A stretch of DNA of 64,000 nucleotides from Polyangiales bacterium (GTDB lineage: Bacteria > Myxococcota_A > Polyangia > Polyangiales > Polyangiaceae), in assembly GCA_038231275.1 (NCBI GenBank), contig JBBRLQ010000012.1, forward strand, positions 32,001-96,000, written 5' to 3'. Position 1 is the stretch's first letter. The number at the start of each line of letters is the position of its first letter. This document shows positions 1 through 64,000 of this stretch, piece by piece. The position numbers were made by a program, and so were the translations under genes. A model generated the notes under the pieces. That model was not told where the DNA came from. It did no database searches and saw only the letters and a program-made list of their open reading frames with translations.

Positions 1-119
1 GGGAGGAGATCAGCATCGGCTTCCAGGCGCGCTTCTACCGAGAGCCGGACGTCTACAACATGGACTTCTGGATGCACTTCCAGCACGCGCTCCCGGAGAC
101 GCCGGCCTTGCTTGGATGA
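1..119 (+). CDS. C-terminal end of a CMP-Neu5Ac hydroxylase (CMAH)-like protein, partial
   Basis: Frame from nt 3 reads EEISIGFQARFYREPDVYNMDFWMHFQHALPETPALLG* (stop 117-119). Resembles the recalled CMAH C-terminus (IGFQ.R..R.PD.Y...FW.HFQ..LP.TP). Confidence 0.6.
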   Translation, partial: EEISIGFQARFYREPDVYNMDFWMHFQHALPETPALLG

Positions 120-136
120 AGCTCCGGGGGACCGTG

Positions 137-1396
137 TTAGGGACCGCTCTTCTCCCTCAGGAACCACGTCGTCATCGGGCCCTTGCCCTTCACATCGACC
201 GTGCCGCGCGGCTCGAATTCGAAGCGGCCTTGGAGCGCGTGCTTGACGGCATCCGTCACGTGGACTTCGCCGGGCACGCCGTGCGACTCCATCCGCGCTG
301 CCGTGTTCACGGTGTCGCCCCAGAGGTCGTAGGCGAACTTGCGATGGCCAATCACGCCAGCGATCACGGGCCCTGTGTGGATGCCGATGCGTATCGAGAG
401 TTCGACCCCGTGCTTGCGGGCGAAACGAGCCGGAACGTGCACCATTGCCAGCGCCATTCGCGCGGCCGCTTCGACGTGATCCGGGCGCGGGACTGGGACG
501 CCCGCTGCCACCATGTACGCGTCACCGATGGTCTTGATCTTCTCGAGACCGAGACGGTCGGCCTCGTCATCGAAGGCCGAGAACACATCATCGAGCAGAG
601 CGACCAGGGCAACCGGTTCGGTACGCTGTGCGAGCGTCGTGAATCCTACGATGTCGGCGAACAGGATGGTCGCTTCGTCGAAGCTCTCCGCTGGAACGCG
701 CCCGTCCGCGAGCAGCCGCGCGGCGATGGAAGCCGGAAGGGTGTTGTTCAGCAGCGCCTCGGTTTGCCGGTGCGCTCTTCGGGCCAACTTCTCCGCGTGC
801 TCCGCCGTGCGGGCGAAGAAGTACGTGACGGCCGAGACGAAGAGGAACGCCGAGACCTCATTGCCCGTGTGCATCTTCGAAAGGAGCGAGGGGGAGAGCG
901 CAACCGGCGGCGTAGCGCCCTCATAGTGCACCGCCAGCAGCAGGAAAGCGCCGAGGCCCATCACGATGCCTCCCACCGTCACGGCGCGCCGCTCCCAGGG
1001 CATGAGCAGCAGCACCGGTAGGGTCGCGAGGATCCAAAACTGAAACCCGGCGTCGAGCCCGAGGTAGTGCACACACAGCGCTTGATGCGTGGCTACCTCG
1101 CCCACGACGAGCGGGACCGCGATCTGGATCCGTCCTGTCTTCTGCAAGAGCTGGCGCGCCCCAATGAAGACGAGCACGCTAAAGACGTTGTAGACTGCAA
1201 GCGCCGGCACACCGAGAGCCCCGAAGAGCGCGATGAAAGCAGCGTGGATTACGATTCCTCCGACGGAGGCGCGGCGGAGCGTGATGGCGGTGCGCTCGGG
1301 CAAGCCGACCGAGCGCTCGTCGCCCGATAGGGAGGTGAACGTCGTCGCGAATCTCTCGCCTTTCGTTTCGCCGACGGGCAAAGCAGGGCGGGCCAT
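137..1396 (-). CDS. Membrane-bound class III adenylate/guanylate cyclase
   Basis: About 6 TM helices followed by ILFADIVGFT, KIKTIGDAYM, RIGIHTGPV, YDLWGDTVNTAARMES; start ATG at 1396 chosen. Confidence 0.92.
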   Translation of the reverse strand: MARPALPVGETKGERFATTFTSLSGDERSVGLPERTAITLRRASVGGIVIHAAFIALFGALGVPALAVYNVFSVLVFIGARQLLQKTGRIQIAVPLVVGEVATHQALCVHYLGLDAGFQFWILATLPVLLLMPWERRAVTVGGIVMGLGAFLLLAVHYEGATPPVALSPSLLSKMHTGNEVSAFLFVSAVTYFFARTAEHAEKLARRAHRQTEALLNNTLPASIAARLLADGRVPAESFDEATILFADIVGFTTLAQRTEPVALVALLDDVFSAFDDEADRLGLEKIKTIGDAYMVAAGVPVPRPDHVEAAARMALAMVHVPARFARKHGVELSIRIGIHTGPVIAGVIGHRKFAYDLWGDTVNTAARMESHGVPGEVHVTDAVKHALQGRFEFEPRGTVDVKGKGPMTTWFLREKSGP

Positions 1397-1484
1397 TTCG
1401 CGGCAAGCATCGCATGGCTCGAAGGGGACCTGTGACACTACGCGCGCCGCCACGACGTACGCGGGCCGACTGAGAGCATGGTGC

Positions 1485-1994
1485 GTGCGCTCCGTGGTCG
1501 CGCTCGTTCTGATCGTGCCTCGCGCCGCGAGCGCTGACTTGACCGGTAGCCAGGGCATCCTTGAGCACGTCGATGAGGTGGTCTCCCAACTCGATGTCGC
1601 GGCGCTCGACGCCGATCAGCGGAAGGCACTCCTTGCGGACCGTCTAACGCTCAACCTAGGCCTCCTGGTGCCGGGTTACGGCTCGTATGCGCTGGACACC
1701 AAGGTGTACGGCGAGTTGCGGCCCACGGCGATCCTGTTTGACTGGGTTCTGGGAGGCGTCGCGCCGGTTGGGCTGGCCACGTTGGCGATCGCGGACAACG
1801 ATCTCTCCTCCAGTACCCGAGCCGGATTGGCCTGGTCCGCCGCCGCGCTGTACGTGGCTACACGCCTCGGCGTTCTTATCGTGGGGAACCTTCACATCAG
1901 CGACTACAACGCGGCGATGCGTGTGCGGCTGGGGCTGACGGCCTCGGGCAGGCCACACCGCGGCTGGACGATCGGTGCGACCGCCCAGTGGTAG
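1485..1994 (+). CDS. Hypothetical exported/membrane protein
   Basis: Signal-like N-terminus (AASA), two hydrophobic segments, terminal Trp; start uncertain. Confidence 0.5.
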   Translation: MRSVVALVLIVPRAASADLTGSQGILEHVDEVVSQLDVAALDADQRKALLADRLTLNLGLLVPGYGSYALDTKVYGELRPTAILFDWVLGGVAPVGLATLAIADNDLSSSTRAGLAWSAAALYVATRLGVLIVGNLHISDYNAAMRVRLGLTASGRPHRGWTIGATAQW

Positions 1995-2065
1995 CGCGAC
2001 CCAGCGCACGACGCGCCTACGCGCGGATCTGAGCGAGCGGCTGCGTTCGCGTCGCCTCGAGATCC

Positions 2066-4519
2066 TCAGCGCGGGCACGCCGTGGGGTAGAGGAGGTATT
2101 TGTCGCGCTTCACACGAAACGCCGCGAGCTCCTTGTCCCACGTCGCCTCGATCTCAGGCAGCGTCTTGCCTTGCGCGATCGCGTCGAGCGCCGCGCGGTT
2201 CGCGAGGAGGCGATTCACGTCGTCGAAGTGCCACTTGCCGGCGTGGAGCGTCCGCAAATCGCTGGCCAGCGCGAGGCCGGCGCGTACCGGCTCGAAGCGC
2301 GCGCGATCGGTGACGGTGATGCGAACGCCCGAGCAGCGCTCGCCCTTGTACGGCGCCGCCTGCGGAGTGAAGGTGGTCGCGGCGAACGAGACACCGGGGA
2401 TCCCGCGACCGGTCAGCGCGGCGGCGAGCACAGGCCCGTCGACGAACGGCGCGCCGACGACCTCGAACGGCGTGTCGGTGCCGCGACCGACGGAGAGGTT
2501 CGTCCCCTCGACGAGCCCCACCGCCGGATAGAGGAGCGCCTCGGTGACGCTGCGGAGGTTGGGTGACGGGTTCACCCACGAGAGGCCCGTCGCTTCGAAA
2601 TAGTCGCCGCGCCGCCATCCCTGCGCCGCCACCACGTCGAGCGTCGCGCCGAGGTGGTCCTCCGCATCGAAGAGGAGCGCGAGCTCGCCGATCGTCATCC
2701 CGTGGCGAACGGGCAGCGGGCCGTGGTGCACGAAGCTCTTGGACGCCGCGTCGACGAGCGGACCGGCGACGTCGAGGCCGTCGATCGGATTGGGCCGGTC
2801 GAGGACCATGAAGGCCACGCGCGCGAGGCTGGCCGCCTTCATCGCGCGGCGCAGCGTCGACGGGTACGTGTAGTAGCGCGTGCCGACGTCCTGCACATCG
2901 AAGACGAGGACGTCGAGCCCCTCGAGCGTCTCTGGCGGCGGCGCGAACGTGGCGCCGTAGAGGCTCACGACCGGGAGGCCCGTGGTCGCGTCGCGCCCGT
3001 CGGGGAGGAGCCCCTCCTTGTCGGCGCCGAGGCCGTGCTCCGGCGTGAAGATGCGCACCAGCGTCATGCCCGGCGCGGTCGCGAGGAGATCGATCGTGCG
3101 CGTCCCGTCTTTCGCGCGCCCCGACGCGTTGGTGAGGAGGCCAACCTTCTTCCCGCGCAGGCGCAAAAAACGCTCGGCGCGCAGGACGTCGATCCCCGTC
3201 AGGACGTCGCGCCCGTCGTGCTCGCACGGCGACGGCGTGCGCGCGAGACCTGCGACCTCTGCGGCGATCGTTCCGATTTTCGCCTCGAGCTCGTGGACGG
3301 CGCCGCGCCCGTACGGGTGAACGCGGTTGCTGAGGAAGAGGACGAACAGGTCCGCGTCCGGATCGATCCACAGCGACGTACCGGTGAACCCGCCGTGGCC
3401 GAACGCGTGCCGGGAGAGGCCCTCACCGCGGTGCTTGGTGAACGCGCTCGACATGTCCCAGCCGAGCGCACGGATTCCGCCGGGCACGTCGTGCGGCGCG
3501 AGGAACGCGGCGAAGGTCGACGGTGAGACGACGCGCGCGCCGGAAATCTGGCCTTTCCCGAGCCACGCCTGCGCGAAACGAGACAGGTCGCGCGCGGTGG
3601 AGAAGAGGCCCGCGTGACCCGCGACGCCGCCGAGCGCGTAGGCGCGAGGATCGTGGACCTCGCCCTGCATGAAGCCGGCGTCGGGGCGCATCTCCGTCGG
3701 CGCCGCGCGGGCGCGCATCGGCTCGGGCGGCGTGAACGACGTCTCGCGCATGCCGATCGGCGCGAAGACGTTCTCGGCCGCGAAGGTCGCCACGTCCTTT
3801 CCGCTCACCCGATGGACGAGCTCGGCCAACACCATGAAGCCGACGTCGGAGTAGACGAGGCGCTCGCCGGCGGGCCATCGCGCCGGCGCGTCGAGGATGC
3901 GTCGCCACGCCTCGTCCGGTCCGCGCGCGAAGTCGCTCATCGGGTTGTCGGCGACGAGCCCTCCCACGTGAAGGAGCAGCTGCCGCACGGTGGTGGCCCC
4001 TTTCCCTCCGTGCGCGAACTCGGGAAGGTACGTCGCGACCGGCTCGTCGACGGCGACTTGCCCGCGATCGACGAGCACCATCACGCTGGCCGCCGTCGCG
4101 ATCGGCTTGGTGAGCGACGCGAGATCGAACACGGTGTCGATCTGCATCGGCAGTCGCGCCGGCGCGAGCGCGCGCTGCCCGAAGGCGCGCTTGTAGAGGA
4201 TCTCGTCCTTTCGCCCCACCACGACGACGCAGCCGGGCATCTTGCCCTCGACGAGCGCCGCCTCCGCCGCGGCCGCGATGCCGGCGAAGCGCGGGTCCTC
4301 GACGGAAGGACCCGCGAAGGGATCGGTAGCGGCGCCGTCCGCAGCAAACGCGGTGGCCGCCTCGACGTCGGCGTCGGAAACGAACGCGCCGGCGGCTCCC
4401 GAGGAGACGGGAGCGACCGGCGCGCGGGCATCGGGCGGCGGAGACTCGGCGCAGAACGTCAGGAGCGCGCCGAGGATGATCGGAGCGACGACGAGAGCAG
4501 CGCGAAGCGCGCGGGCCAC
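2066..4519 (-). CDS. Beta-lactamase-family serine hydrolase fused to DUF1343/NamZ exo-beta-N-acetylmuramidase domain
   Basis: ASLTK (SxxK), YSD and HGG motifs, then NamZ-type GLLTN, PEHG, DVQDVGTRYYTY, DRPNP, RHGMTIGELA, PSPN. Confidence 0.88.
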   Translation of the reverse strand: MARALRAALVVAPIILGALLTFCAESPPPDARAPVAPVSSGAAGAFVSDADVEAATAFAADGAATDPFAGPSVEDPRFAGIAAAAEAALVEGKMPGCVVVVGRKDEILYKRAFGQRALAPARLPMQIDTVFDLASLTKPIATAASVMVLVDRGQVAVDEPVATYLPEFAHGGKGATTVRQLLLHVGGLVADNPMSDFARGPDEAWRRILDAPARWPAGERLVYSDVGFMVLAELVHRVSGKDVATFAAENVFAPIGMRETSFTPPEPMRARAAPTEMRPDAGFMQGEVHDPRAYALGGVAGHAGLFSTARDLSRFAQAWLGKGQISGARVVSPSTFAAFLAPHDVPGGIRALGWDMSSAFTKHRGEGLSRHAFGHGGFTGTSLWIDPDADLFVLFLSNRVHPYGRGAVHELEAKIGTIAAEVAGLARTPSPCEHDGRDVLTGIDVLRAERFLRLRGKKVGLLTNASGRAKDGTRTIDLLATAPGMTLVRIFTPEHGLGADKEGLLPDGRDATTGLPVVSLYGATFAPPPETLEGLDVLVFDVQDVGTRYYTYPSTLRRAMKAASLARVAFMVLDRPNPIDGLDVAGPLVDAASKSFVHHGPLPVRHGMTIGELALLFDAEDHLGATLDVVAAQGWRRGDYFEATGLSWVNPSPNLRSVTEALLYPAVGLVEGTNLSVGRGTDTPFEVVGAPFVDGPVLAAALTGRGIPGVSFAATTFTPQAAPYKGERCSGVRITVTDRARFEPVRAGLALASDLRTLHAGKWHFDDVNRLLANRAALDAIAQGKTLPEIEATWDKELAAFRVKRDKYLLYPTACPR

Positions 4520-4537
4520 CCGTTCAGAGTACCCGAA

Positions 4538-5464
4538 TCAGTGCGAAACGCAGGCTCCCTGCTTGTTCGACCACTCGAGCTGCACCGTGTAGCCGGCCAC
4601 GGTCGCCGCGGTGCCGTTGCAGATGTCGCCAATCTCGCCGTTGGCGTTGTCGTACCAAGCGAGCGGGGGGCCCGCGGTCTTGGCGAGACCCACCGCCGCG
4701 TCGGTCACCGCCTCGATCATCTCGTGCGACGACACCTCGGTGACGTTGTTGTCCGGCGTTCCGGCGCCGCAACCGTTCTGGCAGCCGTCGTGGTCGAGGT
4801 CGGGGATGACGCCGTAGAACACGTACTTGCCGGACTGCTTGAAGGTGCCGTGGTACGCGCAGAACTGGACGCACGACGCGCCGGCGCCGCCCGGCCCGGT
4901 GATGTGCATGCCCGGCGGGAAGTGCACCATGTAGAGGTTGTTCACGCCGTCCGTCTTGGGGAGGTGCCCGGCGGTGATCTGCTTGGTGATCTCGCGCTGG
5001 ATCGTCTTGTCGGTGATCGTCTTCGACGTCGTGCTCGGCGTGATGACGTGCGCGCCCTGGAACGAGCCGCGGCCGATCGACTGCGTGCTGGTGTTGTACT
5101 CCTTGAGCCAGTCGAAATAGGCGCTCTGCGTGATCGCGCCGTAAAACGCGTTGAGGTGCGCCTGGTGCGCGGCGCCGGCGCCCCAGTAGACGGCGATGAC
5201 CTTGACCGACGGGATGACCGGGCCGCCGTAGTAGGTGAGGTGCGCGCCGGCGGGGGCCGCGCTCTGGATGGGGGCGGCCTGATCGACGCCGAGGAGGGGC
5301 ATCGTGTGGACGCGGTTCGAGGACTCCATGTCGAGCGCGGAGTCGATCGCGAGGTCACTGTCCGACGACGCGGCGTTCTCCTCGCCGGGCGCGGACGCGC
5401 ACGCGGCAAGCGAGAGACCCAACCCGACCGTCACGACACCGAGGCTCTTGCACGCGTGAATCAT
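4538..5464 (-). CDS. Lipoprotein of the Phi-1/EXORDIUM-like family
   Basis: Lipobox LAAC; LTYYGGPVI, FCAYHG, SHEMIEAVTD, WYD..GEIGDIC, VQLEWSN. Confidence 0.7.
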   Translation of the reverse strand: MIHACKSLGVVTVGLGLSLAACASAPGEENAASSDSDLAIDSALDMESSNRVHTMPLLGVDQAAPIQSAAPAGAHLTYYGGPVIPSVKVIAVYWGAGAAHQAHLNAFYGAITQSAYFDWLKEYNTSTQSIGRGSFQGAHVITPSTTSKTITDKTIQREITKQITAGHLPKTDGVNNLYMVHFPPGMHITGPGGAGASCVQFCAYHGTFKQSGKYVFYGVIPDLDHDGCQNGCGAGTPDNNVTEVSSHEMIEAVTDAAVGLAKTAGPPLAWYDNANGEIGDICNGTAATVAGYTVQLEWSNKQGACVSH

Positions 5465-5587
5465 GTTCGACCGCTCCTCGCTCGAAGTTGCTGGGTGCCT
5501 TCGAGCGGCGGCAGCTAACGCCGGTGGGGCTTCGTCGTCCATCGTGTTTCACCCGCCGAAATCACTTTGGTGCGGTAGAAGGCGAGC

Positions 5588-6445
5588 GTGTCTTCCATCG
5601 ACGCTGATGTGAGAGTTAAGGCAGGTCCGAAAGGAACCGCCGTGGCGGACGGCAGTGGGGCGATCGTGATCGCCGCGCGTGGCGATCGATCCATCGTTGC
5701 GCGCGCGCGCGCCGAGAGTCCGCTCAAGCTCCTCTTCCCTCGCAACCACGGCAGCGCGCAGTGGGTGTTCACGGCGACGTACGGCGGCGGCCTCGTGGAC
5801 GGCGACGCGATCGCGCTCGACGTCGACGTGCTGGACGGCGCGGCGGCGCTCGTGTCGACGCAGTCGTCGACTAAGGTGTACCGCTCGCCGCGCGGCACGT
5901 CGCAAACGCTTCGGGGGCGCGTCGGAGAAGGCGCGCTGCTCGCGGTTCTGCCCGATCCGGTCGCGTGCTTCGCGGGCGCGCGATACGCGCAGCGCGCCGA
6001 GGTGACTCTGGCGGCCGGCGCCTCGCTGCTGTTCGTGGATTCGATGACGTGCGGGAGGGCGGCGCGCGGCGAGCGCTGGGACTTCGCGCGCTATGCGTCG
6101 CGCACGACGATCACGCGCGGCGGGCGCGCGCTCGCGATCGATGCCACCGTGCTCTCGCCCGACGACGGCGACCTACGCGCGCGCATGGGCCGCTTCGACG
6201 CGCTCGCGACGGCGTTCGCCTTCGGACCGCGCGCACGAGCGTCGCGCGACGCGCTGCTCGCGGTCGGCGCGGTCGACGCGCCCGTGCGAGGGGACGTCGT
6301 CGCGGCCGCCAGCCATCTCGGCGACGACGGCGCCGTCGTTCGCCTCGCCGCGACGAGCACGGCGGCCCTGCTGGCGGCGCTTCGACGCGCGCTCGCCCCC
6401 CTCGCCGAGGTCCTCGGCGACGATCCGTTCGCGCGAAAGTGGTGA
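5588..6445 (+). CDS. ureD: Urease accessory protein UreD
   Basis: PLKLLFPR, YGGGLVDGD, STQSSTKVY, LPDPV, GRAARGERWDF. Confidence 0.9.
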   Translation: MSSIDADVRVKAGPKGTAVADGSGAIVIAARGDRSIVARARAESPLKLLFPRNHGSAQWVFTATYGGGLVDGDAIALDVDVLDGAAALVSTQSSTKVYRSPRGTSQTLRGRVGEGALLAVLPDPVACFAGARYAQRAEVTLAAGASLLFVDSMTCGRAARGERWDFARYASRTTITRGGRALAIDATVLSPDDGDLRARMGRFDALATAFAFGPRARASRDALLAVGAVDAPVRGDVVAAASHLGDDGAVVRLAATSTAALLAALRRALAPLAEVLGDDPFARKW

Positions 6446-6450
6446 TCACC

Positions 6451-7425
6451 TCATTGAAGCGCGCGCGGGCGACGACGCCACGTGACGCGCGTTGCAGGGC
6501 CGGACGTGCGCGAGATTTCGTCGATCTCGCGCGCAAACGCGTCGAGCTGCGAGAGGCTCCCGAGCTTCGGAACGATTAGGACCTCGCCATCGGACAGCGT
6601 CACGGGCGGCACCAGACGGCCTGGCGGCGCGGGCGCTCCGAGCGGGCGAAGCGCATCGACCTCGGGGCTGCGGCCCGGCGCGAGCTTCGCGGTCACGGCG
6701 CGGGCCGCGGCGCGCACATCGTCCGCGCGCGATCGCGACGAACCGGCGAGCGACGCGGCGTCGAGTGCCAGCGCGATTCGTGTCTCCGGCGTGCGCGCAC
6801 GCGCCCTCAGCGCCTCCAGCGCAACGTCGCACCCCTCCCCTTCGATCTTCACGACCGCCGCGGCCGCCAGCGGCCACGCCAAGAAACGCGCACGGTTCTC
6901 TCCCTCGTCGCGATCGCGCGCGACGCCGTCGCGAAAGAGCGCGAAGCACGGCGCGCCGGCGGGGGCCTCCGTGCACGACGCGCCGATCCCGACCGTCAGC
7001 GCGCCGTCGGACGAGGACGCGGTCCTTCGCGCGATGTAGTGCGCCGCCGTCAGCGTCGGCGCGAGGCGCTGCCTGACCGCGCGAACGGCCTCGTCGGGCG
7101 GCCCGTCCTCGAGGTCCTCTCCGAGCGGATTTTTGCGGATCTCCACGCGCGCAGCGAGGAGCCTCAGGCCTATCTCGAGCTCGGCGAGCTCGGCGTCGGA
7201 GAGCGCCGCGAGGGCGACGCCCATGACCTGCGCTTCGCCCTCCTCTCGTATCGCCGTTGGGGCGACCGCCCCGGCCGGCGTGATCCAAACGACCGGCGAG
7301 GCGATCCCGACGTTCGTGTCGTTCAGGTCGTTCGCGACGATCGGCGCGTGTCGAAGCGACGGGCGCACGAGCGCGAAGAGGCCCATCGCCGCAGCGACGA
7401 GCGCGCCCCACTTTCCCGGCGCCAC
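6451..7425 (-). CDS. Hypothetical protein with N-terminal membrane anchor
   Basis: Natural-looking translation from VAPGKWGALVAAAMGLFAL; start uncertain. Confidence 0.5.
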   Translation of the reverse strand: MAPGKWGALVAAAMGLFALVRPSLRHAPIVANDLNDTNVGIASPVVWITPAGAVAPTAIREEGEAQVMGVALAALSDAELAELEIGLRLLAARVEIRKNPLGEDLEDGPPDEAVRAVRQRLAPTLTAAHYIARRTASSSDGALTVGIGASCTEAPAGAPCFALFRDGVARDRDEGENRARFLAWPLAAAAVVKIEGEGCDVALEALRARARTPETRIALALDAASLAGSSRSRADDVRAAARAVTAKLAPGRSPEVDALRPLGAPAPPGRLVPPVTLSDGEVLIVPKLGSLSQLDAFAREIDEISRTSGPATRVTWRRRPRALQ

Positions 7426-7429
7426 CTCC

Positions 7430-8140
7430 TCACCCCTGATGGCGGCGGCGCGCCGCGAACTCGCCGCCGGTGCCCGTCGTGCCGCTGGCGAGCGTGTCCG
7501 TGACGTGCGCCGTGAAGCTCCCGGTGAGCGTGCCGGCGCTGGCGCAGCTGACCTTGAAGTCGTTCCCGTGGAAGGTGGCGTCACACGACGCGGCCCCCTG
7601 CGAGAGGTGCCATACTCCGCCGAGATCGCCGAAGCTCGAGGCCAACGTGCTCACGCGCGTGCCCACGAGGCTTCCCCTGATGGCCACGTGCCACCACGCG
7701 GCGTCCACGTACGTGCAGCTCGCCGCGAGGCCGCCCGCCCCGAGCTGCGCATCACAGCGCTCCCCGGCGCCGCGCCCCGTCCCCGTGAGGGCCCACGTGC
7801 CTCCGACGTCGAGCGGAAAGGCGCCGGTGTCGAGCGGTGCGGACGCGCGGGAGAGGTCGATCACGTGGACCCCGGAGGCGCTCCGCGACGTGAGCGTCAT
7901 CGCGTCACCTGCGCCGCGCAGCTCGAGAGTATTTTCGCCGACCGTAAGCTCCACGTGCGACCTCTCGAGGACGAGCGTGCCAGTGGTCGACGACGCGGCG
8001 CTGGGCGTCGCCGTGAGATCCCACGTGCCGGAGAGGGCCGACGCGGCGAGCGGGGCCTCGCTCGAGCCGTCGACGAGAGTGCCTCCACACGAAATCGCAG
8101 CGAGACCGATGACGAGAAAAGGAAGAAGCATGGGCCGCAT
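7430..8140 (-). CDS. Putative lipoprotein with repeated G.W.L beta-rich modules
   Basis: GGAGG RBS; MRPMLLPFLVIGLAAISC; three (L/V)xGxW motifs. Confidence 0.7.
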   Translation of the reverse strand: MRPMLLPFLVIGLAAISCGGTLVDGSSEAPLAASALSGTWDLTATPSAASSTTGTLVLERSHVELTVGENTLELRGAGDAMTLTSRSASGVHVIDLSRASAPLDTGAFPLDVGGTWALTGTGRGAGERCDAQLGAGGLAASCTYVDAAWWHVAIRGSLVGTRVSTLASSFGDLGGVWHLSQGAASCDATFHGNDFKVSCASAGTLTGSFTAHVTDTLASGTTGTGGEFAARRRHQG

Positions 8141-8310
8141 GGGCACCTCCATATTCGAAGACCTCGCACGCACTGCAAACGTCGCGCCGCTCGAGCTCGC
8201 GCCGATTGATCGCGATTTCGTCGTCGCGCGCGACACGTGGGCGCGATCGCGCGGCGCAGAGCACGACGGGGGCGCCATAGCGCAGTGGCGCATCACGGTA
8301 CGCACGGCGA

Positions 8311-8862
8311 TCATCCTTTGATGAACCGCGCGACGACCGGGCGCGGCATGGATCCGTGGACCGCGCCGGGCGCCCATTTCATCTCCAGCGGACCGCCGGC
8401 GAACGTGACGAGATAACTCGGCGTGGAGAGGATGTTGGGCCCGAACGCCAACACGAAGGTGTCCGGGTAGCAGCACGACAAGTCTTTCCCCCACGAAAAC
8501 GTTCCCTGGCGTGAGGCGTCGCGCGAGAAGACGTTGGCGCCATCGGGGACGAGCGCGAAGAACTGACCGCTCGGCAAGAGCTCGATCGCCGCGGGCGCCG
8601 TCGGGTCGGACGCCTCGCAGAGGAACCAGCGGCCATCGAGAAGAGCGCGCGCGGCCAGCCCGGTCTCGGGCTCCGGAGCGCTCGGCGTCGCCGCGCAGCG
8701 ACGCGCGACGGCGCCGAGATCGACGGGCGCGGCGGGGTTCACGTTCGAAACGCGCGCGTCGTCGTAGCCGACGTCGAGCGACTGCCCGCCGCACGCGCCG
8801 GCGCACGCGACGCATGCGGCCGCGACGATGCCTCCCACGGTCTTTCTCGTCGCAGTGCGCAT
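8311..8862 (-). CDS. Putative lipoprotein, likely ECF target
   Basis: Signal peptide ending AGAC-GG; lies directly downstream of the anti-sigma gene and a candidate ECF promoter. Confidence 0.65.
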   Translation of the reverse strand: MRTATRKTVGGIVAAACVACAGACGGQSLDVGYDDARVSNVNPAAPVDLGAVARRCAATPSAPEPETGLAARALLDGRWFLCEASDPTAPAAIELLPSGQFFALVPDGANVFSRDASRQGTFSWGKDLSCCYPDTFVLAFGPNILSTPSYLVTFAGGPLEMKWAPGAVHGSMPRPVVARFIKG

Positions 8863-8868
8863 CACGGG

Positions 8869-8896
8869 AGTGCTTGGGGACAGGGTCATCGCGTCA
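8869..8896 (-). promoter_or_regulatory. Candidate ECF sigma promoter TGACG-N18-GCACT
   Basis: Minus strand TGACGcgatgaccctgtccccaaGCACT; similar to the motifs at 30209 and 31720. Confidence 0.45.
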
Positions 8897-8907
8897 TTTC
8901 CAAATCG

Positions 8908-9639
8908 TCATTGCGGCATCGACGCGAGCGTCGCGTTGACGGAGCCTAGGGAGACCGAGCGCGGGAATCGCTCGCGAAACCGCTCCCCGCGCGCGCGCGC
9001 TTCGGTGTAGCGGGCTGCCGCGGCGAGCGCTTTCACGGCGAGGGCCTCGCGCTCCTCGGCCAGCGCCCCTTGCGGGTAGGTGCGCTCGTGACGCTCGACC
9101 GCCAGGAGGGCCGCGTCGGGCTCACCGCGCGCCAGCGCCGCGCGCGCGCCGTCGAGGAGCATGCGTTCGGCCGCGAGCCCACGCGCGTCGATGACGGGGA
9201 CCGACGGCGCCGGCGCGCGGGCCGTCGCGGCGTTCGCGGGCGACGGGGCCACCGATGGCGACGGTGGCACGTCGAGGATTTCGAGGACCGTGCTCGACGG
9301 CCCTGGCACGACGCGCTCGACGTAGGTGACGCGCGCCGGTGGAGTTGGCGTCGACGCGCGCATCCCGAGCGCGCCGACCGTCACGCCGACGAGCAGCGCG
9401 CCAACCAGGCCGGCGACCGGATGTGCACCCATCGTGCGCGCAAGGGACGACCGAGCGCCGCCGTCATCCACACCGCCACCACCGCCACCGTCACCGCCAC
9501 CGCCTGAGGGCGGCAGCAGCGCGATCCTCGCCTCCACCGCGCCCAGCACGCGCGCGCGGAGCTCGTCGGGCGGCGCGGGCGCGAAGCCTTTCTCGGCCGC
9601 CACGAGCGCGGCGAGCTCTTCGTCGATCGGATCGGTCAC
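8908..9639 (-). CDS. Putative transmembrane anti-sigma factor with C-terminal TPR-like domain
   Basis: GTG overlaps the sigma stop; one TM, Pro-rich linker, LAAERMLLDGARAALARGE..ERHERTYPQGALAEERE. Confidence 0.75.
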   Translation of the reverse strand: MTDPIDEELAALVAAEKGFAPAPPDELRARVLGAVEARIALLPPSGGGGDGGGGGGVDDGGARSSLARTMGAHPVAGLVGALLVGVTVGALGMRASTPTPPARVTYVERVVPGPSSTVLEILDVPPSPSVAPSPANAATARAPAPSVPVIDARGLAAERMLLDGARAALARGEPDAALLAVERHERTYPQGALAEEREALAVKALAAAARYTEARARGERFRERFPRSVSLGSVNATLASMPQ

Positions 9640-10187
9640 GGGTGCCGCACCTTTCTCGCGCCGCCGAGACGTCGGGCGGCGGCCGCGACGTCGGCCCGCG
9701 CGCTCCGCAAGCGCGAGCTCACGGTGCCGTCCGGAATACCGAGCGCCTGGGCCACCTCGGCGGTCGTCAGCTCCTCGAGATCGTGGAGCACGAACACCGA
9801 CCGGCGATCGGCGTCCAGCGTATCGAGCGCCTCCGCCAGGAGCTCGCGCTGGCGGGCGCGGTCGAGCGCGTTCTCGGGAGCGCTCGAGGGGGCCGCGGCA
9901 TCCGGCTGCTCGCCGAGGATTTCGGCGCGGTGGCGCGCGAGACGCCGGTGCTCCGACGCCACGCGCGCCGCAAACGCGCATAGCCAGGGGCGCGCAGGAC
10001 GCGCGGAGTCGTAGGTGCCAATCGCCTTGTACACGCGGAAAAATACCTCGTTCGCGAGGTCCTCGCGGTCCGCCTCGGCCACACCGAGACGTCGCAGGAC
10101 GTTCCACACGAAGCCGAAGTTCTCGGAAAAGAGGGCGCGAAAGACGACCGCCACCTCCTCTACTTGGCGCGTGGTGGGCTGGCTCAT
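9636..10187 (-). CDS. ECF RNA polymerase sigma factor
   Basis: FVWNVLRRLG, EDLANEVF, RPWL, EVAQALGIPDGTVSSRLRSAR. Confidence 0.93.
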   Translation of the reverse strand: MSQPTTRQVEEVAVVFRALFSENFGFVWNVLRRLGVAEADREDLANEVFFRVYKAIGTYDSARPARPWLCAFAARVASEHRRLARHRAEILGEQPDAAAPSSAPENALDRARQRELLAEALDTLDADRRSVFVLHDLEELTTAEVAQALGIPDGTVSSRLRSARADVAAAARRLGGARKVRHP

Positions 10188-11200
10188 CGAAAAATCTGCA
10201 CGCCAAGGCCGACGCCGACGTCGAACGACACCGAGGGCGCCGTGAAGACGAGCGCGCCGTTCATGTAAGCACGGTGAGGCGTGAAGGAGCCGAGGCCGGA
10301 GAGTGCGCCGAACGCGTAGACGGGGCCCGCGAGGGCAACCGCCGCGCCGAACCGCGCGCCGGCACCCGTGAACAAGGCCGCCGCGGATCGAGGCGCGCTC
10401 ACCTCGCTCGTCGTGGCGCGAAATGAACCGAGCGCGCCGAGGACGCACGCGAACGGACGCCACCTCTCGCCGACGAGAACGCCGCACGCGCTCGCGACGA
10501 TGAGCGCGCGCGAGGCCTCCACGCGCCCGCCCCCTGGAATCGCGTCGGACGCGGGCAGCTCGTAGTGTCCATCGACGCCGAGGGACCAGAACCTCCCGAC
10601 CACGCGCGCGCCGAGGCTGCCCCCGAGCGTCGGCGACGGCGCGCCCGCCGCGACACCGTGCCCTCCGAGCTCCAACGCAAGGCCGAGCGTGCGCGGAGCT
10701 TCCGGAGCGGCTGGCCCCGGGTCGGGCGACGCGGTCGCGGCGGGGGGCGTGACCGGCGCGGCAGGCGAGGGCTCCGCGAGCGGCGGCGTCGACGGGGCTG
10801 GGTCCGGCGCAGGCGCGGACGGCGCAGGCGTATCGAGATCGTCGATCGCGATGCTGATCGCGAGCGCGAGGCTCTTCACCACCTCGCCGCAGTCGCTCGT
10901 CGTGGACGGAAGCGCGCGCTCGCCGAGCGACACGCCGGCGTCGTCGAGGATCTTGAGCTCGGCCGAATAGCCGCTCGGTCCTTTCTGGATCTGCGCCACG
11001 ATCGTCCGGTTCGCGGTCGGAAAAAACGGATCGTAGCCCAGTCGATCGGCGACGGCGCGCCGCAGCGTGGCCTCGTCGGGGCACCCTTGCGCGCCGGGCC
11101 CGCGGACGTACGTGAGGCGCGACGTCGGCGACGCGCGCGCGGATCCCGTGACGGCGACGGTCGCGACGGCCGCCACGAGCAGGGCGAGACCGCCTCTCAT
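10184..11200 (-). CDS. Secreted protein with N-terminal Cys domain, Pro linker and C-terminal beta-barrel-like domain
   Basis: Signal peptide (SARA), GCPD..C motif, alternating beta-strand pattern at the C-terminus; stop overlaps the sigma ATG. Confidence 0.7.
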   Translation of the reverse strand: MRGGLALLVAAVATVAVTGSARASPTSRLTYVRGPGAQGCPDEATLRRAVADRLGYDPFFPTANRTIVAQIQKGPSGYSAELKILDDAGVSLGERALPSTTSDCGEVVKSLALAISIAIDDLDTPAPSAPAPDPAPSTPPLAEPSPAAPVTPPAATASPDPGPAAPEAPRTLGLALELGGHGVAAGAPSPTLGGSLGARVVGRFWSLGVDGHYELPASDAIPGGGRVEASRALIVASACGVLVGERWRPFACVLGALGSFRATTSEVSAPRSAAALFTGAGARFGAAVALAGPVYAFGALSGLGSFTPHRAYMNGALVFTAPSVSFDVGVGLGVQIFR

Positions 11201-11288
11201 CGACGTTGGACGCTAGACGAATCTCCCGCGGCGCGCACGGGGAAGCAGAAAGGCAAATGAGCGACGGCCCTCGCCGCCAAGCGAGGGT

Positions 11289-12521
<1,233 letters not shown>

Positions 12522-12590
12522 TCGCGCTCCCCACGCGCTCTCAACGCAGCGCATCAATTCGAAAGAGAAGCGCGTTAGAGTGGCCGCGCC

Positions 12591-13252
12591 ATGCACCTCT
12601 CTCCTCGCGATCTCGACAAGCTGATCCTGCACGGCGCGGGCGTGCTCGCGCAGAAGCGCCTCGCGCGTGGCCTTCGCCTCAACTACCCCGAGACGATCGC
12701 CCTCCTCGCGACGCAGCTCCTCGAGCTCATTCGCGACGGCCGCTCGGTCGCGGAGCTGATGGACCTTGGCCGGCGCATGCTCGGCCGCGCGAACGTGATG
12801 CCCGGCGTCGGCGCGATGATCCACGAGGTTCAAGTCGAGGGCACGTTCCCCGACGGCACGAAGCTCGTGACCGTGCACGAGCCGATCGCGCTCGATCATG
12901 GAGACCTCGCGCTCGCCTTGCATGGCTCGTTCTTGCCGATCCCGCCGGCCTCGTCGTTCCCGTTCGACGCGGCGAAGGAAGACCCCGTCACGCCGGGCGC
13001 GTTCGAGGTGAAGCCCGGCACTATCGAGCTGAACCCCGGCCGCCCTGCGACGCAGCTCTCCGTGAAAAATACTGGGGATCGTCCCATCCAGGTCGGCAGC
13101 CACTACCCCTTCGCCGACACGAACTCCGCGCTCCACTTCGATCGCGCGGAGGCGCAGGGCAAGCGCCTCGACATCCCCGCCGGCACCGCCATCCGCTTCG
13201 AGCCCGGCGACGAGCGCACCGTCGACCTCATTCCGTGCGCGGGAGCTGCGCC

Positions 13253-13256
<4 letters not shown>
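12591..13256 (+). CDS. ureAB: Urease gamma/beta fused subunit
   Basis: [16 protein letters not shown] and [14 protein letters not shown], followed in-frame by [13 protein letters not shown] and [15 protein letters not shown]. Confidence 0.96.
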
Positions 13257-14968
<1,712 letters not shown>

Positions 14969-14982
14969 CGTATGCTCGTTGG

Positions 14983-15636
14983 ATGCGGCGAGGGGTGCGT
15001 CTCGCGTTCGCGACCGTGACGATCGGCTTCGGCGCCGCGTGTGGGCTGACGTTGAGCGGTTCCGGAGATCTCGCGCCAGACGACGCGGGCTCGAGCGGAT
15101 CGTACGAGGCGGCGGCGCTCGGGCCGGCGAGTGACGGGACCGTGCCCACGGGCGCCGCCGACGGCGCGAGCACGAACGACGCGTCGGGGGACGCCGCGGG
15201 CGGAAGCGACGCCAGAGGAGGGAGCGACGCCTCTTCGAAAGACGCCGCCGACGCGGCTCCCGGCACCGACGCAAATCCCCCGCCCGATGCGCGGAACGAC
15301 ACGGGTACGACGAACACCATCACGTGCCCGAGCGGCGGCACCGTCTCCGACTGCGCGCAATGCAGCGGCAATCCGCTGCTCTGCGCGATGTGCAAAACCA
15401 GCTCGGTCGAGTACATCTGCGTCCCGCCGGGCTCGTCGTGCTACGCCGACTACCGCACGTCCGGCTACGACTGGTGCCGGTGCTCGCCGGGCAACCCGTC
15501 GTCGTGCGTTCTCCCGCAGCAAGAGTGCAACACGTACGACGGCGGCGTGTGCGTCACCTGCGGAGAGCGCCAGACGCAAGGCTTCCCCTGCAAGAGCGGC
15601 GGGTCGTGCAACGAGTCCGCGGCCAAGTGCCAGTAG
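14983..15636 (+). CDS. Cys-rich lipoprotein
   Basis: GAAC-GL lipobox, D/A/G-rich linker, Cys-rich C-terminus. Confidence 0.75.
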   Translation: MRRGVRLAFATVTIGFGAACGLTLSGSGDLAPDDAGSSGSYEAAALGPASDGTVPTGAADGASTNDASGDAAGGSDARGGSDASSKDAADAAPGTDANPPPDARNDTGTTNTITCPSGGTVSDCAQCSGNPLLCAMCKTSSVEYICVPPGSSCYADYRTSGYDWCRCSPGNPSSCVLPQQECNTYDGGVCVTCGERQTQGFPCKSGGSCNESAAKCQ

Positions 15637-15729
15637 CCGCGGCGGTCCTTGGTGTCAGCGCGCATCTCCCTCGCGCCGCGGTAGGCGCTTGCCGATGGAC
15701 AGGCCACGTGCGAAAGCTGGGGCACGCGC

Positions 15730-16389
15730 ATGCGCTGGCTCCTGCTGCAGCTCGCCGACTCGGCGTTCCCAACGGGAGGATTTGCGCACTCCGCGGGGCT
15801 CGAGGCCGCGGTCCACCTCGGTGAGGTGACGACGTCGGCCGAGCTGGCGGCGTTCGTCGACGACGCGATCTCGCAGGCCGGCCACTTCGCGCTGCCCTTC
15901 GTGGGAGCGGCGCACGATGATCCCGCGCGCCTCGCGGAGCTCGACGAGACGTGCGATGCGCAGCTCACGAGCCACGTCGCCAATCGCGCGAGCCGAACCC
16001 AGGGCCGTTCGTTCGCAGCCACGTGCGCGCGCGTGTTCGATGCGCCGTCGCTCGCGCCCATCGACGAGGCCTGCCGAACGCGCGCGCTGCATGCGCACCT
16101 CGCGCCGGTGCTCGGGGCCGCGATGCGCGCCGTCGACGTTGCGCGCGACGATGCACTGACGCTTCATCTCCATGGGGTCGTGCGCGGCCTCGCGTCTGCG
16201 GCGGTGCGCCTCGGGATCGTCGGACCGCACGAAGCGCAGCGCCTCGTCCACGCGCGCGGGGCGACGATGGATCGCGTCCTCGTCGCGTGCGCAGCTCTCG
16301 CACCCGAGGACGCGCACCAGACCGCGCCGCTCCTGGACATTTTCGGGGGAACCCACGATCGCCTCTATTCGCGCCTCTTTCAGTCCTGA
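15730..16389 (+). CDS. ureF: Urease accessory protein UreF
   Basis: LLQLADSAFPTGGFAHSAGLEAA ... HDRLYSRLFQS. Confidence 0.95.
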   Translation: MRWLLLQLADSAFPTGGFAHSAGLEAAVHLGEVTTSAELAAFVDDAISQAGHFALPFVGAAHDDPARLAELDETCDAQLTSHVANRASRTQGRSFAATCARVFDAPSLAPIDEACRTRALHAHLAPVLGAAMRAVDVARDDALTLHLHGVVRGLASAAVRLGIVGPHEAQRLVHARGATMDRVLVACAALAPEDAHQTAPLLDIFGGTHDRLYSRLFQS

Positions 16390-16395
16390 GGTTCC

Positions 16396-17127
16396 ATGGG
16401 CCACGACCACGATCACGACCACGACCATCCCCACGACCACGTGCACGAGCGGCTCGCGCATCCGGGGCTGTTTCGTGACCGGGCTCCGGCGCGACCGAGG
16501 GAGTTCGGGAAGCGCGCGTTCACCGTGGGGATCGGAGGGCCGGTAGGGAGCGGGAAGACGGCGCTCGTCCTCGCGCTCTGCAAGAGACTGCGCGACGGCG
16601 TGCGTCTCGGCGTCGTCACGAACGACATCTTCACGCGCGAGGACGCGGAGTTCTTGCAGCGCAACGACGCACTCGCGCACGAGCGCATTCGCGCCGTCGA
16701 GACCGGTGGCTGCCCCCACGCCGCGATCCGCGAGGACATCAGCCACAACCTCGACGCGCTCGAGCAGCTCCACATCGACGCCGCGCCCGAGCTCCTCCTT
16801 CTGGAGAGCGGCGGCGACAACCTGGCGGCGCAGTTCAGCCGCGAGCTCGTCGACTACACGATCTACGTCATCGACGTGGCAGGCGGCGACAAGGTGCCGC
16901 GCAAGGGCGGGCCGGGGATCACGCAGAGCGATCTCCTCGTCATCAACAAGATCGATCTCGCCCCGCACGTCGGCGCGAGCCTCGACGTGATGAAACGCGA
17001 CTCCGAGCGGATGCGCCAGGGGGGGCCGTTCGTCTTTGCGCAGTGCCGAGAGGGGACGGGGATCGACGAGATCGCGCGCCGGGTGCTCGCGGCGCGAACC
17101 GACGCACTCGGCCAGTCGCGCACGTGA
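16396..17127 (+). CDS. ureG: Urease accessory GTPase UreG with His-rich N-terminus
   Basis: [42 protein letters not shown]. Confidence 0.97.
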
Positions 17128-18035
17128 GCTCCACGCTGACCGCGCTGCTCGAGGAGACGACACCGCCGCCCGCGTCGGCCGACGTCCACGCATACCTCGC
17201 CCATCTCGCCGCGCTCCCCAAAACGCTCGGCACCGTTGAGCGCGCGGCGCGTGCCGGTGCGCTCGCGGATCGGCTCGGGTTCGCGTTCGCCGGCGGCTAC
17301 CACGCGGCGCTGAACCGACTCTGTCCTAGCGTCGTTCGGGCGTGCCTGTGCGCGACCGAGTCGGGCGGCGGCCACCCGCGCGCGATGAAGACGCGCCTCA
17401 CGGTGCGCGAGGACGGCGAGGGCTTCGCACTGTCGGGCACCAAGACGTTCGCCACGCTGGCACGCGCCGCGACGACGCTGCTCGTCGTCGCCAGCGTCGG
17501 CGAGAAGGCGGGCAAGAACGATCTCCGCGTCGTTCGCCTCCCGGCCGATCGCGAAGGTGTAGAGTACACAGATCTTCCGCCGACGCGGTTCGCCCCTGAA
17601 ATCCCGCACGCCGTGCTCCGCTTCGACGGGACGCGCGTGGAGGCGGACGAGGTCCTGGAGGGCGACGGCTACGACACGTACCTGAAGCCGTTTCGCACGA
17701 TCGAGGACGTTCACGTGCTCGCCGCGGCGATCGGGTACGTCGTACGAACGGGCCGCGCGTACGGCTTCGCGCGCGAGACGATCGAGGCGCTCTTCGCGCA
17801 CCTGGCGGCGCTGATGGCGCTCGGCGAAGCGCCGCCGCTCGATCGAGGGGCGCACGTCGCGCTCGCTGGCGTCCTCTCGTCGGTCCGCGCGACGCTCGCC
17901 GACGCCGCGCCGCACTGGGCCGGCGCGCCCGACGACGTGCAGCAGCGATGGCTCCGAGACGCGCCCCTGCTCCACGTCGCCGATCGCGTCCGCGCGGCAC
18001 GCACGGACGCGGCGTGGGAGCCGAAGGCGCGATAA
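17124..18035 (+). CDS. Acyl-CoA dehydrogenase-like protein
   Basis: [30 protein letters not shown] overlaps the ureG stop. Confidence 0.75.
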
Positions 18036-18047
18036 GCTGTGGACTCG

Positions 18048-18554
18048 ATGCCGAACGCGACCTTCCGCACGATCCGCCGTGAAGACGATGCCGCCGTGGC
18101 CTCCATCATCCGTACCGTCATGCCGGAGTTCGGCGCGAGCGGCCCCGGCTTCGCGATCCTCGATCCCGAGGTCGACGCGATGACCGCCGCCTACTCGGGT
18201 CCGCGCAGCGTCTACTACGTCGCCCTTAGCGGCGCGCGCGTGGTCGGCGGCGGCGGCGTGGGCCCGCTCTTCGGCGCGGACGCGGACGTGTGCGAGCTCC
18301 GCAAGATGTACTTCCTCACCGAAGCGCGGGGCACCGGGGCCGGCAAGGCGCTCCTCGCCGAGTGCATCGTCGCCGCTCGCGGCCTCGGATACCGCACGAT
18401 GTACCTCGAGACGCTGACCGGCATGGACGCCGCGCGCACGCTCTACGAAAAGGCCGGATTTGCCCGCCTCGACGCGCCGATGGGGAAGACCGGCCATTTC
18501 GGGTGCAACCGCTTCTATGCCCTCTCGTTGTCGGCGGAAGGGAGCGCGACGTGA
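18048..18554 (+). CDS. GNAT N-acetyltransferase (YjgM-like)
   Basis: CELRKMYF..ARGTGAG, MYLET, LYEKAGF, TGHFGC. Confidence 0.88.
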   Translation: MPNATFRTIRREDDAAVASIIRTVMPEFGASGPGFAILDPEVDAMTAAYSGPRSVYYVALSGARVVGGGGVGPLFGADADVCELRKMYFLTEARGTGAGKALLAECIVAARGLGYRTMYLETLTGMDAARTLYEKAGFARLDAPMGKTGHFGCNRFYALSLSAEGSAT

Positions 18555-19306
18555 TCGATCTCCGGAAGAAGACCTGCCTCGTCACCGGCGCCTCCGGCGG
18601 CATCGGCGCGGTCATCGCCCGCACGCTGCACGCGCAAGGGGCCACGGTCGTCCTGCATTACCACCAGGGGAAGGCGGCGGCCGACGCGCTCGCCGCCACG
18701 CTCGGCGCGCGCGCCATCTGCGTCGGCGCCGATCTGGGCACTGATGAAGGACCCACCGCGCTGTTCCGCGACGCGCTCGCCAAAGCGGGCGAGATCGACG
18801 TCCTCGTGAACAACGCCGCGACGATGCCAGAGGCGCGCGTCGAAGGGGACCTGGCGTCGTGGCACGCGGGCTGGCGGCAGACGCTGCAGGTGAACCTCGT
18901 CGCGGCCGCCGACTTGTGCCGGGAGGCCATCACGCATTTTCAGAGTCGAAAGGGCGGCATCCTCGTGAACATCGCGAGCCGCGCGGCGTTCCGCGGGGAC
19001 AGCCCCGAGTACATGGCGTACGCGGCGTCGAAGGCCGGGCTCGTCGCGCTCACGCGAAGCATCGCGCGCGGCTTCGCGAAGGACGGCGTGCTCGCCTACG
19101 GCGTCGCGCCTGGCTTCGTCACCGTCGGAATGCCCGCCGAGCACTACCGCGTTCACGGCACCAAGCGCATCGTCGCGGAGATCCCGCTCGGCGAGATCTC
19201 GCCGCCCGAGGACGTCGCCAACGTCGTCGCCTTCCTCGCCTCGGGCCTCGCGCGCCATGCGACGGGCACCACCATCGACGTCAACGGCGCGTCGTACGTC
19301 CGCTGA
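18551..19306 (+). CDS. Short-chain dehydrogenase/reductase
   Basis: TGASGGIG, LVNNA, YAASK. Confidence 0.93.
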   Translation: MIDLRKKTCLVTGASGGIGAVIARTLHAQGATVVLHYHQGKAAADALAATLGARAICVGADLGTDEGPTALFRDALAKAGEIDVLVNNAATMPEARVEGDLASWHAGWRQTLQVNLVAAADLCREAITHFQSRKGGILVNIASRAAFRGDSPEYMAYAASKAGLVALTRSIARGFAKDGVLAYGVAPGFVTVGMPAEHYRVHGTKRIVAEIPLGEISPPEDVANVVAFLASGLARHATGTTIDVNGASYVR

Positions 19307-19346
19307 CGCTCGTTCCTCGATCGTCCGCTGACGCTCGTTCCTCGAT
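19297..19346. repeat. Perfect 25-bp tandem duplication at a convergent gene junction
   Basis: cgtccgctgacgctcgttcctcgat at 19297-19321 and 19322-19346. Confidence 0.9.
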
Positions 19347-20197
19347 CAACGGCACACGACGCTGGGCCACCTTCCTTCGGGCACGCCCGTCGCCATTGCG
19401 TGCGCGCGAGCGAGCACGCCGGCGCACGTGTCGACGCGCGCGGCGATCGTGTAGGGGACGTAGGTGCCGTCCTCCGGCGCGGCGGCGTCGCGCGAAGCTT
19501 TTCCGTGATGGCCTTCGGTCCCTTGCGACACGACGCCCACGATGTCGCCAGTCTCGCGCGACCACACCGGACCGCCCGAGTCGCCGGGGCGCGCGAGGCC
19601 GCTCACCACGATCGAGCCGGCCATCACGCCGGTGGTGACCCCGCTGCGGTACCCACGAAGGAGCGCCCGCTGCGACCAGCCGGCCGCCGGCACCGTCTTC
19701 GATCCGTCGCGCGTCCCGAAACCGGACGCCATCAGATCCTCGTCCTCCCACGGTTCGGCCACGACGCGCGCCGATCGCGTCGGCACCTCGGGCGGGAGGT
19801 TCGTCTCGAGGACGAGCGCCGCGATGTCGCCGCGCGCCGTCTCGTTCCAGCACGGGCATGTCACGACGCCGACGACGCCGACGCGCCCCCACGGCAAATA
19901 GTCTCCGCCGAGCTCGACGCGAATGTCGCCCGGCGCGTGGCGCACCCACTTGTCGCCGTGATCGACGACGCAGTGCTGCGCGGTCAAGACGACTCCCGGC
20001 TCGACGAGCGCGCCCGAGCACGAGCCGCCGTGGGACAGGACGTGGACGATCCAGTCGTCGGGCGTGGCGTCGATGTGCGACAGATCGAGGAGGTGGGTGT
20101 CCGCCTCGAGCCGCAGGCTCGTGGAGAGCGAGAGGCGCGGATAATGGGCGCAGCTTGCGGCGAGGAGCGAGAGCGCGAGGACGACGCGCTTCAGCAT
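19346..20197 (-). CDS. Trypsin-like (S1) serine protease lipoprotein
   Basis: LAASC lipobox; LTAQHC, DIA, GDSGGP catalytic triad. Confidence 0.9.
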   Translation of the reverse strand: MLKRVVLALSLLAASCAHYPRLSLSTSLRLEADTHLLDLSHIDATPDDWIVHVLSHGGSCSGALVEPGVVLTAQHCVVDHGDKWVRHAPGDIRVELGGDYLPWGRVGVVGVVTCPCWNETARGDIAALVLETNLPPEVPTRSARVVAEPWEDEDLMASGFGTRDGSKTVPAAGWSQRALLRGYRSGVTTGVMAGSIVVSGLARPGDSGGPVWSRETGDIVGVVSQGTEGHHGKASRDAAAPEDGTYVPYTIAARVDTCAGVLARAHAMATGVPEGRWPSVVCR

Positions 20198-20354
20198 GCG
20201 CGACGGATTTGCAAGGGTCGCGCCCCCACGCAGCGACGCCAAGCGCGCGAGCTCGCAGGCGACGCCGAGCCCATGCGGGATCGGGCGCCTCTGCTGCGTT
20301 TCGAACGCGAGAGCTTGCGCCCCGGCGCCGGGTGTCGCACATCTTAAGGAGAGA

Positions 20355-20717
20355 ATGTCCGACGAACCGGAGCAGGACAGCGACGTCGTCTACCTCCACA
20401 GCCCGACCGACGACGGCGACGGCGTTCGCGTCGTCCGCGCGCGTCAGGGCAAGGTGGAGATGGGCGAGGTGCGTCCCATCGCCGAGGGCAAGCCGCTCTC
20501 CGGCGAGATCGTCAGTCTTCGTCCGCGCGAGGGCTCGCCTCGGGTATGCGACGTGAAGGTCGAGTACGCGAAGACGGACGACGCAAAGCCCGCGAGCGCC
20601 TCGGGGAGCGCCGCGAAGGGCCCCGCGCAAGTCGCGACGACGACGTACCGCGACAACTGGGAGTCGATCTTCGGAAACGCCGGCCGCCGCTCGAAGAAGG
20701 CCGCCGTCCTGAATTGA
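20355..20717 (+). CDS. Hypothetical protein
   Basis: AAGGAG RBS; typical codon usage; C-terminal QVAT..YRDNWESIFG. Confidence 0.75.
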   Translation: MSDEPEQDSDVVYLHSPTDDGDGVRVVRARQGKVEMGEVRPIAEGKPLSGEIVSLRPREGSPRVCDVKVEYAKTDDAKPASASGSAAKGPAQVATTTYRDNWESIFGNAGRRSKKAAVLN

Positions 20718-20870
20718 TCGCGCGCGTCTGGACAAACTCGTCCGTAGTGCGCACGTTGCGGAGCACTCGAGGCTCTCGGGGCGAAGTCATCTGCGCACCA
20801 AACCGCGCTGCCGCCCGCACCCTCACAACGTTTTTTCGGCCGAAACGCCGAGGCACCTTTCAGACAATTC

Positions 20871-21013
20871 GCATCGGTCCACGGCGACGTGCGGCTTCTC
20901 GTTCGTTCATCCGTTCGAGAAGGCGCACGACCGCCGGAATGAGCCCACGCCTTCGGCGTGACGCGCAGCCGGGGAGCCACGTTTGCTCCACGCGCCGATG
21001 CACCGTTTTCCCG
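20871..21013 (+). ncRNA. Candidate structured RNA (multibranch) in the leader of the Ro60-like operon
   Basis: GCATCGGT(20871-78)/GCCGATGC(20994-21001) helix enclosing hairpins at 20889-20928, 20946-20960 (cUUCGg) and 20973-20989. Confidence 0.4.
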
Positions 21014-21041
21014 CGCCCATCCGGCAAGGCCCCACAAGCAA

Positions 21042-21141
21042 GCTCGGAGATTGTTGGTTCGACTCCAACCGGCTGCACCGCGTTCTCGGACGCTCTCGCA
21101 CGCAGCTGTAGCCTAACGGTAAGGCACCGGCCTCTTAAGCC
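21042..21141 (+). ncRNA. Circularly permuted tRNA-Lys(CUU)-like element; candidate YrlA-type Y RNA
   Basis: T arm GTTGG-TTCGACT-CCAAC (21053-69) and 3' acceptor CGGCTGC (21070-76) come first. A 25-nt linker follows, then 5' acceptor GCAGCTG (21102-08), TA, D arm GCCT-AACGGTA-AGGC and anticodon arm CCGGC-CTCTTAA-GCC. Confidence 0.75.
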
Positions 21142-21321
21142 AAAAGCCATGGCTTTCCCACTCGGGCGTGGGCAATTCTTTTCAAAAGATCGAGATCACC
21201 GCCGCGTGGACGCCAAACGTTCGCGCGCCCGAGCCGCAGGTTAAATCGGGCACACGAACGGCGGCCGCGCGTCCCGCGGCGGGGTTCTCTCAGTTATTCT
21301 TCCCTTCCTTCGGAGGTCCCC

Positions 21322-23094
21322 ATGAACACGAACCAGACGCGCGCGCCCCTTCCGGAGTCGCAGCTCGGGCCTGCCGAGCGGCTGCTCGATCTCGTGCTCA
21401 ACTCGTCGGCGCACCTCTGGCACAACCGGCCGGGGCTCGACGTCCGCGGTGTGTGGCACGCGGCCCGCGGCGCGAAGGTGCGCGGCACCGCCGCGAAGCC
21501 GGGCCTCTTCGTTCCGGCGGCGCGCGGCCTCTACGCGCGCCTCCTCGAGATCTACACGCTCAACGCCGATCTCATGGCGCACTTCGCGTCGTACGCGCTC
21601 CTCGAGACCGAGTGGCGCGATCTGAAGGTCGCGTGCGCCGCGCTCATGCTCGTTCAGGGCAAGAGCGGCCAGCCGATCAAGGAGGACCTTGCCAAGGGCG
21701 CCGCCGTCGCGTTCTACGACGACGACTACCGTGCGATCGGCGAGGCGATGGTCCTCTTCTACGCCAAGAAGAGCACCAAGATGCTCACGCCCAAGGGCGT
21801 GCTCCGCGTCGGGGAGCTCCTCGAGGTTCCGGAGATCGCTGCGCTGAACCGCGCCGCGGGATTCGGCGACGCGACGGGCGGCAAGGCGCCGCTCGGACGC
21901 TGGAAGCGCGCGGCCACCAAGTGGCTCGCCGCGCGCGAGAAGAACCGCGTGATGCTCGAGGGCCTGGTCCGCGCCGGCTACAAGGAGACCATCAAGAAGA
22001 TCGCCCGAAAGGCCGGCTACAAGCCGGAGACGCAGGCCTTCTTCGAGATCCTCGGTTGGAAGCAGAAGCAGGCGGACGGCGGTCACCGCACCGTCGGCCT
22101 CGGCGCCGACCTCAAGCTGGAAAAGCGCGAGCGCTTCGACGGCGTGAGCGAGGCCGAGATCTGCGAGCGCATCGAGCAAGATCGCCTGTCGTACAAGGAC
22201 GTCGTCGGGCGCCTGCCCAAGGACGTCGGGCTCACCCCGGCGATCATGGTCGCGCTCCTGCCGTCGCTCAGCGATCGCGATCTGCGCATGCTCACCCCCA
22301 CCCTCGAGGAGCTCGGGCTCATGACCGAGCCGGAGATCCGCGCGAAGTGGGAGAAGGCCATCCTCTCGTCGACCGACCAGCGCTCGCTCACCACGGCCAA
22401 GAACGTGAAGAGCAAGGCGCTCAAGGAGAAGCTCGAGGAGGCCGCCGACAACGCCGCGAAGAACGCGGTCAAGGCGGCGACCAAGGACAGCGACGTCCGC
22501 GTCATCTTCCTCGTCGACAAGTCGGGGAGCATGACGAACGCCATCGAGCAGTCGAAGGAGGCGCTCTCGCGAATCCTCGCCGGTTTCCCTGGAGAAAAGC
22601 TGCATGTTGCAACCTTCGACACGACCGGGACGGTCCTCCGCCCCAAGGCGGCGTCGCGGGCGGCGGTGCAGCACATGCTCCAGGGCATCACGGCCGGCGG
22701 CGGCACGATGCACGGCGCGGCGGTGCGCGCGCTCCACGAGGCGGGCGTGTCTTTCCCCAAAGAGAGCAAGCTCGTCGTCATCGTGGTCGGAGACGAGGCG
22801 GGCGAGACCGGCGAGCAACTGGCCCACGCCTTCCGCGCCTTCGGCTTCGACGTCGCGGCGCTCGCGCTCATGCTCCCCTCGCAGGCGGGTCGCGGCTACA
22901 CGGTCCGAAACTGCGCGACTGCGCTGGGCATCCCGTTCAGCGAGGTCACGCTCGATCAGTTCGCCGATCCGTATCAGGTGACCCGCGTCCTCACAGCCCT
23001 CCTCGAGGCGCCCAAGATGATCGCGGGCCCCGTGAAGCAGGCGGGCTGGGTGGAGAAGGTCATGAAGACCAAGCTCCTCGAATTGCCCAACTAG
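21322..23094 (+). CDS. vWA-domain protein with basic helical N-terminus; divergent Ro60/TROVE (Rsr)-like
   Basis: GGAGG RBS; MIDAS DKSGS, GGGT, VVGDE; Ro60-like GRWKRAATKWL...IARKAGYKP and ALLPSLS...LEELGL; 590 aa. Confidence 0.7.
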   Translation: MNTNQTRAPLPESQLGPAERLLDLVLNSSAHLWHNRPGLDVRGVWHAARGAKVRGTAAKPGLFVPAARGLYARLLEIYTLNADLMAHFASYALLETEWRDLKVACAALMLVQGKSGQPIKEDLAKGAAVAFYDDDYRAIGEAMVLFYAKKSTKMLTPKGVLRVGELLEVPEIAALNRAAGFGDATGGKAPLGRWKRAATKWLAAREKNRVMLEGLVRAGYKETIKKIARKAGYKPETQAFFEILGWKQKQADGGHRTVGLGADLKLEKRERFDGVSEAEICERIEQDRLSYKDVVGRLPKDVGLTPAIMVALLPSLSDRDLRMLTPTLEELGLMTEPEIRAKWEKAILSSTDQRSLTTAKNVKSKALKEKLEEAADNAAKNAVKAATKDSDVRVIFLVDKSGSMTNAIEQSKEALSRILAGFPGEKLHVATFDTTGTVLRPKAASRAAVQHMLQGITAGGGTMHGAAVRALHEAGVSFPKESKLVVIVVGDEAGETGEQLAHAFRAFGFDVAALALMLPSQAGRGYTVRNCATALGIPFSEVTLDQFADPYQVTRVLTALLEAPKMIAGPVKQAGWVEKVMKTKLLELPN

Positions 23095-23117
23095 AATAGC
23101 GAGGAGAGAGGAACGCT

Positions 23118-24086
23118 TTGGCCGACTACCGAAAGTTCCTCTCCAAGGTCGAGACGAGCGTGCTCCCGTATTTCGGCGGCACGCGCGTCGACACCTCCTC
23201 ACGTCGCTTGCGTCTCCCGAGCGCGCTGGACGCGCCCGGCTGGTACACGTTCGAGATCAAGGGGCGTGAGGCCTTTCCGAAGGATCCGGCGGACGCGCCG
23301 GATCTCTCGGACCTACCGCTCGCGCGCGGTCACGTCGTCGGGCGCTGGCTCGTCGGCGACAACGCGGGCGCGGTGGAGATGGAGCTCTTTTCAGAAGAAG
23401 AGCCTCCGGTGCTCGCGCCATGCCGCGCGCGCGTTTGGTACGGGGGAGAGGTCCTCTTCGAGGGCCTCGACTTCGAGGGCGAAGCCGAGCTATCCGCGCG
23501 CGAAGCGCTGGAGGATGGCCGCTCCCTCGAGGGCATCAAGGGCGTCGGCGCGCCGTTACGGGCCGCGTTCGCCTACGCGGTGCTCGCACGCACGTCGCGC
23601 GAGCTCACCATCCCATTCTCTCCAAAAGAAGTACGAAAGGATCTCCTCACCATCGCTGGAACTGGGCCCGACGGCGCCGCGAGTTCGCTGCGCCGCCTCG
23701 AGCACGAGCGACGCATGTGGCGCGCGCTTCACCCCGAAGAGGCCCTCCTGCGCGGAGAGGCTCCTCCTCCCGTTCGCCACCACGGCCCCCAGCCGACGCT
23801 CGCGAACGCCGAAGAACGCGCCGACGCCGCCCTCGAAGCGGCAGGCGCGCGCCTGCTCGCCGTCCGTCGCCTCGGCGATCGCCAGCTCGAGGTTCGGTAT
23901 CGCTTCATGGACGAGCGCTTCGTCACCGTGTGCGACGCGCTCACGCTGCAGATCCACGACGCCGGCGTCTGCCTCGGTCACGGCGAAGAGCGCGGCGATC
24001 GCCTGCTCACACTCGAGAGCCTTCCGTCCGTCATCAAGGAGGCGATCGACACCGACGTCCTCGTCATCACTCGCGGCTTCGCTTGA
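23118..24086 (+). CDS. Hypothetical protein with HhH-like motif and C-terminal E2 (UBC)-like Cys motif
   Basis: Strong RBS and TTG start; LEGIKGVG; QIHDAGVCL...LTLESLPSVI resembles the E2 G.ICL...LTI..VL pattern. The CDS is confident, the function is inferred. Confidence 0.55.
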   Translation: MADYRKFLSKVETSVLPYFGGTRVDTSSRRLRLPSALDAPGWYTFEIKGREAFPKDPADAPDLSDLPLARGHVVGRWLVGDNAGAVEMELFSEEEPPVLAPCRARVWYGGEVLFEGLDFEGEAELSAREALEDGRSLEGIKGVGAPLRAAFAYAVLARTSRELTIPFSPKEVRKDLLTIAGTGPDGAASSLRRLEHERRMWRALHPEEALLRGEAPPPVRHHGPQPTLANAEERADAALEAAGARLLAVRRLGDRQLEVRYRFMDERFVTVCDALTLQIHDAGVCLGHGEERGDRLLTLESLPSVIKEAIDTDVLVITRGFA

Positions 24087-24166
24087 AAGGAAGGACTCGC
24101 GCGTGAACAAATCGGCGGCCAGCTCGTCGAAGCAGAAACGTTCTCACCGAAGAAAGGCGGCATCCC

Positions 24167-24409
24167 ATGGCGATTCTGAACATCACGTACAACGGTCTGT
24201 CGGCGGACTACCCGCTCGACATGAACTACGACCTGTCGGACGCCGACGTCCGGCGTATCGCGCTCGAGGTCGTGCGTTCGGGCGGCGTCGGCGGCCTCCA
24301 GATCGCGAACCTCGACGAGCGCGCCTTCGCGGCGCACGTGATCGACCGGTTCCAGGGCCAGGACGGTGCCCCGCGCATCTACCTGCGTCCCAAGGTCCCG
24401 TTCGGTTGA
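24167..24409 (+). CDS. Ubiquitin-like (beta-grasp) protein
   Basis: 80 aa with a strand-strand-helix-strand-strand pattern, ends RIYLRPKVPFG; directly upstream of a ThiF/E1 gene. Confidence 0.7.
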   Translation: MAILNITYNGLSADYPLDMNYDLSDADVRRIALEVVRSGGVGGLQIANLDERAFAAHVIDRFQGQDGAPRIYLRPKVPFG

Positions 24410-24412
24410 ATT

Positions 24413-24480
24413 TCGTTTGGAACGAGTCTTTTCAGTGGAATCTACTGAAAGGATTCGTTCGAACGATTCCATTGAAAGGA
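24413..24480 (+). promoter_or_regulatory. Long AT-rich intergenic hairpin with an alternative RBS-sequestering fold
   Basis: 24420-38 pairs with 24442-60 (19 bp including G-U). Alternatively 24429-42 pairs with 24465-78, covering the GAAAGGA RBS of the E1 gene. Confidence 0.6.
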
Positions 24481-24482
24481 GC

Positions 24483-25070
24483 ATGCGGGTGCGGATCGTG
24501 TTCTGCGGCGTGGGCGCGCTCGGCTCGACGGCGGCGGTCCTGTGCCGAAACCTGCCTTCGACGCTGGCGTTCGTCGACTTCGATCGTGTCGAGGCGAAGA
24601 ACCTCGCGGCGCAGGCGTACGTCAAGCCGTCCATCGGGAAGAACAAGGCCGATGCGCTGAAGCTCCAGCTGCTGAATTTCTACGGCATCAAGGCGGAGGC
24701 GTTCGGCGTCCGGCTGGGCGCCGAGAACGTCGCGACGCTGCTCGGCGCCGCGGATCTGATCGTCGACGCGTTCGACAACCAGGCGAGCCGGCTCGTCCTG
24801 TCCACCTATGCGCGTGCGGCGAGAAGGGCGCTCGTGCACGGCGCGCTCTCGGGCGACGGGACGTTCGGCTTGGTCCGTTGGGACGAGCGCTTCGTGCCCG
24901 ACGCCGAGGACGAGGCGGGCCAGGCCACGTGCGAGGGCGGCGAGCACCTGCCGCTCATCGGTCTGCTTGGCGCGGCGCTCGCGCGCGCGATCCAGGATTT
25001 CGTGAAGAGCGGCGCGCGGCGCGACTCGATGGTGAGCCTCGCGGCGGTGACGCCGACCGCGTCCACGTGA
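24483..25070 (+). CDS. ThiF/E1-family adenylyltransferase
   Basis: CGVGALGS, DFDRVEAKNL..Q, GKNKA, VDAFDN..SR, ATCE (putative catalytic Cys); no CxxC zinc motifs. Confidence 0.9.
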   Translation: MRVRIVFCGVGALGSTAAVLCRNLPSTLAFVDFDRVEAKNLAAQAYVKPSIGKNKADALKLQLLNFYGIKAEAFGVRLGAENVATLLGAADLIVDAFDNQASRLVLSTYARAARRALVHGALSGDGTFGLVRWDERFVPDAEDEAGQATCEGGEHLPLIGLLGAALARAIQDFVKSGARRDSMVSLAAVTPTAST

Positions 25071-25110
25071 GGCACGCCTCCACGTGAGGCACCCTCTACG
25101 TGAGGCGCGC
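25062..25110. repeat. Three imperfect 16-17-bp tandem repeats at a convergent junction
   Basis: tccacgtgaggcacgcc / tccacgtgaggcaccc / tctacgtgaggcgcgc. Confidence 0.8.
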
Positions 25111-25791
25111 GATCAAGCGCTCGGCGAGCTTGGGTCCGCGCCCCTCGTCTTCGTGCTTGAAGAACACCCACGCCTCGCCCCACGGCTGCGCGCGGATCGA
25201 ATCGGCCCACGCGGCGAGCTCGGCGTCGGTGTACTCGACCTCGCGCAGGCGCAAGTAGCCGAACGGCGCGGTGGGGACGAGCGGCGTCTTGCCCTCTTCG
25301 GTCTCGACCGCGCAGAGCGCGACGTTCTTCGCGCGAAGCGCGGCGTACACCTCGTCGTCGAACCACGACGCGTGACGGAACTCGATCGCCGCGCGCACCG
25401 ACGGCGGGAGGAGCTCGAGCAAATGCGCGAGGCGCCCGAGGTCCTTCTTGAAGTTCGGCGGGAGCTGGAAGAGGAGCGGCCCCTGCTTCGGCCCCAGCTC
25501 GCTCGCGACGCGGAGGAAATGCCCGACCGGGTCCGCGACCTCTTTCAGCCTGGAAAAATGGGTGATTCGTTGCGGTGCCTTCAAGACGAACGCGAAGTCG
25601 TCGGGCGTCTGCGCGGCCCAGCCGGAGACGACCTTGGCGAGCGGCATCCGGTAGAACGTATTATTGATCTCGACGGTGCCGAAGCGCGACGCGTAAAAGC
25701 CGAGCATCGCGTCGGCCTTGAGCTTCTCTGGGTAGAAGCTCCCCTTCCACTCTTTGTAGGCGTAGCCGCTCGTCCCGACGCGGACCTTCAT
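25096..25791 (-). CDS. DUF72 domain protein
   Basis: GTSGYAYKEWKGSFYP, TVEINNTFY, LFQLPP, EFRHASW, YLRLR. Confidence 0.93.
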   Translation of the reverse strand: MKVRVGTSGYAYKEWKGSFYPEKLKADAMLGFYASRFGTVEINNTFYRMPLAKVVSGWAAQTPDDFAFVLKAPQRITHFSRLKEVADPVGHFLRVASELGPKQGPLLFQLPPNFKKDLGRLAHLLELLPPSVRAAIEFRHASWFDDEVYAALRAKNVALCAVETEEGKTPLVPTAPFGYLRLREVEYTDAELAAWADSIRAQPWGEAWVFFKHEDEGRGPKLAERLIARLT

Positions 25792-26696
25792 GACGATTTG
25801 GCGGTGGCGCGCGGCGCGCGGCCCAGGTGCGCGAGGAGGAGCGCGTTCACCTCGTTCGGCGCGTCGATCTGCACCCAGTGCGACGCGTTGGGCAAGAACT
25901 CCACGCGCGCGTCGGGGACCCAGCGCGCGTCGGGGCGAGCCATCTCCTTGCCGAGGAACGCGTCCTGCTCTCCCCAGATCACGAGAGTGCTCGCCGGGAT
26001 CGGACGGTACGCGGGGACACGCCCGCGAGCGGCGCCCTGGAGCGCGGCGCGGTAGTAGTTGAGGGGGCCGTTCAGGTTGCGCGCGCGACGCGCGGCTTCG
26101 ACGTACTTGTCCACGTCGGCGCGGGGGTAGCCCTTGAACGTGCGCCGCAGGAAGTCGAAGTCCTTCCGCGACAACACACGCTCCGGGATTCCCGGGAGCT
26201 GGAAGAGGAACATGTACCAGCTCTTCTTCAGCTGCGCGGGGCGCCGGAGGCCCTTCAGCATCTCACGGGGATGCGGCACGTTGAGGATCACGAGGCGCTC
26301 GGTCATCTCGGGGCGACGCATCGCGAACTCCCACGCGACGAAGCCACCCCAATCGTGGCCGACGACGTGCGCCCTTTCGCGGCCGAAGGCGCGGAGGAGG
26401 CCAGCCACGTCGCCGACGAGCTTCTCGATCCGGTACGCCTCGATGCCGAACGGCTGATCGCTCAGGTTGTAGCCGCGCATGTCGGGGGCGACGACGCGGT
26501 AGCCCGCCGCCGCGAGCGCGGGGATCTGATGACGCCACGACCACCAGAACTCGGGGAAGCCGTGGAGGAGGACCACCAGCGGCCCAGACTCCGGCCCCGC
26601 GACCGCGCAGTGGAGCCGGAGCTCACCGACGTCGACGTGCACGTGTGAAACGACCGGCACGGAGGGCGTGGTGGGATCAGGGGCGGCCGTTTGCAT
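25788..26696 (-). CDS. Alpha/beta hydrolase (epoxide hydrolase-like)
   Basis: HGFPE, PDMRGY, GHDWG, NYYRA, SHWVQ. Confidence 0.93.
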   Translation of the reverse strand: MQTAAPDPTTPSVPVVSHVHVDVGELRLHCAVAGPESGPLVVLLHGFPEFWWSWRHQIPALAAAGYRVVAPDMRGYNLSDQPFGIEAYRIEKLVGDVAGLLRAFGRERAHVVGHDWGGFVAWEFAMRRPEMTERLVILNVPHPREMLKGLRRPAQLKKSWYMFLFQLPGIPERVLSRKDFDFLRRTFKGYPRADVDKYVEAARRARNLNGPLNYYRAALQGAARGRVPAYRPIPASTLVIWGEQDAFLGKEMARPDARWVPDARVEFLPNASHWVQIDAPNEVNALLLAHLGRAPRATAKSS

Positions 26697-26734
26697 AGGC
26701 GGTGTTCTACAGCGGGGCGCGCTATCATGGAAGC

Positions 26735-27727
26735 ATGGGGCGTGGGCGGGCGATCCTGGCGGCGACGTGGGTCGCGTGCGCCTCGGCGGCGTGCGGCCTC
26801 GAGCTATCGGGCGGGCTCATCCCCGACGACGGGAGCGACGCGGGCTACGACGGAAGCACTAGCGGCGACGGCACGATCCCGGGCGACGGCAGCGTCAGCG
26901 ACGCGACCGGCGGAGGCGACGGCGCCAACGGAGGCGATGGCGCGAGCAGAGGCGACGGCGCCGGCGGACGCGACGCACGAGCCGACGCAGGCGCGGACAC
27001 CGCGCCCCCGTACGATGCCGCCGCCGCGTGCGGCCAATGCGCCACTGCCGGCGGAACGTGCCAGGGCGGCACCTGCGTCTTTTCGTGCACGACCAACGGA
27101 GCGTGCCCGAGCAAGATCGTCTGCCCCGCCGGCATCCCGTGCGACGTCCGGTGCACAGGCACCAGCGCGTGCGGCAATGGTATCGACTGCAACGCCGCCG
27201 CGTCGTGCACGATCGACTGCAGCGGCCACACCTCCTGCCCCGGCACCATTGGATGCGGCGGGAGCGCGTGCAGCGTCGCGTGCGGCGTCGGGGTCCCGAA
27301 CGGAACGAACACGCAGTGCGGCAGCGCGATCACCTGCACGGCGACCGACTGCACCATCCAGTGCCGTGCGCACGGCTCGTGCCCCTCGACCGTGGCGTGC
27401 ACCGCCAAGAGATGTGCGATCGAATGCGGTGTCGACGCAGGCAGCGGCGCGAACAACCAGTGCGGCACCGGCGTCACGTGCACGGCCTCCGAGACGTGCC
27501 GCATCGCGTGCGCCTCTCACGGAGCATGTCCGGCGCCCACCGTCGCGCGCGCCGACGCGGCGACCATCGCGTGCTCGGGTGACATGTCGTGCGGGAGCAA
27601 GGTGACGTGCATCGGGCAGGCGTGCGAGATCGACTGCTTCACGGGAAGCCCCAAGGCGTGCACGGCGGGCGCGTGCTGCGACGCGGGGACGTGCACGCTG
27701 AACGGCGTCACGAGCTCGTGCCCATGA
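26735..27727 (+). CDS. Cys-rich repeat lipoprotein
   Basis: SAAC-GL lipobox, D/G linker, many C-x4-C-x3-C-x5-C repeats. Confidence 0.8.
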   Translation: MGRGRAILAATWVACASAACGLELSGGLIPDDGSDAGYDGSTSGDGTIPGDGSVSDATGGGDGANGGDGASRGDGAGGRDARADAGADTAPPYDAAAACGQCATAGGTCQGGTCVFSCTTNGACPSKIVCPAGIPCDVRCTGTSACGNGIDCNAAASCTIDCSGHTSCPGTIGCGGSACSVACGVGVPNGTNTQCGSAITCTATDCTIQCRAHGSCPSTVACTAKRCAIECGVDAGSGANNQCGTGVTCTASETCRIACASHGACPAPTVARADAATIACSGDMSCGSKVTCIGQACEIDCFTGSPKACTAGACCDAGTCTLNGVTSSCP

Positions 27728-27853
27728 CGGCGTGAGGGGCAGCGGCGCACGGGGCGCTCGTTGTGTTTCGCCCACGTGTCGAAGGCGTTTCGTGAGGACG
27801 CGCGGCGACGGATTCACTCGCCGGGACGCGCGCCGAACCCCTATACGAACGCC

Positions 27854-29059
27854 ATGAGCTCCCCGCCGATCGGCATCGACGCCCTCGCCCTCGCGGTCCC
27901 CGAAGGGTACCTAGAGCTCGCCGAGCTGGCGGGCGCGCGCGGCGTTCCGAAGGAGAAGTATGTCGATGGCCTCGGCGTGCGCCGCATGGCGATCGCGCAG
28001 GCGCACGAGGATCCCGTCGCGCTCGCCGCCGACGCGGGGCGGCGACTCTTCGAGACGGCGCGCGTCGATCCGGCCACCATCGGGCTCGTGGTCGTCGGGA
28101 CCGAGACCGCGGTCGATCATAGCAAGCCCATCGCCGCGTACCTCCACGGCATGCTGGGGTTGCCGCGCGAGTGCCGCGTCTACGAGACGAAGCACGCGTG
28201 CTTCGGCGGCACGGCGGGACTGCTCACCGCGCACGATTGGATCGCCTCTGGGAGCGCGCGGGGCCGGAGCGCGCTCGTCGTGTGCACCGACATCGCGCGG
28301 TACGAGCTGGGCGGCGCCGGAGAGCCGACGCAGGGAGCCGGCGCGGTCGCGATCCTCGTCACGGAGTCGCCGCGCCTCTTCGCGCTCGATCGCGGGGTCA
28401 CCGGGTCCTTCGCGCGCGACGTCTTCGACTTCTGGCGTCCGCTCGATCGCAAAGACGCGATCGTCGACGGGCGGCTCTCGGTGCAGTGTTACCTGGACGC
28501 GCTCGCCGGCGCGTACGACGCGTGGACGCTGGCCTGCGCGCGGGCTGGGATCGACACCGCCGACGTCGCGCGCCGCTGCTACCACGTGCCGTACGGCAAG
28601 ATGGCGCGCAAGGCGCACCGGCACCTCGCGGCGCTTCGCGGTCTCGACGAGGCGCAGGCCGACGCGAGCTTCGCGACCGAGGTTGCCTCTTCGCTCCGCT
28701 TCTCCGCCGAGGTCGGGAACGTCTACACCGCCTCGCTGTATTTCGCGCTCGCGTCGCTGCTCGACGCGGAGGCCGCGGCGCTCGACGGTGAGCGCGTCGG
28801 ACTCTTCAGCTACGGGTCGGGGTGCTGCGCGGAGTATTTCTCCGGCACGGTCGTGCCGGGCGCGGGTCTCTTCGCGCGCGCCCTCGCGCTCGCGGCTCCG
28901 CTCGAGGCGCGCCGATCGATGAGCGTCGCCGGGTACGAGGCGGTCCGGCGCGCCGACGCGCACGCCGATCGACGCGGCGTCGATCCCGCGCGGGTCCTCC
29001 CTGCCGGGCGCGCGGCGTTCATGGGTGTCGAGGGCCATCGGCGCGTCTATCGCGCGTGA
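27854..29059 (+). CDS. mvaS: Hydroxymethylglutaryl-CoA synthase
   Basis: GTET.VD.SK, KHACFGG, GEPTQGAGA, DFWRP, HVPY.KM, GNVYTASL, SYGSG. Confidence 0.9.
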   Translation: MSSPPIGIDALALAVPEGYLELAELAGARGVPKEKYVDGLGVRRMAIAQAHEDPVALAADAGRRLFETARVDPATIGLVVVGTETAVDHSKPIAAYLHGMLGLPRECRVYETKHACFGGTAGLLTAHDWIASGSARGRSALVVCTDIARYELGGAGEPTQGAGAVAILVTESPRLFALDRGVTGSFARDVFDFWRPLDRKDAIVDGRLSVQCYLDALAGAYDAWTLACARAGIDTADVARRCYHVPYGKMARKAHRHLAALRGLDEAQADASFATEVASSLRFSAEVGNVYTASLYFALASLLDAEAAALDGERVGLFSYGSGCCAEYFSGTVVPGAGLFARALALAAPLEARRSMSVAGYEAVRRADAHADRRGVDPARVLPAGRAAFMGVEGHRRVYRA

Positions 29060-29101
29060 GCCTCGCGACGGCGCCGCGGGGCGCGCTATACGTCGACGAC
29101 A

Positions 29102-30211
29102 ATGGCGATCGGGGCGCACGCACGCAGAGCGGCGATCTTCACGGTGCTCGCCGCGCCGGCCACCGCGCACGCGCAGCCGTCCGCGCCAGGTGTGATCGAC
29201 GTCGAGTGGCGCGCGCCGGCCGGATGCCCAAGCGCGGCGGATCTGAAGGCAGAGGTCGCGCGCATCGTCGGCCAGGCGCCTGGCGCGCGCCGATCGGTGG
29301 TGGCGCGCGGGGAGGTCGAGAAGACGGACCGCGGCACGTGGCGTGTGGTGCTCACGACGCGCGCCGACGACGCGCCGGGGCGGCGAACATTCGAGGCGGA
29401 GACGTGCAGGGCCGCGACCGACGCGGCGGCGCTGATTCTGGCGATCACGGTAAACCCTCTCGCCACACCGGAGCCGCCGCCGGTAACTCCGACTCCCCCG
29501 CCGCCTGCACCGACTTCGATGCCGACGCCGACTCCGACCCCGACCCCGACGCCGACTCCGACCCCGACCCCGACCCCGACTCCGACCCCGACTCCGACCC
29601 CGACCCCGACCCCGACCCCGACTCCGACCCCGACCCCGACGCCGACTCCGACGCCGACTCCGACGCCGACTCCCTCCTTGTCCTTCCCCCCTTCCCACCT
29701 CGGCGTCGGTGCCTCCTTGGGGATGGAAACCGGCACCCTCCCCTCTGTCGCGGTCGGTGCGCAAGCCTCCCTCGCGTGGCTCCTCGGCGACGCTCGTCTC
29801 GAGATCGCGGGGGCCTACTGGGCGCTGCAGCAGGCGACGGCGGCGACCGGGTCGGGCGCGGGGTTGCGACTCGTCACGTTGGGCGCGCGGGTGGCGTATG
29901 CGTGGCGCGCGGGGCCGATTCACGTCGGGCCGCTCGCGGGAGCAGAGGTCGACGCGATGAGCGCCGAGGGATTTGGCGGGGCGGCTTCGTTTCAAAAGAG
30001 CGCGACGTGGGCGAGCGTCGTCGCGGGAGGGCTCGCGACCTGGTCGCCATTTTCGCGGATCGCGTTGCGCGTCGGGCTCGAGGCGGCGATTCCGCTGGCG
30101 CGGCCGTCGTTCGTGGTCCTCGAGCCCGCGCCGTCCCCGCCGATCGAGGTGCATCGCCCGGCGGCGGTCGCGGGACGGGCGTTCGTCGGGGCCGAAGTGC
30201 GCTTTTTCTGA
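29102..30211 (+). CDS. Secreted protein with GCP domain, (PT)n linker and C-terminal beta-barrel-like domain
   Basis: Signal peptide AHA; paralogous architecture to 10184-11200; ends EVRFF. Confidence 0.7.
29522..29671 (+). repeat. (CCGACN)x25 hexamer repeat encoding Pro-Thr
   Basis: ccgacc/ccgact/ccgacg units. Confidence 0.95.
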
Positions 30212-30235
30212 CGGATTGCCCCGCGGCCGGGCACT
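30209..30235 (+). promoter_or_regulatory. Candidate autoregulatory ECF promoter TGACGGA-N10-GCCGGGCACT
   Basis: Upstream of the sigma gene; the same motif with the same spacing recurs at 31720. Confidence 0.65.
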
Positions 30236-30254
30236 GCTACATGGACCCGTGCCG

Positions 30255-30893
30255 ATGGCTGCCGCAGTTCCCGTTCTCACCCCCAACGCCGACCGCGCGC
30301 ACCTGGCGATGCCGGCGCTCGTCTTCGCGGACGTCTATCGGGAAGAGTTCGCCTTCGTGTGGCGGAGCGCGCGCGCGCTCGGTGTGAAACCGCCGGCGCT
30401 GGACGACGTCGCGCAGGAGATCTTCGTGGTCGTTCACAGGCGCCTGACCGAGTTCGCCGGGCGCTCGACGCTCCGAACGTGGCTGTCGGGCATCGTGCTC
30501 AACGTCGTGCGGCACCATCGGCGCTCGGTGGCGCGGAAGAGCCCTCACGAGCTGTCGCGCGAGGAGCCCGCTGATCCCGCGCTCCTCCACGCGCGCGGGC
30601 GCGATCCGCACGAGGCGGCGGAGCTCGCGGAGGGGACGCGCCTGCTCCAGCAGATCCTCGACGAGCTCGACGACGACAAGCGCGAGGTGCTCGTGCTCGC
30701 GGAGCTCGAGGAGCTGCCGATCCGCGAAATGGCGGAGGCGCTGGGGCTCAAGCTCAATACCGCGTACTCGCGCTTGCGCCTCGCGCGCGCCGACTTCGAC
30801 GAAGCCCTCGCCCGCCACCGCGCGCGCGACGCGAGCCGGTTGACGCGGGCGAGCCAGGCGAGCCACACGAGAACCAATGGGAGGCGACCGTGA
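30255..30893 (+). CDS. ECF RNA polymerase sigma factor
   Basis: FVWRSARALG, DDVAQEIF, LRTWL, EMAEALGLKLNTAYSRLRLAR. Confidence 0.93.
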   Translation: MAAAVPVLTPNADRAHLAMPALVFADVYREEFAFVWRSARALGVKPPALDDVAQEIFVVVHRRLTEFAGRSTLRTWLSGIVLNVVRHHRRSVARKSPHELSREEPADPALLHARGRDPHEAAELAEGTRLLQQILDELDDDKREVLVLAELEELPIREMAEALGLKLNTAYSRLRLARADFDEALARHRARDASRLTRASQASHTRTNGRRP

Positions 30894-31681
30894 GCGAGCT
30901 GGATCCCGAGGGCCGCGCGCTGTTTCGTGGCGCACGAAGGGACCTCGCGCCGAGCGAGGCGGACCGCGCGCGCGTGGAAGAGGCGCTGGCGGTGCGCTTC
31001 GGCGTGGCGGCGGCCGCGGGCGCGGCGGTCGCGGGAGCGGCAACGTCGGCATCGGCCAGCGTCGCACCGGCGGCGGCGGGCATCGTGGGAGTAAGCGGGG
31101 GCGCGACGACGGCGGGCGCCGCGGCCACGGCGGGCGGAGCCTCCGCGCTGCTCCTCGCGACCAAGTGGGTGGGCGCCGCTGCACTCGTCGGCGTCCTCGG
31201 CGCGACCGGCACCGCAGCGTACCGCGCGACTTGGAGATCGACCTCGACCTCGACTCCGACCTCGACTCCGACTCCGACCACGACCACGACCCCGACGCCG
31301 ACCCCGACGCCGGCGCCGACCCCGACTCCGGTCGTCATGGCTCCCCCGCCCCGCGAGCAGGAGACACCTCGCCCTCGCGTGGCTCGCGCCGCCGCTGCGA
31401 CCGCCGGCTCCGTCGGCGACGAGACGCGCATGATCCGCGACGCCGACGCTGCCCTGCGAAGCGGCGACGCGGCGCGGGCGCTCACGCTCCTCGACGCGCA
31501 CGCGCACAGCTACCCCAACGGGGTTCTGGCCGAGGAGCGCGCCGTCGAGCGTATCTTCGCGCTGTGCAAGCTGGGCCGGGACGACGACGCGCGACGCGAG
31601 GGCCACCGCTTCCTCGACGCGCATCCCGAGTCGCCTCTCGCGGGGAGCGTCGCCGCGTCGTGCGCGGGCCCGCGCCGCTGA
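30890..31681 (+). CDS. Putative transmembrane anti-sigma factor with PT linker and TPR-like C-terminus
   Basis: Overlaps the sigma stop; TM segment; ETRMIRDADAALRSGD..HAHSYPNGVLAEER. Confidence 0.75.
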   Translation: MSELDPEGRALFRGARRDLAPSEADRARVEEALAVRFGVAAAAGAAVAGAATSASASVAPAAAGIVGVSGGATTAGAAATAGGASALLLATKWVGAAALVGVLGATGTAAYRATWRSTSTSTPTSTPTPTTTTTPTPTPTPAPTPTPVVMAPPPREQETPRPRVARAAAATAGSVGDETRMIRDADAALRSGDAARALTLLDAHAHSYPNGVLAEERAVERIFALCKLGRDDDARREGHRFLDAHPESPLAGSVAASCAGPRR

Positions 31682-31719
31682 CGCGCGACGGTGCACGAGA
31701 ACGCGGCGTCACTTTTTCG

Positions 31720-31746
31720 TGACGGACGAGCCTCGCGCCGGGCACT
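31720..31746 (+). promoter_or_regulatory. Candidate ECF target promoter TGACGGA-N10-GCCGGGCACT
   Basis: Same motif and spacing as 30209-30235; both are preceded by a T tract. Confidence 0.65.
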
Positions 31747-31782
31747 CCCCTCATGAGACTTTTCTTTCGAAAGGACCGTCAC

Positions 31783-32436
31783 GTGAAAAGAGCCCTCTTT
31801 CTTAGCGCGCTCCTCGTTCCTTCCATCGCGATCGCCGCGTGCAGCGGCGGGGTCGTTCCCGTCGCGCAGGACGCGGCCGACGGAGGCTCCGCCGGCTCGT
31901 CGAGCGGCACCAGCGGCACCAGCAGCAGCGGCAGCAGCGGCGCGAGCAGCAGCGGCAGCAGCGGTACCAGCGGCGCGAGCGGGAGCGGCAGCAGCGGGGC
32001 GAGTAGCAGCGGCTCCAGCGGCGCTCTCGACGGGGGCAAGGCGTGCCCCGCCGACGCCGGCGGCAACTCGTGCTTCTGCGGCGATCTCGTTTGCAAGGAT
32101 GGCCAGTGGACGTGCGGGCCGTGCTCCACCGACGGAGGCGCAGGGACGTGCAGCCCAGCGTGCGAGAGCGGCAAGGTGTGCGTGAAGGATCAGGTCGTCG
32201 GCGGCGCGATCGTCTTCCCTGACGACGCCGGCACTTGCCCCGCCGGGCGTCACTTCGTCGCCGACCACTGCGAGCAAGATCCGACCTACGCGTGCGCCGC
32301 GTACCCGTCGGGGTGCACCGGGCTCGCGCTCACTTGCACGTGCGCAGCGAGCATCTGTACGTCGCAGAGCAGCTGCTCGTTCACCTGCGAGAGCACCTCG
32401 CCCGGGCAGGTGAACTGTCTCTGCCAGACGCCGTAA
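31783..32436 (+). CDS. Ser/Gly-linker, Cys-rich lipoprotein
   Basis: AAGGA RBS, GTG start, IAAC lipobox. Confidence 0.8.
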   Translation: MKRALFLSALLVPSIAIAACSGGVVPVAQDAADGGSAGSSSGTSGTSSSGSSGASSSGSSGTSGASGSGSSGASSSGSSGALDGGKACPADAGGNSCFCGDLVCKDGQWTCGPCSTDGGAGTCSPACESGKVCVKDQVVGGAIVFPDDAGTCPAGRHFVADHCEQDPTYACAAYPSGCTGLALTCTCAASICTSQSSCSFTCESTSPGQVNCLCQTP

Positions 32437-32439
32437 ACC

Positions 32440-32462
32440 ACGGGGCCTGAGCATGCCCCGTG
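32440..32462. terminator. Hairpin between convergent genes
   Basis: cacggggc-ctgagcat-gccccgtg followed by attt. Confidence 0.45.
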
Positions 32463-32586
32463 ATTTACTTCTCGTCTGGTGGGGCTTCGCCCCTCCGCCG
32501 CTTCGCGTCGGAACCACCCCGGAATGCCTTCGGCAACCGTGCTGCGCACGGCGGAGAGACGGTCGCGTCTGCGACGAGGGGGCTCG

Positions 32587-34320
32587 TCAGTCCGGGCGCG
32601 TGCGAACGAGGCCGCGGCGGCTCGCGACCCAGAGATCGCGCCCGGCCGGCAGGACCGCCGTCACGTCCTTGCCGCTCGACGCGCGCGCGAGCGTTCGCCA
32701 CGCGCCGCCGGCGAGCGGTCGCTCCAGGAGCCCGTCCATCGTCGCCGCGTACAGCTTGCCGTTCATGATCGCGAGGCCCGCGGGGTTCACGTAGCCGCCG
32801 GCGAGGTGCTCGCCGGGCTCGAGCTTGCCGTGCTCGAGCGTGAGGCGTGTGACGCCGGAGTTGTAGGTGCCGACGAAGACGTTCGCGCCGTCGACGACGA
32901 GCGACGTGATCCAGTCGTCCTTGAGGTGGCCGGTGATGATGGCGACGCGCTGCCAGCTTCCGCCGGGTTTTCCGGCGTAGAGGCCCGCGCTCGTGCCGAG
33001 GAGCAGCACGCCGTCCGGTCCTTCGGCGACCGCCCACACCGCGCGGACGGGGAGCCCTTGCTTCTCGTCCATGCGCGTGACCCCGCCGTTCTTCACGATC
33101 GCAGCGCCCTTCTCGGTGCCGACGAGGACGCCGCCGCCGGCGAGCGCGACCACCGCGTGAACCGCGCTCGAGGGGAGCACGCCGCCGCCGCCGTACGTGC
33201 GCGCGGTCTCTCCCTCGATCATCGTGAGGCCGCGGGCGGTCGCGACCCAGGCGCGGTGCCCTTCGATCGCGAGCCCATTCACGCGGCCGTCGACCTGCGG
33301 CACGTGCCGCCACTTGCCGCCTTCGAGGACGGCGACGCCACGCTCGTACGTGCCGACCCAGAGCGCGTCGCCGTCGCGGGCAACGGCGGTGAGATCGTTC
33401 TCCGGCAGACCGCCGGCCCCGAGGCGCGCGCCGCCCATGTACGCGCCGGAGCGGGTGCCCACGCATTTTCCGCTCGGATCGAGCGCCTGCACGAACTTCA
33501 CGCTGGCGTTGGCGGCCGGCGCATCGCCCTTCGCCGCGGCGCGGACGACACCTTTTCCAAACGTGCCGACGAGCATCGCGCCGTCCACGCTCGCGAGCGC
33601 GCGCGTGTCCGTGTCCCCTTCGAGGCGCGCCGGCGCGTTCTGCGCGATCGACACGACGCCCTCGAGCGCGCCGATCCACAGCCGCCCGTCGTGCGGCGCT
33701 AGCGCCCAGATCGTGCTCGGCGCGCGGCCGCCGCCCCACGCCTGCATCCCCGCCTTCCCGCCCTCGAGGCGAATGAGACCGCCGCCCGCCGTACCGCCGA
33801 CGAGCGCGCCGTCGTACGTGGCGAGCGACGTCACGCGCGAGCGCGCGTCGTACGTCGTCGCGTCGGACGGAAGCTTCACGAGGGCCGAGTCCGTCCAGCG
33901 GAGCACGCCGCCGCCCCACGTGCCGAGGTAGACCGCGCCGTCGTGCCGATGGATTGCGCGCACCGGCGACGACGGATACGCGACGTTGACGTTCACGTGG
34001 TCGCGATCGTAGAGCCGCGCCTTCGCGAGCCCCTTCTCGGTGCCGATCCACACGGTCTCCCCATCGAGGAGCAGCGAATGCACCCGCGTATCGGGGAGAC
34101 TGTCGAGCGCCGTGAGGACCCGTACGAGCTTGCCGTCGGCGCCGTACACCGCCAGCCCGCCGGCGGTCCCCGCGAGGACCACGCCATCCCTCGTCACCGC
34201 GCACGCGCGCACGTCGTCGATCGCGGTGTGGATCTCGAGCGGCGACTCGGCGCGCGCCGACCCTGATCCCAGCGCCGCCGCCGCAGCCACGGCGAGGGCA
34301 AGGACGGCGCGGCGCATCAC
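32587..34320 (-). CDS. Secreted beta-propeller repeat protein
   Basis: Signal peptide; repeated LPD..V.SL, (L/V)W(I/V)GT..GL blades. Confidence 0.85.
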   Translation of the reverse strand: MMRRAVLALAVAAAAALGSGSARAESPLEIHTAIDDVRACAVTRDGVVLAGTAGGLAVYGADGKLVRVLTALDSLPDTRVHSLLLDGETVWIGTEKGLAKARLYDRDHVNVNVAYPSSPVRAIHRHDGAVYLGTWGGGVLRWTDSALVKLPSDATTYDARSRVTSLATYDGALVGGTAGGGLIRLEGGKAGMQAWGGGRAPSTIWALAPHDGRLWIGALEGVVSIAQNAPARLEGDTDTRALASVDGAMLVGTFGKGVVRAAAKGDAPAANASVKFVQALDPSGKCVGTRSGAYMGGARLGAGGLPENDLTAVARDGDALWVGTYERGVAVLEGGKWRHVPQVDGRVNGLAIEGHRAWVATARGLTMIEGETARTYGGGGVLPSSAVHAVVALAGGGVLVGTEKGAAIVKNGGVTRMDEKQGLPVRAVWAVAEGPDGVLLLGTSAGLYAGKPGGSWQRVAIITGHLKDDWITSLVVDGANVFVGTYNSGVTRLTLEHGKLEPGEHLAGGYVNPAGLAIMNGKLYAATMDGLLERPLAGGAWRTLARASSGKDVTAVLPAGRDLWVASRRGLVRTRPD

Positions 34321-37109
34321 TTCCCCGCCGGCGCGACGGTGAGCGTGACGTCCGACTCGCCCTGGTTCATCGCCCGGTCGACCGCGACGACGTGCAGCAC
34401 CGCCGGCCCCGTGAGCGGCGCCTCAGGCTTCCAGAGGCCTCGGAACTCGCCGAGACGAATCGCCGTGAGCGGCATCGTCGTCCCATCGGGCAGGCGCACT
34501 TCGACGCGGTAGGCGTCGGTCAGGATCGTCGCGTACCGCTTCCGCAGATCCGCGACGTCGCCTTGCGTGCCGGGATTCGCCGCTTGAATCTCCGTCATCG
34601 TGATGATCTGCGACGCGCGGATCTCATACGTTCCCGGCTTCCCCGGCACGGCGTGCAGCGACACGTTCACGCTGGGCTTCTTCGTGTCGACGACGTACGG
34701 CAGCTCGAGCACCTCGAGCGCGCCGTCCTTGTGCGTGATGCGCACCTTCACCTTGTAGGTTCCGTCGGGCGTGTCCTTGTCGATGAGGAAGCGCACCGTC
34801 CACGCGTTGATCGAGCCCGCTTCGTAGGAGGCGACCTTCGACTCGCCGAACGGGAACACGACGACGACGCTCTGCGCGTCGGGCGGCGCGGGGATGTGGA
34901 TCTCCGGATCACCGGGTTGGAGGTGATCGGGTTCGAGGCGCGCGTTGCGACCGGACACGTTCTCGAGGTCGCCGCCGGTGACGCGCGCCTGGGCGGCCTC
35001 GGCCTCGCGCTTCGCGTTCTTACGGGCGATGTCGTACTTGGCATACGCCTCCTCGCTCTCGAGGACGAGGAACGACGTGTACTGACTCATGATCCCGAAC
35101 GCGAGCGACGCCTTCACGACGTCGTCCTTCTTCTCGGCGCCGTCCTGCTCGAGGTGCAGGATCTCGCTCCGCGCCCACCGCTGCGCGACGTGCGTGGCGT
35201 TCTCGGCCTTGGCGAGCGCGATCGGCTGTGAGATCTCCTTGCCGTCCACGGTCCCCTTCAACGTGATCTGCGCGGGAGCCTCCGTCCCTTTCGGCGTCTT
35301 GACGAGCGCGACGATCTCGTCGCCCTCCACGATCGTCTCCTCGGCGGTCGGAAAGACGACGTCGGCGTCGCGCGCGACGACGTGCGCGGCGGTGATCCGG
35401 CGCATGAGCGGACGTTGGCCGAGGCGCAATGCAAAGCGCTTCGCGTCGAGCGCGGTGCGGGGACGATCGAGCTGCCCACCCGTCGCGGCGACGAGATCGT
35501 GGACCCCGTCGAGATCGCCGGCCTTGCCGAGGACCATGGCATGGATCGACGCGCCGCCGAGGCTCTCCTTGGCAATTTTCGCGAGCGCCTCGGGGTTCGT
35601 CTCGCCCCACGTCGGGCTGCCGTCGCCGATGTAGAGGACCTCGACCTCCTTGCCGTCCTTGTCGCGCGAGACCTTGGCGAGGCGTCCGGCTTGTCGGAGC
35701 GCGGCGCCCACGTCGCTCGCGCCATCGGGCTCCAGGCGCTTCACGAACGCCACGGTCTTCTCGATCGCTTCGGGCGTCGGGGCGACGAGCTCGCCGGACT
35801 CCGGGCGCGCGACGACGTCGCTCGTCATCGCGACGTACCGATCCTCGGGGCCCATCTCGGCGAGCACCATCTTGAGGGCGTCGAGCTCCAGATCTCGCTC
35901 TTCGAGGGCGCTCCTGGAGGTGTCGACGACGACGACGAAGCGACGCGGCGGACGCGGGCCTTTCGGCTCGGGGACCTTCGACCAGTCGGGCGTCACGCGC
36001 ACTGCGGTGTAGGTTCCGTCGTCGCGCTTCTCGCGTACGACCGTCGGGACCCTGCCTCCCGTGAGCGGCACCACGACGTCGTGCGCCGCCGCCAAGTCCG
36101 CCTTCTCCACGACGGTCTTGCCCTCGAACTCCAGCTTGAACGCCGCCTTCTGCGACGCCGGATCGACGCTGCTCGTGGGGTACACGTACTGCCAACCGTC
36201 GAGCGTGCGCGAGAGCGGCGACACGAAGCGGAGCACCACGCGCTTCTTCTTCTTCGCCTCGATCGGGAAGACGCGCAGCTTGAAGACGTTGCCGTGCTCC
36301 CACTCGAGGAGCGCCGGGTCCATCATCTGATCGACGATCTCCTGGTAGATCTTCTGCGCCTTGTCGCGCTCGACGAGCTCGCCCTCCATGAGGTGCTCGC
36401 CAATCTCCATCGCGAGCCCGGTCAGCATCGCGCCCTCCGGCATCGGGAAGCGAAAGGTCCCCTCGAGCTGCTGATCGCTGTCGTTGCCGAACACGTGCTC
36501 GACCTCGGTCTCGGCGTAGTCGCCGGTCTGCTTCACCTTCACGGTCACGCGGTCGAGCGACACCGGCGCGATCTGGCCGGCGGGGCCGCGCGCTTCCATC
36601 TGGCCGATCCCGGCGGCCTCGCGCCCGGTCTCGAGGCGAAGGCTGAAATCGGCCTCCGCGACGTTTTTGCGCGTGTCGAGCTGCTCGGTCTTGCCGGAGC
36701 GCGGGAAGAAGAGGACGTCGCGCGCGCCGTGACGGAGCCGCGCTTCGCCTTGCGCCACGAGCACGCGGACCTCACCGGCGTCGTCCTGGCCGAGATCGAT
36801 CGACGTGTCGTCCTTGAGCCACAAGCGCCCCCGTCCGTCGCCGAGATCGAGCACCGCGCCGCCGCCCTTGGCGCGAAGCGCGACGACGTTGGCGACCCGC
36901 CGACCCTTCTCGAGCGCCGTCCACGACGCGTTGTCCTGGACGCGCGCCTCGACGACGCCATCGCTCGACACGAGCGCCACCGCGGCGTTCAGCGGCGCGC
37001 TCGGAGCCTTTGCGACGCCCTCGCCTCCTACGCCGGTCTTCGCGCGCGTGCCGCAGCCCGCTGCGGCGAGCACCATCCCCATCACGATGCACTTTGCGAG
37101 CGTTCTCAT
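34317..37109 (-). CDS. VIT + vWA domain lipoprotein
   Basis: AAGC lipobox; VIT (EGTFRFPMP, DPALLEW, LRVFPI); vWA (VVDTSRS, YIGDG); SQYTSFLVLE. Confidence 0.9.
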   Translation of the reverse strand: MRTLAKCIVMGMVLAAAGCGTRAKTGVGGEGVAKAPSAPLNAAVALVSSDGVVEARVQDNASWTALEKGRRVANVVALRAKGGGAVLDLGDGRGRLWLKDDTSIDLGQDDAGEVRVLVAQGEARLRHGARDVLFFPRSGKTEQLDTRKNVAEADFSLRLETGREAAGIGQMEARGPAGQIAPVSLDRVTVKVKQTGDYAETEVEHVFGNDSDQQLEGTFRFPMPEGAMLTGLAMEIGEHLMEGELVERDKAQKIYQEIVDQMMDPALLEWEHGNVFKLRVFPIEAKKKKRVVLRFVSPLSRTLDGWQYVYPTSSVDPASQKAAFKLEFEGKTVVEKADLAAAHDVVVPLTGGRVPTVVREKRDDGTYTAVRVTPDWSKVPEPKGPRPPRRFVVVVDTSRSALEERDLELDALKMVLAEMGPEDRYVAMTSDVVARPESGELVAPTPEAIEKTVAFVKRLEPDGASDVGAALRQAGRLAKVSRDKDGKEVEVLYIGDGSPTWGETNPEALAKIAKESLGGASIHAMVLGKAGDLDGVHDLVAATGGQLDRPRTALDAKRFALRLGQRPLMRRITAAHVVARDADVVFPTAEETIVEGDEIVALVKTPKGTEAPAQITLKGTVDGKEISQPIALAKAENATHVAQRWARSEILHLEQDGAEKKDDVVKASLAFGIMSQYTSFLVLESEEAYAKYDIARKNAKREAEAAQARVTGGDLENVSGRNARLEPDHLQPGDPEIHIPAPPDAQSVVVVFPFGESKVASYEAGSINAWTVRFLIDKDTPDGTYKVKVRITHKDGALEVLELPYVVDTKKPSVNVSLHAVPGKPGTYEIRASQIITMTEIQAANPGTQGDVADLRKRYATILTDAYRVEVRLPDGTTMPLTAIRLGEFRGLWKPEAPLTGPAVLHVVAVDRAMNQGESDVTLTVAPAGK

Positions 37110-38233
37110 GGCTTGACCTCGATGCGCGCGACCGTCACGGTCTGCTTGTCTTGGAAGAGGCGGTAGGGCACGACGTGCCGCACTTCGTCGGCGGTCCCTT
37201 CGTGCAGGATGACGACGACCTCGCCGCGCGCTTCGTTGAAGGCGCTGCGGCGGCTCGAGAAGTAATTGACCTTGACGGTGTAGACGCCGCGCACGGCGTC
37301 CTTCGCGGTGTAGCTCTCGGGGCCGTAGCCGGTAGTGACGTCGTCGAAGAGCGCGTCGCCGCTCGCTCCCTGGCGGTGCGAGTAGAAAATCTTCTCGCCC
37401 GACGGGTTCTCGACCCACAGGTCGACGTCGGTGCGATCGGTGTCCCACGTGAGGTAGACCTTGATGTCGTTGACCGCGCCGCCGTGGATGCCGAGCAGGT
37501 CGATCTTCTTGCCGAGGGCGGTCGCCTCCGTCGCGTCGCTGCGCGTGAGGGCTTCGCGGCGCTTCTGCGAGTACGCCTGCGCGAGGCGCTGCTTCGCGGG
37601 GTAGCGCACGGCCTCGGGCGTCGCCTTGTTCTCGACGATCTCCTCGAAGCGCTTGAGCGACTCGTCGGCGTGGCCGAGGCGCTGCGCAACGTCGGCGAGC
37701 TCGAAGGCCATGCGGACGTCGTCCGATTTGATCGTCGTCGCGGCGAGGAGACGATCGTAGGCGCCTTGGAGATCCCCCGATTGCTTCAGGACCGTCGCGA
37801 GCGCGCGCTGCGACTCGAGGTCTTTCGGCAACAGCTCCACGATGGCCGAGTAGGTGCGGCGCGCCTGCTCTTTTTCGCCGAGCTCGGAATAGATGTCCCC
37901 GAGAAGGCGTACGACGACGAGGTTGTACGCGTCCTTCTCGCGCCACGCCTTCGCCTCGGTCAGCGCGCCCTGCAAATCGCCCATTTGCATGAGCGCGTGC
38001 ACCAGCTCGAAGCGCTTGATGCGGTCTTTCGGCGCGTCCTCGACGCCCTTGCGAAGCTCCACGATCTTCGCGGGCGTCGGCTTTTCACGCCCTTCGCGCG
38101 GCTCGTGATCGAGCGCCGTGAACTCCATCGCCCGAACGGGCGCGGCGAGCGCGTGGCCCGGCGAGAACAGCGCGGCGCCTAGGATCGCGACGCCGGAAAC
38201 GGTGCTTGCGAGATGCGATTTGCCCCACGCCAT
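37106..38233 (-). CDS. TPR + DUF2135/YfaP-like exported protein
   Basis: TPR helices, then DIKVYLTWDTDRTDVDLWVENP.GE and DVTTGYGPE. Confidence 0.85.
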   Translation of the reverse strand: MAWGKSHLASTVSGVAILGAALFSPGHALAAPVRAMEFTALDHEPREGREKPTPAKIVELRKGVEDAPKDRIKRFELVHALMQMGDLQGALTEAKAWREKDAYNLVVVRLLGDIYSELGEKEQARRTYSAIVELLPKDLESQRALATVLKQSGDLQGAYDRLLAATTIKSDDVRMAFELADVAQRLGHADESLKRFEEIVENKATPEAVRYPAKQRLAQAYSQKRREALTRSDATEATALGKKIDLLGIHGGAVNDIKVYLTWDTDRTDVDLWVENPSGEKIFYSHRQGASGDALFDDVTTGYGPESYTAKDAVRGVYTVKVNYFSSRRSAFNEARGEVVVILHEGTADEVRHVVPYRLFQDKQTVTVARIEVKP

Positions 38234-38260
38234 GTGACGGCCTCCCGGCACGTGGTCATC

Positions 38261-38275
38261 GCAAGGGCCCTGCCA
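38261..38275 (-). promoter_or_regulatory. Sigma54 (-24/-12) promoter
   Basis: Minus strand TGGCAGGGCCCTTGC (GG-N10-GC) upstream of the TPR/YfaP operon. Confidence 0.6.
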
Positions 38276-38513
38276 AGTGTGACCGTGGGCAAACGGCCGC
38301 GCCGCGCGGCGAGGGGCGTGTCCGGCGCGACACGGAGCGTGGGAGCGGCGACGCGCCGGCGCAGGTAGACCGAGCAGAGCCCGAGGTTAGCCGTCGGCCA
38401 GTCGGACTTGGACTCGCGCAGTGCGCAGCCGCATGCTGCGAGACGCTCCCGCTACACGGTGGTGCGGCCGTCTCCCGACGGCGAGACGGACCTCGGCATG
38501 TGACGTCGACGTT

Positions 38514-38936
38514 TCAGTCGCCGCCGCCGTCTTCGCCGCCACCGCCGTCGCTGCCGCCGTCACCGCCACCACCGCCACCACCACCGTCACCGCCACCACC
38601 GCCGTCGCTGCCGTAACCCTGCGCCTGTCCGCTGCCGGCGTCCGTCTGCCCGTCGCCGCCACCAGAACTGCCGATGTCGTCGATGCCGGCGTCCTTCGCG
38701 AGGGAGCTGTCGCTCTGATCGGGCAGAGGCTGGTCCGAACCCGTGTCGTGGGGCGCGATCGATTCCTCGTACGACTCCCCGCGACGATCTTCAACATCGT
38801 CCGAGCGCCGCCAATCCTCGAACCTGGGGGGACCCGGCGGAGATGACGGCCCCGGCGTCAACTCGGGGGGGAGCGTAAGACCTCCTCCGTGCACCTGATC
38901 CAAGTCCTCGACCTCGAGCTCTCGATATTTTCTCAT
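38514..38936 (-). CDS. Small acidic Gly/Asp-rich protein with a double-glycine-type leader
   Basis: MRKYRELEVEDLDQVHGG matches the EL.x.(E/D)L..V.GG leader pattern. Confidence 0.6.
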   Translation of the reverse strand: MRKYRELEVEDLDQVHGGGLTLPPELTPGPSSPPGPPRFEDWRRSDDVEDRRGESYEESIAPHDTGSDQPLPDQSDSSLAKDAGIDDIGSSGGGDGQTDAGSGQAQGYGSDGGGGGDGGGGGGGGDGGSDGGGGEDGGGD

Positions 38937-38949
38937 GACAACGCTGTTG

Positions 38950-38965
38950 AGCAGGGGTCATGCCA
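38950..38965 (-). promoter_or_regulatory. Sigma54 (-24/-12) promoter
   Basis: Minus strand TGGCATGACCCCTGCT directly upstream of the ATG at 38936. Confidence 0.55.
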
Positions 38966-39204
38966 GAACGCGACCGGCGCCCGAGCGTGAAGTGGCGCTG
39001 CGCGTTTTCCGCTGACGCCGTGGGCGATCGCGGCACGTCGCACGTTTGCGGAGATCCACCTTGGCGCGTTCCAAGGTCGCGCTGCAGACTTTCGTCCGCA
39101 CGAGCGTGCACACAAGACTGCTGCGAGCTCGCTGCGCGTGAACCCGCCGGCGCGCGTTTACGTGTGGAGGTTTGGTTCCGTCCCCGACGAGACCTCGCCT
39201 AGAC

Positions 39205-40107
39205 CTAGAGCTTCTTCAGCATGGCCTTCGCGAGCGCGATCAGCTGGTCGGGCGTCGCGGCCGCCGTGATCTCGAACTGTACGCACCCGTTGAGCACGAC
39301 GAGCAGATTGATGCCGTTGGTTCCGACCGCACCCTGGAACGCGGCGTCGCCCAGGTTCGGGACGGTCGTGGTCGTGATCCCCAACGTGCTCTCCACCTGG
39401 GCGCGCCCCGCGGTGTAGTCGGACATTCCGTAGGGGACCCAGTAGTTGATGCCGACGCCGGGACTGTCGCCGTAACGACACTGCGTCAGCTGCACCGAGC
39501 CGCTGATCACCTTCGTCGTGGCGCTGCCGACGGTCGTGCCGAGCGCATCGTTGACGTCCTTCGAGCTCGCGAGCTCACAGGTCGGGGTCGCGCCGCACCC
39601 GCTCTGCCCGTCGCCACCCGCCCGCGCGTCGGTGCTCCCTTCCGTGCCCCCGTCGAACGGGGTGCACTTGCAGCTGTCGGGCGTCGGCGCCGTGATGTCG
39701 CATGGGCTGCCCGCGACGCACTTCTGCATCGGGGTCACCAGGTCGGCACACGCCTTCATGCACGTGCCGCACTGCGCGCTGTTCTGGCACATTTGCGCCG
39801 GGGAGTAGAGCGCGACGCCGGCCGGGTGCTTGTTGCCGCAGGAGACCTTGAGGCAGTCGTCGTCGCAGAGCGGATCGTCGGCGTTGGCCCCGACGCATGG
39901 GGACGTGGCCTCGACGCAGTCGACGATCGCCTTGCAGTCCGCGTTCGCCTTGCACGCCGCGTTCTGCGCGGCGCATTGCTTGTCGACGCACTGAGTGCAC
40001 GCGCTCGGAAGGGGCGCGCTCGGAGTGCTTGAGGTGCACGCGGCGATCATGGCCAGTGTGGCGACGAGGGCAACGCCTGCTGCGCGAAAAAAAGGTACGG
40101 GTGACAT
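39205..40107 (-). CDS. Lipoprotein with Cys-rich N-domain and DUF3558-like C-domain
   Basis: IAAC lipobox; CELAS..DV..ALG, VPNLGDAAF. Confidence 0.7.
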   Translation of the reverse strand: MSPVPFFRAAGVALVATLAMIAACTSSTPSAPLPSACTQCVDKQCAAQNAACKANADCKAIVDCVEATSPCVGANADDPLCDDDCLKVSCGNKHPAGVALYSPAQMCQNSAQCGTCMKACADLVTPMQKCVAGSPCDITAPTPDSCKCTPFDGGTEGSTDARAGGDGQSGCGATPTCELASSKDVNDALGTTVGSATTKVISGSVQLTQCRYGDSPGVGINYWVPYGMSDYTAGRAQVESTLGITTTTVPNLGDAAFQGAVGTNGINLLVVLNGCVQFEITAAATPDQLIALAKAMLKKL

Positions 40108-40144
40108 TCCAAGCGATCGTAATCGCTCGTGCGCGCCGGCACCA

Positions 40145-41275
40145 CTACCTCACGGGAACGCCGATGAGCCGGCGGAGGACGTCGGCACGACGAGAGAGCT
40201 CGTCCTCCCCAGGGCGATCCGGGTCGAAAAGGAAACGGGACACCTTGGCGCGGCCGCTGCGGAGCGGCGAGACGTGAAACGCCGCGTCGAGCACCGGATT
40301 CTCGCCGCCGTGGCACCCATCGCACGTGCTCGCGGCGAAGGCGCGGCGGAGCGGCTCGTCGACGCCAGGCAGGCGCCACGTTTCCCCGAGCGCGACGCGA
40401 TCGGCCAGCATCTCGAAGGGGACTTCGTGGCGATCCGCGAGAATTTCGTCGCGGTGCGAGAGGACGAACTTTGCGAGCTCCGGAGTGTCGCGACGATCGG
40501 CGGCGGGCGTGCGGCGAAGCTTGGCGGAGATGATGCGAGCGCGGCCGTCGACGGCCGTGGGATCGCGATGCGCCTCATGGAGCGTCGCCGTGGGTCCGCT
40601 CGACGCGTCGTCGACGCGCAGCTGCGCGAGCCCGCCGGCGCGGACGAAGCGCTCGGTGACGTCGGTGAGGGCGAGGACGAAGCCGGCGTCGAACGTCGCG
40701 TGCGCGCCGAGGGCGTGCCATCGCGCGGCCCAATCGACGGGATCGCCGTCGAGCCTGAACTCGGCGATCACGGTGATGGGGAGCGGGCTCGAGCCAGGAT
40801 CGTCCCCGGGCCCGTCGGTCGCGGCGAAGAGGAGGCGGCCTTCGGGCAGGTCGATGCGGTTGGAGACGGCGATCGTGCGAAACGGAGCTCGCGCGAGATC
40901 GAGGCGGCGCTCGCCGCACGCGCCGCAACCCTCGTCGCACGCGTTCTCCGCCCGCGCGCGGAGCCACGCGCACGTGAAGGCAGGGGCGGCCCAGGTCTCG
41001 AGCCAACCGAGCGTGACGTCGGACGCGTCGTCCTCGGAGGCCGCGAGGCGCTCCATCGTGTGCCGAAATCCGAGCGCGCTGCCGCCGGTGTTCGACGTCG
41101 CCGGGTCTCGCATGACCGCGTCGTCCACGACGAGCAGCTCCTTCCATGGATCGATGACGACCGCTGCTCCGCCCTCGTTTGTGTGGTCGGCGAGGATCGG
41201 ACCGCACGCCGTGAGTGCAGCGATCGCGATCATCGCGACGATGGCGGCGACGCGGATACCGATGTTCGTACCCAT
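40145..41275 (-). CDS. Lipoprotein with a C-terminal CxxCH motif
   Basis: LTAC lipobox; PFRTIAVSNRIDL; TCDGCH. Confidence 0.7.
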   Translation of the reverse strand: MGTNIGIRVAAIVAMIAIAALTACGPILADHTNEGGAAVVIDPWKELLVVDDAVMRDPATSNTGGSALGFRHTMERLAASEDDASDVTLGWLETWAAPAFTCAWLRARAENACDEGCGACGERRLDLARAPFRTIAVSNRIDLPEGRLLFAATDGPGDDPGSSPLPITVIAEFRLDGDPVDWAARWHALGAHATFDAGFVLALTDVTERFVRAGGLAQLRVDDASSGPTATLHEAHRDPTAVDGRARIISAKLRRTPAADRRDTPELAKFVLSHRDEILADRHEVPFEMLADRVALGETWRLPGVDEPLRRAFAASTCDGCHGGENPVLDAAFHVSPLRSGRAKVSRFLFDPDRPGEDELSRRADVLRRLIGVPVR

Positions 41276-42012
41276 CAGAGCACCCTCGCGATGCCGAGCG
41301 AGAAGGCGAGAGGCGGTCCTCCGATCCATTCGCCCCCCGCGAGGCGCACGCCGCGGAGGATCAGCATGCCGTCGGCGAAGATCGTGGTGCCTCTGGCGAT
41401 GGCGACGGCGCCGCCGAGGCCCACCGTGTTCCAGACTCCCCAAGGAGTGCTCTTCTCGACGACGCGTCGATCGTTGTACGTCACGACCATCTCGCCGTTC
41501 TGATCGCGCGTGGGAAAGCCGATCGCCGCGACGACACCTGCGCCGACGTAGCCGTAGCCTGCATCGCCGAGGCGCCGCTCGAGGCGCAACGCCGGCTGCG
41601 CGAGGAACCACGGCGGACCGTCTCCGACGAGCCCCTCGCCGGTTGGGTAGTAGAGGATGGGGGTGACGAGCGCGACGCGCGTACGCTCGCCGAGGGGGAG
41701 CCCTACCCGCGGACGAACGCCGACACCGAGCACGAACGGCGTGACGCCGACGATGGCGCCAATGGCGAACGACTCGGTCGGCGCGTACGCGATCTCACCC
41801 ATCCCGACGAACGGGACGCCGGTCGCGAGGCCGATGGATCCATGCCGCGCACCGGGGAAGATGGGATCGCCCTTCCAATGCGGATCGACCGCGCGCGCGT
41901 CGGGCGCGGAGGCGACGGGCGGAGGAGACACGTCGGCGTCGTCCGCACCGACGGCGAGCGGCGAGACCGTCGACGAAGCACCGAGGGCGAGCAAGAGGAG
42001 GAGTGTCGTCAT
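41275..42012 (-). CDS. Putative outer-membrane beta-barrel protein
   Basis: Signal peptide and amphipathic beta strands; stop overlaps the next ATG. Confidence 0.6.
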   Translation of the reverse strand: MTTLLLLLALGASSTVSPLAVGADDADVSPPPVASAPDARAVDPHWKGDPIFPGARHGSIGLATGVPFVGMGEIAYAPTESFAIGAIVGVTPFVLGVGVRPRVGLPLGERTRVALVTPILYYPTGEGLVGDGPPWFLAQPALRLERRLGDAGYGYVGAGVVAAIGFPTRDQNGEMVVTYNDRRVVEKSTPWGVWNTVGLGGAVAIARGTTIFADGMLILRGVRLAGGEWIGGPPLAFSLGIARVL

Positions 42013-42023
42013 GCGCGCCAGAG

Positions 42024-42039
42024 AGCAGCGAGCATGCCA
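42024..42039 (-). promoter_or_regulatory. Sigma54 (-24/-12) promoter
   Basis: Minus strand TGGCATGCTCGCTGCT about 12 nt before the ATG at 42012. Confidence 0.55.
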
Positions 42040-42116
42040 GAGCCAAATTCTCGATGGATCGCGATGTGCCGTCGATCGCGTGTGCAGCTCGCTGCACAGG
42101 TGTGCTCTCCGCGCGT

Positions 42117-43094
42117 CTACGTCGACGCGGGCAAGACCGTGCGCCCGAGCGCCGGAAAGACGCGCGAAACCTTCGAGAGCAGGTACTCGCCGTACGTCCC
42201 ACCGAGCGTGTGGACGCTCGCGCGATCCCAGCGCTCCGCTGCGTCCACCTCCGCCGGGCGCGCTCGCGCGAAAGGAAGCGGCTGCACCGCGGCGTCGAAC
42301 GACGGGTCGAAGAAGAACGGCCACGAAAAGCGGCTTCGCCCCGAAGTGTTTTTCACGCGATGCGGCGTCGAGCGGTAGCGGCCGCCGGTGAGCCGATCGA
42401 GCATGTCGCCGAGGTTGCACACGAAGCTCCCCGCGAGCGGCGGCGCGTCCGTCCACCCGCGCGGCGTCTTCACCTCGAGCCCGCCGCACTCGTCTTGAAG
42501 GAGGAGCGTCAGGAGGCCGTAGTCGGTGTGCTCTCCGACGCCCCACGCCTCGCGCGACGCCTCGTCGGCGGCGGCCGGGTAGTGGAAGATCCGAAAGAGG
42601 CAGAGAGGATCCTTCGTGAGCGCGGCGGCGAAGTGGTCGGGCGGCAGATCGAGGCTCGCGGCGACGCCGCGCATCACCGTGTGCCCGAGGCGTTCCAACG
42701 CCGCCATCCACGCGAGAACGGCATCGCGCATTTCTGGCAGAGCGGGCGGGAACAGATTGGGACCGTGCAACGGCCTCGGATCGAGCGCGGGCAGCTCAGC
42801 GCCGAAGTAGATGCCCTCCTTGCGATCGGGACGGCCGCTCGTCAGCTCACCGCCGAGCGGAAACCAGCCGCGCCACGCGCGTCCTCCGCGCTCCATCGCG
42901 ATCGCGCGCCGTGCGTCTTCGGGCAGGGCGAAGAACGCGCGCGTGACCTCGTCGAGGCGCCGCGCGAGCAAGGGATCGACGTCGTGCCCGACCGCGTAGA
43001 AAAATCCCGAGTCCTCGCACGCCGCGCGAAGGGCCATCGCGGCGTCTCGTGAAGGCGACGACGCGAAGCTCGAGACGTCGACGACGGGGATCAT
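42117..43094 (-). CDS. 2-oxoglutarate/Fe(II) oxygenase (IPNS-like)
   Basis: IPVVDVS, GFFY, HTDYG, STPHRV, RFS. Confidence 0.93.
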
Positions 43095-43149
43095 CGCGCC
43101 CAATGTAGCGCAAGCGTCTGCGCTGCGAATGCCGTGCTACGACTCGCGC

Positions 43150-44307
43150 ATGTTCTCTCGGCGGACGGCCCGTGAGCTCGCGCCCAACGCGCTCGCGACG
43201 GCGCTGGCGGAGACGCGCGCGCGCGGCGCGGCGGTGCTCGACCTCACCGTGTCGAATCCAACGACCGCCGGGATCCCGTACGACGCGCCGGCGATCACCG
43301 CGGCGCTCGCCGACCCGCGTGCCCTCGTCTATGCGCCGGAGCCGCTCGGCATGCCCGAAGCGCGCGCGGCGGCGGCGGCAGAGGCAAGCGCGGCGGGAGT
43401 CCACGTCGACGCGTCACGGGTGATGCTCACGGCGAGCACGAGCGAGGCGTACGCGTTCGTGATGAAGCTCCTATGCGATCCGGGCGACGACGTCCTCGTG
43501 CCGGCGCCGAGCTATCCGCTCTTCGATCTCCTCGCCGGGTTCGAGTCGGTCCGCCTCGTTCCGTACCGCCTCGCGTACGACGGCGCGTGGCACGTCGATC
43601 TCGACTCGGCGCGGCGGGCGGTCGGGCCAAGGACGCGCGCCGTCTTCACCGTGAGCCCCAACAATCCGACGGGCTCCTTCCTCAAGAGGGACGAGCTCGC
43701 CGGCCTTGCTGCGCTCGGGCTGCCCATCGTCAGCGACGAGGTCTTCAGCGACTACGCGTTCGACGACGCTCCTCGGACGCGCGCGCGAACGGCGCTCGAG
43801 GCGACCGAGACCCTGGTCTTCGCGCTCGGGGGCCTGTCGAAGCAAGCGGCGCTCCCACAGATGAAGCTGGCGTGGACCAGCGTGGGCGGCCCGGCCGATC
43901 GCGTCGGTGAGGCGCTCGCGCGGCTGGAGCTGATCGGCGACAGCTTCCTCTCGGCCGGGACCCCGGTCCAAATCGCGCTGCCGGCGCTCCTCGCCAGCCG
44001 CGCGCCCGCGACGGAGGCGATCCGCGCGCGCACGAGGGAGAACCTGTCGAAGCTGCGGACCGCGCTCCCGAGAGACTCCGCGGCGACGCTGCTCACCGTC
44101 GAAGGAGGCTGGTACGCGACGCTCCGCTTGCCGCGCACGAAGCGGGAGGAGGCGTGGGCGATCGAGCTCCTCGCGCGCGACGGCGTCTACGTTCACCCCG
44201 GGCAATTCTTCGGCTTCGAGGACGAGGCGTACATCGTCCTCAGCTTGCTCACGCCGAAGGAGACGTTCGCCGAAGGGGTACGCAGGATCGTCGCGCGCGC
44301 CGGCTGA
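43150..44307 (+). CDS. PLP-dependent aminotransferase class I/II
   Basis: PNNPTG, SDEVF, GGLSK. Confidence 0.92.
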   Translation: MFSRRTARELAPNALATALAETRARGAAVLDLTVSNPTTAGIPYDAPAITAALADPRALVYAPEPLGMPEARAAAAAEASAAGVHVDASRVMLTASTSEAYAFVMKLLCDPGDDVLVPAPSYPLFDLLAGFESVRLVPYRLAYDGAWHVDLDSARRAVGPRTRAVFTVSPNNPTGSFLKRDELAGLAALGLPIVSDEVFSDYAFDDAPRTRARTALEATETLVFALGGLSKQAALPQMKLAWTSVGGPADRVGEALARLELIGDSFLSAGTPVQIALPALLASRAPATEAIRARTRENLSKLRTALPRDSAATLLTVEGGWYATLRLPRTKREEAWAIELLARDGVYVHPGQFFGFEDEAYIVLSLLTPKETFAEGVRRIVARAG

Positions 44308-44327
44308 ATCGCTATACTCCTCCTCTA

Positions 44328-45707
44328 GTGCAGCACGCCCCCGTGGCCTTCGGCAGCTACCGCACGACCTCGGTCCTCGGCCAAGGGGGAATGGGGATCG
44401 TGTACGCCGCCGTCGACGAGTCCACGGGCGCGCGCGTGGCCATCAAGGCGTTCGGCTCCACCGCCGCGGCATCCGATCCCCTCGAGCTGTCGCGCTTCGA
44501 CCGCGAGGGGCGCATTCTCTGCACGATCGACAGCGAGCACGTCGCCCGCGTGATCGACATGGGGCGTCGACGAGAGGACGGCGCGCCGTTCCTGGTCATG
44601 GAGCTCCTAGAAGGAGAGACCGTCAAGGCGACCCTCCTCAGGTACGGCAAGCTCGCGCCCGCGCTGGCGATGGCGATCGGCGCGCAGACGTGCCGCGGCC
44701 TCGTGCGCGCGCACGCGAAGGGGATCATCCACCGCGACATCAAGCCTGCGAACCTCTTCCTCGCGAAGGGCGCGGGGCCTAGCGGCGGTCACGTCGTCAA
44801 GATCCTCGATTTCGGGATCGCGAAGTTCATGGGCACCGCCGCGCAGATCGGCGACGGCACGCTCACGCAGACCGGCACGCTCGTGGGCTCGCCGCTGTAC
44901 ATGTCGCCCGAGCAGGCGATGGGCCTCAAGGCGATCGACGCGCGAACCGACGTGTGGTCGCTCGGGATGCTGCTCTTCGAGGCGATCGCGGGGCGCTTGC
45001 CCTTCGGATACATCGAGACGATCGGCCAGCTCATCGTGACCGTGTGCGGCGTGCAGGCGCCGCCGCTCCGCGAGGTCGCGCCGTGGGTGCCCGTCGAGAT
45101 CGCGCAGATCGTCGATCGCGCGATACGCATTCGGCCGGCGGAGCGCTTCGCCGACGCGCGCGCGATGCTCGACGCGCTGCTCGCGACCGGCGTGGACATG
45201 AACATCACCGACGCCTCGATCGCGCGCTCCGCGGAGTTCGGCGAGACGACGCGCATGGCACCGCCGAGCGGCTCGCTCCCCATCGACGGGACCGCCTCGC
45301 ATGGCCTCGCGGCGACGATGCGTCACCCGGGGCGCGAGCGCGGCATCGTCGCGGGGGTGATCGCGGCCACCGTCATCGCGGTGGCCACCGGCGCGCTGGT
45401 GTGGGGACGAGCGCGTCACCTCGCGGCGTCGACCGCGGGGAGCAGCTCCGCCGAGCCGACCGCGCCGCCCCCCTCGCTGACCGCGTCCGCGCCGGTCCCC
45501 GACGACACCGCGGCGCCTGCACCTTCTCAGGACACGCAATCACCCGGCCCTCTCCCACCACAAGCGCAGGCGCAGGCCGCTCCACCACCGACCCCGGTGC
45601 CGACGAACCCCACGCCGGGCGGTAAAAAGCGACCGATCCCGCGCCCGCGACCCACCGCGACGACGAACCTTCCGCCCCCTCCGACCGGTGGACGTGAGAC
45701 GATGTAG
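44328..45707 (+). CDS. Hanks-type Ser/Thr protein kinase with TM segment and Pro-rich tail
   Basis: LGQGGMG, VAIK, HRDIKPAN, DFG, YMSPEQ, DVWSLG. Confidence 0.95.
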   Translation: MQHAPVAFGSYRTTSVLGQGGMGIVYAAVDESTGARVAIKAFGSTAAASDPLELSRFDREGRILCTIDSEHVARVIDMGRRREDGAPFLVMELLEGETVKATLLRYGKLAPALAMAIGAQTCRGLVRAHAKGIIHRDIKPANLFLAKGAGPSGGHVVKILDFGIAKFMGTAAQIGDGTLTQTGTLVGSPLYMSPEQAMGLKAIDARTDVWSLGMLLFEAIAGRLPFGYIETIGQLIVTVCGVQAPPLREVAPWVPVEIAQIVDRAIRIRPAERFADARAMLDALLATGVDMNITDASIARSAEFGETTRMAPPSGSLPIDGTASHGLAATMRHPGRERGIVAGVIAATVIAVATGALVWGRARHLAASTAGSSSAEPTAPPPSLTASAPVPDDTAAPAPSQDTQSPGPLPPQAQAQAAPPPTPVPTNPTPGGKKRPIPRPRPTATTNLPPPPTGGRETM

Positions 45708-45708
45708 C

Positions 45709-46731
45709 GTGCGCCAGCGACCGCTTGCCGCCCTCGTTTTCTTCGCCGCGATCTGCGCGCCGAGGATGGCCCGCGCCGACGGGCCCGCGTACTCCGAGGC
45801 TGCGAAGCATTTCGCCGCCGGCCGCGAGCACGTGAAGCGCAACCGCTGCGATCTCGCCATCCCGGAGTTCCAGGCGAGCCTCGCCACCGAGACCAGCGTA
45901 GGCGCGTACCTGAACCTCGCCGATTGCCTCGCCGCGCGCGGAACGCTCGCCGCAGCGTGGCGCGCGTACAAGCTCGCCGAGGAGATCGCGCTCGCGAAGA
46001 AGGACGATCGCGCGCGCGCGGCGCACGACGGCGCCGCGGTGGTCGAGCCGGAGCTGGTCCGCGTCGTCGTCGTGGCCGAGACGAAGGACGGCGCAGCGAT
46101 CGCCCTCACGAAGGACTCGGTCAAGCTCGACGACGAGGCGATCCCCGAATCTGCGCTCGCCACCGGCGCGATGGTCGAGCCGAAGAAGACGCATGCGATC
46201 CTCGTCGCGCTTCCAGGCTACGAGCCCGCGCGCGCGTCGGCGAGCGGAGAGGCCGGCGAGACACGCATGCTCCGCGTCCCCCTCGCCGCGGCCGCGCAGA
46301 AGGCGGGCGGCGGCCCCGCGAACGCGACCCCGGCGACCGCACTCGGCCCACGCGACGACCCCGGGCGCACGCAGCGGACCATCGCCTTCGTGACGGCGGG
46401 CGTCGGCGCAGGCGCGCTCATCGCCGGCGCGGTCTTCGGCTTCATCGCGCTCGGCCAACGCTCCGATCTGGCCGCCGCCGTCGCCGCGAACCCGTCTTGC
46501 CGCGGCGACTACCCGAACGGCGCGTGCTCGCTCGCCGCCAAGAACGCGCTGGATCCCCTGGAATCCAAGGCGTTCACGACGGCGACGGTCTCGACGCTGC
46601 TCGTCGCCGCCGGCGCCGCGCTTGGCGCAGGCGGCGCCGTCCTCTACTTCACCGCGCGGGAAGCCGGCCCGCGCGCGACCGTCTCGGCGGGTCCGACCGG
46701 CGCGACGCTCACGCTCCAGCAGCGATTCTGA
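45709..46731 (+). CDS. Exported TPR + PEGA-like protein
   Basis: Signal peptide (ARA), TPR helices, C-terminal hydrophobic hairpins; typical kinase partner. Confidence 0.75.
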   Translation: MRQRPLAALVFFAAICAPRMARADGPAYSEAAKHFAAGREHVKRNRCDLAIPEFQASLATETSVGAYLNLADCLAARGTLAAAWRAYKLAEEIALAKKDDRARAAHDGAAVVEPELVRVVVVAETKDGAAIALTKDSVKLDDEAIPESALATGAMVEPKKTHAILVALPGYEPARASASGEAGETRMLRVPLAAAAQKAGGGPANATPATALGPRDDPGRTQRTIAFVTAGVGAGALIAGAVFGFIALGQRSDLAAAVAANPSCRGDYPNGACSLAAKNALDPLESKAFTTATVSTLLVAAGAALGAGGAVLYFTAREAGPRATVSAGPTGATLTLQQRF

Positions 46732-46749
46732 TCGTCGGCCCGGCGCCGG

Positions 46750-47622
46750 TCACTTCGAGCAGCAGCGGAAGCCGAGATCGTCGTTCTGAAAATCGATCGT
46801 CGCGGAGAACGCCTTCGTGCAGTCGAAGCTCTCGGGAGAGGTGAAGGAGCCTCCTTGTAGAATGCACATTTCGGGACCGCCGTCCTGCGGGAAGCAGAGG
46901 TCAATCCACTCGAAGATGTTGCCGACCATGTCGTGGACGCCGGCGTACCCGCCGATGCACTTGGGAAAGGTGCCGGCCGGCGCGCGCTTGCCGGAGCCGC
47001 CGTCGCCTATGTTGCAGTCGCCGGAGACCAGCGTGGCGCCGTAGGGGAACGACTGCGTGCCGGCATTCGTGCACGCGATCGTGAACTGCGCGACGGTGGG
47101 GCTGCCGATCTCTCCGATCTGGAGCGGCCCGCCGGCGCCGCCGTCGACAACGCGTCCGCAGAGCCGCTTGCCCGCCCACGCGCAGTACGCGCGCGCGTCG
47201 CACCAGTCGACGCCGGCGACCGGGTCTTCGTCCACGCCCACACGCTCGGGGCCGAGCTTCGCGTTGCCCGCGCAGATCTTCGGCTGCGATCCTGCGTCCC
47301 CGGCGACGGCGGCCACGAAGGCGCGGTATTGCCCGAACGTCACCTCGGTCGAGTCGATCGCGAACACGTTGCCGGGCGGGCCCGCGGGCACCATCACGGG
47401 CCCCGGAGGAGGCGCGTCCACGCGCGCGTCGCCCTCGGCCGCGTCCCCGGCGTCGAACGGCGGCGGCGAGTCGGGCGGACGCGCGTCGCTCACCGGCGCG
47501 TCGGGCGACTCGCCGTCGGGCGTGTCTTCCTCGTACCGAACCGGCTCCAGGCCCGCCAGCTTCGCGCACCCCACGGCCGCGAGGAGCGCGATTCCGAGGG
47601 CCAGCTCTCTGCGGCGCTTCAC
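46750..47622 (-). CDS. FGE-sulfatase (SUMF1) domain lipoprotein
   Basis: AVGC lipobox; IDSTEVT, AYCAWAGKRL, DMVGNIFEW, GFRCC. Confidence 0.9.
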   Translation of the reverse strand: MKRRRELALGIALLAAVGCAKLAGLEPVRYEEDTPDGESPDAPVSDARPPDSPPPFDAGDAAEGDARVDAPPPGPVMVPAGPPGNVFAIDSTEVTFGQYRAFVAAVAGDAGSQPKICAGNAKLGPERVGVDEDPVAGVDWCDARAYCAWAGKRLCGRVVDGGAGGPLQIGEIGSPTVAQFTIACTNAGTQSFPYGATLVSGDCNIGDGGSGKRAPAGTFPKCIGGYAGVHDMVGNIFEWIDLCFPQDGGPEMCILQGGSFTSPESFDCTKAFSATIDFQNDDLGFRCCSK

Positions 47623-47687
47623 ACCCCAAGCATACCAGCGTCCGGCGAAGACGCGTCCGCTTGCTACGCCGCGCGGATTCTCGTTCC

Positions 47688-48689
47688 ATGGCGCGTGAGG
47701 ATGGCCACTTGATCACGGTCTCGAAGCTGCGCAAGGAGTACCGAGTCCACGAGCGCAGCCCGGGGCTCCTCGCGGCGGCGCGGTCGGTCTTTCATCGCCA
47801 GTACAAGTCGGTCGTCGCCGTCGACGGCGTCTCGTTCGAGATCGCGACGGGCGAGCGCGTGGGGTTCTTGGGCCCGAACGGCGCCGGCAAGACCACGACG
47901 CTCAAGATCCTCTCCGGCCTCCTCCATCCCACGAGCGGTGAGGCGCGCGTCGACGGCCACGAGCCCCGCCGTCGCGAGGATGCGTTCCTCAAGAAGATCA
48001 TGCTCATCCTCGGCCAGAAGCAGCAACTGATCTGGGATCTGCCGCCGAGCGAGACGTTCGAATACAACCGTGCGATCTACGACGTCCCGCGGAAGCAATT
48101 CGACGAGACGATCGCCGAGCTCACGTCGCTCCTCGACCTCGGCGATCTCGTGAAGAAGCCGACGCGCCAGCTCTCGCTCGGCGAGCGCATGAAGTGCGAG
48201 CTCGCCGCGGCGCTGGTGCACCGCCCGAAGGTGCTCTTCCTCGACGAGCCGACGATCGGCCTCGACGTCTCGATGCAGGCCACCATTCGCGCCTTCATCA
48301 AGCAGTACAACGAGCGCTGGAACGCGACGCTGCTCCTCACGAGCCACTACATGGACGACGTCGCGGCGCTGTGTCCGCGCGTGATCGTCATCGACAAGGG
48401 GAAGATCACGTACGACGGCCGCCTCGACGCGCTGTCGGCGCGCATTCGTCCGGCCAAGCGCGTCGTCTTCCGGTTCTCGCGGCCGGTCGATCGCGGAGAC
48501 GTAGAGCCGATCGGTAAGATCGTGTCCTTCGACCACGCGCAAGCGGTGCTCGACGTGACGCGCGACGCGCTGAACGAAGCGGTGGAGCGCGCGCTGCGTA
48601 CGCTCCCGGTGACCGATCTCACGGTGGAAGATCCGCCGCTCGAGGAGATCATGAGCGAGCTCTTCTCGCGCGGCGAGGCGGCGACGTGA
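47688..48689 (+). CDS. ABC transporter ATP-binding protein
   Basis: GPNGAGKT, LSLGER, LDEPT, SH. Confidence 0.95.
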   Translation: MAREDGHLITVSKLRKEYRVHERSPGLLAAARSVFHRQYKSVVAVDGVSFEIATGERVGFLGPNGAGKTTTLKILSGLLHPTSGEARVDGHEPRRREDAFLKKIMLILGQKQQLIWDLPPSETFEYNRAIYDVPRKQFDETIAELTSLLDLGDLVKKPTRQLSLGERMKCELAAALVHRPKVLFLDEPTIGLDVSMQATIRAFIKQYNERWNATLLLTSHYMDDVAALCPRVIVIDKGKITYDGRLDALSARIRPAKRVVFRFSRPVDRGDVEPIGKIVSFDHAQAVLDVTRDALNEAVERALRTLPVTDLTVEDPPLEEIMSELFSRGEAAT

Positions 48690-49495
48690 GCCTCCGCTCG
48701 ACCGCGCGCGCGCTGCCGACGCTCCTCAAGGTCGGGTTCGCCGAGGCGGTGGCCTACCGCGCGGAGATGCTCGTGTGGGTGCTCGCGACGACGATGCCAC
48801 TCGTGATGCTCGCGCTCTTCAACGCGGTCGCTGCGGATGGCCCGATCGGCCGCTTTGGGCAAGCGGACCTCATCGCGTATTTTCTCGCGACGTTCTGCGT
48901 GCGGCAGCTCACCGGCTCGTGGACGTCGTGGCAAATCAATTTCGAGATCCGCGAAGGCACCCTCTCGACGCGCCTCCTCCGACCGATCCACCCGCTCCTC
49001 GGGTATGCCGTCGACAACATCGCCGCGATGCCGATGCGCGTGATCGTGTCGGTGCCGGTCGCCGCCGCGTCGCTCGCCCTCGTCGGCGGCCACGCAATCT
49101 CGCACGCGACGGGGGCGTGGCTCTTGTGGATCCCCGCGCTCGTCGGCGGATGGGCGCTCACGCTGCTCGCGAATTTCATCGTCGGCTCGCTCGCGCTCTT
49201 CCTCGAGAGCAGCGTGAAGGTCATGGACATCTACCTCGCAGCGTATTTCGTCGCGAGCGGGTACCTCATCCCCGTCGAGCTCTTCCCTCCCGGCGCGCGC
49301 AGGGTCGTCGACTGGCTCCCCTTTCGCTTCCAGATCGGCTTCCCGGTGGAGCTCATGACGGGCGCCTACGATCGCGACCTCGGACACGCCGCCGAGCTGC
49401 TCGCGCGCCAGTGGGGCATGGTCGCCGTCTTCGCGTGCCTCACCGCGTGGATCTGGTCTCGCGGGATCCGCCGCTTCTCCGCGTACGGGGGATGA
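48686..49495 (+). CDS. ABC-2 family permease (DUF990 type)
   Basis: 6 TM; IREGTL..RLLRP; LIPVELFP. Confidence 0.88.
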   Translation: MSLRSTARALPTLLKVGFAEAVAYRAEMLVWVLATTMPLVMLALFNAVAADGPIGRFGQADLIAYFLATFCVRQLTGSWTSWQINFEIREGTLSTRLLRPIHPLLGYAVDNIAAMPMRVIVSVPVAAASLALVGGHAISHATGAWLLWIPALVGGWALTLLANFIVGSLALFLESSVKVMDIYLAAYFVASGYLIPVELFPPGARRVVDWLPFRFQIGFPVELMTGAYDRDLGHAAELLARQWGMVAVFACLTAWIWSRGIRRFSAYGG

Positions 49496-50286
49496 ACGTG
49501 CGCCGTTACCTCTACCTCCTCGCCATCCAGCTCAAGGCGTCGACCTTGCTCGCGATGCAGTACCGCACGGATTTCCTGGTCGACATGGTGATCGAGCTCG
49601 TCTGGGCGGCCACCGCGGTGGCGCCGCTCTTCGTCGTCTTCCAGGGCCGCTCGACGATCGCGGGGTGGACGTACCCGGAGGCGCTCGTCGTCACCGGGTG
49701 GTTCACGCTCATGCAGGGCCTCCTCGAAGGCGCGATCAACCCGAGCCTCGTCAACGTCGTCGAGCAAGTGCGAAAGGGAACGCTCGACTTCGTCCTCTTG
49801 AAGCCCGCCGACGCGCAGTTCCTCGTCTCGACGACGCGCTTCCAGCCGTCCAAGGCCATCAACGCGATCACCGCGATCGTGATCTTCGTGTACGCCTTCC
49901 GGCGGATCGGCCACCCTCCGCCTTTGAGCGGCATCGCGGCGGCGTTCCTCTTGATGCTGACCGCGGCGGTGCTCCTCTACGCGCTCTGGATCCTGACGGT
50001 AAGCGCGGTCTTCTACGTCGTGCGCGTCGACAACCTGACGTTCCTCTTCACCGCCGTGTTCGACGCCGCGCGGTGGCCATCCTCGGTCTTCCGCGGGATC
50101 GCGAAGATCATTTTCACCTTCGTCATCCCGCTCGCCCTCATGACGACGTTCCCCGCCGAGGCCATGCTCGGGCGGCTCGCGCTGTCCTCGCTCTTCGTGT
50201 CGATCGCAGGGGCGCTCGTGTTCGCGACCCTTTCGCGTGCCGTGTGGGTGCGCGCGATAGGGCGGTACACGTCCGCGAGCAGCTGA
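49492..50286 (+). CDS. ABC-2 family permease (DUF990 type)
   Basis: QYRTDF, GTLDFVLLKP, RYTSASS. Confidence 0.88.
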   Translation: MNVRRYLYLLAIQLKASTLLAMQYRTDFLVDMVIELVWAATAVAPLFVVFQGRSTIAGWTYPEALVVTGWFTLMQGLLEGAINPSLVNVVEQVRKGTLDFVLLKPADAQFLVSTTRFQPSKAINAITAIVIFVYAFRRIGHPPPLSGIAAAFLLMLTAAVLLYALWILTVSAVFYVVRVDNLTFLFTAVFDAARWPSSVFRGIAKIIFTFVIPLALMTTFPAEAMLGRLALSSLFVSIAGALVFATLSRAVWVRAIGRYTSASS

Positions 50287-50298
50287 GGCTCTGCGGGC

Positions 50299-50616
50299 CT
50301 AGGCGTCGGCGTCGGCGTCGCCGGCAGCGCTGTCGGCCGCATCGACCTCGCCGCTGTCTTTTCCAGCGTCCGCGGCGTCCGGCGGCGGCGTGGCGTCCAC
50401 ACCCGTGTCTGCGCCGCCTTCACCCCCACCCCCTTCGGAGCCGCCACCTTCCGTGGTCGCCTCCGAGGGGCCATCGTTGGCCGTGCCGTCGGCCTTTGCG
50501 GCGTCCGGCGGCGGTACACGCGTCAAATCCGATCCAAACCACTCCGAGCACCCAACGCTCGCCCCCGCCAACACGCACGCTCCCACGATGAATCCCAGCC
50601 ACCTGGTTCGCGTCAT
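50299..50616 (-). CDS. Small low-complexity lipoprotein
   Basis: SVGC lipobox, D/A/G-rich body. Confidence 0.6.
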   Translation of the reverse strand: MTRTRWLGFIVGACVLAGASVGCSEWFGSDLTRVPPPDAAKADGTANDGPSEATTEGGGSEGGGGEGGADTGVDATPPPDAADAGKDSGEVDAADSAAGDADADA

Positions 50617-50691
50617 CCCGGCCTCCGAACCGCTCAGCTTACCGGACGGCGGGGCGAGATTTCCAGTTTCTTCGGAGCCGAAGCGGGCGCG

Positions 50692-51591
50692 CTAGATCTT
50701 CGCGAGCATCGCCACGCGGCCGCGCGAGGAGACCACGACGCCCCCAGGCTTTTCGACCGTCACGACGAACTGCGTGGGGCGGTTGACCTTGATTTTCGCT
50801 TGGATCGGCACGAGGACGTCGCCCGTGGAGGGGTCGATGTCGAAGACCCCACCGTCGACCGGGAAGCGGTCGTCTTGGGCCTGATCGAAGATCCAGAGCT
50901 GGTACACCCACTTGTCGCGGGGGTTCGCCTTCAGCCCCTTGAAGCGCATGAAGCCGCGCTGCTCGCGGGTGCTCCATACGACATCGCCCTGCGCTTGGGT
51001 CGCCGACTCGTCCTTCAGCGCGGCGAACGACGTTTGCACCGTGTCGGGCAGCGCCATCAGTCGGGCGCGCTCGTTCGCCAGCGGCACGACGTTCGTTTGC
51101 GACGCGCGAAAGAGCGCCGCGCTCATGAGGAAGAAGACCGCCGCGGCCGCCCATCCGACGTACGCGAGGGGTGAGAGCCGGGCGCGCGGCTTGGCCTGAC
51201 GCGCGGCGGCGATGGGTACGGGTACGGGTGCCGGAGCTCGCGCGGCTGCGGGTGCCAGCGCCGCGGGCTTCGTGGGTCCCGCGAGGGGCATGGTACGCGC
51301 TGCGAGCGCGGCCTCGAGCGCGTGAGGATCGACAACGGTCCGCGCCGCGTCGCGCGCGAGCGCTTCTTCCACGCGCGCGGCCAGGCGCGCAGGCAGCGGC
51401 TCGAGCGGCGTCTTCACATAAGCGAGGTGCACTGCCGCGGCCGCCATGTCGAGCACGTCGGTGTCGAGCTCGGGGTACTTGCGAAGGAGCTCCGCCAGCT
51501 CGCGCGCGTCGTCCTTCGAGAGCGCGCCCACCGCGCGATCGGCGAGGAGCTCGATCATGCGATCTTCCACGTTCGGGGGGACGACGCTCAC
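50692..51591 (-). CDS. RskA-like anti-sigma factor
   Basis: N-terminal helix, [21 protein letters not shown]. Confidence 0.85.
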
Positions 51592-52142
51592 GATCTCCCT
51601 CCTTCGCCCACGAGGACCTCGCGCACGCGGAGAAGACCGCGGCGCGCGTGCGCCTTCACCGTGCCGAGGGGCATCCCCGTTCGCTCTGCGATCTCTTCGT
51701 GGCTGAGCCCTTGCACGACGGCGAGCTCGAGGACCTGCCTCTGCTCGGGGCGCAGCTGCTCGATCGCCTTCGCGGCGAGCCCCGCCTCCGCCGCCAGCTC
51801 TCCGCGCGGCGCGCGCGCATCCACCTTGGGATCGTCGAAGTCCTGCGTGTCGCGGAGCGGCTCCTCCTTTCGGCGCGCGCGGGAGCGCAAGCGATCGATC
51901 AAACGACGGCGCGCGATCATGGCGATGAACGTCGCCTCGCTGCCGGCGGCAGGATCGAACTTGCTCGCGCTCTTCCACACGTCGACGAAGATTTCCTGCA
52001 CCGCGTCCTCGGCGTCGCTGCTGCTCGGAGAAAGCCGCCGCGCGAGCGCCCACACGAGGCCGCCGAACCGCTGGAGGCAGTCCTTGATCGCGGACGCGTC
52101 GCCGATCGCCACGCGGGCGAGGACGGAGTCCTGCATCGGCAT
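51588..52142 (-). CDS. ECF sigma factor (SigK-like)
   Basis: [37 protein letters not shown]. Confidence 0.92.
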
Positions 52143-52214
52143 CGTCCGCTCTGACACGTGGGCAACCACTCTATCCACCCCATTGGCATCCCGCACATTC
52201 CTAGTGAGGACGCA

Positions 52215-52240
52215 TTCGCCAGAGACGCGCGTCTGGATGC
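52215..52240 (-). promoter_or_regulatory. SigK-type autoregulatory promoter GCATCC-N15-GCGAA
   Basis: Matches the recalled SigK consensus CCATCC-N15-CCGAA, upstream of the sigma gene. Confidence 0.55.
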
Positions 52241-52383
52241 AGCGGCCTTCGAACCGCCGAAACTGGGTCGAAATGCCGCGAATTTGCCCCCAATTTCCCG
52301 CGAATCGGCGCCATTCTCAGAAACGGCGAGAGGCCGCACTTTTGTTGCACACGCCACGTGCCGTTTGGTTACCCTTCTCGTCC

Positions 52384-53472
52384 ATGAATCAGCCCCCCGG
52401 ATATCGTCCGCCCTACCCCCCGCAGCCTGGCCAGCCGCAGCAGCCGGACCCGAACCAGCAGAACCCGCAATGGAAAGGGGGTACGCAGCTGATTCAAGGC
52501 GGGAACGCGTACGACCAGGCGGCGCAGCAGTACGGGCTGCCGCCTCAGCAGGGCGCTCAGGGCGGTCAGCCGGGCTACGGACAGCAGCCGGGGCAGCCGC
52601 AGCAGCAGGGCTATGGGCAGCAGCCGCCCGCGCAGCAGCCGTACGGCCAGCCGCCGGCGCAGCAACCGCAATACGGCGCGCCGCCCGCGCAGCAGCCGCA
52701 ATACGGCGCGCCGCCCGCGCAGCAGCAGCAGTACGGCGCGACGCCCGCCGCGCAGCCGGACTACGGTCAGCAGCAGCAGGGCTACGGCGCTCCGCCTGCG
52801 CAGCAGGGTTACGGCGCACCGCCTGCACAGCAGGGCTACGGCGCGCAGCCCGCGCAACAGGGATACGGCGCTCCGCCTGCACAGCAGGGATACGGCGCGC
52901 AGCCCGCGCAGCAGGGATACGGACAGCAGCCCCAGCAGGGCTACGGACAGCAGCCGCAGGGCTTCGGCGGCGCTGCCGGAGCCATGGGCGGCGGCATGCA
53001 ACAGGCGTTCGGCGCAGCACCCGCGCCCGGCACCCGCCCGAAGCCGCGCAACGCGTTCATGGTCGGCATCCTGCCGTTCATCGTGGCGGCCGTCCTCTAC
53101 AACGTGATCTATTTCGTCGGCAACATCACCGAGATCTACGCGATCTGGTACGCGAACTACCTCGTCGAGCTCGGCGCCGGCGCTTGGATCTTCCTCAACT
53201 GGTTCGGGATGATCAAAGAGGTCAAGGCGATCAATCCGAACGTCCAGTGGTGGCCGATCGTCATCGAGATCCTGGTCCCGATTCTTGTCCGCCCCGAGAT
53301 CCAGAAGGCCAAACAGATGGTCGGCGTGCAGGCGCCGGCGCGCAACTTCATCATGTACTGGTTCTTCCCGCTCTGGGCCCTCGCGAAGGACATCAACGAC
53401 ATGGCCGATCCGAGCGCGCCGGTCCCGCAGGGGATGCCCGGAATGCCCGGCGGATTCCCCGGAATGCGCTGA
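52384..53472 (+). CDS. Membrane protein with a long Q/P/G/Y-rich repeat N-terminus
   Basis: About 200 aa of [13 protein letters not shown] repeats followed by 3-4 hydrophobic segments (DUF4234-like). Confidence 0.85.
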
Positions 53473-53497
53473 GCGCCGTCCTCTGACGCTCGCCAAG

Positions 53498-53531
53498 AGG
53501 CGCGCGCTTCCGAAAGGAGCGCGCGCCTTTT
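53498..53531 (+). terminator. Intrinsic (possibly bidirectional) terminator
   Basis: aggcgcgcgcttcc-gaaa-ggagcgcgcgcct followed by T tracts, between convergent genes. Confidence 0.75.
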
Positions 53532-53559
53532 GCGTTTTGTCGCTGTCGATCGCGCCTGC

Positions 53560-55692
53560 CTACTTCGCCGCGACGCTCGCGTCCTTTTCCAGCGTGAGCT
53601 CCGCGATGCCGTCCTGGAAGTGGATGCGCGCGATCATCTGCTTTTCCTGCAGGCCAACGAGATCGATCGTCGCCTTCGACGTCCTGTCGCTGATCTCGCG
53701 CATCTTCCCCTCGAGGCTGACCATGAGCGGCCCGGCGCTCTTCACCACCTTGAGCGTCACGATCTGCGCGTGGAGCTCGTCCATGCGAACGCGGTACTCC
53801 TGCATCTGCTCGCGCGTCGTGGCGATCTGCTGCTCGATCTTCGCCATCTCGCCGTGGAGCCGCACGAGCTCCGCGACCTTCTCCTTGAGCGGGCCGCGCG
53901 CCGCGTTCGACGACAGGAACACCTTGACCATGTCGAGCCCTGCCGGCGTGCGGATGTCGGTCGACTTGAATACCGGCGTCTCCTCTTCGAGAGTGACCTC
54001 CTGGCTCTTCTTCGGATCGACGTCGACCTTGAAGAGGTGCGCGCCGCCGATCTTCTCGCACTCGCCGGTCTGGCAGGTGCCCGCCGGGGATTTGGTGAGC
54101 GAGTAACCGCCGGCGACGGTATGGCGGATGAAGACGCTTGCGCGCTCGCCGGTGCGGTTGTGGAGCGTGAAGGTCTTCGAGCGGGTGTGCTTCACCTCGG
54201 TCGAGAAGACACCGCGCGTGACGGTGAGGATGCGCGAGATTTCGTCGCGCTCTCCCTCTTTCGATTCGACGACGACCTGACGATCGAGCGCGAACGGCAC
54301 GAACGCCACGCTGCGCGCCGGGATCGGCTCGCTGAGGCCCTCGCCGATGAATTTCCCGTCGCCGAAGACGGTGACCGGGCCGCTCTCGAGCACCGAGTCG
54401 GTGGGGTTCTTCACGCGCACGGCGCGGAACGGGAAGGTCGCGTTGCCGCGCGGGCTCTCGGCGTCGTAGAGGTAGACGATCTCACCGTCGGTGTCGGTGT
54501 TCAGGATCGAGACCATCGCGCTCGTGCCGCGCGGGACGTTCATCGCCGCCTGCGACTCGAAGTGCGCGGCGCCGATCGGATCTTGCGACAGCGGCGGCGC
54601 GGTGGTGCCCGTCGCGGCCTGCCCGTCCGGCTTTTTCGCGTTCTCTTGGGCCGGCGTCCGCGCTTCGACGACGCGGACGCCTCCCGCGCGACCAGGCTGC
54701 TCGCCGCGACCGACGGCGACGACCTTGCTCGCGTCGACGCCGTTTCGCACCAGCTGATCCCGCGCGCGGTTGGCGCGCTCGAGCGAGGCAGCGTACTTGT
54801 CGCCGTCCTCCTTCGTCGCGAAGCCCTCGATCACGATCTGGTTCGGCGACGAGGCGAGCGAGCGCGCCATCTGTCCGAAGCCCTGTCCGGCGGTAGTGCC
54901 GCCGGCCGCGCCTCCCGACATCGGCGCGTCGGCGGGGCGCTTGTGCGCCGACTTCGCGGGCGGCGGCGTGTTCCGCGCGGGCGGCGCGGCCTGCGCGCCG
55001 GGCGTGGTCGGCGCAGGATCGGCGGCCGGCTCCTCGTTCATCGCGAGCGCGCCGTCGTCGAGATCTCCCACGACCCGCCGCTCGTCTTTGCCGTACGTCG
55101 ACGCGCCGGTCGGTGGCGCCAGCGCGAACAGATCGTTCGACTGTAGCGTCTCGCGCTCCACCGTGCGCACCGAGCGCAAATCGAAGCGGAACGACATCGC
55201 CGAGCTTGATCCGACGCCGAGCTTGATCCCGTTCCAATCCTCGCCCGACGTGTTGTCGACGATCGCCCACCCCTGGACGTTCACCTTCCCCGACTTGCCG
55301 ACGACGAACCGGTAGCTCGGCTTCCACGACGGCGCTTCGGTGACGTACGACAGGCGCAGGCGATGCGGCGAGGGCCCGCTCAGCGTGATCTTCATGTCGA
55401 TCAGGCCGGTGGCGTTCGAAGGCGCGTTCGTTGGGTACGCGACAGGCGCCGGAGCCCCGGTCTTCGCGTCGACCACCGTGAGCGACTTCAAGAAGTCGTC
55501 CACCTTGTCGGCGGGAACCTGGAGCTTCAAGCTGTCCCCCTCGACCTGCGCCACGCGCTCGAAGTACGCGACCCCATTGCGATAGACGACGACCCTGCCG
55601 AGCGTCGTGTCCGGGGATTTCACGTACGAGGCCTGCGTGGAGCCACATCCCACGAGCGTGAGGAGGGCGCTCGCGAAGAGAATCTTCTTCAT
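53560..55692 (-). CDS. DUF4139-family lipoprotein with an inserted OmpA-like domain
   Basis: LVGC lipobox; VVVYRNGVAYFER, DDFLKSL, WKPSYR, VDNTSGEDW; IEGF...SLERA..ARDQLV..GV...GRGE. Confidence 0.8.
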   Translation of the reverse strand: MKKILFASALLTLVGCGSTQASYVKSPDTTLGRVVVYRNGVAYFERVAQVEGDSLKLQVPADKVDDFLKSLTVVDAKTGAPAPVAYPTNAPSNATGLIDMKITLSGPSPHRLRLSYVTEAPSWKPSYRFVVGKSGKVNVQGWAIVDNTSGEDWNGIKLGVGSSSAMSFRFDLRSVRTVERETLQSNDLFALAPPTGASTYGKDERRVVGDLDDGALAMNEEPAADPAPTTPGAQAAPPARNTPPPAKSAHKRPADAPMSGGAAGGTTAGQGFGQMARSLASSPNQIVIEGFATKEDGDKYAASLERANRARDQLVRNGVDASKVVAVGRGEQPGRAGGVRVVEARTPAQENAKKPDGQAATGTTAPPLSQDPIGAAHFESQAAMNVPRGTSAMVSILNTDTDGEIVYLYDAESPRGNATFPFRAVRVKNPTDSVLESGPVTVFGDGKFIGEGLSEPIPARSVAFVPFALDRQVVVESKEGERDEISRILTVTRGVFSTEVKHTRSKTFTLHNRTGERASVFIRHTVAGGYSLTKSPAGTCQTGECEKIGGAHLFKVDVDPKKSQEVTLEEETPVFKSTDIRTPAGLDMVKVFLSSNAARGPLKEKVAELVRLHGEMAKIEQQIATTREQMQEYRVRMDELHAQIVTLKVVKSAGPLMVSLEGKMREISDRTSKATIDLVGLQEKQMIARIHFQDGIAELTLEKDASVAAK

Positions 55693-55730
55693 GGGGAATA
55701 GGGACGGGGGAGCGGACGAAACGATCTACG

Positions 55731-55802
55731 CCGACCCCGACCCCGACCCCGACCCCGACTCCGACTCCGACGCCGACTCCGACTCCGACGCCGACTCCGA
55801 CG
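55731..55802. repeat. Intergenic (CCGACN)x12 hexamer repeat
   Basis: Lies between divergent genes, outside the chosen CDSs. Confidence 0.9.
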
Positions 55803-55838
55803 CTTGCGCGGGACGAGCCGCGGGTGTCTCCTCTCGCC

Positions 55839-56783
55839 ATGGCCAAGGTCGCCCTCGTCCAGATTCCCTGCCCCTTTCTCGATCGCGCGGCCTCGTTCGA
55901 CGCGGCGGCACGCGCGATCGCCAAGGCAGCGCGCGAGGGAGCCGAGCTCGTCGTCTTGCCGGAGTCGTTCATCGGCGGGTATCCGGACTGGATCTGGCGG
56001 CTGCAGCCGCAAGGCGATCGCACGCTCACCCACACCATCCACGAGAGGCTGGTGGCGGCGTCGGTGGACCTTCAAAAAGACGAGCTACGCCCGCTCCGCG
56101 ACGCCGTGGCGAAGGCCAAGGTGACGGTGGTGTGCGGCATCAACGAGCGCGAAGGCGCGTTCAGCCGCGGCACGCTCTACAACACGGTCGTCATCATCGG
56201 GCCCGACGGCACGCTCCTCAACCGCCATCGCAAGCTCGTGCCGACGAACCCCGAGCGGATGGTGTGGGGACAAGGCGACGCGAGCGGCCTCCGCGTGGTG
56301 AGCACGCCCGTCGGACGCGTCGGCTCGCTCATCTGCTGGGAGAACTACATGCCGCTCGCCCGCTTCGCGCTCTACGGGCAGGGCGTCGAGATTTACGTCG
56401 CGCCGACCTGGGACCACGGCGACGCGTGGATCTCCTCGATGAAGCACATCGCGCGTGAAGGGCGGTGCTGGGTGCTGAGCAACGCGATTTGCATGCAGGC
56501 GAAGGACGTCCCCGCCGATTTTCCGGAGCGCGCGAAGGTCTACGCGAACCCCGAGGAGTGGCTGAACCCGGGCGACGCCGTCGTCGTCGATCCGACGGGC
56601 ACCCTCGTCGCAGGACCGATGCACGAGGAGCGCGGGATCCTGTACGCGACGTGCGACGCGTCCAAGGTCGACGCCGCTCGCCGAACGCTCGACGTCGCCG
56701 GCCACTACAACCGGCCCGACGTGTTCCGGCTCGAAGTGAATCGCGCCGCGGGGACGCCGGTCCACTTCGCGGACGAGAAGTAG
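55839..56783 (+). CDS. Nitrilase / carbon-nitrogen hydrolase
   Basis: LPE..GGYP, HRKLVPT, ICWENYMP, DVAGHYNRPD. Confidence 0.93.
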   Translation: MAKVALVQIPCPFLDRAASFDAAARAIAKAAREGAELVVLPESFIGGYPDWIWRLQPQGDRTLTHTIHERLVAASVDLQKDELRPLRDAVAKAKVTVVCGINEREGAFSRGTLYNTVVIIGPDGTLLNRHRKLVPTNPERMVWGQGDASGLRVVSTPVGRVGSLICWENYMPLARFALYGQGVEIYVAPTWDHGDAWISSMKHIAREGRCWVLSNAICMQAKDVPADFPERAKVYANPEEWLNPGDAVVVDPTGTLVAGPMHEERGILYATCDASKVDAARRTLDVAGHYNRPDVFRLEVNRAAGTPVHFADEK

Positions 56784-56790
56784 GTCGCGA

Positions 56791-57411
56791 ATGTCGAAGG
56801 AGCTCTACGGCGACGGCGCGCGGCGACTCCAGGACGTCTTCGACACGCGCCGCCTGGCCGATCGCCTCGAGGAGCGCCTCGTCAAGGATCACGTCGGCGA
56901 GAGCGACGCCGCGTTCATCGCGAGCCTCGACATGTTCTTCCTCGCGACCGTCGACGCGCAGGGAAACCCCAACTGCTCATACAAGGGCGGCGAGCCGGGG
57001 TTCGTTCGCGTCCTGGATCCCAAGACGATCGCGTTTCCTCTTCTCGACGGAAACGGAATGTTCTTGTCGGCAGGCGCGATCGCAGAGGCCGGCAAGGTCG
57101 GCATGCTCTTCGTGGATTTCGCGGGGCAGTCGCGCCTGCGCGTGAACGGCGTCGCGCGCGTGGACCGCGACGATCCGCTGCTCCCCACGTTTCCCGAGGC
57201 CAAGCTCGTCGTCCGCGTCGCGGTCACCCACGTCTTCCCGAACTGCCCGCGCTACATTCATCGCCTCGCGCTCGTCGAGCGCTCGAAGTTCGTCCCCAAG
57301 CCGGAGGCCGCTACGCCGGTCCCGAGCTGGAAGCGCACCGAGTGGGCGGCCGACGTGCTCGCTGCCGACGATCCCGCGCGCGCCGGCGACAAAGAGGTCT
57401 GCCCGCGTTGA
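56791..57411 (+). CDS. Pyridoxamine 5'-phosphate oxidase-family FMN-binding protein
   Basis: FFLAT, SYKGGEPGFV, DGNG, RLRVNG, NCPRYI. Confidence 0.9.
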   Translation: MSKELYGDGARRLQDVFDTRRLADRLEERLVKDHVGESDAAFIASLDMFFLATVDAQGNPNCSYKGGEPGFVRVLDPKTIAFPLLDGNGMFLSAGAIAEAGKVGMLFVDFAGQSRLRVNGVARVDRDDPLLPTFPEAKLVVRVAVTHVFPNCPRYIHRLALVERSKFVPKPEAATPVPSWKRTEWAADVLAADDPARAGDKEVCPR

Positions 57412-57432
57412 GTGGAGCGGAGCGGAGCGGCG

Positions 57433-58425
57433 TCATTCCTTGCGCCGGAGCAGCGGCGCGATCCACCCGAGCCCCACGCCGGTGAGACTCGCCAGCGACA
57501 TCGCCGCATTCCCACGCAAAGACTCCGGCGTCGCGCCCGCATCGGGCTCCGTCTCCACGAATGCGTCGAGCCACGCCTCTTGTGGACCGCGCGCCAGCAC
57601 GCCGCCGAGATCGAACAGCGTCAGATCGTCCACCCCAGCCGCACGCGCGATCCCGACGTCGCGCGCGAGCTCCGCCGGCGAGCGGTAAATTGGCTCGTCC
57701 CCGAAGGCGCCGACGCCTACCGCCCCGAGCGACACGCTCCCGCGATCCCCGAAGCGCTCGACCGTCGCGCGGCACGTCGCGGCCAGCACGCTGAGGGCGC
57801 CGCGCCGATCGAACAGGCCTCGCGACCAGCCTTCGAGGATCGACGTGTAGAGCATCACGTTGACACCCGACCACGACGGCCCGTCGAGGGGGGTGCCGAG
57901 GAGCGCCTGCCACCGCGACGACTCCGCGCGATCGAGGAGCACCATCGGCACCGCCACCGCCGTCGTCGCGAGCCCGTGCTCCTGCATCTCGCGCGAGAGC
58001 GACGCGAACGCTCCGCGCGCCGCCGCGAGCCGCGACCCGTCCGCCACCGACTCGAGCAAGCGACCCGCCGCGCGCAGGCTCCCGAGCGCCGCGCGCACGT
58101 CGTCGATCGCGGGCTCCAGATCGACCACGATCTCCTTCACCCCGCCCGCCTCCGCGACCTTCGCGGCCGCGCGCGCGAACGCGGCGAACGTGGCGTGGTT
58201 CTTCGCGTTCGCCCACCGTCCGTCCGCGTCGTCGAGCATCGGCCACACCGCCGTCGCGATCCCCGCGCCTCCCAGGCGCGCCAGCACGTCCCGGAGAGCG
58301 GGCAGCGAATCGGGCCGCACCGCGACGAGAACGTCGAGTGTGTACCGCTTCAAGAGCCCGAGCACGCGCGCGCTTCCGAGCATCTCGAAGGGGACGGTCT
58401 CGCTCCAGATGCGGCGCCGACGCAT
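57433..58425 (-). CDS. Hypothetical protein (possible TIM-barrel hydrolase-like)
   Basis: Natural translation; WPML...G.W.N, VDLEP, MLYTS. Confidence 0.65.
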   Translation of the reverse strand: MRRRRIWSETVPFEMLGSARVLGLLKRYTLDVLVAVRPDSLPALRDVLARLGGAGIATAVWPMLDDADGRWANAKNHATFAAFARAAAKVAEAGGVKEIVVDLEPAIDDVRAALGSLRAAGRLLESVADGSRLAAARGAFASLSREMQEHGLATTAVAVPMVLLDRAESSRWQALLGTPLDGPSWSGVNVMLYTSILEGWSRGLFDRRGALSVLAATCRATVERFGDRGSVSLGAVGVGAFGDEPIYRSPAELARDVGIARAAGVDDLTLFDLGGVLARGPQEAWLDAFVETEPDAGATPESLRGNAAMSLASLTGVGLGWIAPLLRRKE

Positions 58426-58450
58426 GGCCGATCAGGGTACCATTCGGGCC

Positions 58451-59527
<1,077 letters not shown>

Positions 59528-59555
59528 GCGCCCCCAGCGAAAATTGGATGGGCGC

Positions 59556-60311
59556 CTAACGCGACTCGTACACGCGCATCGCCGGCAGCTCCAGAGCAGT
59601 CAAGAATCCGCCTTTGCCCGCGCCGGTGTCGAGCCCCACGACGCACGGACCCGCCCAGATGTCGTTCGGATCGTCGGGCGTGTACGACGAGAGCTCGGGC
59701 GGGAGGCACGCCGTCGTGGTGTGCCCGAAGACGACGAGCTTCCCGCGGTAGTCTCGGAAGAACGCCTCCTCGCGGCACCAGAGGAGCGCGATCTGCGGCT
59801 CCACCTTCGACGGGTGTTGAAAGGTGCCGTCGGCGCCGCGCGGCAGGCCGGCGTGCACGTAGATCGCGTGATCGTCCTCGTAGTAGAAGGCGAGGCCCTC
59901 GAGCCAGTCGACGACGTCCTTCGGGAAAAAGCCGCCGACCAGCATGACGTCCATCTCGGCCTTGGTGGCGCGCTCGTCGTCCTCCGGCGGCGGCTTGCCC
60001 TCGAAGGAGCGCATGCACGCGAGGCAGCCGTTCACCGGTGGAAGCACGAACTCTGGCCAGCCGCGCCCGATGACGCGTAGCCACGCGTCCTCGTGGTTGC
60101 CTCGCAGGGACACCACCTTGGCGGGGATCTGCTTCGGGAGGTTTCGGATGTAGTCGACGACCTGCGCGGACTGCGGCCCGCGATCGAGGTAGTCGCCCAC
60201 GAAAACGATCGTGTCCTCCTTCGTCAGGGTCGGCAGGCACGCGAGGACCTTGAACACGGCGTCCAGATCTCCATGGATGTCACCGATCGCGAAGGTCCGT
60301 TTCTCCGACAT
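59556..60311 (-). CDS. PPP-family metallophosphoesterase
   Basis: GDIHG, GDYLDRG, RGNHE, VHAG, FGHT, LDTG. Confidence 0.93.
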   Translation of the reverse strand: MSEKRTFAIGDIHGDLDAVFKVLACLPTLTKEDTIVFVGDYLDRGPQSAQVVDYIRNLPKQIPAKVVSLRGNHEDAWLRVIGRGWPEFVLPPVNGCLACMRSFEGKPPPEDDERATKAEMDVMLVGGFFPKDVVDWLEGLAFYYEDDHAIYVHAGLPRGADGTFQHPSKVEPQIALLWCREEAFFRDYRGKLVVFGHTTTACLPPELSSYTPDDPNDIWAGPCVVGLDTGAGKGGFLTALELPAMRVYESR

Positions 60312-60346
60312 GGGTCCGTCAGGGTCCTTCGAAGGGGGGCCGGCCG

Positions 60347-60763
60347 TCAAGCGCCCGTGATGTGGACGACGAGCTCGCGGACGTGCGCGCTCGTGCGGTG
60401 CTCCCACAGGTAAATCGCCTGCCAGGTGCCCAGCGCGAGGCGGCTCCGCGAAATCGGGATCTGCTCGCTCGTCTTGGTGAGCACGGTGCGAAGGTGCGAC
60501 GGCATGTCGTCGGGCCCCTCCGCCGTGTGCTCGTACATCGGGCCCTCCGGCGCGACGCGCTCGATCCAGCGCTGCATGTCGCGGCGCACGGACGGATCGG
60601 CGTTCTCCTGGATGACGAGCGACGCGCTGGTATGGCGGCAAAAGACGGTGCACAGCCCGGTCTTCACGCCGGCCGCACCGACGACGTGCTGCACGGCCTC
60701 CGTCACGTCGACGAGCCCGCGCCCCGTCGTTCGGACCTCGAGGAGCTCCTGGTAGACCTTCAT
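60347..60763 (-). CDS. yjbQ: YjbQ/UPF0047 family protein
   Basis: HTSASL.IQENADP, EGPDDMPSH, LGTWQ. Confidence 0.9.
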   Translation of the reverse strand: MKVYQELLEVRTTGRGLVDVTEAVQHVVGAAGVKTGLCTVFCRHTSASLVIQENADPSVRRDMQRWIERVAPEGPMYEHTAEGPDDMPSHLRTVLTKTSEQIPISRSRLALGTWQAIYLWEHRTSAHVRELVVHITGA

Positions 60764-61428
60764 GCGTCGCTCCTTCCTCCGCTGCCCGCCTTGCGACCGC
60801 GCCGCGGGGCGTTCGCGATGGGCTCCAGGTAGCGGCGCAGGAGGACCTTCGTCTCCTGCACGATCTCCGGCCCGATCTGGCCGCCCATGCGCACGCCGAC
60901 GAACAGCATGGCGCTGATCACCTCGACGATCATCGTCGCCACCAGCCGGCGGCGCTTGACGGGCAGCGCCGGCGCGAACATCGCCAAGATCCCCTCGGCC
61001 TGCCCGGCGAACTCTTCGTTCAGGGCGGCGCCGGCCGCGAAGAAGCGCGCCGAGCGTGCCCAGTTCAGCCACACCGCGCGCCCGCCGACCTCGGTCCTCT
61101 GGAGGTCGTCGAACGCATCGATCGCACGATCGATGATCTCGTCCCAGGTCCCGCCCTCGACCGCGGCGGCCGTCATGTGGCGCTCGAACACCGCCCGCGC
61201 GCGCGCGAGGTATTGGTCGGCGATGGCCTCGAAGAGCGCCTCCTTGTTCGGGAAGTACTGGTAAACCGACCCGATCGACACGCCCGCGCGCTCGGCGATC
61301 TCCTCGGTCGTGGCCCCGTCGAAGCTCTTCTCCGAAAAGAGATGCCCCGCCGCGTCCAGGATGCGCTCGACGCGCTGGCGGCTGCGATCCTGGGTCGGAG
61401 CGCGCCGCGTACCGGCGGGGCTTGACAA
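60760..61428 (-). CDS. TetR/AcrR family regulator
   Basis: Q.RS..RVERILDAA, IAERAGVSIGSVYQYFPNK; start uncertain. Confidence 0.92.
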   Translation of the reverse strand: MSSPAGTRRAPTQDRSRQRVERILDAAGHLFSEKSFDGATTEEIAERAGVSIGSVYQYFPNKEALFEAIADQYLARARAVFERHMTAAAVEGGTWDEIIDRAIDAFDDLQRTEVGGRAVWLNWARSARFFAAGAALNEEFAGQAEGILAMFAPALPVKRRRLVATMIVEVISAMLFVGVRMGGQIGPEIVQETKVLLRRYLEPIANAPRRGRKAGSGGRSDA

Positions 61429-61480
61429 ACGTGAGGATTGCCTCACATTCTCAGCGAAACGTGAGGGTCGACTCACGTTT
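61422..61480. promoter_or_regulatory. Two palindromic TetR-type operators overlapping a TTGACA -35 box
   Basis: AAACGTGAG-N6-CTCACATTC (61427-50) and AAACGTGAG-N6-CTCACGTTT (61457-80). Confidence 0.8.
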
Positions 61481-61507
61481 TGCCGCTCGGAGCGTTTGGG
61501 GAGAACC

Positions 61508-62905
61508 ATGGCGCGTGAATCTACCAAGAACGGGGCCCCTCCGGGCCCGCCCGGGGTGCCCATCCTCGGAAATCTGCTGCAAGGCTGGCGCGATCCGCTC
61601 GGCCTCTTCGTGCGGACCCAGCGCGACTGCGGCGATTTCGCCCGTCTCCGCTTCGGCCCCTACGACTATTACCTCCTGCACGATCCGGTCGACGTGCACC
61701 ACGTCCTCGTCGACAACCACCGCGCCTACACCAAGAGCCGCAACTACGCCGGGCTTAAGCTCGTGCTCGGGCAAGGGCTACTGACGAGCGAGGGGGACTT
61801 CTGGCGCAGCCAGCGCAAGCTCGCGCAGCCGGCGTTCCATCGCCAGAGGATGAGCGGCTTCGTCGACACGATGGCGAAGGACACGGCATCGATGCTCGAG
61901 CGGTGGGCCGACCTCTCCGAGCCCGCAGTCGACGCGCACGCGGAGATGATGCGCCTCACGCTGCGCATCGTCGGCCGAACGCTCTTCAGCACCGACGTCG
62001 ACGGCGAGGCCCCGGCGGTCGGCGCGGCCCTCACCCACGCCCTGGCGTGGACGAACAACTACGTGGAGTCCATCGTCAAGGTGCCCCCGTGGTTGCCGAC
62101 GCCCGAGAACCTGCGCTTCAAGCGGTCCAAGAAGACGCTCGACGATCTCGTCTTCCGCATCCTCGAGACACGGCGGGCGAGCGGAGAGGACCCCGGCGAT
62201 CTCCTGGGAATGCTCATGGCGGTGCGCGACGAAGACACCCGCGAGGGCATGAGCGACAAGCAGCTCCGCGACGAGGTGATGACGCTCGTCGTCGCCGGCC
62301 ACGAGACGACGACGAACCTCCTCGCGTGGGCGTTCTACCTCCTTTCGGAGCATCCCGACGTCGCGCGGCGCCTCAAGACCGAGGTCGACCAGGTCCTCTG
62401 CGGGCGCGTGCCGACGCTGGCGGATCTGCCGCGCCTCGCGTACACGAAGCAGGTCATCGAGGAGTCGCTCCGCCTCTACCCGCCGGCCTGGGTGTTCGAG
62501 CGGCAAGCGGTGGTCGACGACGAGATCAAGGGCTACCGCCTCCCCAAGGGCAGCATCATCGGCATCAGCCCGTGGAGCATCCATCGCTCGCCGAGCCTGT
62601 GGAACGATCCGGAGAGGTTCGATCCCGATCGCTTTCTCCCGGCGCCGGTCGCCGCACGGCCGAAGTTCGCTTACCTGCCCTTCGGCGGAGGTCCGCGCTT
62701 CTGCATCGGGAACGGCTTCGCCATGATGGAGGCGCAGGTCATCGTGGCGATGATCGCGCAGAAGTATTCGCTCGATCTCGTCCCCGGCCACCCGGTCGTG
62801 CCCGATCCGCTGGTGACGCTACGGCCGCGCTTCGGCATGCAGATGATCTTGAACCGAGCGGCGGCGAGCGTGGAGCCGACGGGGGATACGCTGCGAGTCG
62901 CGTGA
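61508..62905 (+). CDS. Cytochrome P450
   Basis: PPGP, AGHETT, EESLR, PERFDP, FGGGPRFCIG. Confidence 0.97.
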   Translation: MARESTKNGAPPGPPGVPILGNLLQGWRDPLGLFVRTQRDCGDFARLRFGPYDYYLLHDPVDVHHVLVDNHRAYTKSRNYAGLKLVLGQGLLTSEGDFWRSQRKLAQPAFHRQRMSGFVDTMAKDTASMLERWADLSEPAVDAHAEMMRLTLRIVGRTLFSTDVDGEAPAVGAALTHALAWTNNYVESIVKVPPWLPTPENLRFKRSKKTLDDLVFRILETRRASGEDPGDLLGMLMAVRDEDTREGMSDKQLRDEVMTLVVAGHETTTNLLAWAFYLLSEHPDVARRLKTEVDQVLCGRVPTLADLPRLAYTKQVIEESLRLYPPAWVFERQAVVDDEIKGYRLPKGSIIGISPWSIHRSPSLWNDPERFDPDRFLPAPVAARPKFAYLPFGGGPRFCIGNGFAMMEAQVIVAMIAQKYSLDLVPGHPVVPDPLVTLRPRFGMQMILNRAAASVEPTGDTLRVA

Positions 62906-62937
62906 TACCGTGCCTCGGAGAGGAGGTGGATGCGGCG

Positions 62938-63552
62938 ATGCGGTTCGGGCCCGACTACCGCGAGACCCACACGCTCAAGGACGGCACCCAGGTCACCCTG
63001 CGGATGATCCGTCCGAGCGACAGGAGCTCCCTCAAGAGCGGGATCGCGCGGCTGTCTCCCGAGTCGCGCTACCGCCGCTTCTTCGCGCAGCTCGGCGAGC
63101 CCACCGACGACATGCTCGACTACCTCACCAACGTCGACGGCAAAGACCACGTCGCGATCGTCGCCGAGCGCGACTCACTCGACTTGAAGACGGTCGAGCC
63201 GCTCGGCGTCGCGCGTTTCATCCGCTTGCCGACGGCGCCGAACGTGGCGGAGGCGGCGGTCACCGTCGGCGACTGGTTCCATCACCGCGGCCTCGGCAAG
63301 CTCTTGTCGGCCACGATGGCGGAGGCCGCGGTGGAGCGCGGGATCACGAAGTTCCGTGGTGAGGTGCTCGCGACGAACGCGCCGATGCGCCACCTCCTCG
63401 AGGAGATCGGCGCCGAGCAAGTGGGCGGCAGCGATGGCACCGTCGCGTTCGATGTCTCGCTCACCGACGGCACCGAGCCACGGGGGCGGCTCGAGCGCGT
63501 GATCCGCGCGGCCGGCGAGCAGATGTTCGACTACCTGCGCCACTTCATCTGA
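62938..63552 (+). CDS. GNAT acetyltransferase (acyl-CoA synthetase-associated type)
   Basis: LSPESRYRRFF, AEAAVTV.D...RGLG, VLATN.PM. Confidence 0.85.
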   Translation: MRFGPDYRETHTLKDGTQVTLRMIRPSDRSSLKSGIARLSPESRYRRFFAQLGEPTDDMLDYLTNVDGKDHVAIVAERDSLDLKTVEPLGVARFIRLPTAPNVAEAAVTVGDWFHHRGLGKLLSATMAEAAVERGITKFRGEVLATNAPMRHLLEEIGAEQVGGSDGTVAFDVSLTDGTEPRGRLERVIRAAGEQMFDYLRHFI

Positions 63553-63594
63553 AGAGCGCAGGCAGGACCGCCGACCGGCGAAGACGATACGTCG

Positions 63595-64000
63595 TCAGTT
63601 CTTGACGACACCGGCCCATACCGGCGTGTGCTCGCCGTTGATGTCCGCGGTGACGACGAACGACTCGTACTTGCTCGTGCCGGTGGAGTTCACGGTGATG
63701 GTGAGCTTCAGCACGTCGCCGTTCACGCCGGTCGTCTTGTTCCACGCGAAGCCCAGCGACGTCTCGCCGCGGTGCTGCTTCGCCGCGACGGTGAACGGCG
63801 CGGTCGGCGCCGTGCTCCACAGTTTCACGTCGACCGTCTTCGACTGTCCCTGGCCGATCGTGATGCCGGGGCCCGAGCCCGAGCCCGGGATGTTGATCGT
63901 CTCCGGCATGATGGGCGCCGCGGCGATGTACGGCTGATCCGGCAGTACCGGCAGGCACGGGTCGAGGTTGCCGGCGGCCGCCGCCTTGTTCGACCACCCG
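63595..64000 (-). CDS. C-terminal part of a secreted protein, probably Phi-1-like with an Ig-like tail; partial
   Basis: Frame runs off the window: GWSNKAAAAGNLDPCLPVLPDQPYIAAAP... Confidence 0.6.
   Translation of the reverse strand, partial: GWSNKAAAAGNLDPCLPVLPDQPYIAAAPIMPETINIPGSGSGPGITIGQGQSKTVDVKLWSTAPTAPFTVAAKQHRGETSLGFAWNKTTGVNGDVLKLTITVNSTGTSKYESFVVTADINGEHTPVWAGVVKN

Follow-up and report, generated by a model that had tools for sequence, protein, structure and literature searches.

A Y-RNA-like small RNA is encoded with a vWA protein and a candidate ubiquitin-like activation module in Myxococcota and in two phages

In a Polyangiales bacterium, a small RNA with a circularly permuted tRNA-like module is encoded just 5' of a vWA protein gene and three further genes, and we found the same arrangement in numerous myxobacteria and also in two phages. 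We consider it somewhat probable that this conserved cassette joins a Y-RNA/Ro60-like ribonucleoprotein (RNP) to a minimal ubiquitin-like (Ubl) activation module, which would act on, or be triggered by, tRNA-type RNA. A literature search did not find the cassette described. The window (the whole stretch of 64,000 nt that was analysed) contains the following features:

20718-21321: non-coding stretch of 604 nt from the stop codon of a 173-aa ORF to the start codon (ATG) of the 590-aa gene
20729..20757, + strand: promoter-like site read by eye, TGGACA (20729-20734), 17-nt spacer, CACGTT (20752-20757)
21011..21171, + strand: Y-RNA-like small RNA, terminal stem (P1, P2) around the permuted tRNA-like module (R1 covariance model, covariation)
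21013-21018, + strand: GCGCCC, outer pairing with GGGCG in 21159-21168 (direct reading, as for the next six lines)
21053-21069, + strand: T arm with loop TTCGACT
21070-21076, + strand: acceptor 3' strand, followed by ACC
between the acceptor 3' and 5' strands, + strand: 25-nt loop
21102-21108, + strand: acceptor 5' strand
21111-21125, + strand: D arm, preceded by TA
3' of the D arm, + strand: anticodon-arm-like hairpin
21157..21183, + strand: 3' strand of the terminal stem with the family-wide motif CACTCGGGCG, then a T-run (21176-21183)
21184..21321, + strand: 5' untranslated leader of the vWA gene with the ribosome-binding site GGAGG at 21312-21316 (sequence reading)
21322..23094, + strand: vWA protein, 590 aa (Pfam VWA_2, E 1.8e-10)
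23118..24086, + strand: p322, 322 aa, no family match
24167..24409, + strand: Ubl candidate, 80 aa, ending exactly at an invariant Gly (RIYLRPKVPFG-stop)
24483..25070, + strand: ThiF-type E1 (Pfam ThiF), 195 aa from the probable start ATG 24483 (ORF open from GTG 24366)

The RNA was analysed with a covariance model (R1) made from 39 homologous RNA units. R1 scored 105.4-105.5 bits on 21011-21171 (E 2e-19 and E 1.5e-21 in two runs), the runner-up among the 145 matches listed for 19500-25500 with filters off reached 11.2 bits, and no match fell within 21184..21321. All 39 units share one structure consisting of P1, P2, the T arm, a 7-bp acceptor stem and the D arm. RNAalifold gave 28 pairs for these homologues, 20 of them with compensatory changes. 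Paired cells amounted to 94.9%, versus 37-47% in slid controls, double-sided changes were present in 207 cells, versus 35-66 with slid partners, and the observed pair values were reached by none of 500 shuffles. Thus, the permuted tRNA-like element of the original prediction is real and conserved, and its layout is Y-RNA-like. The motifs CYACAMGC and CACUCGGGCG are conserved in the family, and CACTCGG is invariant across the alignment of the RNA homologues. Most units harbour an extra anticodon-arm-like hairpin, and some contain a normal-order tRNA inside the same scaffold. ARAGORN reported no tRNA at the element, and Rfam revealed no family above chance (two matches, E 0.37 and 0.86).

The structured region was originally given as roughly 600 nt; structure is established for about 161 nt out of the 604. 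Folding energy by itself is insufficient to establish the element: it is low for all 604 nt (z = -2.79; 0 of 20 shuffles fold as well) and ordinary for a 156-nt stretch (z = -0.35). At the 5' end, 20729..20757 may mark the start of the leader transcript, but we treat this promoter-like site as a lead only, because an automatic sigma-70 scan listed no site. At the 3' end, the site scan listed a terminator-like site at 21157-21172 plus CAATTCTTTT, and the segment 21157..21183 is terminator-like or else corresponds to a processing boundary. In Labilithrix-type loci, where only a degenerate RNA scaffold was recognised by eye, TGGACA-N17-CATCTT is found 5' of the homologous operons in the same layout as in the window.

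The gene neighbourhood was compared in Myxococcota, where 230 cassette loci were found across the species collection and 80 of them were examined. This comparison bore out the proposed synteny of the four genes. Within flanks of 4.5 kb, p322 is present in 70 of the 80 loci, a JAB peptidase gene in 59, the Ubl gene in 31 and the E1 gene in 27, and p322 starts within 150 nt of the vWA stop codon in 64 of the 70 loci which have it. Five genomes were checked whose 4.5-kb flank has no Ubl gene, and in all five one was detected nearby; in two of them Ubl-E1 lies 6.7 and 7.4 kb 3' of JAB on the same strand, with unrelated genes inserted between. Gene content is variable and such insertions are frequent. 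We conclude that the ancestral order is RNA(s)-vWA-p322-JAB-Ubl-E1 and that JAB was lost from the window copy, which may therefore be partly decayed. The earlier statement that no JAB gene is adjacent is correct for the window but not for the ancestral cassette. According to the ORF list and Pfam, JAB, RtcB, thiamine and Moco genes do not adjoin the cassette in the window, in agreement with the earlier statement.

The RNA accompanies these homologues. Over the window and the 80 loci (800,946 nt), R1 has 86 matches with E <= 0.01, all on the strand of the vWA gene. At least one match lies within 1.5 kb 5' of the vWA gene in 41 of the 80 loci, in line with the predicted co-occurrence of a tRNA-like RNA, and up to seven are arranged in tandem in one locus; the other 39 loci have no R1 match within 1.5 kb. 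A metallophosphatase gene is located 5' of the vWA gene in 14 of the 80 loci, and in all three loci that were read it lies between two RNA copies. In the genome of the window, a scaffold-only copy of the RNA was also observed 174 kb away, with no cassette adjoining.

Phages carry the cassette as well. Among 50,697 phage records, one (KX853510.1) encodes a homologue of the vWA protein, as does one IMG/VR contig (L119), with 36-37% identity. Both are tailed-phage contigs in which JAB, E1 and a Ubl domain are likewise encoded, and L119 has p322 in addition. In both, an array of tRNA genes (33 or 9) immediately precedes the vWA gene. Full-length R1 matches are present in L119 (78.6, 68 and 62.4 bits) and in the other phage contig (L118; 56.6 bits), and some phage-contig copies lie 3' of E1 or within the tRNA arrays.

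The vWA protein has an N-domain (approximately residues 1-385) and, C-terminal to it, a vWA domain whose MIDAS is complete; the MIDAS residues D399, S401, S403, T462 and D491 are invariant in 27 homologues and the phage copy. Its proposed likeness to Ro60 is favoured by this layout and by one profile comparison, but not by the searches for known families: Pfam TROVE was not matched at E <= 0.01, and a PDB profile search revealed vWA domains only and no Ro60. The first profile-profile comparison with the canonical myxobacterial Rsr was not significant (E 0.15). With two phage homologues added, hhalign against Rsr gave P 3e-4 at full length and P 0.007 for the N-domains alone (each a single comparison of shallow alignments, Neff about 2), whereas P was 0.49 in the reversed control. 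In the ESM Atlas, the clusters closest to the protein are TROVE and DUF2828; the TROVE score of 0.84 is under the tool's own trust line and serves as a lead only. Based on these sequence comparisons, the vWA protein is probably Ro60-like, with an N-domain that is possibly of the TROVE/Ro60 type.

For p322, the predicted E2-like character was not borne out. In its model, tandem OB-like beta-barrels (about residues 11-117) are followed by a helical part (122-241) and by a small alpha/beta domain (231-311), in which the motif D281-x-G283-x-C285 is invariant, and no E2 fold or family match was found in a search which scarcely covered the C-terminal domain. The double OB domain of the Mpa/PAN type (Pup-proteasome ATPase) is among the closest known systems. 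We regard p322 as a candidate for the role of Ubl acceptor or adaptor.

As expected, the 80-aa protein resembles a Ubl in its behaviour and is a candidate for this role, although Pfam contains no family for it. Its final seven residues, RPKVPFG, are invariant in a 30-sequence alignment, while relatives have variable tails of 0-13 aa beyond the Gly and most of these relatives also possess the JAB peptidase. The two copies without any JAB match, from the window and from locus L028, both end exactly at the Gly. The phage proteins end in RPKTPFG plus 60 aa, or in RPKTEYGY. The E1 is a ThiF-type adenylating enzyme, as predicted, with 71.2 bits against Pfam ThiF (cut-off 28.1; E 9.6e-20) and the invariant residues G9, G11, G14, D32, D34, R35, K39, N40, Q44, K55, D98, N99, R103 and C150, all kept in the two phage copies. 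It matches PADLOC E1-E2 models (E 2e-13); among curated models it fits ThiF and MoeB best (6e-22 to 1e-13, in no case reaching the cut-off), and the NCBIfam 6A-MBL cap2_3 model is matched at 6.7e-14, also below cut-off.

Ro60 genes occur in genomic context with those of RtcB and PNPase, whereas the partner genes in the cassette are p322, JAB, Ubl and E1. As in Rsr, an N-domain of about 380 aa precedes a MIDAS vWA domain, and Rsr also occurs in phages, but canonical rsr differs by Pfam TROVE, which the cassette protein does not match. For YrlA, Chen et al. 2014 (PMC4201824) describe a Ro60-binding stem and a tRNA-like domain with the order V, T, acceptor stem-loop, D. They also report that multiple Y RNAs located 5' of rsr are cut from one precursor, and that YrlA of M. 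smegmatis has a 7-bp acceptor stem which is cleaved by RNase P. The cassette RNA resembles the YrlA RNAs of Deinococcus, Salmonella, Mycobacterium smegmatis and some phages in the long stem formed from both RNA ends, in the order of T arm, closed acceptor stem (7 bp, as in M. smegmatis) and D arm, and in the presence of one to several copies just 5' of the protein gene; it differs in the motifs CYACAMGC and CACUCGGGCG, in the extra hairpin of most units and in the normal-order tRNA of some. The YrlA motif GNCGAAN0-1G is found in many cassette units, and the window's own unit has GGCAAGG instead. By sequence, the cassette RNA is not the known YrlA family, because, within the phylum, RNAs at canonical rsr loci reach no more than 15-23 bits with R1, versus 100-120 bits for the cassette family.

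Among bacterial Ubl systems, Bil (BilABCD), CBASS Cap2/Cap3 and the '6A-6E' operons likewise combine a separate small Gly-terminal protein, a ThiF-type E1 and JAB in one operon, and the match of the cassette E1 to PADLOC E1-E2 models is a further likeness. Unlike them, the cassette has no recognisable E2, its E1 comprises only 195 aa, it is led by a structured RNA and a vWA protein, and it is found in phages beside tRNA arrays. A term search found neither 'vWA' nor 'Myxococcus' in Iyer et al. 2006 (PMC1779556) on the '6A-6E' operons.

A role in anti-phage defence, as originally suggested, would mean that in a Bil- or CBASS-like manner the RNP senses infection, for example by damaged or phage tRNA, and that the Ubl tags phage or host proteins. 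In line with this are the patchy distribution (p322 in at least 2 of the 201 Myxococcota genomes that were sampled, including that of the window, versus 230 loci in the species collection; no more than 10 candidates per genome were scored, a possible undercount), the variable gene content with its frequent insertions and the E1 matches to PADLOC and cap2_3 models. However, PADLOC has no model matched by the vWA protein, p322, the Ubl or a relative's JAB, the conserved gene set lacks a nuclease, pore or other effector, and no integrase or other mobile-element gene was found among the scanned neighbours in the annotated part of the window. Moreover, two phages possess the cassette next to tRNA arrays of their own, which weakens this framing and suits RNA maintenance or counter-defence better. 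The cassette thus does not clearly serve defence, and we consider such a role unlikely.

TtuB/TtuC and Urm1/Uba4 serve tRNA thiolation, and in Thermus TtuB is also conjugated and is removed by a JAMM peptidase. The TtuB/TtuC/TtuA and Urm1/Uba4 systems share with the cassette a short E1, a small Gly-terminal carrier and a link to tRNA. Accordingly, the Ubl could carry sulfur as a thiocarboxylate after activation by the E1, in the manner of ThiS/MoaD, TtuB-TtuC and Urm1-Uba4, tRNA or the tRNA-like RNA being thiolated while the vWA protein and p322 hold the RNA substrate. The short, single-domain E1 with its ThiF/MoeB matches and invariant Cys150 fits this sulfur relay, as does the association with tRNA-like RNAs and tRNA arrays. 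Yet no PP-loop thiolase, cysteine desulfurase or rhodanese gene, and thus no thiolase or sulfur donor, was found among the Pfam-scanned neighbours, the Ubl terminates with one Gly, preceded by Phe, and not with Gly-Gly, and the precursor tails with a JAB peptidase suit conjugation at least equally; we therefore regard the relay as improbable. Least probable, and indeed very doubtful, is that the RNA acts only in cis, as an attenuator or stabiliser in the leader that stems from a tRNA gene, and has no vWA partner in trans. Its position directly 5' of the operon on the same strand in 41 of 80 loci and the T-run 3' of the stem would agree with this, but the seven tandem copies, the phage copies 3' of E1 or inside tRNA arrays, the distant scaffold-only copy and the metallophosphatase gene that parts two copies speak against it, and a simple attenuator would have no need of a complete tRNA-like module in which the T and D loops are conserved.

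The reading that we prefer is that of a Y-RNA/Ro60-like particle which is coupled to Ubl activation and takes part in tRNA-centred surveillance. The leader would be transcribed from about 20760, and the 161-nt RNA would be released at, or processed near, the T-run. The vWA protein may bind the conserved terminal stem (P1, P2 and both conserved motifs), as Ro60 binds the stems of Y RNAs, while the tRNA-like module, with its 7-bp loop-closed acceptor stem, T arm and D arm, would offer a tRNA shape to tRNA-handling enzymes or, alternatively, act as decoy or sensor. The C-terminal Gly of the Ubl, which in other loci would be exposed by the JAB peptidase and in the window is already terminal, would be adenylated by the E1. 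Then, via conserved cysteines, C150 of the E1 and perhaps C285 of p322, the Ubl could reach a target that the RNP recruits, with contact perhaps made by the MIDAS or by the p322 OB barrels. The recurrence of the RNA with the four genes in many myxobacteria and, beside tRNA arrays, in two phages therefore suggests that RNA surveillance and Ubl tagging are linked in a way not described before.

In the window, four co-oriented genes follow one another:

21322-23094: gene for the vWA protein, 590 aa
23118-24086: gene for p322, 322 aa
24167-24409: gene for the candidate ubiquitin-like protein (Ubl), 80 aa, ending in KVPFG
24366-25070: ORF for the ThiF-type enzyme (E1); its homologues start at the ATG at 24483

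Between them and a 173-aa ORF lies a gap of 604 nt (20718-21321). The original prediction placed a permuted tRNA-like element in this leader. The element has the following parts:

21053-21069, plus strand: T arm with the loop TTCGACT, read directly in the sequence
Between T arm and D arm, plus strand: 3' acceptor strand with ACC, a loop, the matching 5' acceptor strand and TA, read directly in the sequence
21111-21125, plus strand: D arm, then an anticodon-arm-like hairpin, with outer pairings around the whole module and a T-run after it

The element was not reported by ARAGORN or Rfam, the Rfam matches in the window being at chance level only, and its folding energy does not stand out (z = -0.35). 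T-loop motifs are repeated just upstream of the vWA gene across the homologous loci, often in tandem. An alignment of 39 units, i.e. copies of the RNA, was made with MAFFT and was not fitted to any structure beforehand. From it RNAalifold derived 28 pairs, which correspond to the helices P1 and P2 of the terminal stem, the T arm, a 7-bp acceptor stem and the D arm, with compensatory changes in 20 of the 28. Paired cells made up 94.9%, as compared to 37-47% with the partners slid, and double-sided changes occurred in 207 cells versus 35-66 in the slid controls; none of 500 shuffles reached the observed values. Pairing in P1 (6 bp) and P2 (7 bp) reaches 97-98%, and seven of their 13 pairs show compensatory changes. 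The tRNA-mimic RNA is a conserved, covarying family.

R1, the covariance model built from these homologues, matches the window at 21011-21171 with 105 bits, while the runner-up within 6 kb reaches 11 bits. The permuted element of the prediction was recovered as a member of the family, and its co-occurrence with homologous genes was confirmed by covariance search: a match lies at most 1.5 kb upstream of the vWA gene in 41 of the best 80 of 230 loci (own tally). The window and these loci together hold 86 matches, every one on the vWA strand, and one locus (L094) has seven. Conserved motifs of the family are CACUCGGGCG and CYACAMGC. Some units, namely those of L071, L086, L050 and one of L094 (3553-3684), have the same scaffold around a tRNA-like module in normal order, and these are recognised by ARAGORN and the Rfam tRNA model. 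At threshold, Rfam found tRNA and no other family across 12 loci. Two of the Rfam tRNA matches (L094 3761-3955 and L018 4195-4353) were discarded as artefacts in which halves of adjacent units are joined. Loci without an R1 match are mostly of the Labilithrix type; by eye, they have in common a promoter-like TGGACA-N17-CATCTT and a degenerate scaffold. A promoter-like TGGACA-N17-CACGTT was also seen by eye in the window (20729-20757) and is absent from the list of the automatic scan.

The same contig carries a further copy of the RNA that consists of the scaffold only, approximately 174 kb past the locus described here and outside the window (G000:C12:227585-227678, corresponding to L097 1501-1594). 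It reads GGCCCTACACGCA ... CGGCTTCGCCACTCGGGCGG, with two small hairpins where the tRNA-like module would be, and reaches 33.9 bits. There is a long extra pairing on its flanks, tRNA-like T-arm fragments are near, and no cassette adjoins it. Short repeats were observed at two further loci: a run of the GACCCCGAC/GACGCCGAC type lies between the RNA and the vWA gene in L002 (around 3000-3170, on a contig shared with L015), and degenerate repeats of GCGTCTGCG / CGCACACGCA extend over about 350 nt upstream of the vWA gene in L056 (around 4080-4450).

Genome searches in the species collection gave 13 loci with p322 as query and 230 with the vWA protein, of which the best 80 were kept; according to the record titles, nearly all are from Myxococcota. 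In these best 80 of 230 loci the gene order revealed by tblastn is vWA-p322-JAB-Ubl-E1, and the four genes proposed as one set are indeed syntenic. Within the 4.5-kb flanks, 70 of the 80 loci have p322, 59 have JAB, 31 have Ubl and 27 have E1. The absence of an adjacent JAB gene, which had been noted for this locus, holds for the window, where the p322-Ubl spacing is only 80 nt, but not for 59 of the 80 related loci. Its closest relative, L015, has kept a 77-aa JAB remnant. In the 58 loci where 4 kb or more of sequence follows the vWA gene, all five genes were found in 20 and vWA-p322-JAB only in 25. Nonetheless, Ubl was near in five of five tested genomes of the latter kind. In the two such genomes read further, Ubl-E1 follows on the same strand after another 6.7 and 7.4 kb, and the intervening genes are unrelated on Pfam. 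Genes located between cassette halves in some genomes were considered as extra components and rejected; by Pfam they are unrelated genes, namely for a glycosyl hydrolase, histidine kinases, an esterase and endonuclease V.

Upstream of the vWA gene, 14 of the 80 loci have a gene for a calcineurin-like metallophosphatase (Pfam Metallophos, 5e-14), for example L092:3501-4205, L064:3543-4247 and L074:3476-4180. It is flanked by distal and proximal RNA units in all three loci read, and may encode an RNA-end-healing enzyme of the system. A decayed copy of this gene at 20718-21010 of the window was also considered and found no support (best tblastn E 1.4). Other neighbours vary. In L064, a Hyalangium-type variant without p322 and JAB, an endonuclease V gene (6326-7060, minus strand; Pfam 5e-68) is located just past the vWA gene on the opposite strand. 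In L072 from Polyangiaceae two tRNA genes lie upstream (2623-2928), and E1 is immediately followed by some 12 tRNA genes in an array (8593-10347), a phage-like layout. The window itself harbours a gene for a DUF72 protein downstream of E1 on the opposite strand (25096-25791, minus strand; Pfam 6e-63) and, about 4 kb upstream, a His-rich P-loop ORF (16396-17127, plus strand; ...GPVGSGKT) which by eye has the look of a nickel-chaperone GTPase. Both seem to lie outside the cassette.

The cassette is also found in phages. Among 50,697 phage records, a vWA homologue was detected in a single one, Virus Rctr197k (197 kb), and another on one IMG/VR contig (81.9 kb); both align over nearly their whole length at 36-37% identity. 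On the IMG/VR contig nine tRNA genes are followed by vWA, p322, JAB, a Ubl domain, a LAGLIDADG endonuclease, E1 and a full-length R1 match (78.6 bits), with two further R1 matches nearby. The homing-endonuclease gene, which also encodes HTH domains, lies between Ubl and E1 (L119:10827-11774). In Rctr197k an array of 33 tRNA genes runs into the vWA gene, after which JAB-like, Ubl-domain and E1 genes are found amid small ORFs and a DHHA1-domain phosphoesterase; past them come a 56.6-bit match to R1 and a further eleven tRNA genes. The phosphoesterase gene (Rctr197k_228, L118:12626-13519; Pfam 4e-7) is located between the vWA and JAB genes.

The predicted ThiF/E1 gene product matches Pfam ThiF with 71.2 bits at a cut-off of 28.1, and its GxGxxG motif, D32, D34, R35, K55 and D98 are invariant, all nucleotide-binding residues being kept. 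The Gly-terminal nature of the 80-aa protein was likewise borne out: its C-terminus ...RPKVPFG is invariant in the copies aligned, and no consistent Pfam family was found among 30 members at E <= 10. Most JAB-bearing relatives have a variable tail of 0-13 aa after the Gly, and the Rctr197k domain has RPKTPFG with a tail of 60 aa; the Ubls of the window and of L028, both without JAB, stop exactly at the Gly. Seven JAB proteins were compared with Pfam Prok-JAB: E ranged from 9.5e-6 to 2e-4 among the five from bacterial relatives and was 2e-4 and 4e-3 for the two from phages. Only one of the seven reaches the 25-bit cut-off.

The description of the vWA protein as Ro60-like stood in part. Its C-terminal vWA domain (VWA_2, E 1.8e-10) has a complete MIDAS with invariant D399, S401, S403, T462 and D491, and the tRNA-like RNA adjoins its gene. 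However, a TROVE domain (PF05731) was not matched by Pfam at E <= 0.01; in the whole genome of the window PF05731 gave nothing at E <= 10, though control genomes gave matches. A profile search of the PDB returned vWA domains only. With hhalign, the comparison to Rsr, the Ro60 protein of bacteria, gave E 0.15 and, with the two phage homologues added, P 3e-4 over 237 columns; the N-domains alone gave P 0.0073 over 175 columns, while the reversed control gave P 0.49. The nearest ESM Atlas clusters are TROVE and DUF2828 (score 0.84). Judged from these alignments, the N-domain is probably TROVE-like.

For p322, the suggested E2-like nature was not upheld by sequence: none of 55 members scanned with Pfam matched a UBC or Prok-E2 family at E <= 10, and what is present is an invariant cysteine, C285. 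It belongs to D281-x-G283-x-C285, a motif that does not vary among the 55 sequences and is retained in the phage copy. In the predicted structure (pLDDT 91.5, pTM 0.86) two OB-like barrels and a helical region are followed by a small C-terminal domain bearing this motif, in which residues 231-311 form a helix, four strands, a Cys-bearing loop and a helix. The family has 937 representatives at the 50% cluster level (E <= 1e-3). There is no model for it in Pfam, NCBIfam or PADLOC, the profile search of the PDB gave nothing (best E 0.66), and Foldseek gave no match at E <= 0.001. The fold-search lists are taken up by the OB domain and hardly probe residues 231-311; an Atlas search with residues 222-322 gave no usable match.

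According to the part of Chen et al. 2014 (PMC4201824) used here, YrlA-type Y RNAs combine a stem that binds Ro60 with a tRNA-like domain in which V and T are followed by the acceptor stem-loop and then D; several copies are present upstream of rsr, and RNase P cleaves the 7-bp-stem form of M. smegmatis YrlA. The family described here shares with YrlA the long stem formed by its 5' and 3' ends and, in alignment and consensus structure, the order T arm, acceptor stem-loop, D arm. By eye, the YrlA motif GNCGAAN0-1G of the 5' strand of the stem appears as GCCGAAG in many units (L064:3382, L067:3321, L081:2838), while other units have GCCGACG at this position and that of the window has CCGGCAAGG. 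In contrast, R1 scored only 15.1-22.9 bits on 12 canonical rsr loci of Myxococcota, and at the sequence level the RNA family is separate from the RNAs beside canonical rsr. Of 201 sampled Myxococcota genomes, 14 have canonical TROVE genes; in the genome of the window none was found. Part of a jumbo-phage survey (PMC7824862) mentions that some phages carry a TROVE protein and a tRNA-like partner, and this part says no more on the subject. The part of Kaur et al. 2020 (PMC7159879) consulted concerns a different system, vWA-MoxR-FtsH with a Ubl.

The reading which we rank as most likely, and to which we give modest confidence, is that the cassette is a Y-RNA/Ro60-like particle coupled to Ubl activation, which works on or is triggered by tRNA-type RNA. 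E1, Ubl and JAB genes are common to the cassette and the known bacterial Ubl operons, but the latter are without the RNA, the vWA protein and p322. Anti-phage defence is an unlikely function, as phages themselves carry the cassette. Alternatively, the Ubl could be a sulfur carrier for RNA thiolation, a role which we consider equally doubtful. C150 of E1, which is invariant in 28 sequences and the two phage copies, would serve as thioester or persulfide cysteine. That the RNA is a purely cis-acting leader is quite improbable: its matches share the strand of the vWA gene, which would suit a leader, but in the phages they are also found past E1.

A Ubl-adenylate made by E1 would be the chemical twin of an aminoacyl-adenylate. 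At one extreme, and with the faintest chance of all readings, the Ubl may be joined to RNA and not to protein. The closed acceptor stem of the tRNA mimic would first be opened by RNase P and CCA addition, in the way reported for M. smegmatis YrlA. From the adenylate the Ubl would then pass to the ribose at the 3' end of the RNA, which the vWA/p322 complex would hold, and a covalent Ubl-RNA conjugate would result. If true, this would be a natural system in which a tRNA-like RNA is 'charged' with a protein.

Both Ro60-Y RNA particles and bacterial ubiquitin-like systems are under active study, and no report connecting them was found in the literature searched. The title and abstract searches likewise gave no prior description of the cassette; two relevant reviews outside this search may mention it computationally. 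The tRNA mimics form a new, large and well-covarying RNA family, in which permuted and normal-order tRNA modules occur within one scaffold, and this bears on the origin of Y RNAs from tRNAs. Further, the location of phage copies beside tRNA arrays suggests a function in phages, possibly tRNA protection or repair during infection. Since cultured carriers exist (by record titles Archangium gephyra, A. violaceum, Hyalangium versicolor and strains of Myxococcus and Pyxidicoccus), bench tests are feasible. Under the coupled-particle reading preferred here, an RNA particle and a Ubl system are hard-wired together across myxobacteria and phages which have diverged to approximately 36% protein identity, and through this genetic link the cassette offers a concrete example on which the idea of a Ubl pathway scaffolded or directed by RNA can be tested.

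Follow-up and report, generated by a model that had tools for sequence, protein, structure and literature searches.

YrlA RNAs are bound by Ro60/Rsr in cells and are modified by TruB and DusA. They are tRNA-like bacterial Y RNAs (RF02553; Chen et al. 2014, PMC4201824; Wang et al. 2018, 10.1101/312249), which have been described without an anticodon loop and for which an origin from a tRNA dimer has been proposed (10.1101/312249). Two motifs, GNCGAAN0-1G and GGUCCGA, have been proposed to contact Rsr/Ro60, and the bacterial Ro60/Y-RNA particles reported so far were found by starting from TROVE-annotated genes (PMC4201824). Circularly permuted tRNA genes have been described from red algae and an archaeon (see 10.1101/312249).

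The window (the whole stretch of DNA analysed here, 64,000 nucleotides) contains on its + strand a permuted tRNA-like core at 21042-21141, composed of a T arm, a closed 7-bp acceptor stem, a D arm, and the heptamer CUCUUAA. It sits within a longer RNA of ~170 nt (21010-21183, +), whose two ends pair into a conserved basal stem that is followed by a U run. An initial annotation of the core had described a permuted order of tRNA halves and a 7-bp acceptor stem having one G-U pair, joined by a 25-nt linker with its own hairpin. All of these were found: every named element is in place, the acceptor strands form 7 bp including one U-G pair, and the linker forms a hairpin of 5 bp in a constrained fold. 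We consider it likely that 21010-21183 is a tRNA mimic of the Y-RNA type and that its partner is a divergent Ro60-like protein. The RNA is made up of the following parts:

21010-21018, + strand: 5' strand of basal stem P1, CCCGCGCCC, partner 21164-21172 (from sequence and alignments)
21019-21025, + strand: internal-loop segment AUCCGGC, where the family consensus has GGCCGA(A/C) (from alignment)
21026-21031, + strand: 5' strand of basal stem P2, AAGGCC, partner 21151-21156 (GGCUUU)
21032-21040, + strand: single-stranded conserved motif CCACAAGCA, family consensus CUACACGCA (from invariant alignment columns and a motif tally)
21042-21047, + strand: GCUCGG, 3' strand of the anticodon-type stem, partner 21127-21131, with one bulged U
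21048-21052, + strand: variable loop AGAUU, 5 nt
21053-21069, + strand: T arm, GUUGG / UUCGACU / CCAAC
21070-21108, + strand: closed acceptor stem (3' strand, linker, 5' strand)
21070-21076, + strand: acceptor 3' strand CGGCUGC, with ACC directly after it
21077-21101, + strand: linker of 25 nt between the acceptor strands, beginning with ACC
21102-21108, + strand: acceptor 5' strand GCAGCUG
21109-21126, + strand: UA connector (21109-21110), D arm GCCU / AACGGUA / AGGC (21111-21125), and A26
21127-21141, + strand: CCGGC (21127-21131), anticodon-type heptamer CUCUUAA (21132-21138), and GCC (21139-21141)
21151-21172, + strand: 3' side of the basal stem, GGCUUU (P2), CC, and the conserved CACUCGGGCG running into the P1 3' strand GGGCGUGGG
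21173-21183, + strand: tail CAAUUCUUUUC (from a terminator-like call and a T-run tally)

The sequence CACTCGGGCG at 21159-21168 has its sole match in the window at this place and is almost invariant across the RNA family. Intrinsic termination after the basal stem is probable at the tail: a terminator-like call covers 21157-21172 plus the tail (two calls were found in the region versus 1.1 expected), and 43 of 53 units have a run of at least three T within the 11-nt tail. A search for sigma-70-like promoters gave none for the element. An R1 scan of 19000-25000 with filters off gave no second unit in the window.

R1 is a covariance model built in this analysis, and it scored the window element at 118.1 bits on the + strand and 0.7 bits on the - strand. 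It replaced our first motif screens, which were a T-loop regular expression (29 of 80 loci) and motif pairing (72 units). The motif-pairing screen gave false units within coding sequence, for example at L051:3360-3583.

A check of covariation in homologous loci, as proposed in the initial annotation, was made using a structure-blind MAFFT alignment of 33 units (1148 cells, 35 pairs). The cells pair in 89.3% of cases versus 35-46% when the partners were slid, and both-sided changes were seen at 21 of the 35 pairs. On four of five covariation measures, no shuffle out of 500 reached the values of the real alignment, and on the fifth (further standard pair types) a single one did. The 53 model-aligned units agree, with 89.4% of the cells pairing and 23 of the 35 pairs changing on both sides. 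The acceptor stem has both-sided changes at all seven of its pairs (96-98% of cells pair), the D stem covaries at three of four pairs and the T stem at three of five; the T loop, GGTTC[GA]ANTCC, is present in 53/53 units. In the alignments of 33 and 53 units the six-pair core of P1 is kept with GC to GU or AU changes, and several P2 pairs have both-sided changes. An unconstrained fold of 21020-21195 was not stabler than shuffles (z 0.97, with 167 of 200 shuffles at least as stable). The element is far beyond chance, and we take it to be a real small RNA gene.

These data bear on whether the element could be a functionless, decayed remnant of two tandem tRNA genes. True tandem tRNA junctions do give partial R1 matches, as at G000:C12:228253-228318 inside a tRNA array, and such a history would fit the tRNA-dimer origin proposed for YrlA. 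However, compensatory changes uphold all of the helices, and one of these, the basal stem, has no relation to tRNA. The copy in the sister genome shares 87% identity with the element, and the RNA family is kept across several Myxococcota families. Together these findings make a decayed remnant hardly credible.

On the native sequence, ARAGORN reported no tRNA at the element and no tmRNA in the window; on the re-permuted sequence it called tRNA-Lys(CUU), and 42 of 49 re-permuted family units likewise gave a tRNA call. An Rfam scan at gathering thresholds gave no match at the element, and the Rfam tRNA model, which together with the YrlA model had been suggested as a check, scored 19.9 bits, under its 29-bit threshold. 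The ARAGORN call, a linker that begins with ACC, and a 5' half closest to a genomic tRNA-Lys(CUU) (local score 21 of a possible 37) are what would be expected if a circularly permuted tRNA-Lys(CUU) gene worked here, its product being circularized and processed into a decoding tRNA, as the initial annotation had offered. This is very improbable, given that the genome has three canonical tRNA-Lys genes with CUU and two with UUU, that the local anticodon stem of the window copy has just three of its five pairs, and that the strongest conservation in the family falls in the non-tRNA basal stem, to which the low score of the tRNA model and the variable triplets described below can be added. Permuted tRNA genes as described in 10.1101/312249 resemble the element in having an acceptor stem that is initially closed and an anticodon-type stem that can form from the 5' and 3' flanks, but here the tRNA is not needed, the anticodon is not conserved, and the flanks are a conserved stem of protein-binding type rather than a splicing motif.

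In the window copy, the anticodon-type stem may be open, with its strands at the two edges of the core, or closed around the heptamer. Energy evaluation was not decisive between the two forms, which came out near-equal (-46.6 kcal/mol open versus -48.5 kcal/mol closed). Of 53 family members, 12 form this open (YrlA-like) stem with all 5 bp intact, and a closed anticodon-type hairpin is kept in 33 of the 53 units with Y32 in 32, U33 in 28, and R37 in 30 of these 33 loops. The initial annotation was right to call the retention of such a loop unusual for YrlA, and this holds family-wide. The anticodon-like triplets are another matter. There are 23 different ones in the 33 closed loops, they differ between orthologues and between paralogues, and CUU is common only to the window, the same-genus relative L008, and two unrelated units. 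This variability speaks against the earlier suggestion of a decoy specific for tRNA-Lys anticodon nucleases.

A gene encoding a 590-aa protein starts 140 nt downstream of the RNA element on the same strand and is followed by further genes:

21322-23094, + strand: 590-aa protein having a helical N-terminal domain (~385 residues) and a C-terminal VWA domain (from Pfam, a structure model, and co-occurrence)
23118-24086, + strand: 322-aa protein outside known families, conserved as the next gene after the Ro-like one
24107/24167-24409: small ORF of 80-100 aa before the ThiF-like gene
24366-25070, + strand: ThiF/E1-like adenylyltransferase (Pfam ThiF, 9.6e-20)

Pfam detected only the VWA domain in the 590-aa protein, the DxSxS residues of which (D399, S401, and S403) are invariant. 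Neither TROVE (PF05731) nor vWA_Ro60 (PF25045) matched the protein at E<=10, and TROVE matched none of 20 diverse members of its family at E<=0.1; the canonical L118 protein, used as the positive control, matched both models. The window's own genome gave no TROVE match. Profile and sequence searches of the sequences of solved structures (PDB) returned VWA proteins only. Using hhalign, the protein aligned collinearly with eight canonical myxobacterial TROVE proteins (E 4e-4, probability 34.9%, 255 columns), values that became E 0.027 and 1.8% with a shallow alignment instead. The N-terminal domain family is small, with 197 representatives among 1.84 billion proteins, and the protein search found 1231 proteins at E<=0.001 among the 8000 candidates scored.

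A likeness to Ro60 was seen in the structure model (pLDDT 86.8). In Foldseek searches the 12 best matches were all TROVE/Ro60 proteins (E 8.6e-9 to 5.7e-7; 487-612 columns; TM by target 0.42-0.53) and stood above every VWA-only match. VIA-align superposed the model on Ro60 over 419-438 residues with Z 13.9-15.0. When 48,161 chains were scanned independently of Foldseek, the top 50 contained three whole-length matches, all of them Ro60 chains (Z 12.9-14.5 over 421-435 residues; rmsd 5.2-5.4), although these whole-length Z-scores were tied with those of VWA-only matches and thus the N-terminal domain adds little Z. Sequence identity to Ro60 in the structural alignments was 12-16%. The 590-aa protein shares with Ro60/Rsr (PDB 1yvp, 2nvo, 9kop, and 9l5y) an N-terminal helical domain ahead of a DxSxS-bearing VWA domain and a gene that adjoins tRNA-like small RNAs, and differs in lacking Pfam TROVE and vWA_Ro60 matches and in an rmsd of 5.0-5.6 Å over ~430 residues. 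As modelled, it appears to be a divergent Ro60/Rsr-like protein, and it is probably the protein partner of the RNA.

The distribution of the RNA follows that of the protein. R1 units lie on the strand of the gene in 42 of 80 related Myxococcota loci encoding the protein (E<=1e-5), in arrays that reach six units, as in L087. The other 38 loci gave no R1 unit within 4 kb of the gene and no match to a sequence-only nhmmer profile. Among 61 related genomes, R1 matches (E<=1e-8) occur only in G000, G001, G034, and G049, which are exactly the four having the protein, and in G034 the RNA and the gene are on separate contigs. G024 and G052 have a canonical TROVE protein and no R1 match. Five further genomes without a gene-adjacent unit (G350-G354) all have full-length units elsewhere: in G350 and G351 the units sit between housekeeping genes, and G352 has strong units upstream of a canonical Ro60 gene. 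These placements, like the 38 loci, count against the pairing of RNA and protein. The system is patchy (4/61 relatives and 8/301 genomes of the phylum), and plain DNA similarity found the element only in the sister genome (2/61 genomes). Carriers include cultured Archangium, Hyalangium, Myxococcus, and Pyxidicoccus species, among them A. gephyra, H. versicolor, M. dinghuensis, and P. caerfyrddinensis.

The units located far from the gene or on other contigs (those of G034 and G350-G354), together with the tandem arrays and the T run after the basal stem, argue against a cis-acting leader, that is, a 5' UTR structure regulating the downstream VWA gene rather than a separate RNA. The close same-strand spacing, the lack of a detected separate promoter, and a second conserved hairpin at 21214-21264, between the RNA element and the gene, would suit a leader, which we nevertheless regard as improbable.

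The closest comparison is with YrlA, and the proposal of a Y RNA of YrlA topology made in the initial annotation has the support of the anatomy, the covariation, the Ro60-like neighbour, and the co-occurrence, but by Rfam score the RNA is not a YrlA member. The Rfam YrlA model (RF02553, gathering score 69 bits) had no match in 20800-21350 at E<=10 and none at the gathering threshold in six family loci or 13 canonical TROVE loci, and its lone match in the whole genome was sub-threshold (36.7 bits) and elsewhere (C2:377419-377508). The ORF beside an orphan tRNA mimic on contig C2 was considered as a relative of the ring protein and is unrelated.

As in YrlA, the order is T arm, loop-closed acceptor stem, and D arm (in this family backed by covariation), and the ends of the RNA form a long stem, the proposed binder of the ring protein. 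The RNA also shares a strand with the ring-protein gene next to it and is often arrayed with shorter YrlB-like units that lack the tRNA domain. Many family members carry a GNCGA-type motif on the 5' strand (G.CGAA.?G in 15/53 units and G.CGA in 32/53), the family consensus GGCCGA(A/C)G resembles the published Ro60-binding motifs and falls where they fall, and the same motif is found in RNAs adjoining canonical TROVE genes of Myxococcota. The window copy has neither GNCGA nor GNCGAAN0-1G, having AUCCGGC at that place. In contrast to YrlA, the basal stem of the family has its own invariant sequences (CUACACGCA and CACUCGGGCG), a closed anticodon-type hairpin is present in most family units, some units are in standard tRNA order, and the partner protein is not recognizable as TROVE, being Ro60-like by structure and not by Pfam. 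Neither partner is recognized by its standard model (Rfam YrlA or Pfam TROVE), yet the two have the Ro/Y-RNA design and co-occur strictly. Since a real tRNA-shaped RNA on a conserved stem co-occurs with a Ro60-like protein, an uncatalogued branch of the Ro/Y-RNA partnership is the most likely explanation.

If so, 21010-21183 (+) would be transcribed as a stand-alone ~170-nt non-coding RNA and would belong to the YrlA type of bacterial Y RNA. The docking site for the 590-aa ring and VWA protein would be the long basal stem (P1, internal loop, and P2), flanked by the almost invariant CUACACGCA (CCACAAGCA in the window) and CACUCGGGCG. The permuted tRNA look-alike atop the stem (variable loop, T arm, loop-closed acceptor, D arm, and anticodon-type stem-loop) would be displayed to tRNA-recognizing enzymes or to an effector. 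In the cell, the RNA could tether the ring protein to such an effector or gate the ring protein, in the way that Y RNAs act on Ro60 during RNA quality control.

The neighbouring genes invite a different view, in which RNA and protein cooperate, not as a Ro/Y-RNA quality-control particle but as a new tRNA-centred sensing, decoy, or conflict system composed of arrayed mimics with varied loops, the ring and VWA protein, the 322-aa protein, and in some loci the small protein and the ThiF/E1-like enzyme. The 322-aa ORF after the Ro-like gene has a tblastn match in 70 of the 80 loci, and the protein gave no family or structure match in Pfam, NCBIfam, PADLOC, PHROGs, the ESM Atlas, or PDB sequences. 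A ThiF-like gene is in the neighbourhood in 27-28 of the 80 loci; its product had NCBIfam ThiF-type matches below the cut-offs and weakly matched the PADLOC E1-E2 models. These associations, the closed tRNA-like hairpins with their many triplets where published YrlA has no anticodon loop, the patchy presence, and the failure of TROVE sequence models on the ring protein favour such a system. However, none of the ring protein, the 322-aa protein, and the small ORF was matched by a PADLOC model, and the ThiF-like gene accompanies the others in only part of the loci. In the top 50 of the chain scan, the ring protein has no whole-length structural relatives other than Ro60 chains, and a protein-binding stem plus tRNA mimic, in arrays on the strand of the gene, is how Ro/Y-RNA loci are already known to be laid out. 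We consider such a system unlikely. Unlikely too is the reading as a separate, patchy Myxococcota RNP system that is not a divergent Ro/Y-RNA pair and in which arrayed tRNA mimics with differing loops share a protein-binding stem and act as bait or sensor. The targets would then be enzymes that act on tRNA, for example anticodon nucleases or tRNA modifiers, and the 322-aa partner, joined in some loci by the small protein and the E1-like enzyme, would carry the output.

Should the pairing of a Y-RNA-type mimic with a divergent Ro60-like protein be correct, the Ro/Y-RNA world would be wider than TROVE annotation suggests, and several hundred myxobacterial "VWA domain-containing" proteins would gain a function. 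The cultured, genetically tractable carriers would allow the purpose of the tRNA-like head of a Y RNA to be asked. The anticodon-type arm, the permuted and standard orders on one stem, and the arrays would form a natural series leading from tRNA dimers to Y RNAs. Standard tRNA order is found in units of L064 and L079 and at L087:3073, and short family units without the tRNA domain include L064:3569-3613. Judged by the descriptions in PMC4201824, these short units and the other arm order resemble the case of Deinococcus radiodurans Yrn1 and Salmonella YrlB, where the Y RNAs of one locus vary in the tRNA-like part. The relative L008 also has such a short unit, at 3267-3328, unlike the window.

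The sequence from 20700 to 21500 contains every piece of the circularly permuted tRNA-Lys(CUU)-like element that the initial annotation placed at 21042-21141 (+), including its seven acceptor pairs, one of them U-G, and, in a constrained fold, a 5-bp hairpin within the linker. By sequence comparison the element is longer, about 21010-21183, because the units (copies of the RNA) in relatives are bracketed by two nearly invariant sequences, CUACACGCA after the 5' stem strand and CACUCGGGCG after the matching 3' strand. A T run usually follows CACUCGGGCG (43/53 units). The parts of the element and the genes downstream are as follows.

21010-21018 (+), P1 of the basal stem, CCCGCGCCC, paired with GGGCGUGGG at 21164-21172
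21026-21031 (+), P2 of the basal stem, AAGGCC, paired with GGCUUU at 21151-21156
21042-21052 (+), GCTCGG AGATT
21053-21069 (+), T arm, GTTGG-TTCGACT-CCAAC
21070-21079 (+), CGGCTGC, then ACC
21077-21101 (+), linker of 25 nt
21102-21110 (+), GCAGCTG TA
21111-21125 (+), D arm, GCCT-AACGGTA-AGGC
21126-21141 (+), A CCGGC CTCTTAA GCC
3' end of the element (+), tail, CAAUUCUUUUC
23118-24086 (+), ORF of 322 aa, following the Ro-like gene (21322-23094) in 70/80 loci
24107/24167-24409 (+), small ORF of 80-100 aa, in 28/80 loci, no annotation
24366-25070 (+), ThiF/E1-like ORF, in 27/80 loci

The case from this single sequence alone would be weak. Over the whole window ARAGORN called only a tRNA-Ser(CGA) at 2433-2519 and nothing at the element, and the sole Rfam match at gathering thresholds lay at 13433-13690, unrelated to it. 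In a local Rfam scan at E<=10 the tRNA model gave 19.9 bits on the 5' half (threshold 29) and no Y-RNA family matched, and the unconstrained fold had no stability advantage over shuffled sequence (z 0.97). The match at 13433-13690 (-), to 5_ureB_sRNA (72.6 bits, E 7.6e-17), is probably conserved urease coding sequence on the opposite strand rather than an sRNA gene.

The upstream regions of 80 loci fetched around relatives of the downstream gene hold elements of the same type with differing helix sequences. Covariation was assessed in a structure-blind MAFFT alignment of 33 units over 35 pairs of the basal, T, acceptor and D stems, using as controls partners slid by 1-3 columns and 500 column shuffles. 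Pairing was found in 89.3% of 1148 cells versus 35-46% with slid partners, and the compensatory changes that the initial annotation had proposed seeking in homologous loci were present, 21/35 pairs having changed on both sides (acceptor 7/7, T arm 3/5, D arm 3/4 and basal stem 8/19). The observed value was reached by 0/500 shuffles on four of five measures and by 1/500 on the remaining one, further standard pair types. A covariance model built from this alignment, R1, scored the window element at 118.1 bits on the + strand and 0.7 bits on the - strand. Over the 80 loci it gave 80 matches at E<=0.01. At E<=1e-5, 42 loci still had one or more matches, each lying on the same strand as the gene and most of them no further than about 1 kb upstream. 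When the 53 strongest matches were aligned to the model, pairing was 89.4% and 23/35 pairs had changed on both sides, in an alignment biased towards the model.

The units take four forms: (a) permuted and like YrlA, the tRNA-like bacterial Y RNA (Rfam RF02553), in which the 5' flank pairs with the 3' flank to make the anticodon-type stem (all 5 bp intact in 12/53 units); (b) permuted, the anticodon-type arm being a closed hairpin (5/5 pairs in 19 units, 4/5 in 14); (c) arms in the standard tRNA order, carried by the same basal stem (loci L064, L079, L043 and L087:3073); and (d) short units without the tRNA part (e.g. L064:3569-3613 and L008:3267-3328). In the largest array, at L087, six units share about 1 kb; one of them (3073-3171) is a nearly complete standard-order tRNA (Rfam tRNA 61.2 bits at 3084-3156) set between CUACACGCA and CACUCGGACA on a Y-type basal stem. 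The window's unit has an intermediate anticodon-type arm, with a flank stem GCUCGG/CCGGC of 5 pairs plus one bulged U and a local hairpin of 3/5 pairs; folding energies gave no decision between the two.

The tRNA signature is retained in the 33 closed loops (pyrimidine at 32 in 32/33, U at 33 in 28/33, purine at 37 in 30/33), but the triplet at 34-36 is variable, with 23 different versions. When re-permuted by script, 42/49 units received an ARAGORN tRNA call, with scattered amino-acid identities, the window's unit being called Lys(CUU). The proposal that the element is a permuted working tRNA was not borne out, as the genome's 86 tRNA genes include three canonical tRNA-Lys(CUU) genes (plus two tRNA-Lys(UUU)) and the triplet is not conserved. 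Since the triplet differs among orthologues, a decoy specific for tRNA-Lys anticodon nucleases, also put forward earlier, found no support either. Conservation within the RNA is highest in the non-tRNA motifs.

The 5' half of the element is closest to genomic tRNA-Lys(CUU) (local score 21 of a possible 37), and the 3' half favors no particular genomic tRNA. This pattern fits an ancestral tRNA dimer, as has been proposed for YrlA in the accessible text of 10.1101/312249. The tRNA-Lys(CUU) closest to the 5' half lies outside the window on the same contig, among 20 tRNA genes in 2.4 kb (226768-229169). A second permuted tRNA-like element of the genome, at contig C2:377419-377525 (locus L089, about 1500-1610), runs from a T arm through CGGCGCC-ACC, a linker and GGCGCCG-TA to a D arm, and then to a closed hairpin whose loop is UUCGUAA. 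It has no R1 basal stem (partial R1 match, 46 bits; Rfam YrlA 36.7 bits, below threshold), no ARAGORN tRNA call and no adjoining Ro-like gene.

The gene 140 nt downstream of the element (21322-23094 (+)) encodes a 590-aa protein that ends in a VWA domain (residues about 390-560) and whose first 385 residues matched no family. Relatives of ~70% identity, which come from Archangium, Hyalangium, Labilithrix and other Myxococcota, carry the label "vWA domain-containing protein". The gene is patchy, in 4/61 related genomes and 8/301 sampled across the phylum. Residues 1-390 searched against 1.84 billion representatives gave a small family (197 representatives at E<=0.001) with distant members at 26-50% identity. 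Structural modelling with 20 close relatives gave a poor result (pLDDT 70.7), and 43 diverse sequences then yielded a good model (pLDDT 86.8, pTM 0.76). With Foldseek against the PDB the top 12 entries were all TROVE/Ro60 (9kop, 1yvp, 2i91, 1yvr, 9nfa, 9nep, 9nf8, 9l5y, 2nvo and 9nen, two as two chains each; E 8.6e-9 to 5.7e-7, 487-612 columns, TM by target 0.42-0.53), and VWA-only matches came after them. VIA-align superposed 419-438 residues on Ro60 chains with rmsd 5.0-5.6 A and Z 13.9-15.0. A scan of 48,161 representative chains that made no use of Foldseek had just three whole-length matches among its 50 best, 1yvp_A, 2nvo_A and 9l5y_B; these Ro60 Z-scores were tied with those of VWA-only matches of about 165 residues, and therefore the N-terminal domain contributes little Z.

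Sequence evidence for a relation to Ro60 is weak. Pfam TROVE (the domain of canonical Ro60/Rsr) and vWA_Ro60 did not match the 590-aa protein, both matching the canonical protein in locus L118, and TROVE matched 0/20 diverse family members. Against eight canonical myxobacterial TROVE proteins hhalign gave E 4e-4 at 35% probability (E 0.027 with a shallow alignment), and the single weak PHROGs match was phrog_850, "RNA-binding protein" (E 2.4e-4).

The strongest single result is co-occurrence. Among 61 related genomes R1 matched at E<=1e-8 only in G000 (the window's genome), G001, G034 and G049, exactly the four encoding the 590-aa protein, which span three genera and two families; as the genomes are mutually related, their counts should not be read as independent trials. 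G034 has the RNA on one contig and the gene on another, and G024 and G052, which have canonical TROVE genes, gave no R1 match. Five genomes without a unit within 4 kb of a gene copy all carry full-length units elsewhere (5/5), flanked by housekeeping genes (guaA, an M1 peptidase gene and a ChaN-type gene among them). The RNA is thus a free-standing gene whose presence tracks the protein, which speaks against its being a mere leader. The coupling is complicated by the Labilithrix MAG G352, which encodes the new protein and in which a large tRNA array contains strong R1 units, 4-5 kb upstream of a canonical TROVE+vWA_Ro60 gene. In that region (L118, G352:C22:84000-94000) about 25 same-strand tRNA-model matches surround the canonical gene and an HNH endonuclease gene, with R1-type units of 85.9, 84.8 and 57.3 bits scattered among them.

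The 5' motif GNCGAAN0-1G, which Chen et al. propose as a contact for Rsr, is similar to GGUCCGA, contacted by Xenopus Ro60 (PMC4201824). The family consensus on the 5' strand between P1 and P2 is GGCCGA(A/C)G, with G.CGAA.?G in 15/53 units and G.CGA in 32/53; the window's copy has AUCCGGC at that place and no GNCGA-type motif. In a different myxobacterium (L093), the RNAs next to a canonical TROVE gene have GGGCCGACGAAG or GGGCCGAUGUAG, there placed within the anticodon arm of a tRNA-like RNA whose arm order is otherwise standard. These are three RNAs of about 125 nt upstream of that gene (3250-3903 (-), Rfam tRNA 45-48 bits). They have D and T arms, an acceptor stem of 7 bp that is open and ends in ACCA, and an anticodon arm with a long insertion holding GGGCCGA(C/U)G. 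An HNH-like ORF separates them from the Ro60 gene, and they look like a non-permuted Y-RNA design.

The element is probably a Y-RNA-type tRNA mimic with a divergent Ro60-like protein as its predicted partner. The earlier Y RNA reading is supported by the YrlA-type layout and the covariation, although the Rfam YrlA model fails on the element, and by analogy of layout the RNA would work like a YrlA-type Y RNA. It differs from YrlA in its own conserved basal-stem sequences, in a partner undetected by TROVE models, in the occurrence of permuted and standard arm orders on one stem, and in an anticodon-type arm kept across the family, whereas an anticodon loop is absent from YrlA according to the accessible text of Wang et al. 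(10.1101/312249). Both RNA and protein escape current family models. The survey of Chen et al. began from TROVE-annotated genomes, and its Table S1 includes Sorangium cellulosum; Myxococcus, Stigmatella, Haliangium, Archangium and Corallococcus were not found in its supplement files other than file 6 (PMC4201824). No paper listed by full-text literature searches tied Myxococcota to Ro60 or Y RNA, save single mentions in a jumbo-phage review.

Downstream, the 322-aa ORF matched no family in any database searched, the ThiF/E1-like protein gave weak matches to PADLOC E1-E2 models, and neither RtcB nor RtcA was seen in the neighborhood. The ORFs at 23118-25070 (+) may make up a particle-associated module for ubiquitin-like conjugation. 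A hairpin, CGUUCG-CGCGCCCGA...UCGGGCACA-CGAACG, lies at 21214-21264 (+), downstream of the RNA and upstream of the start codon. It is kept in the sister genome of the same genus (L008 3775-3815) and may serve the Ro-like mRNA as a leader structure; its GCGCCCGAG stem is similar to the 5' basal-stem strand of Y-type units. Further features of the sister genome are a CCGAC-type repeat run between RNA and gene (L008 3850-3960) and, absent from the window, an additional short Y-type unit lacking the tRNA domain (3267-3328), about 290 nt upstream of the long unit.
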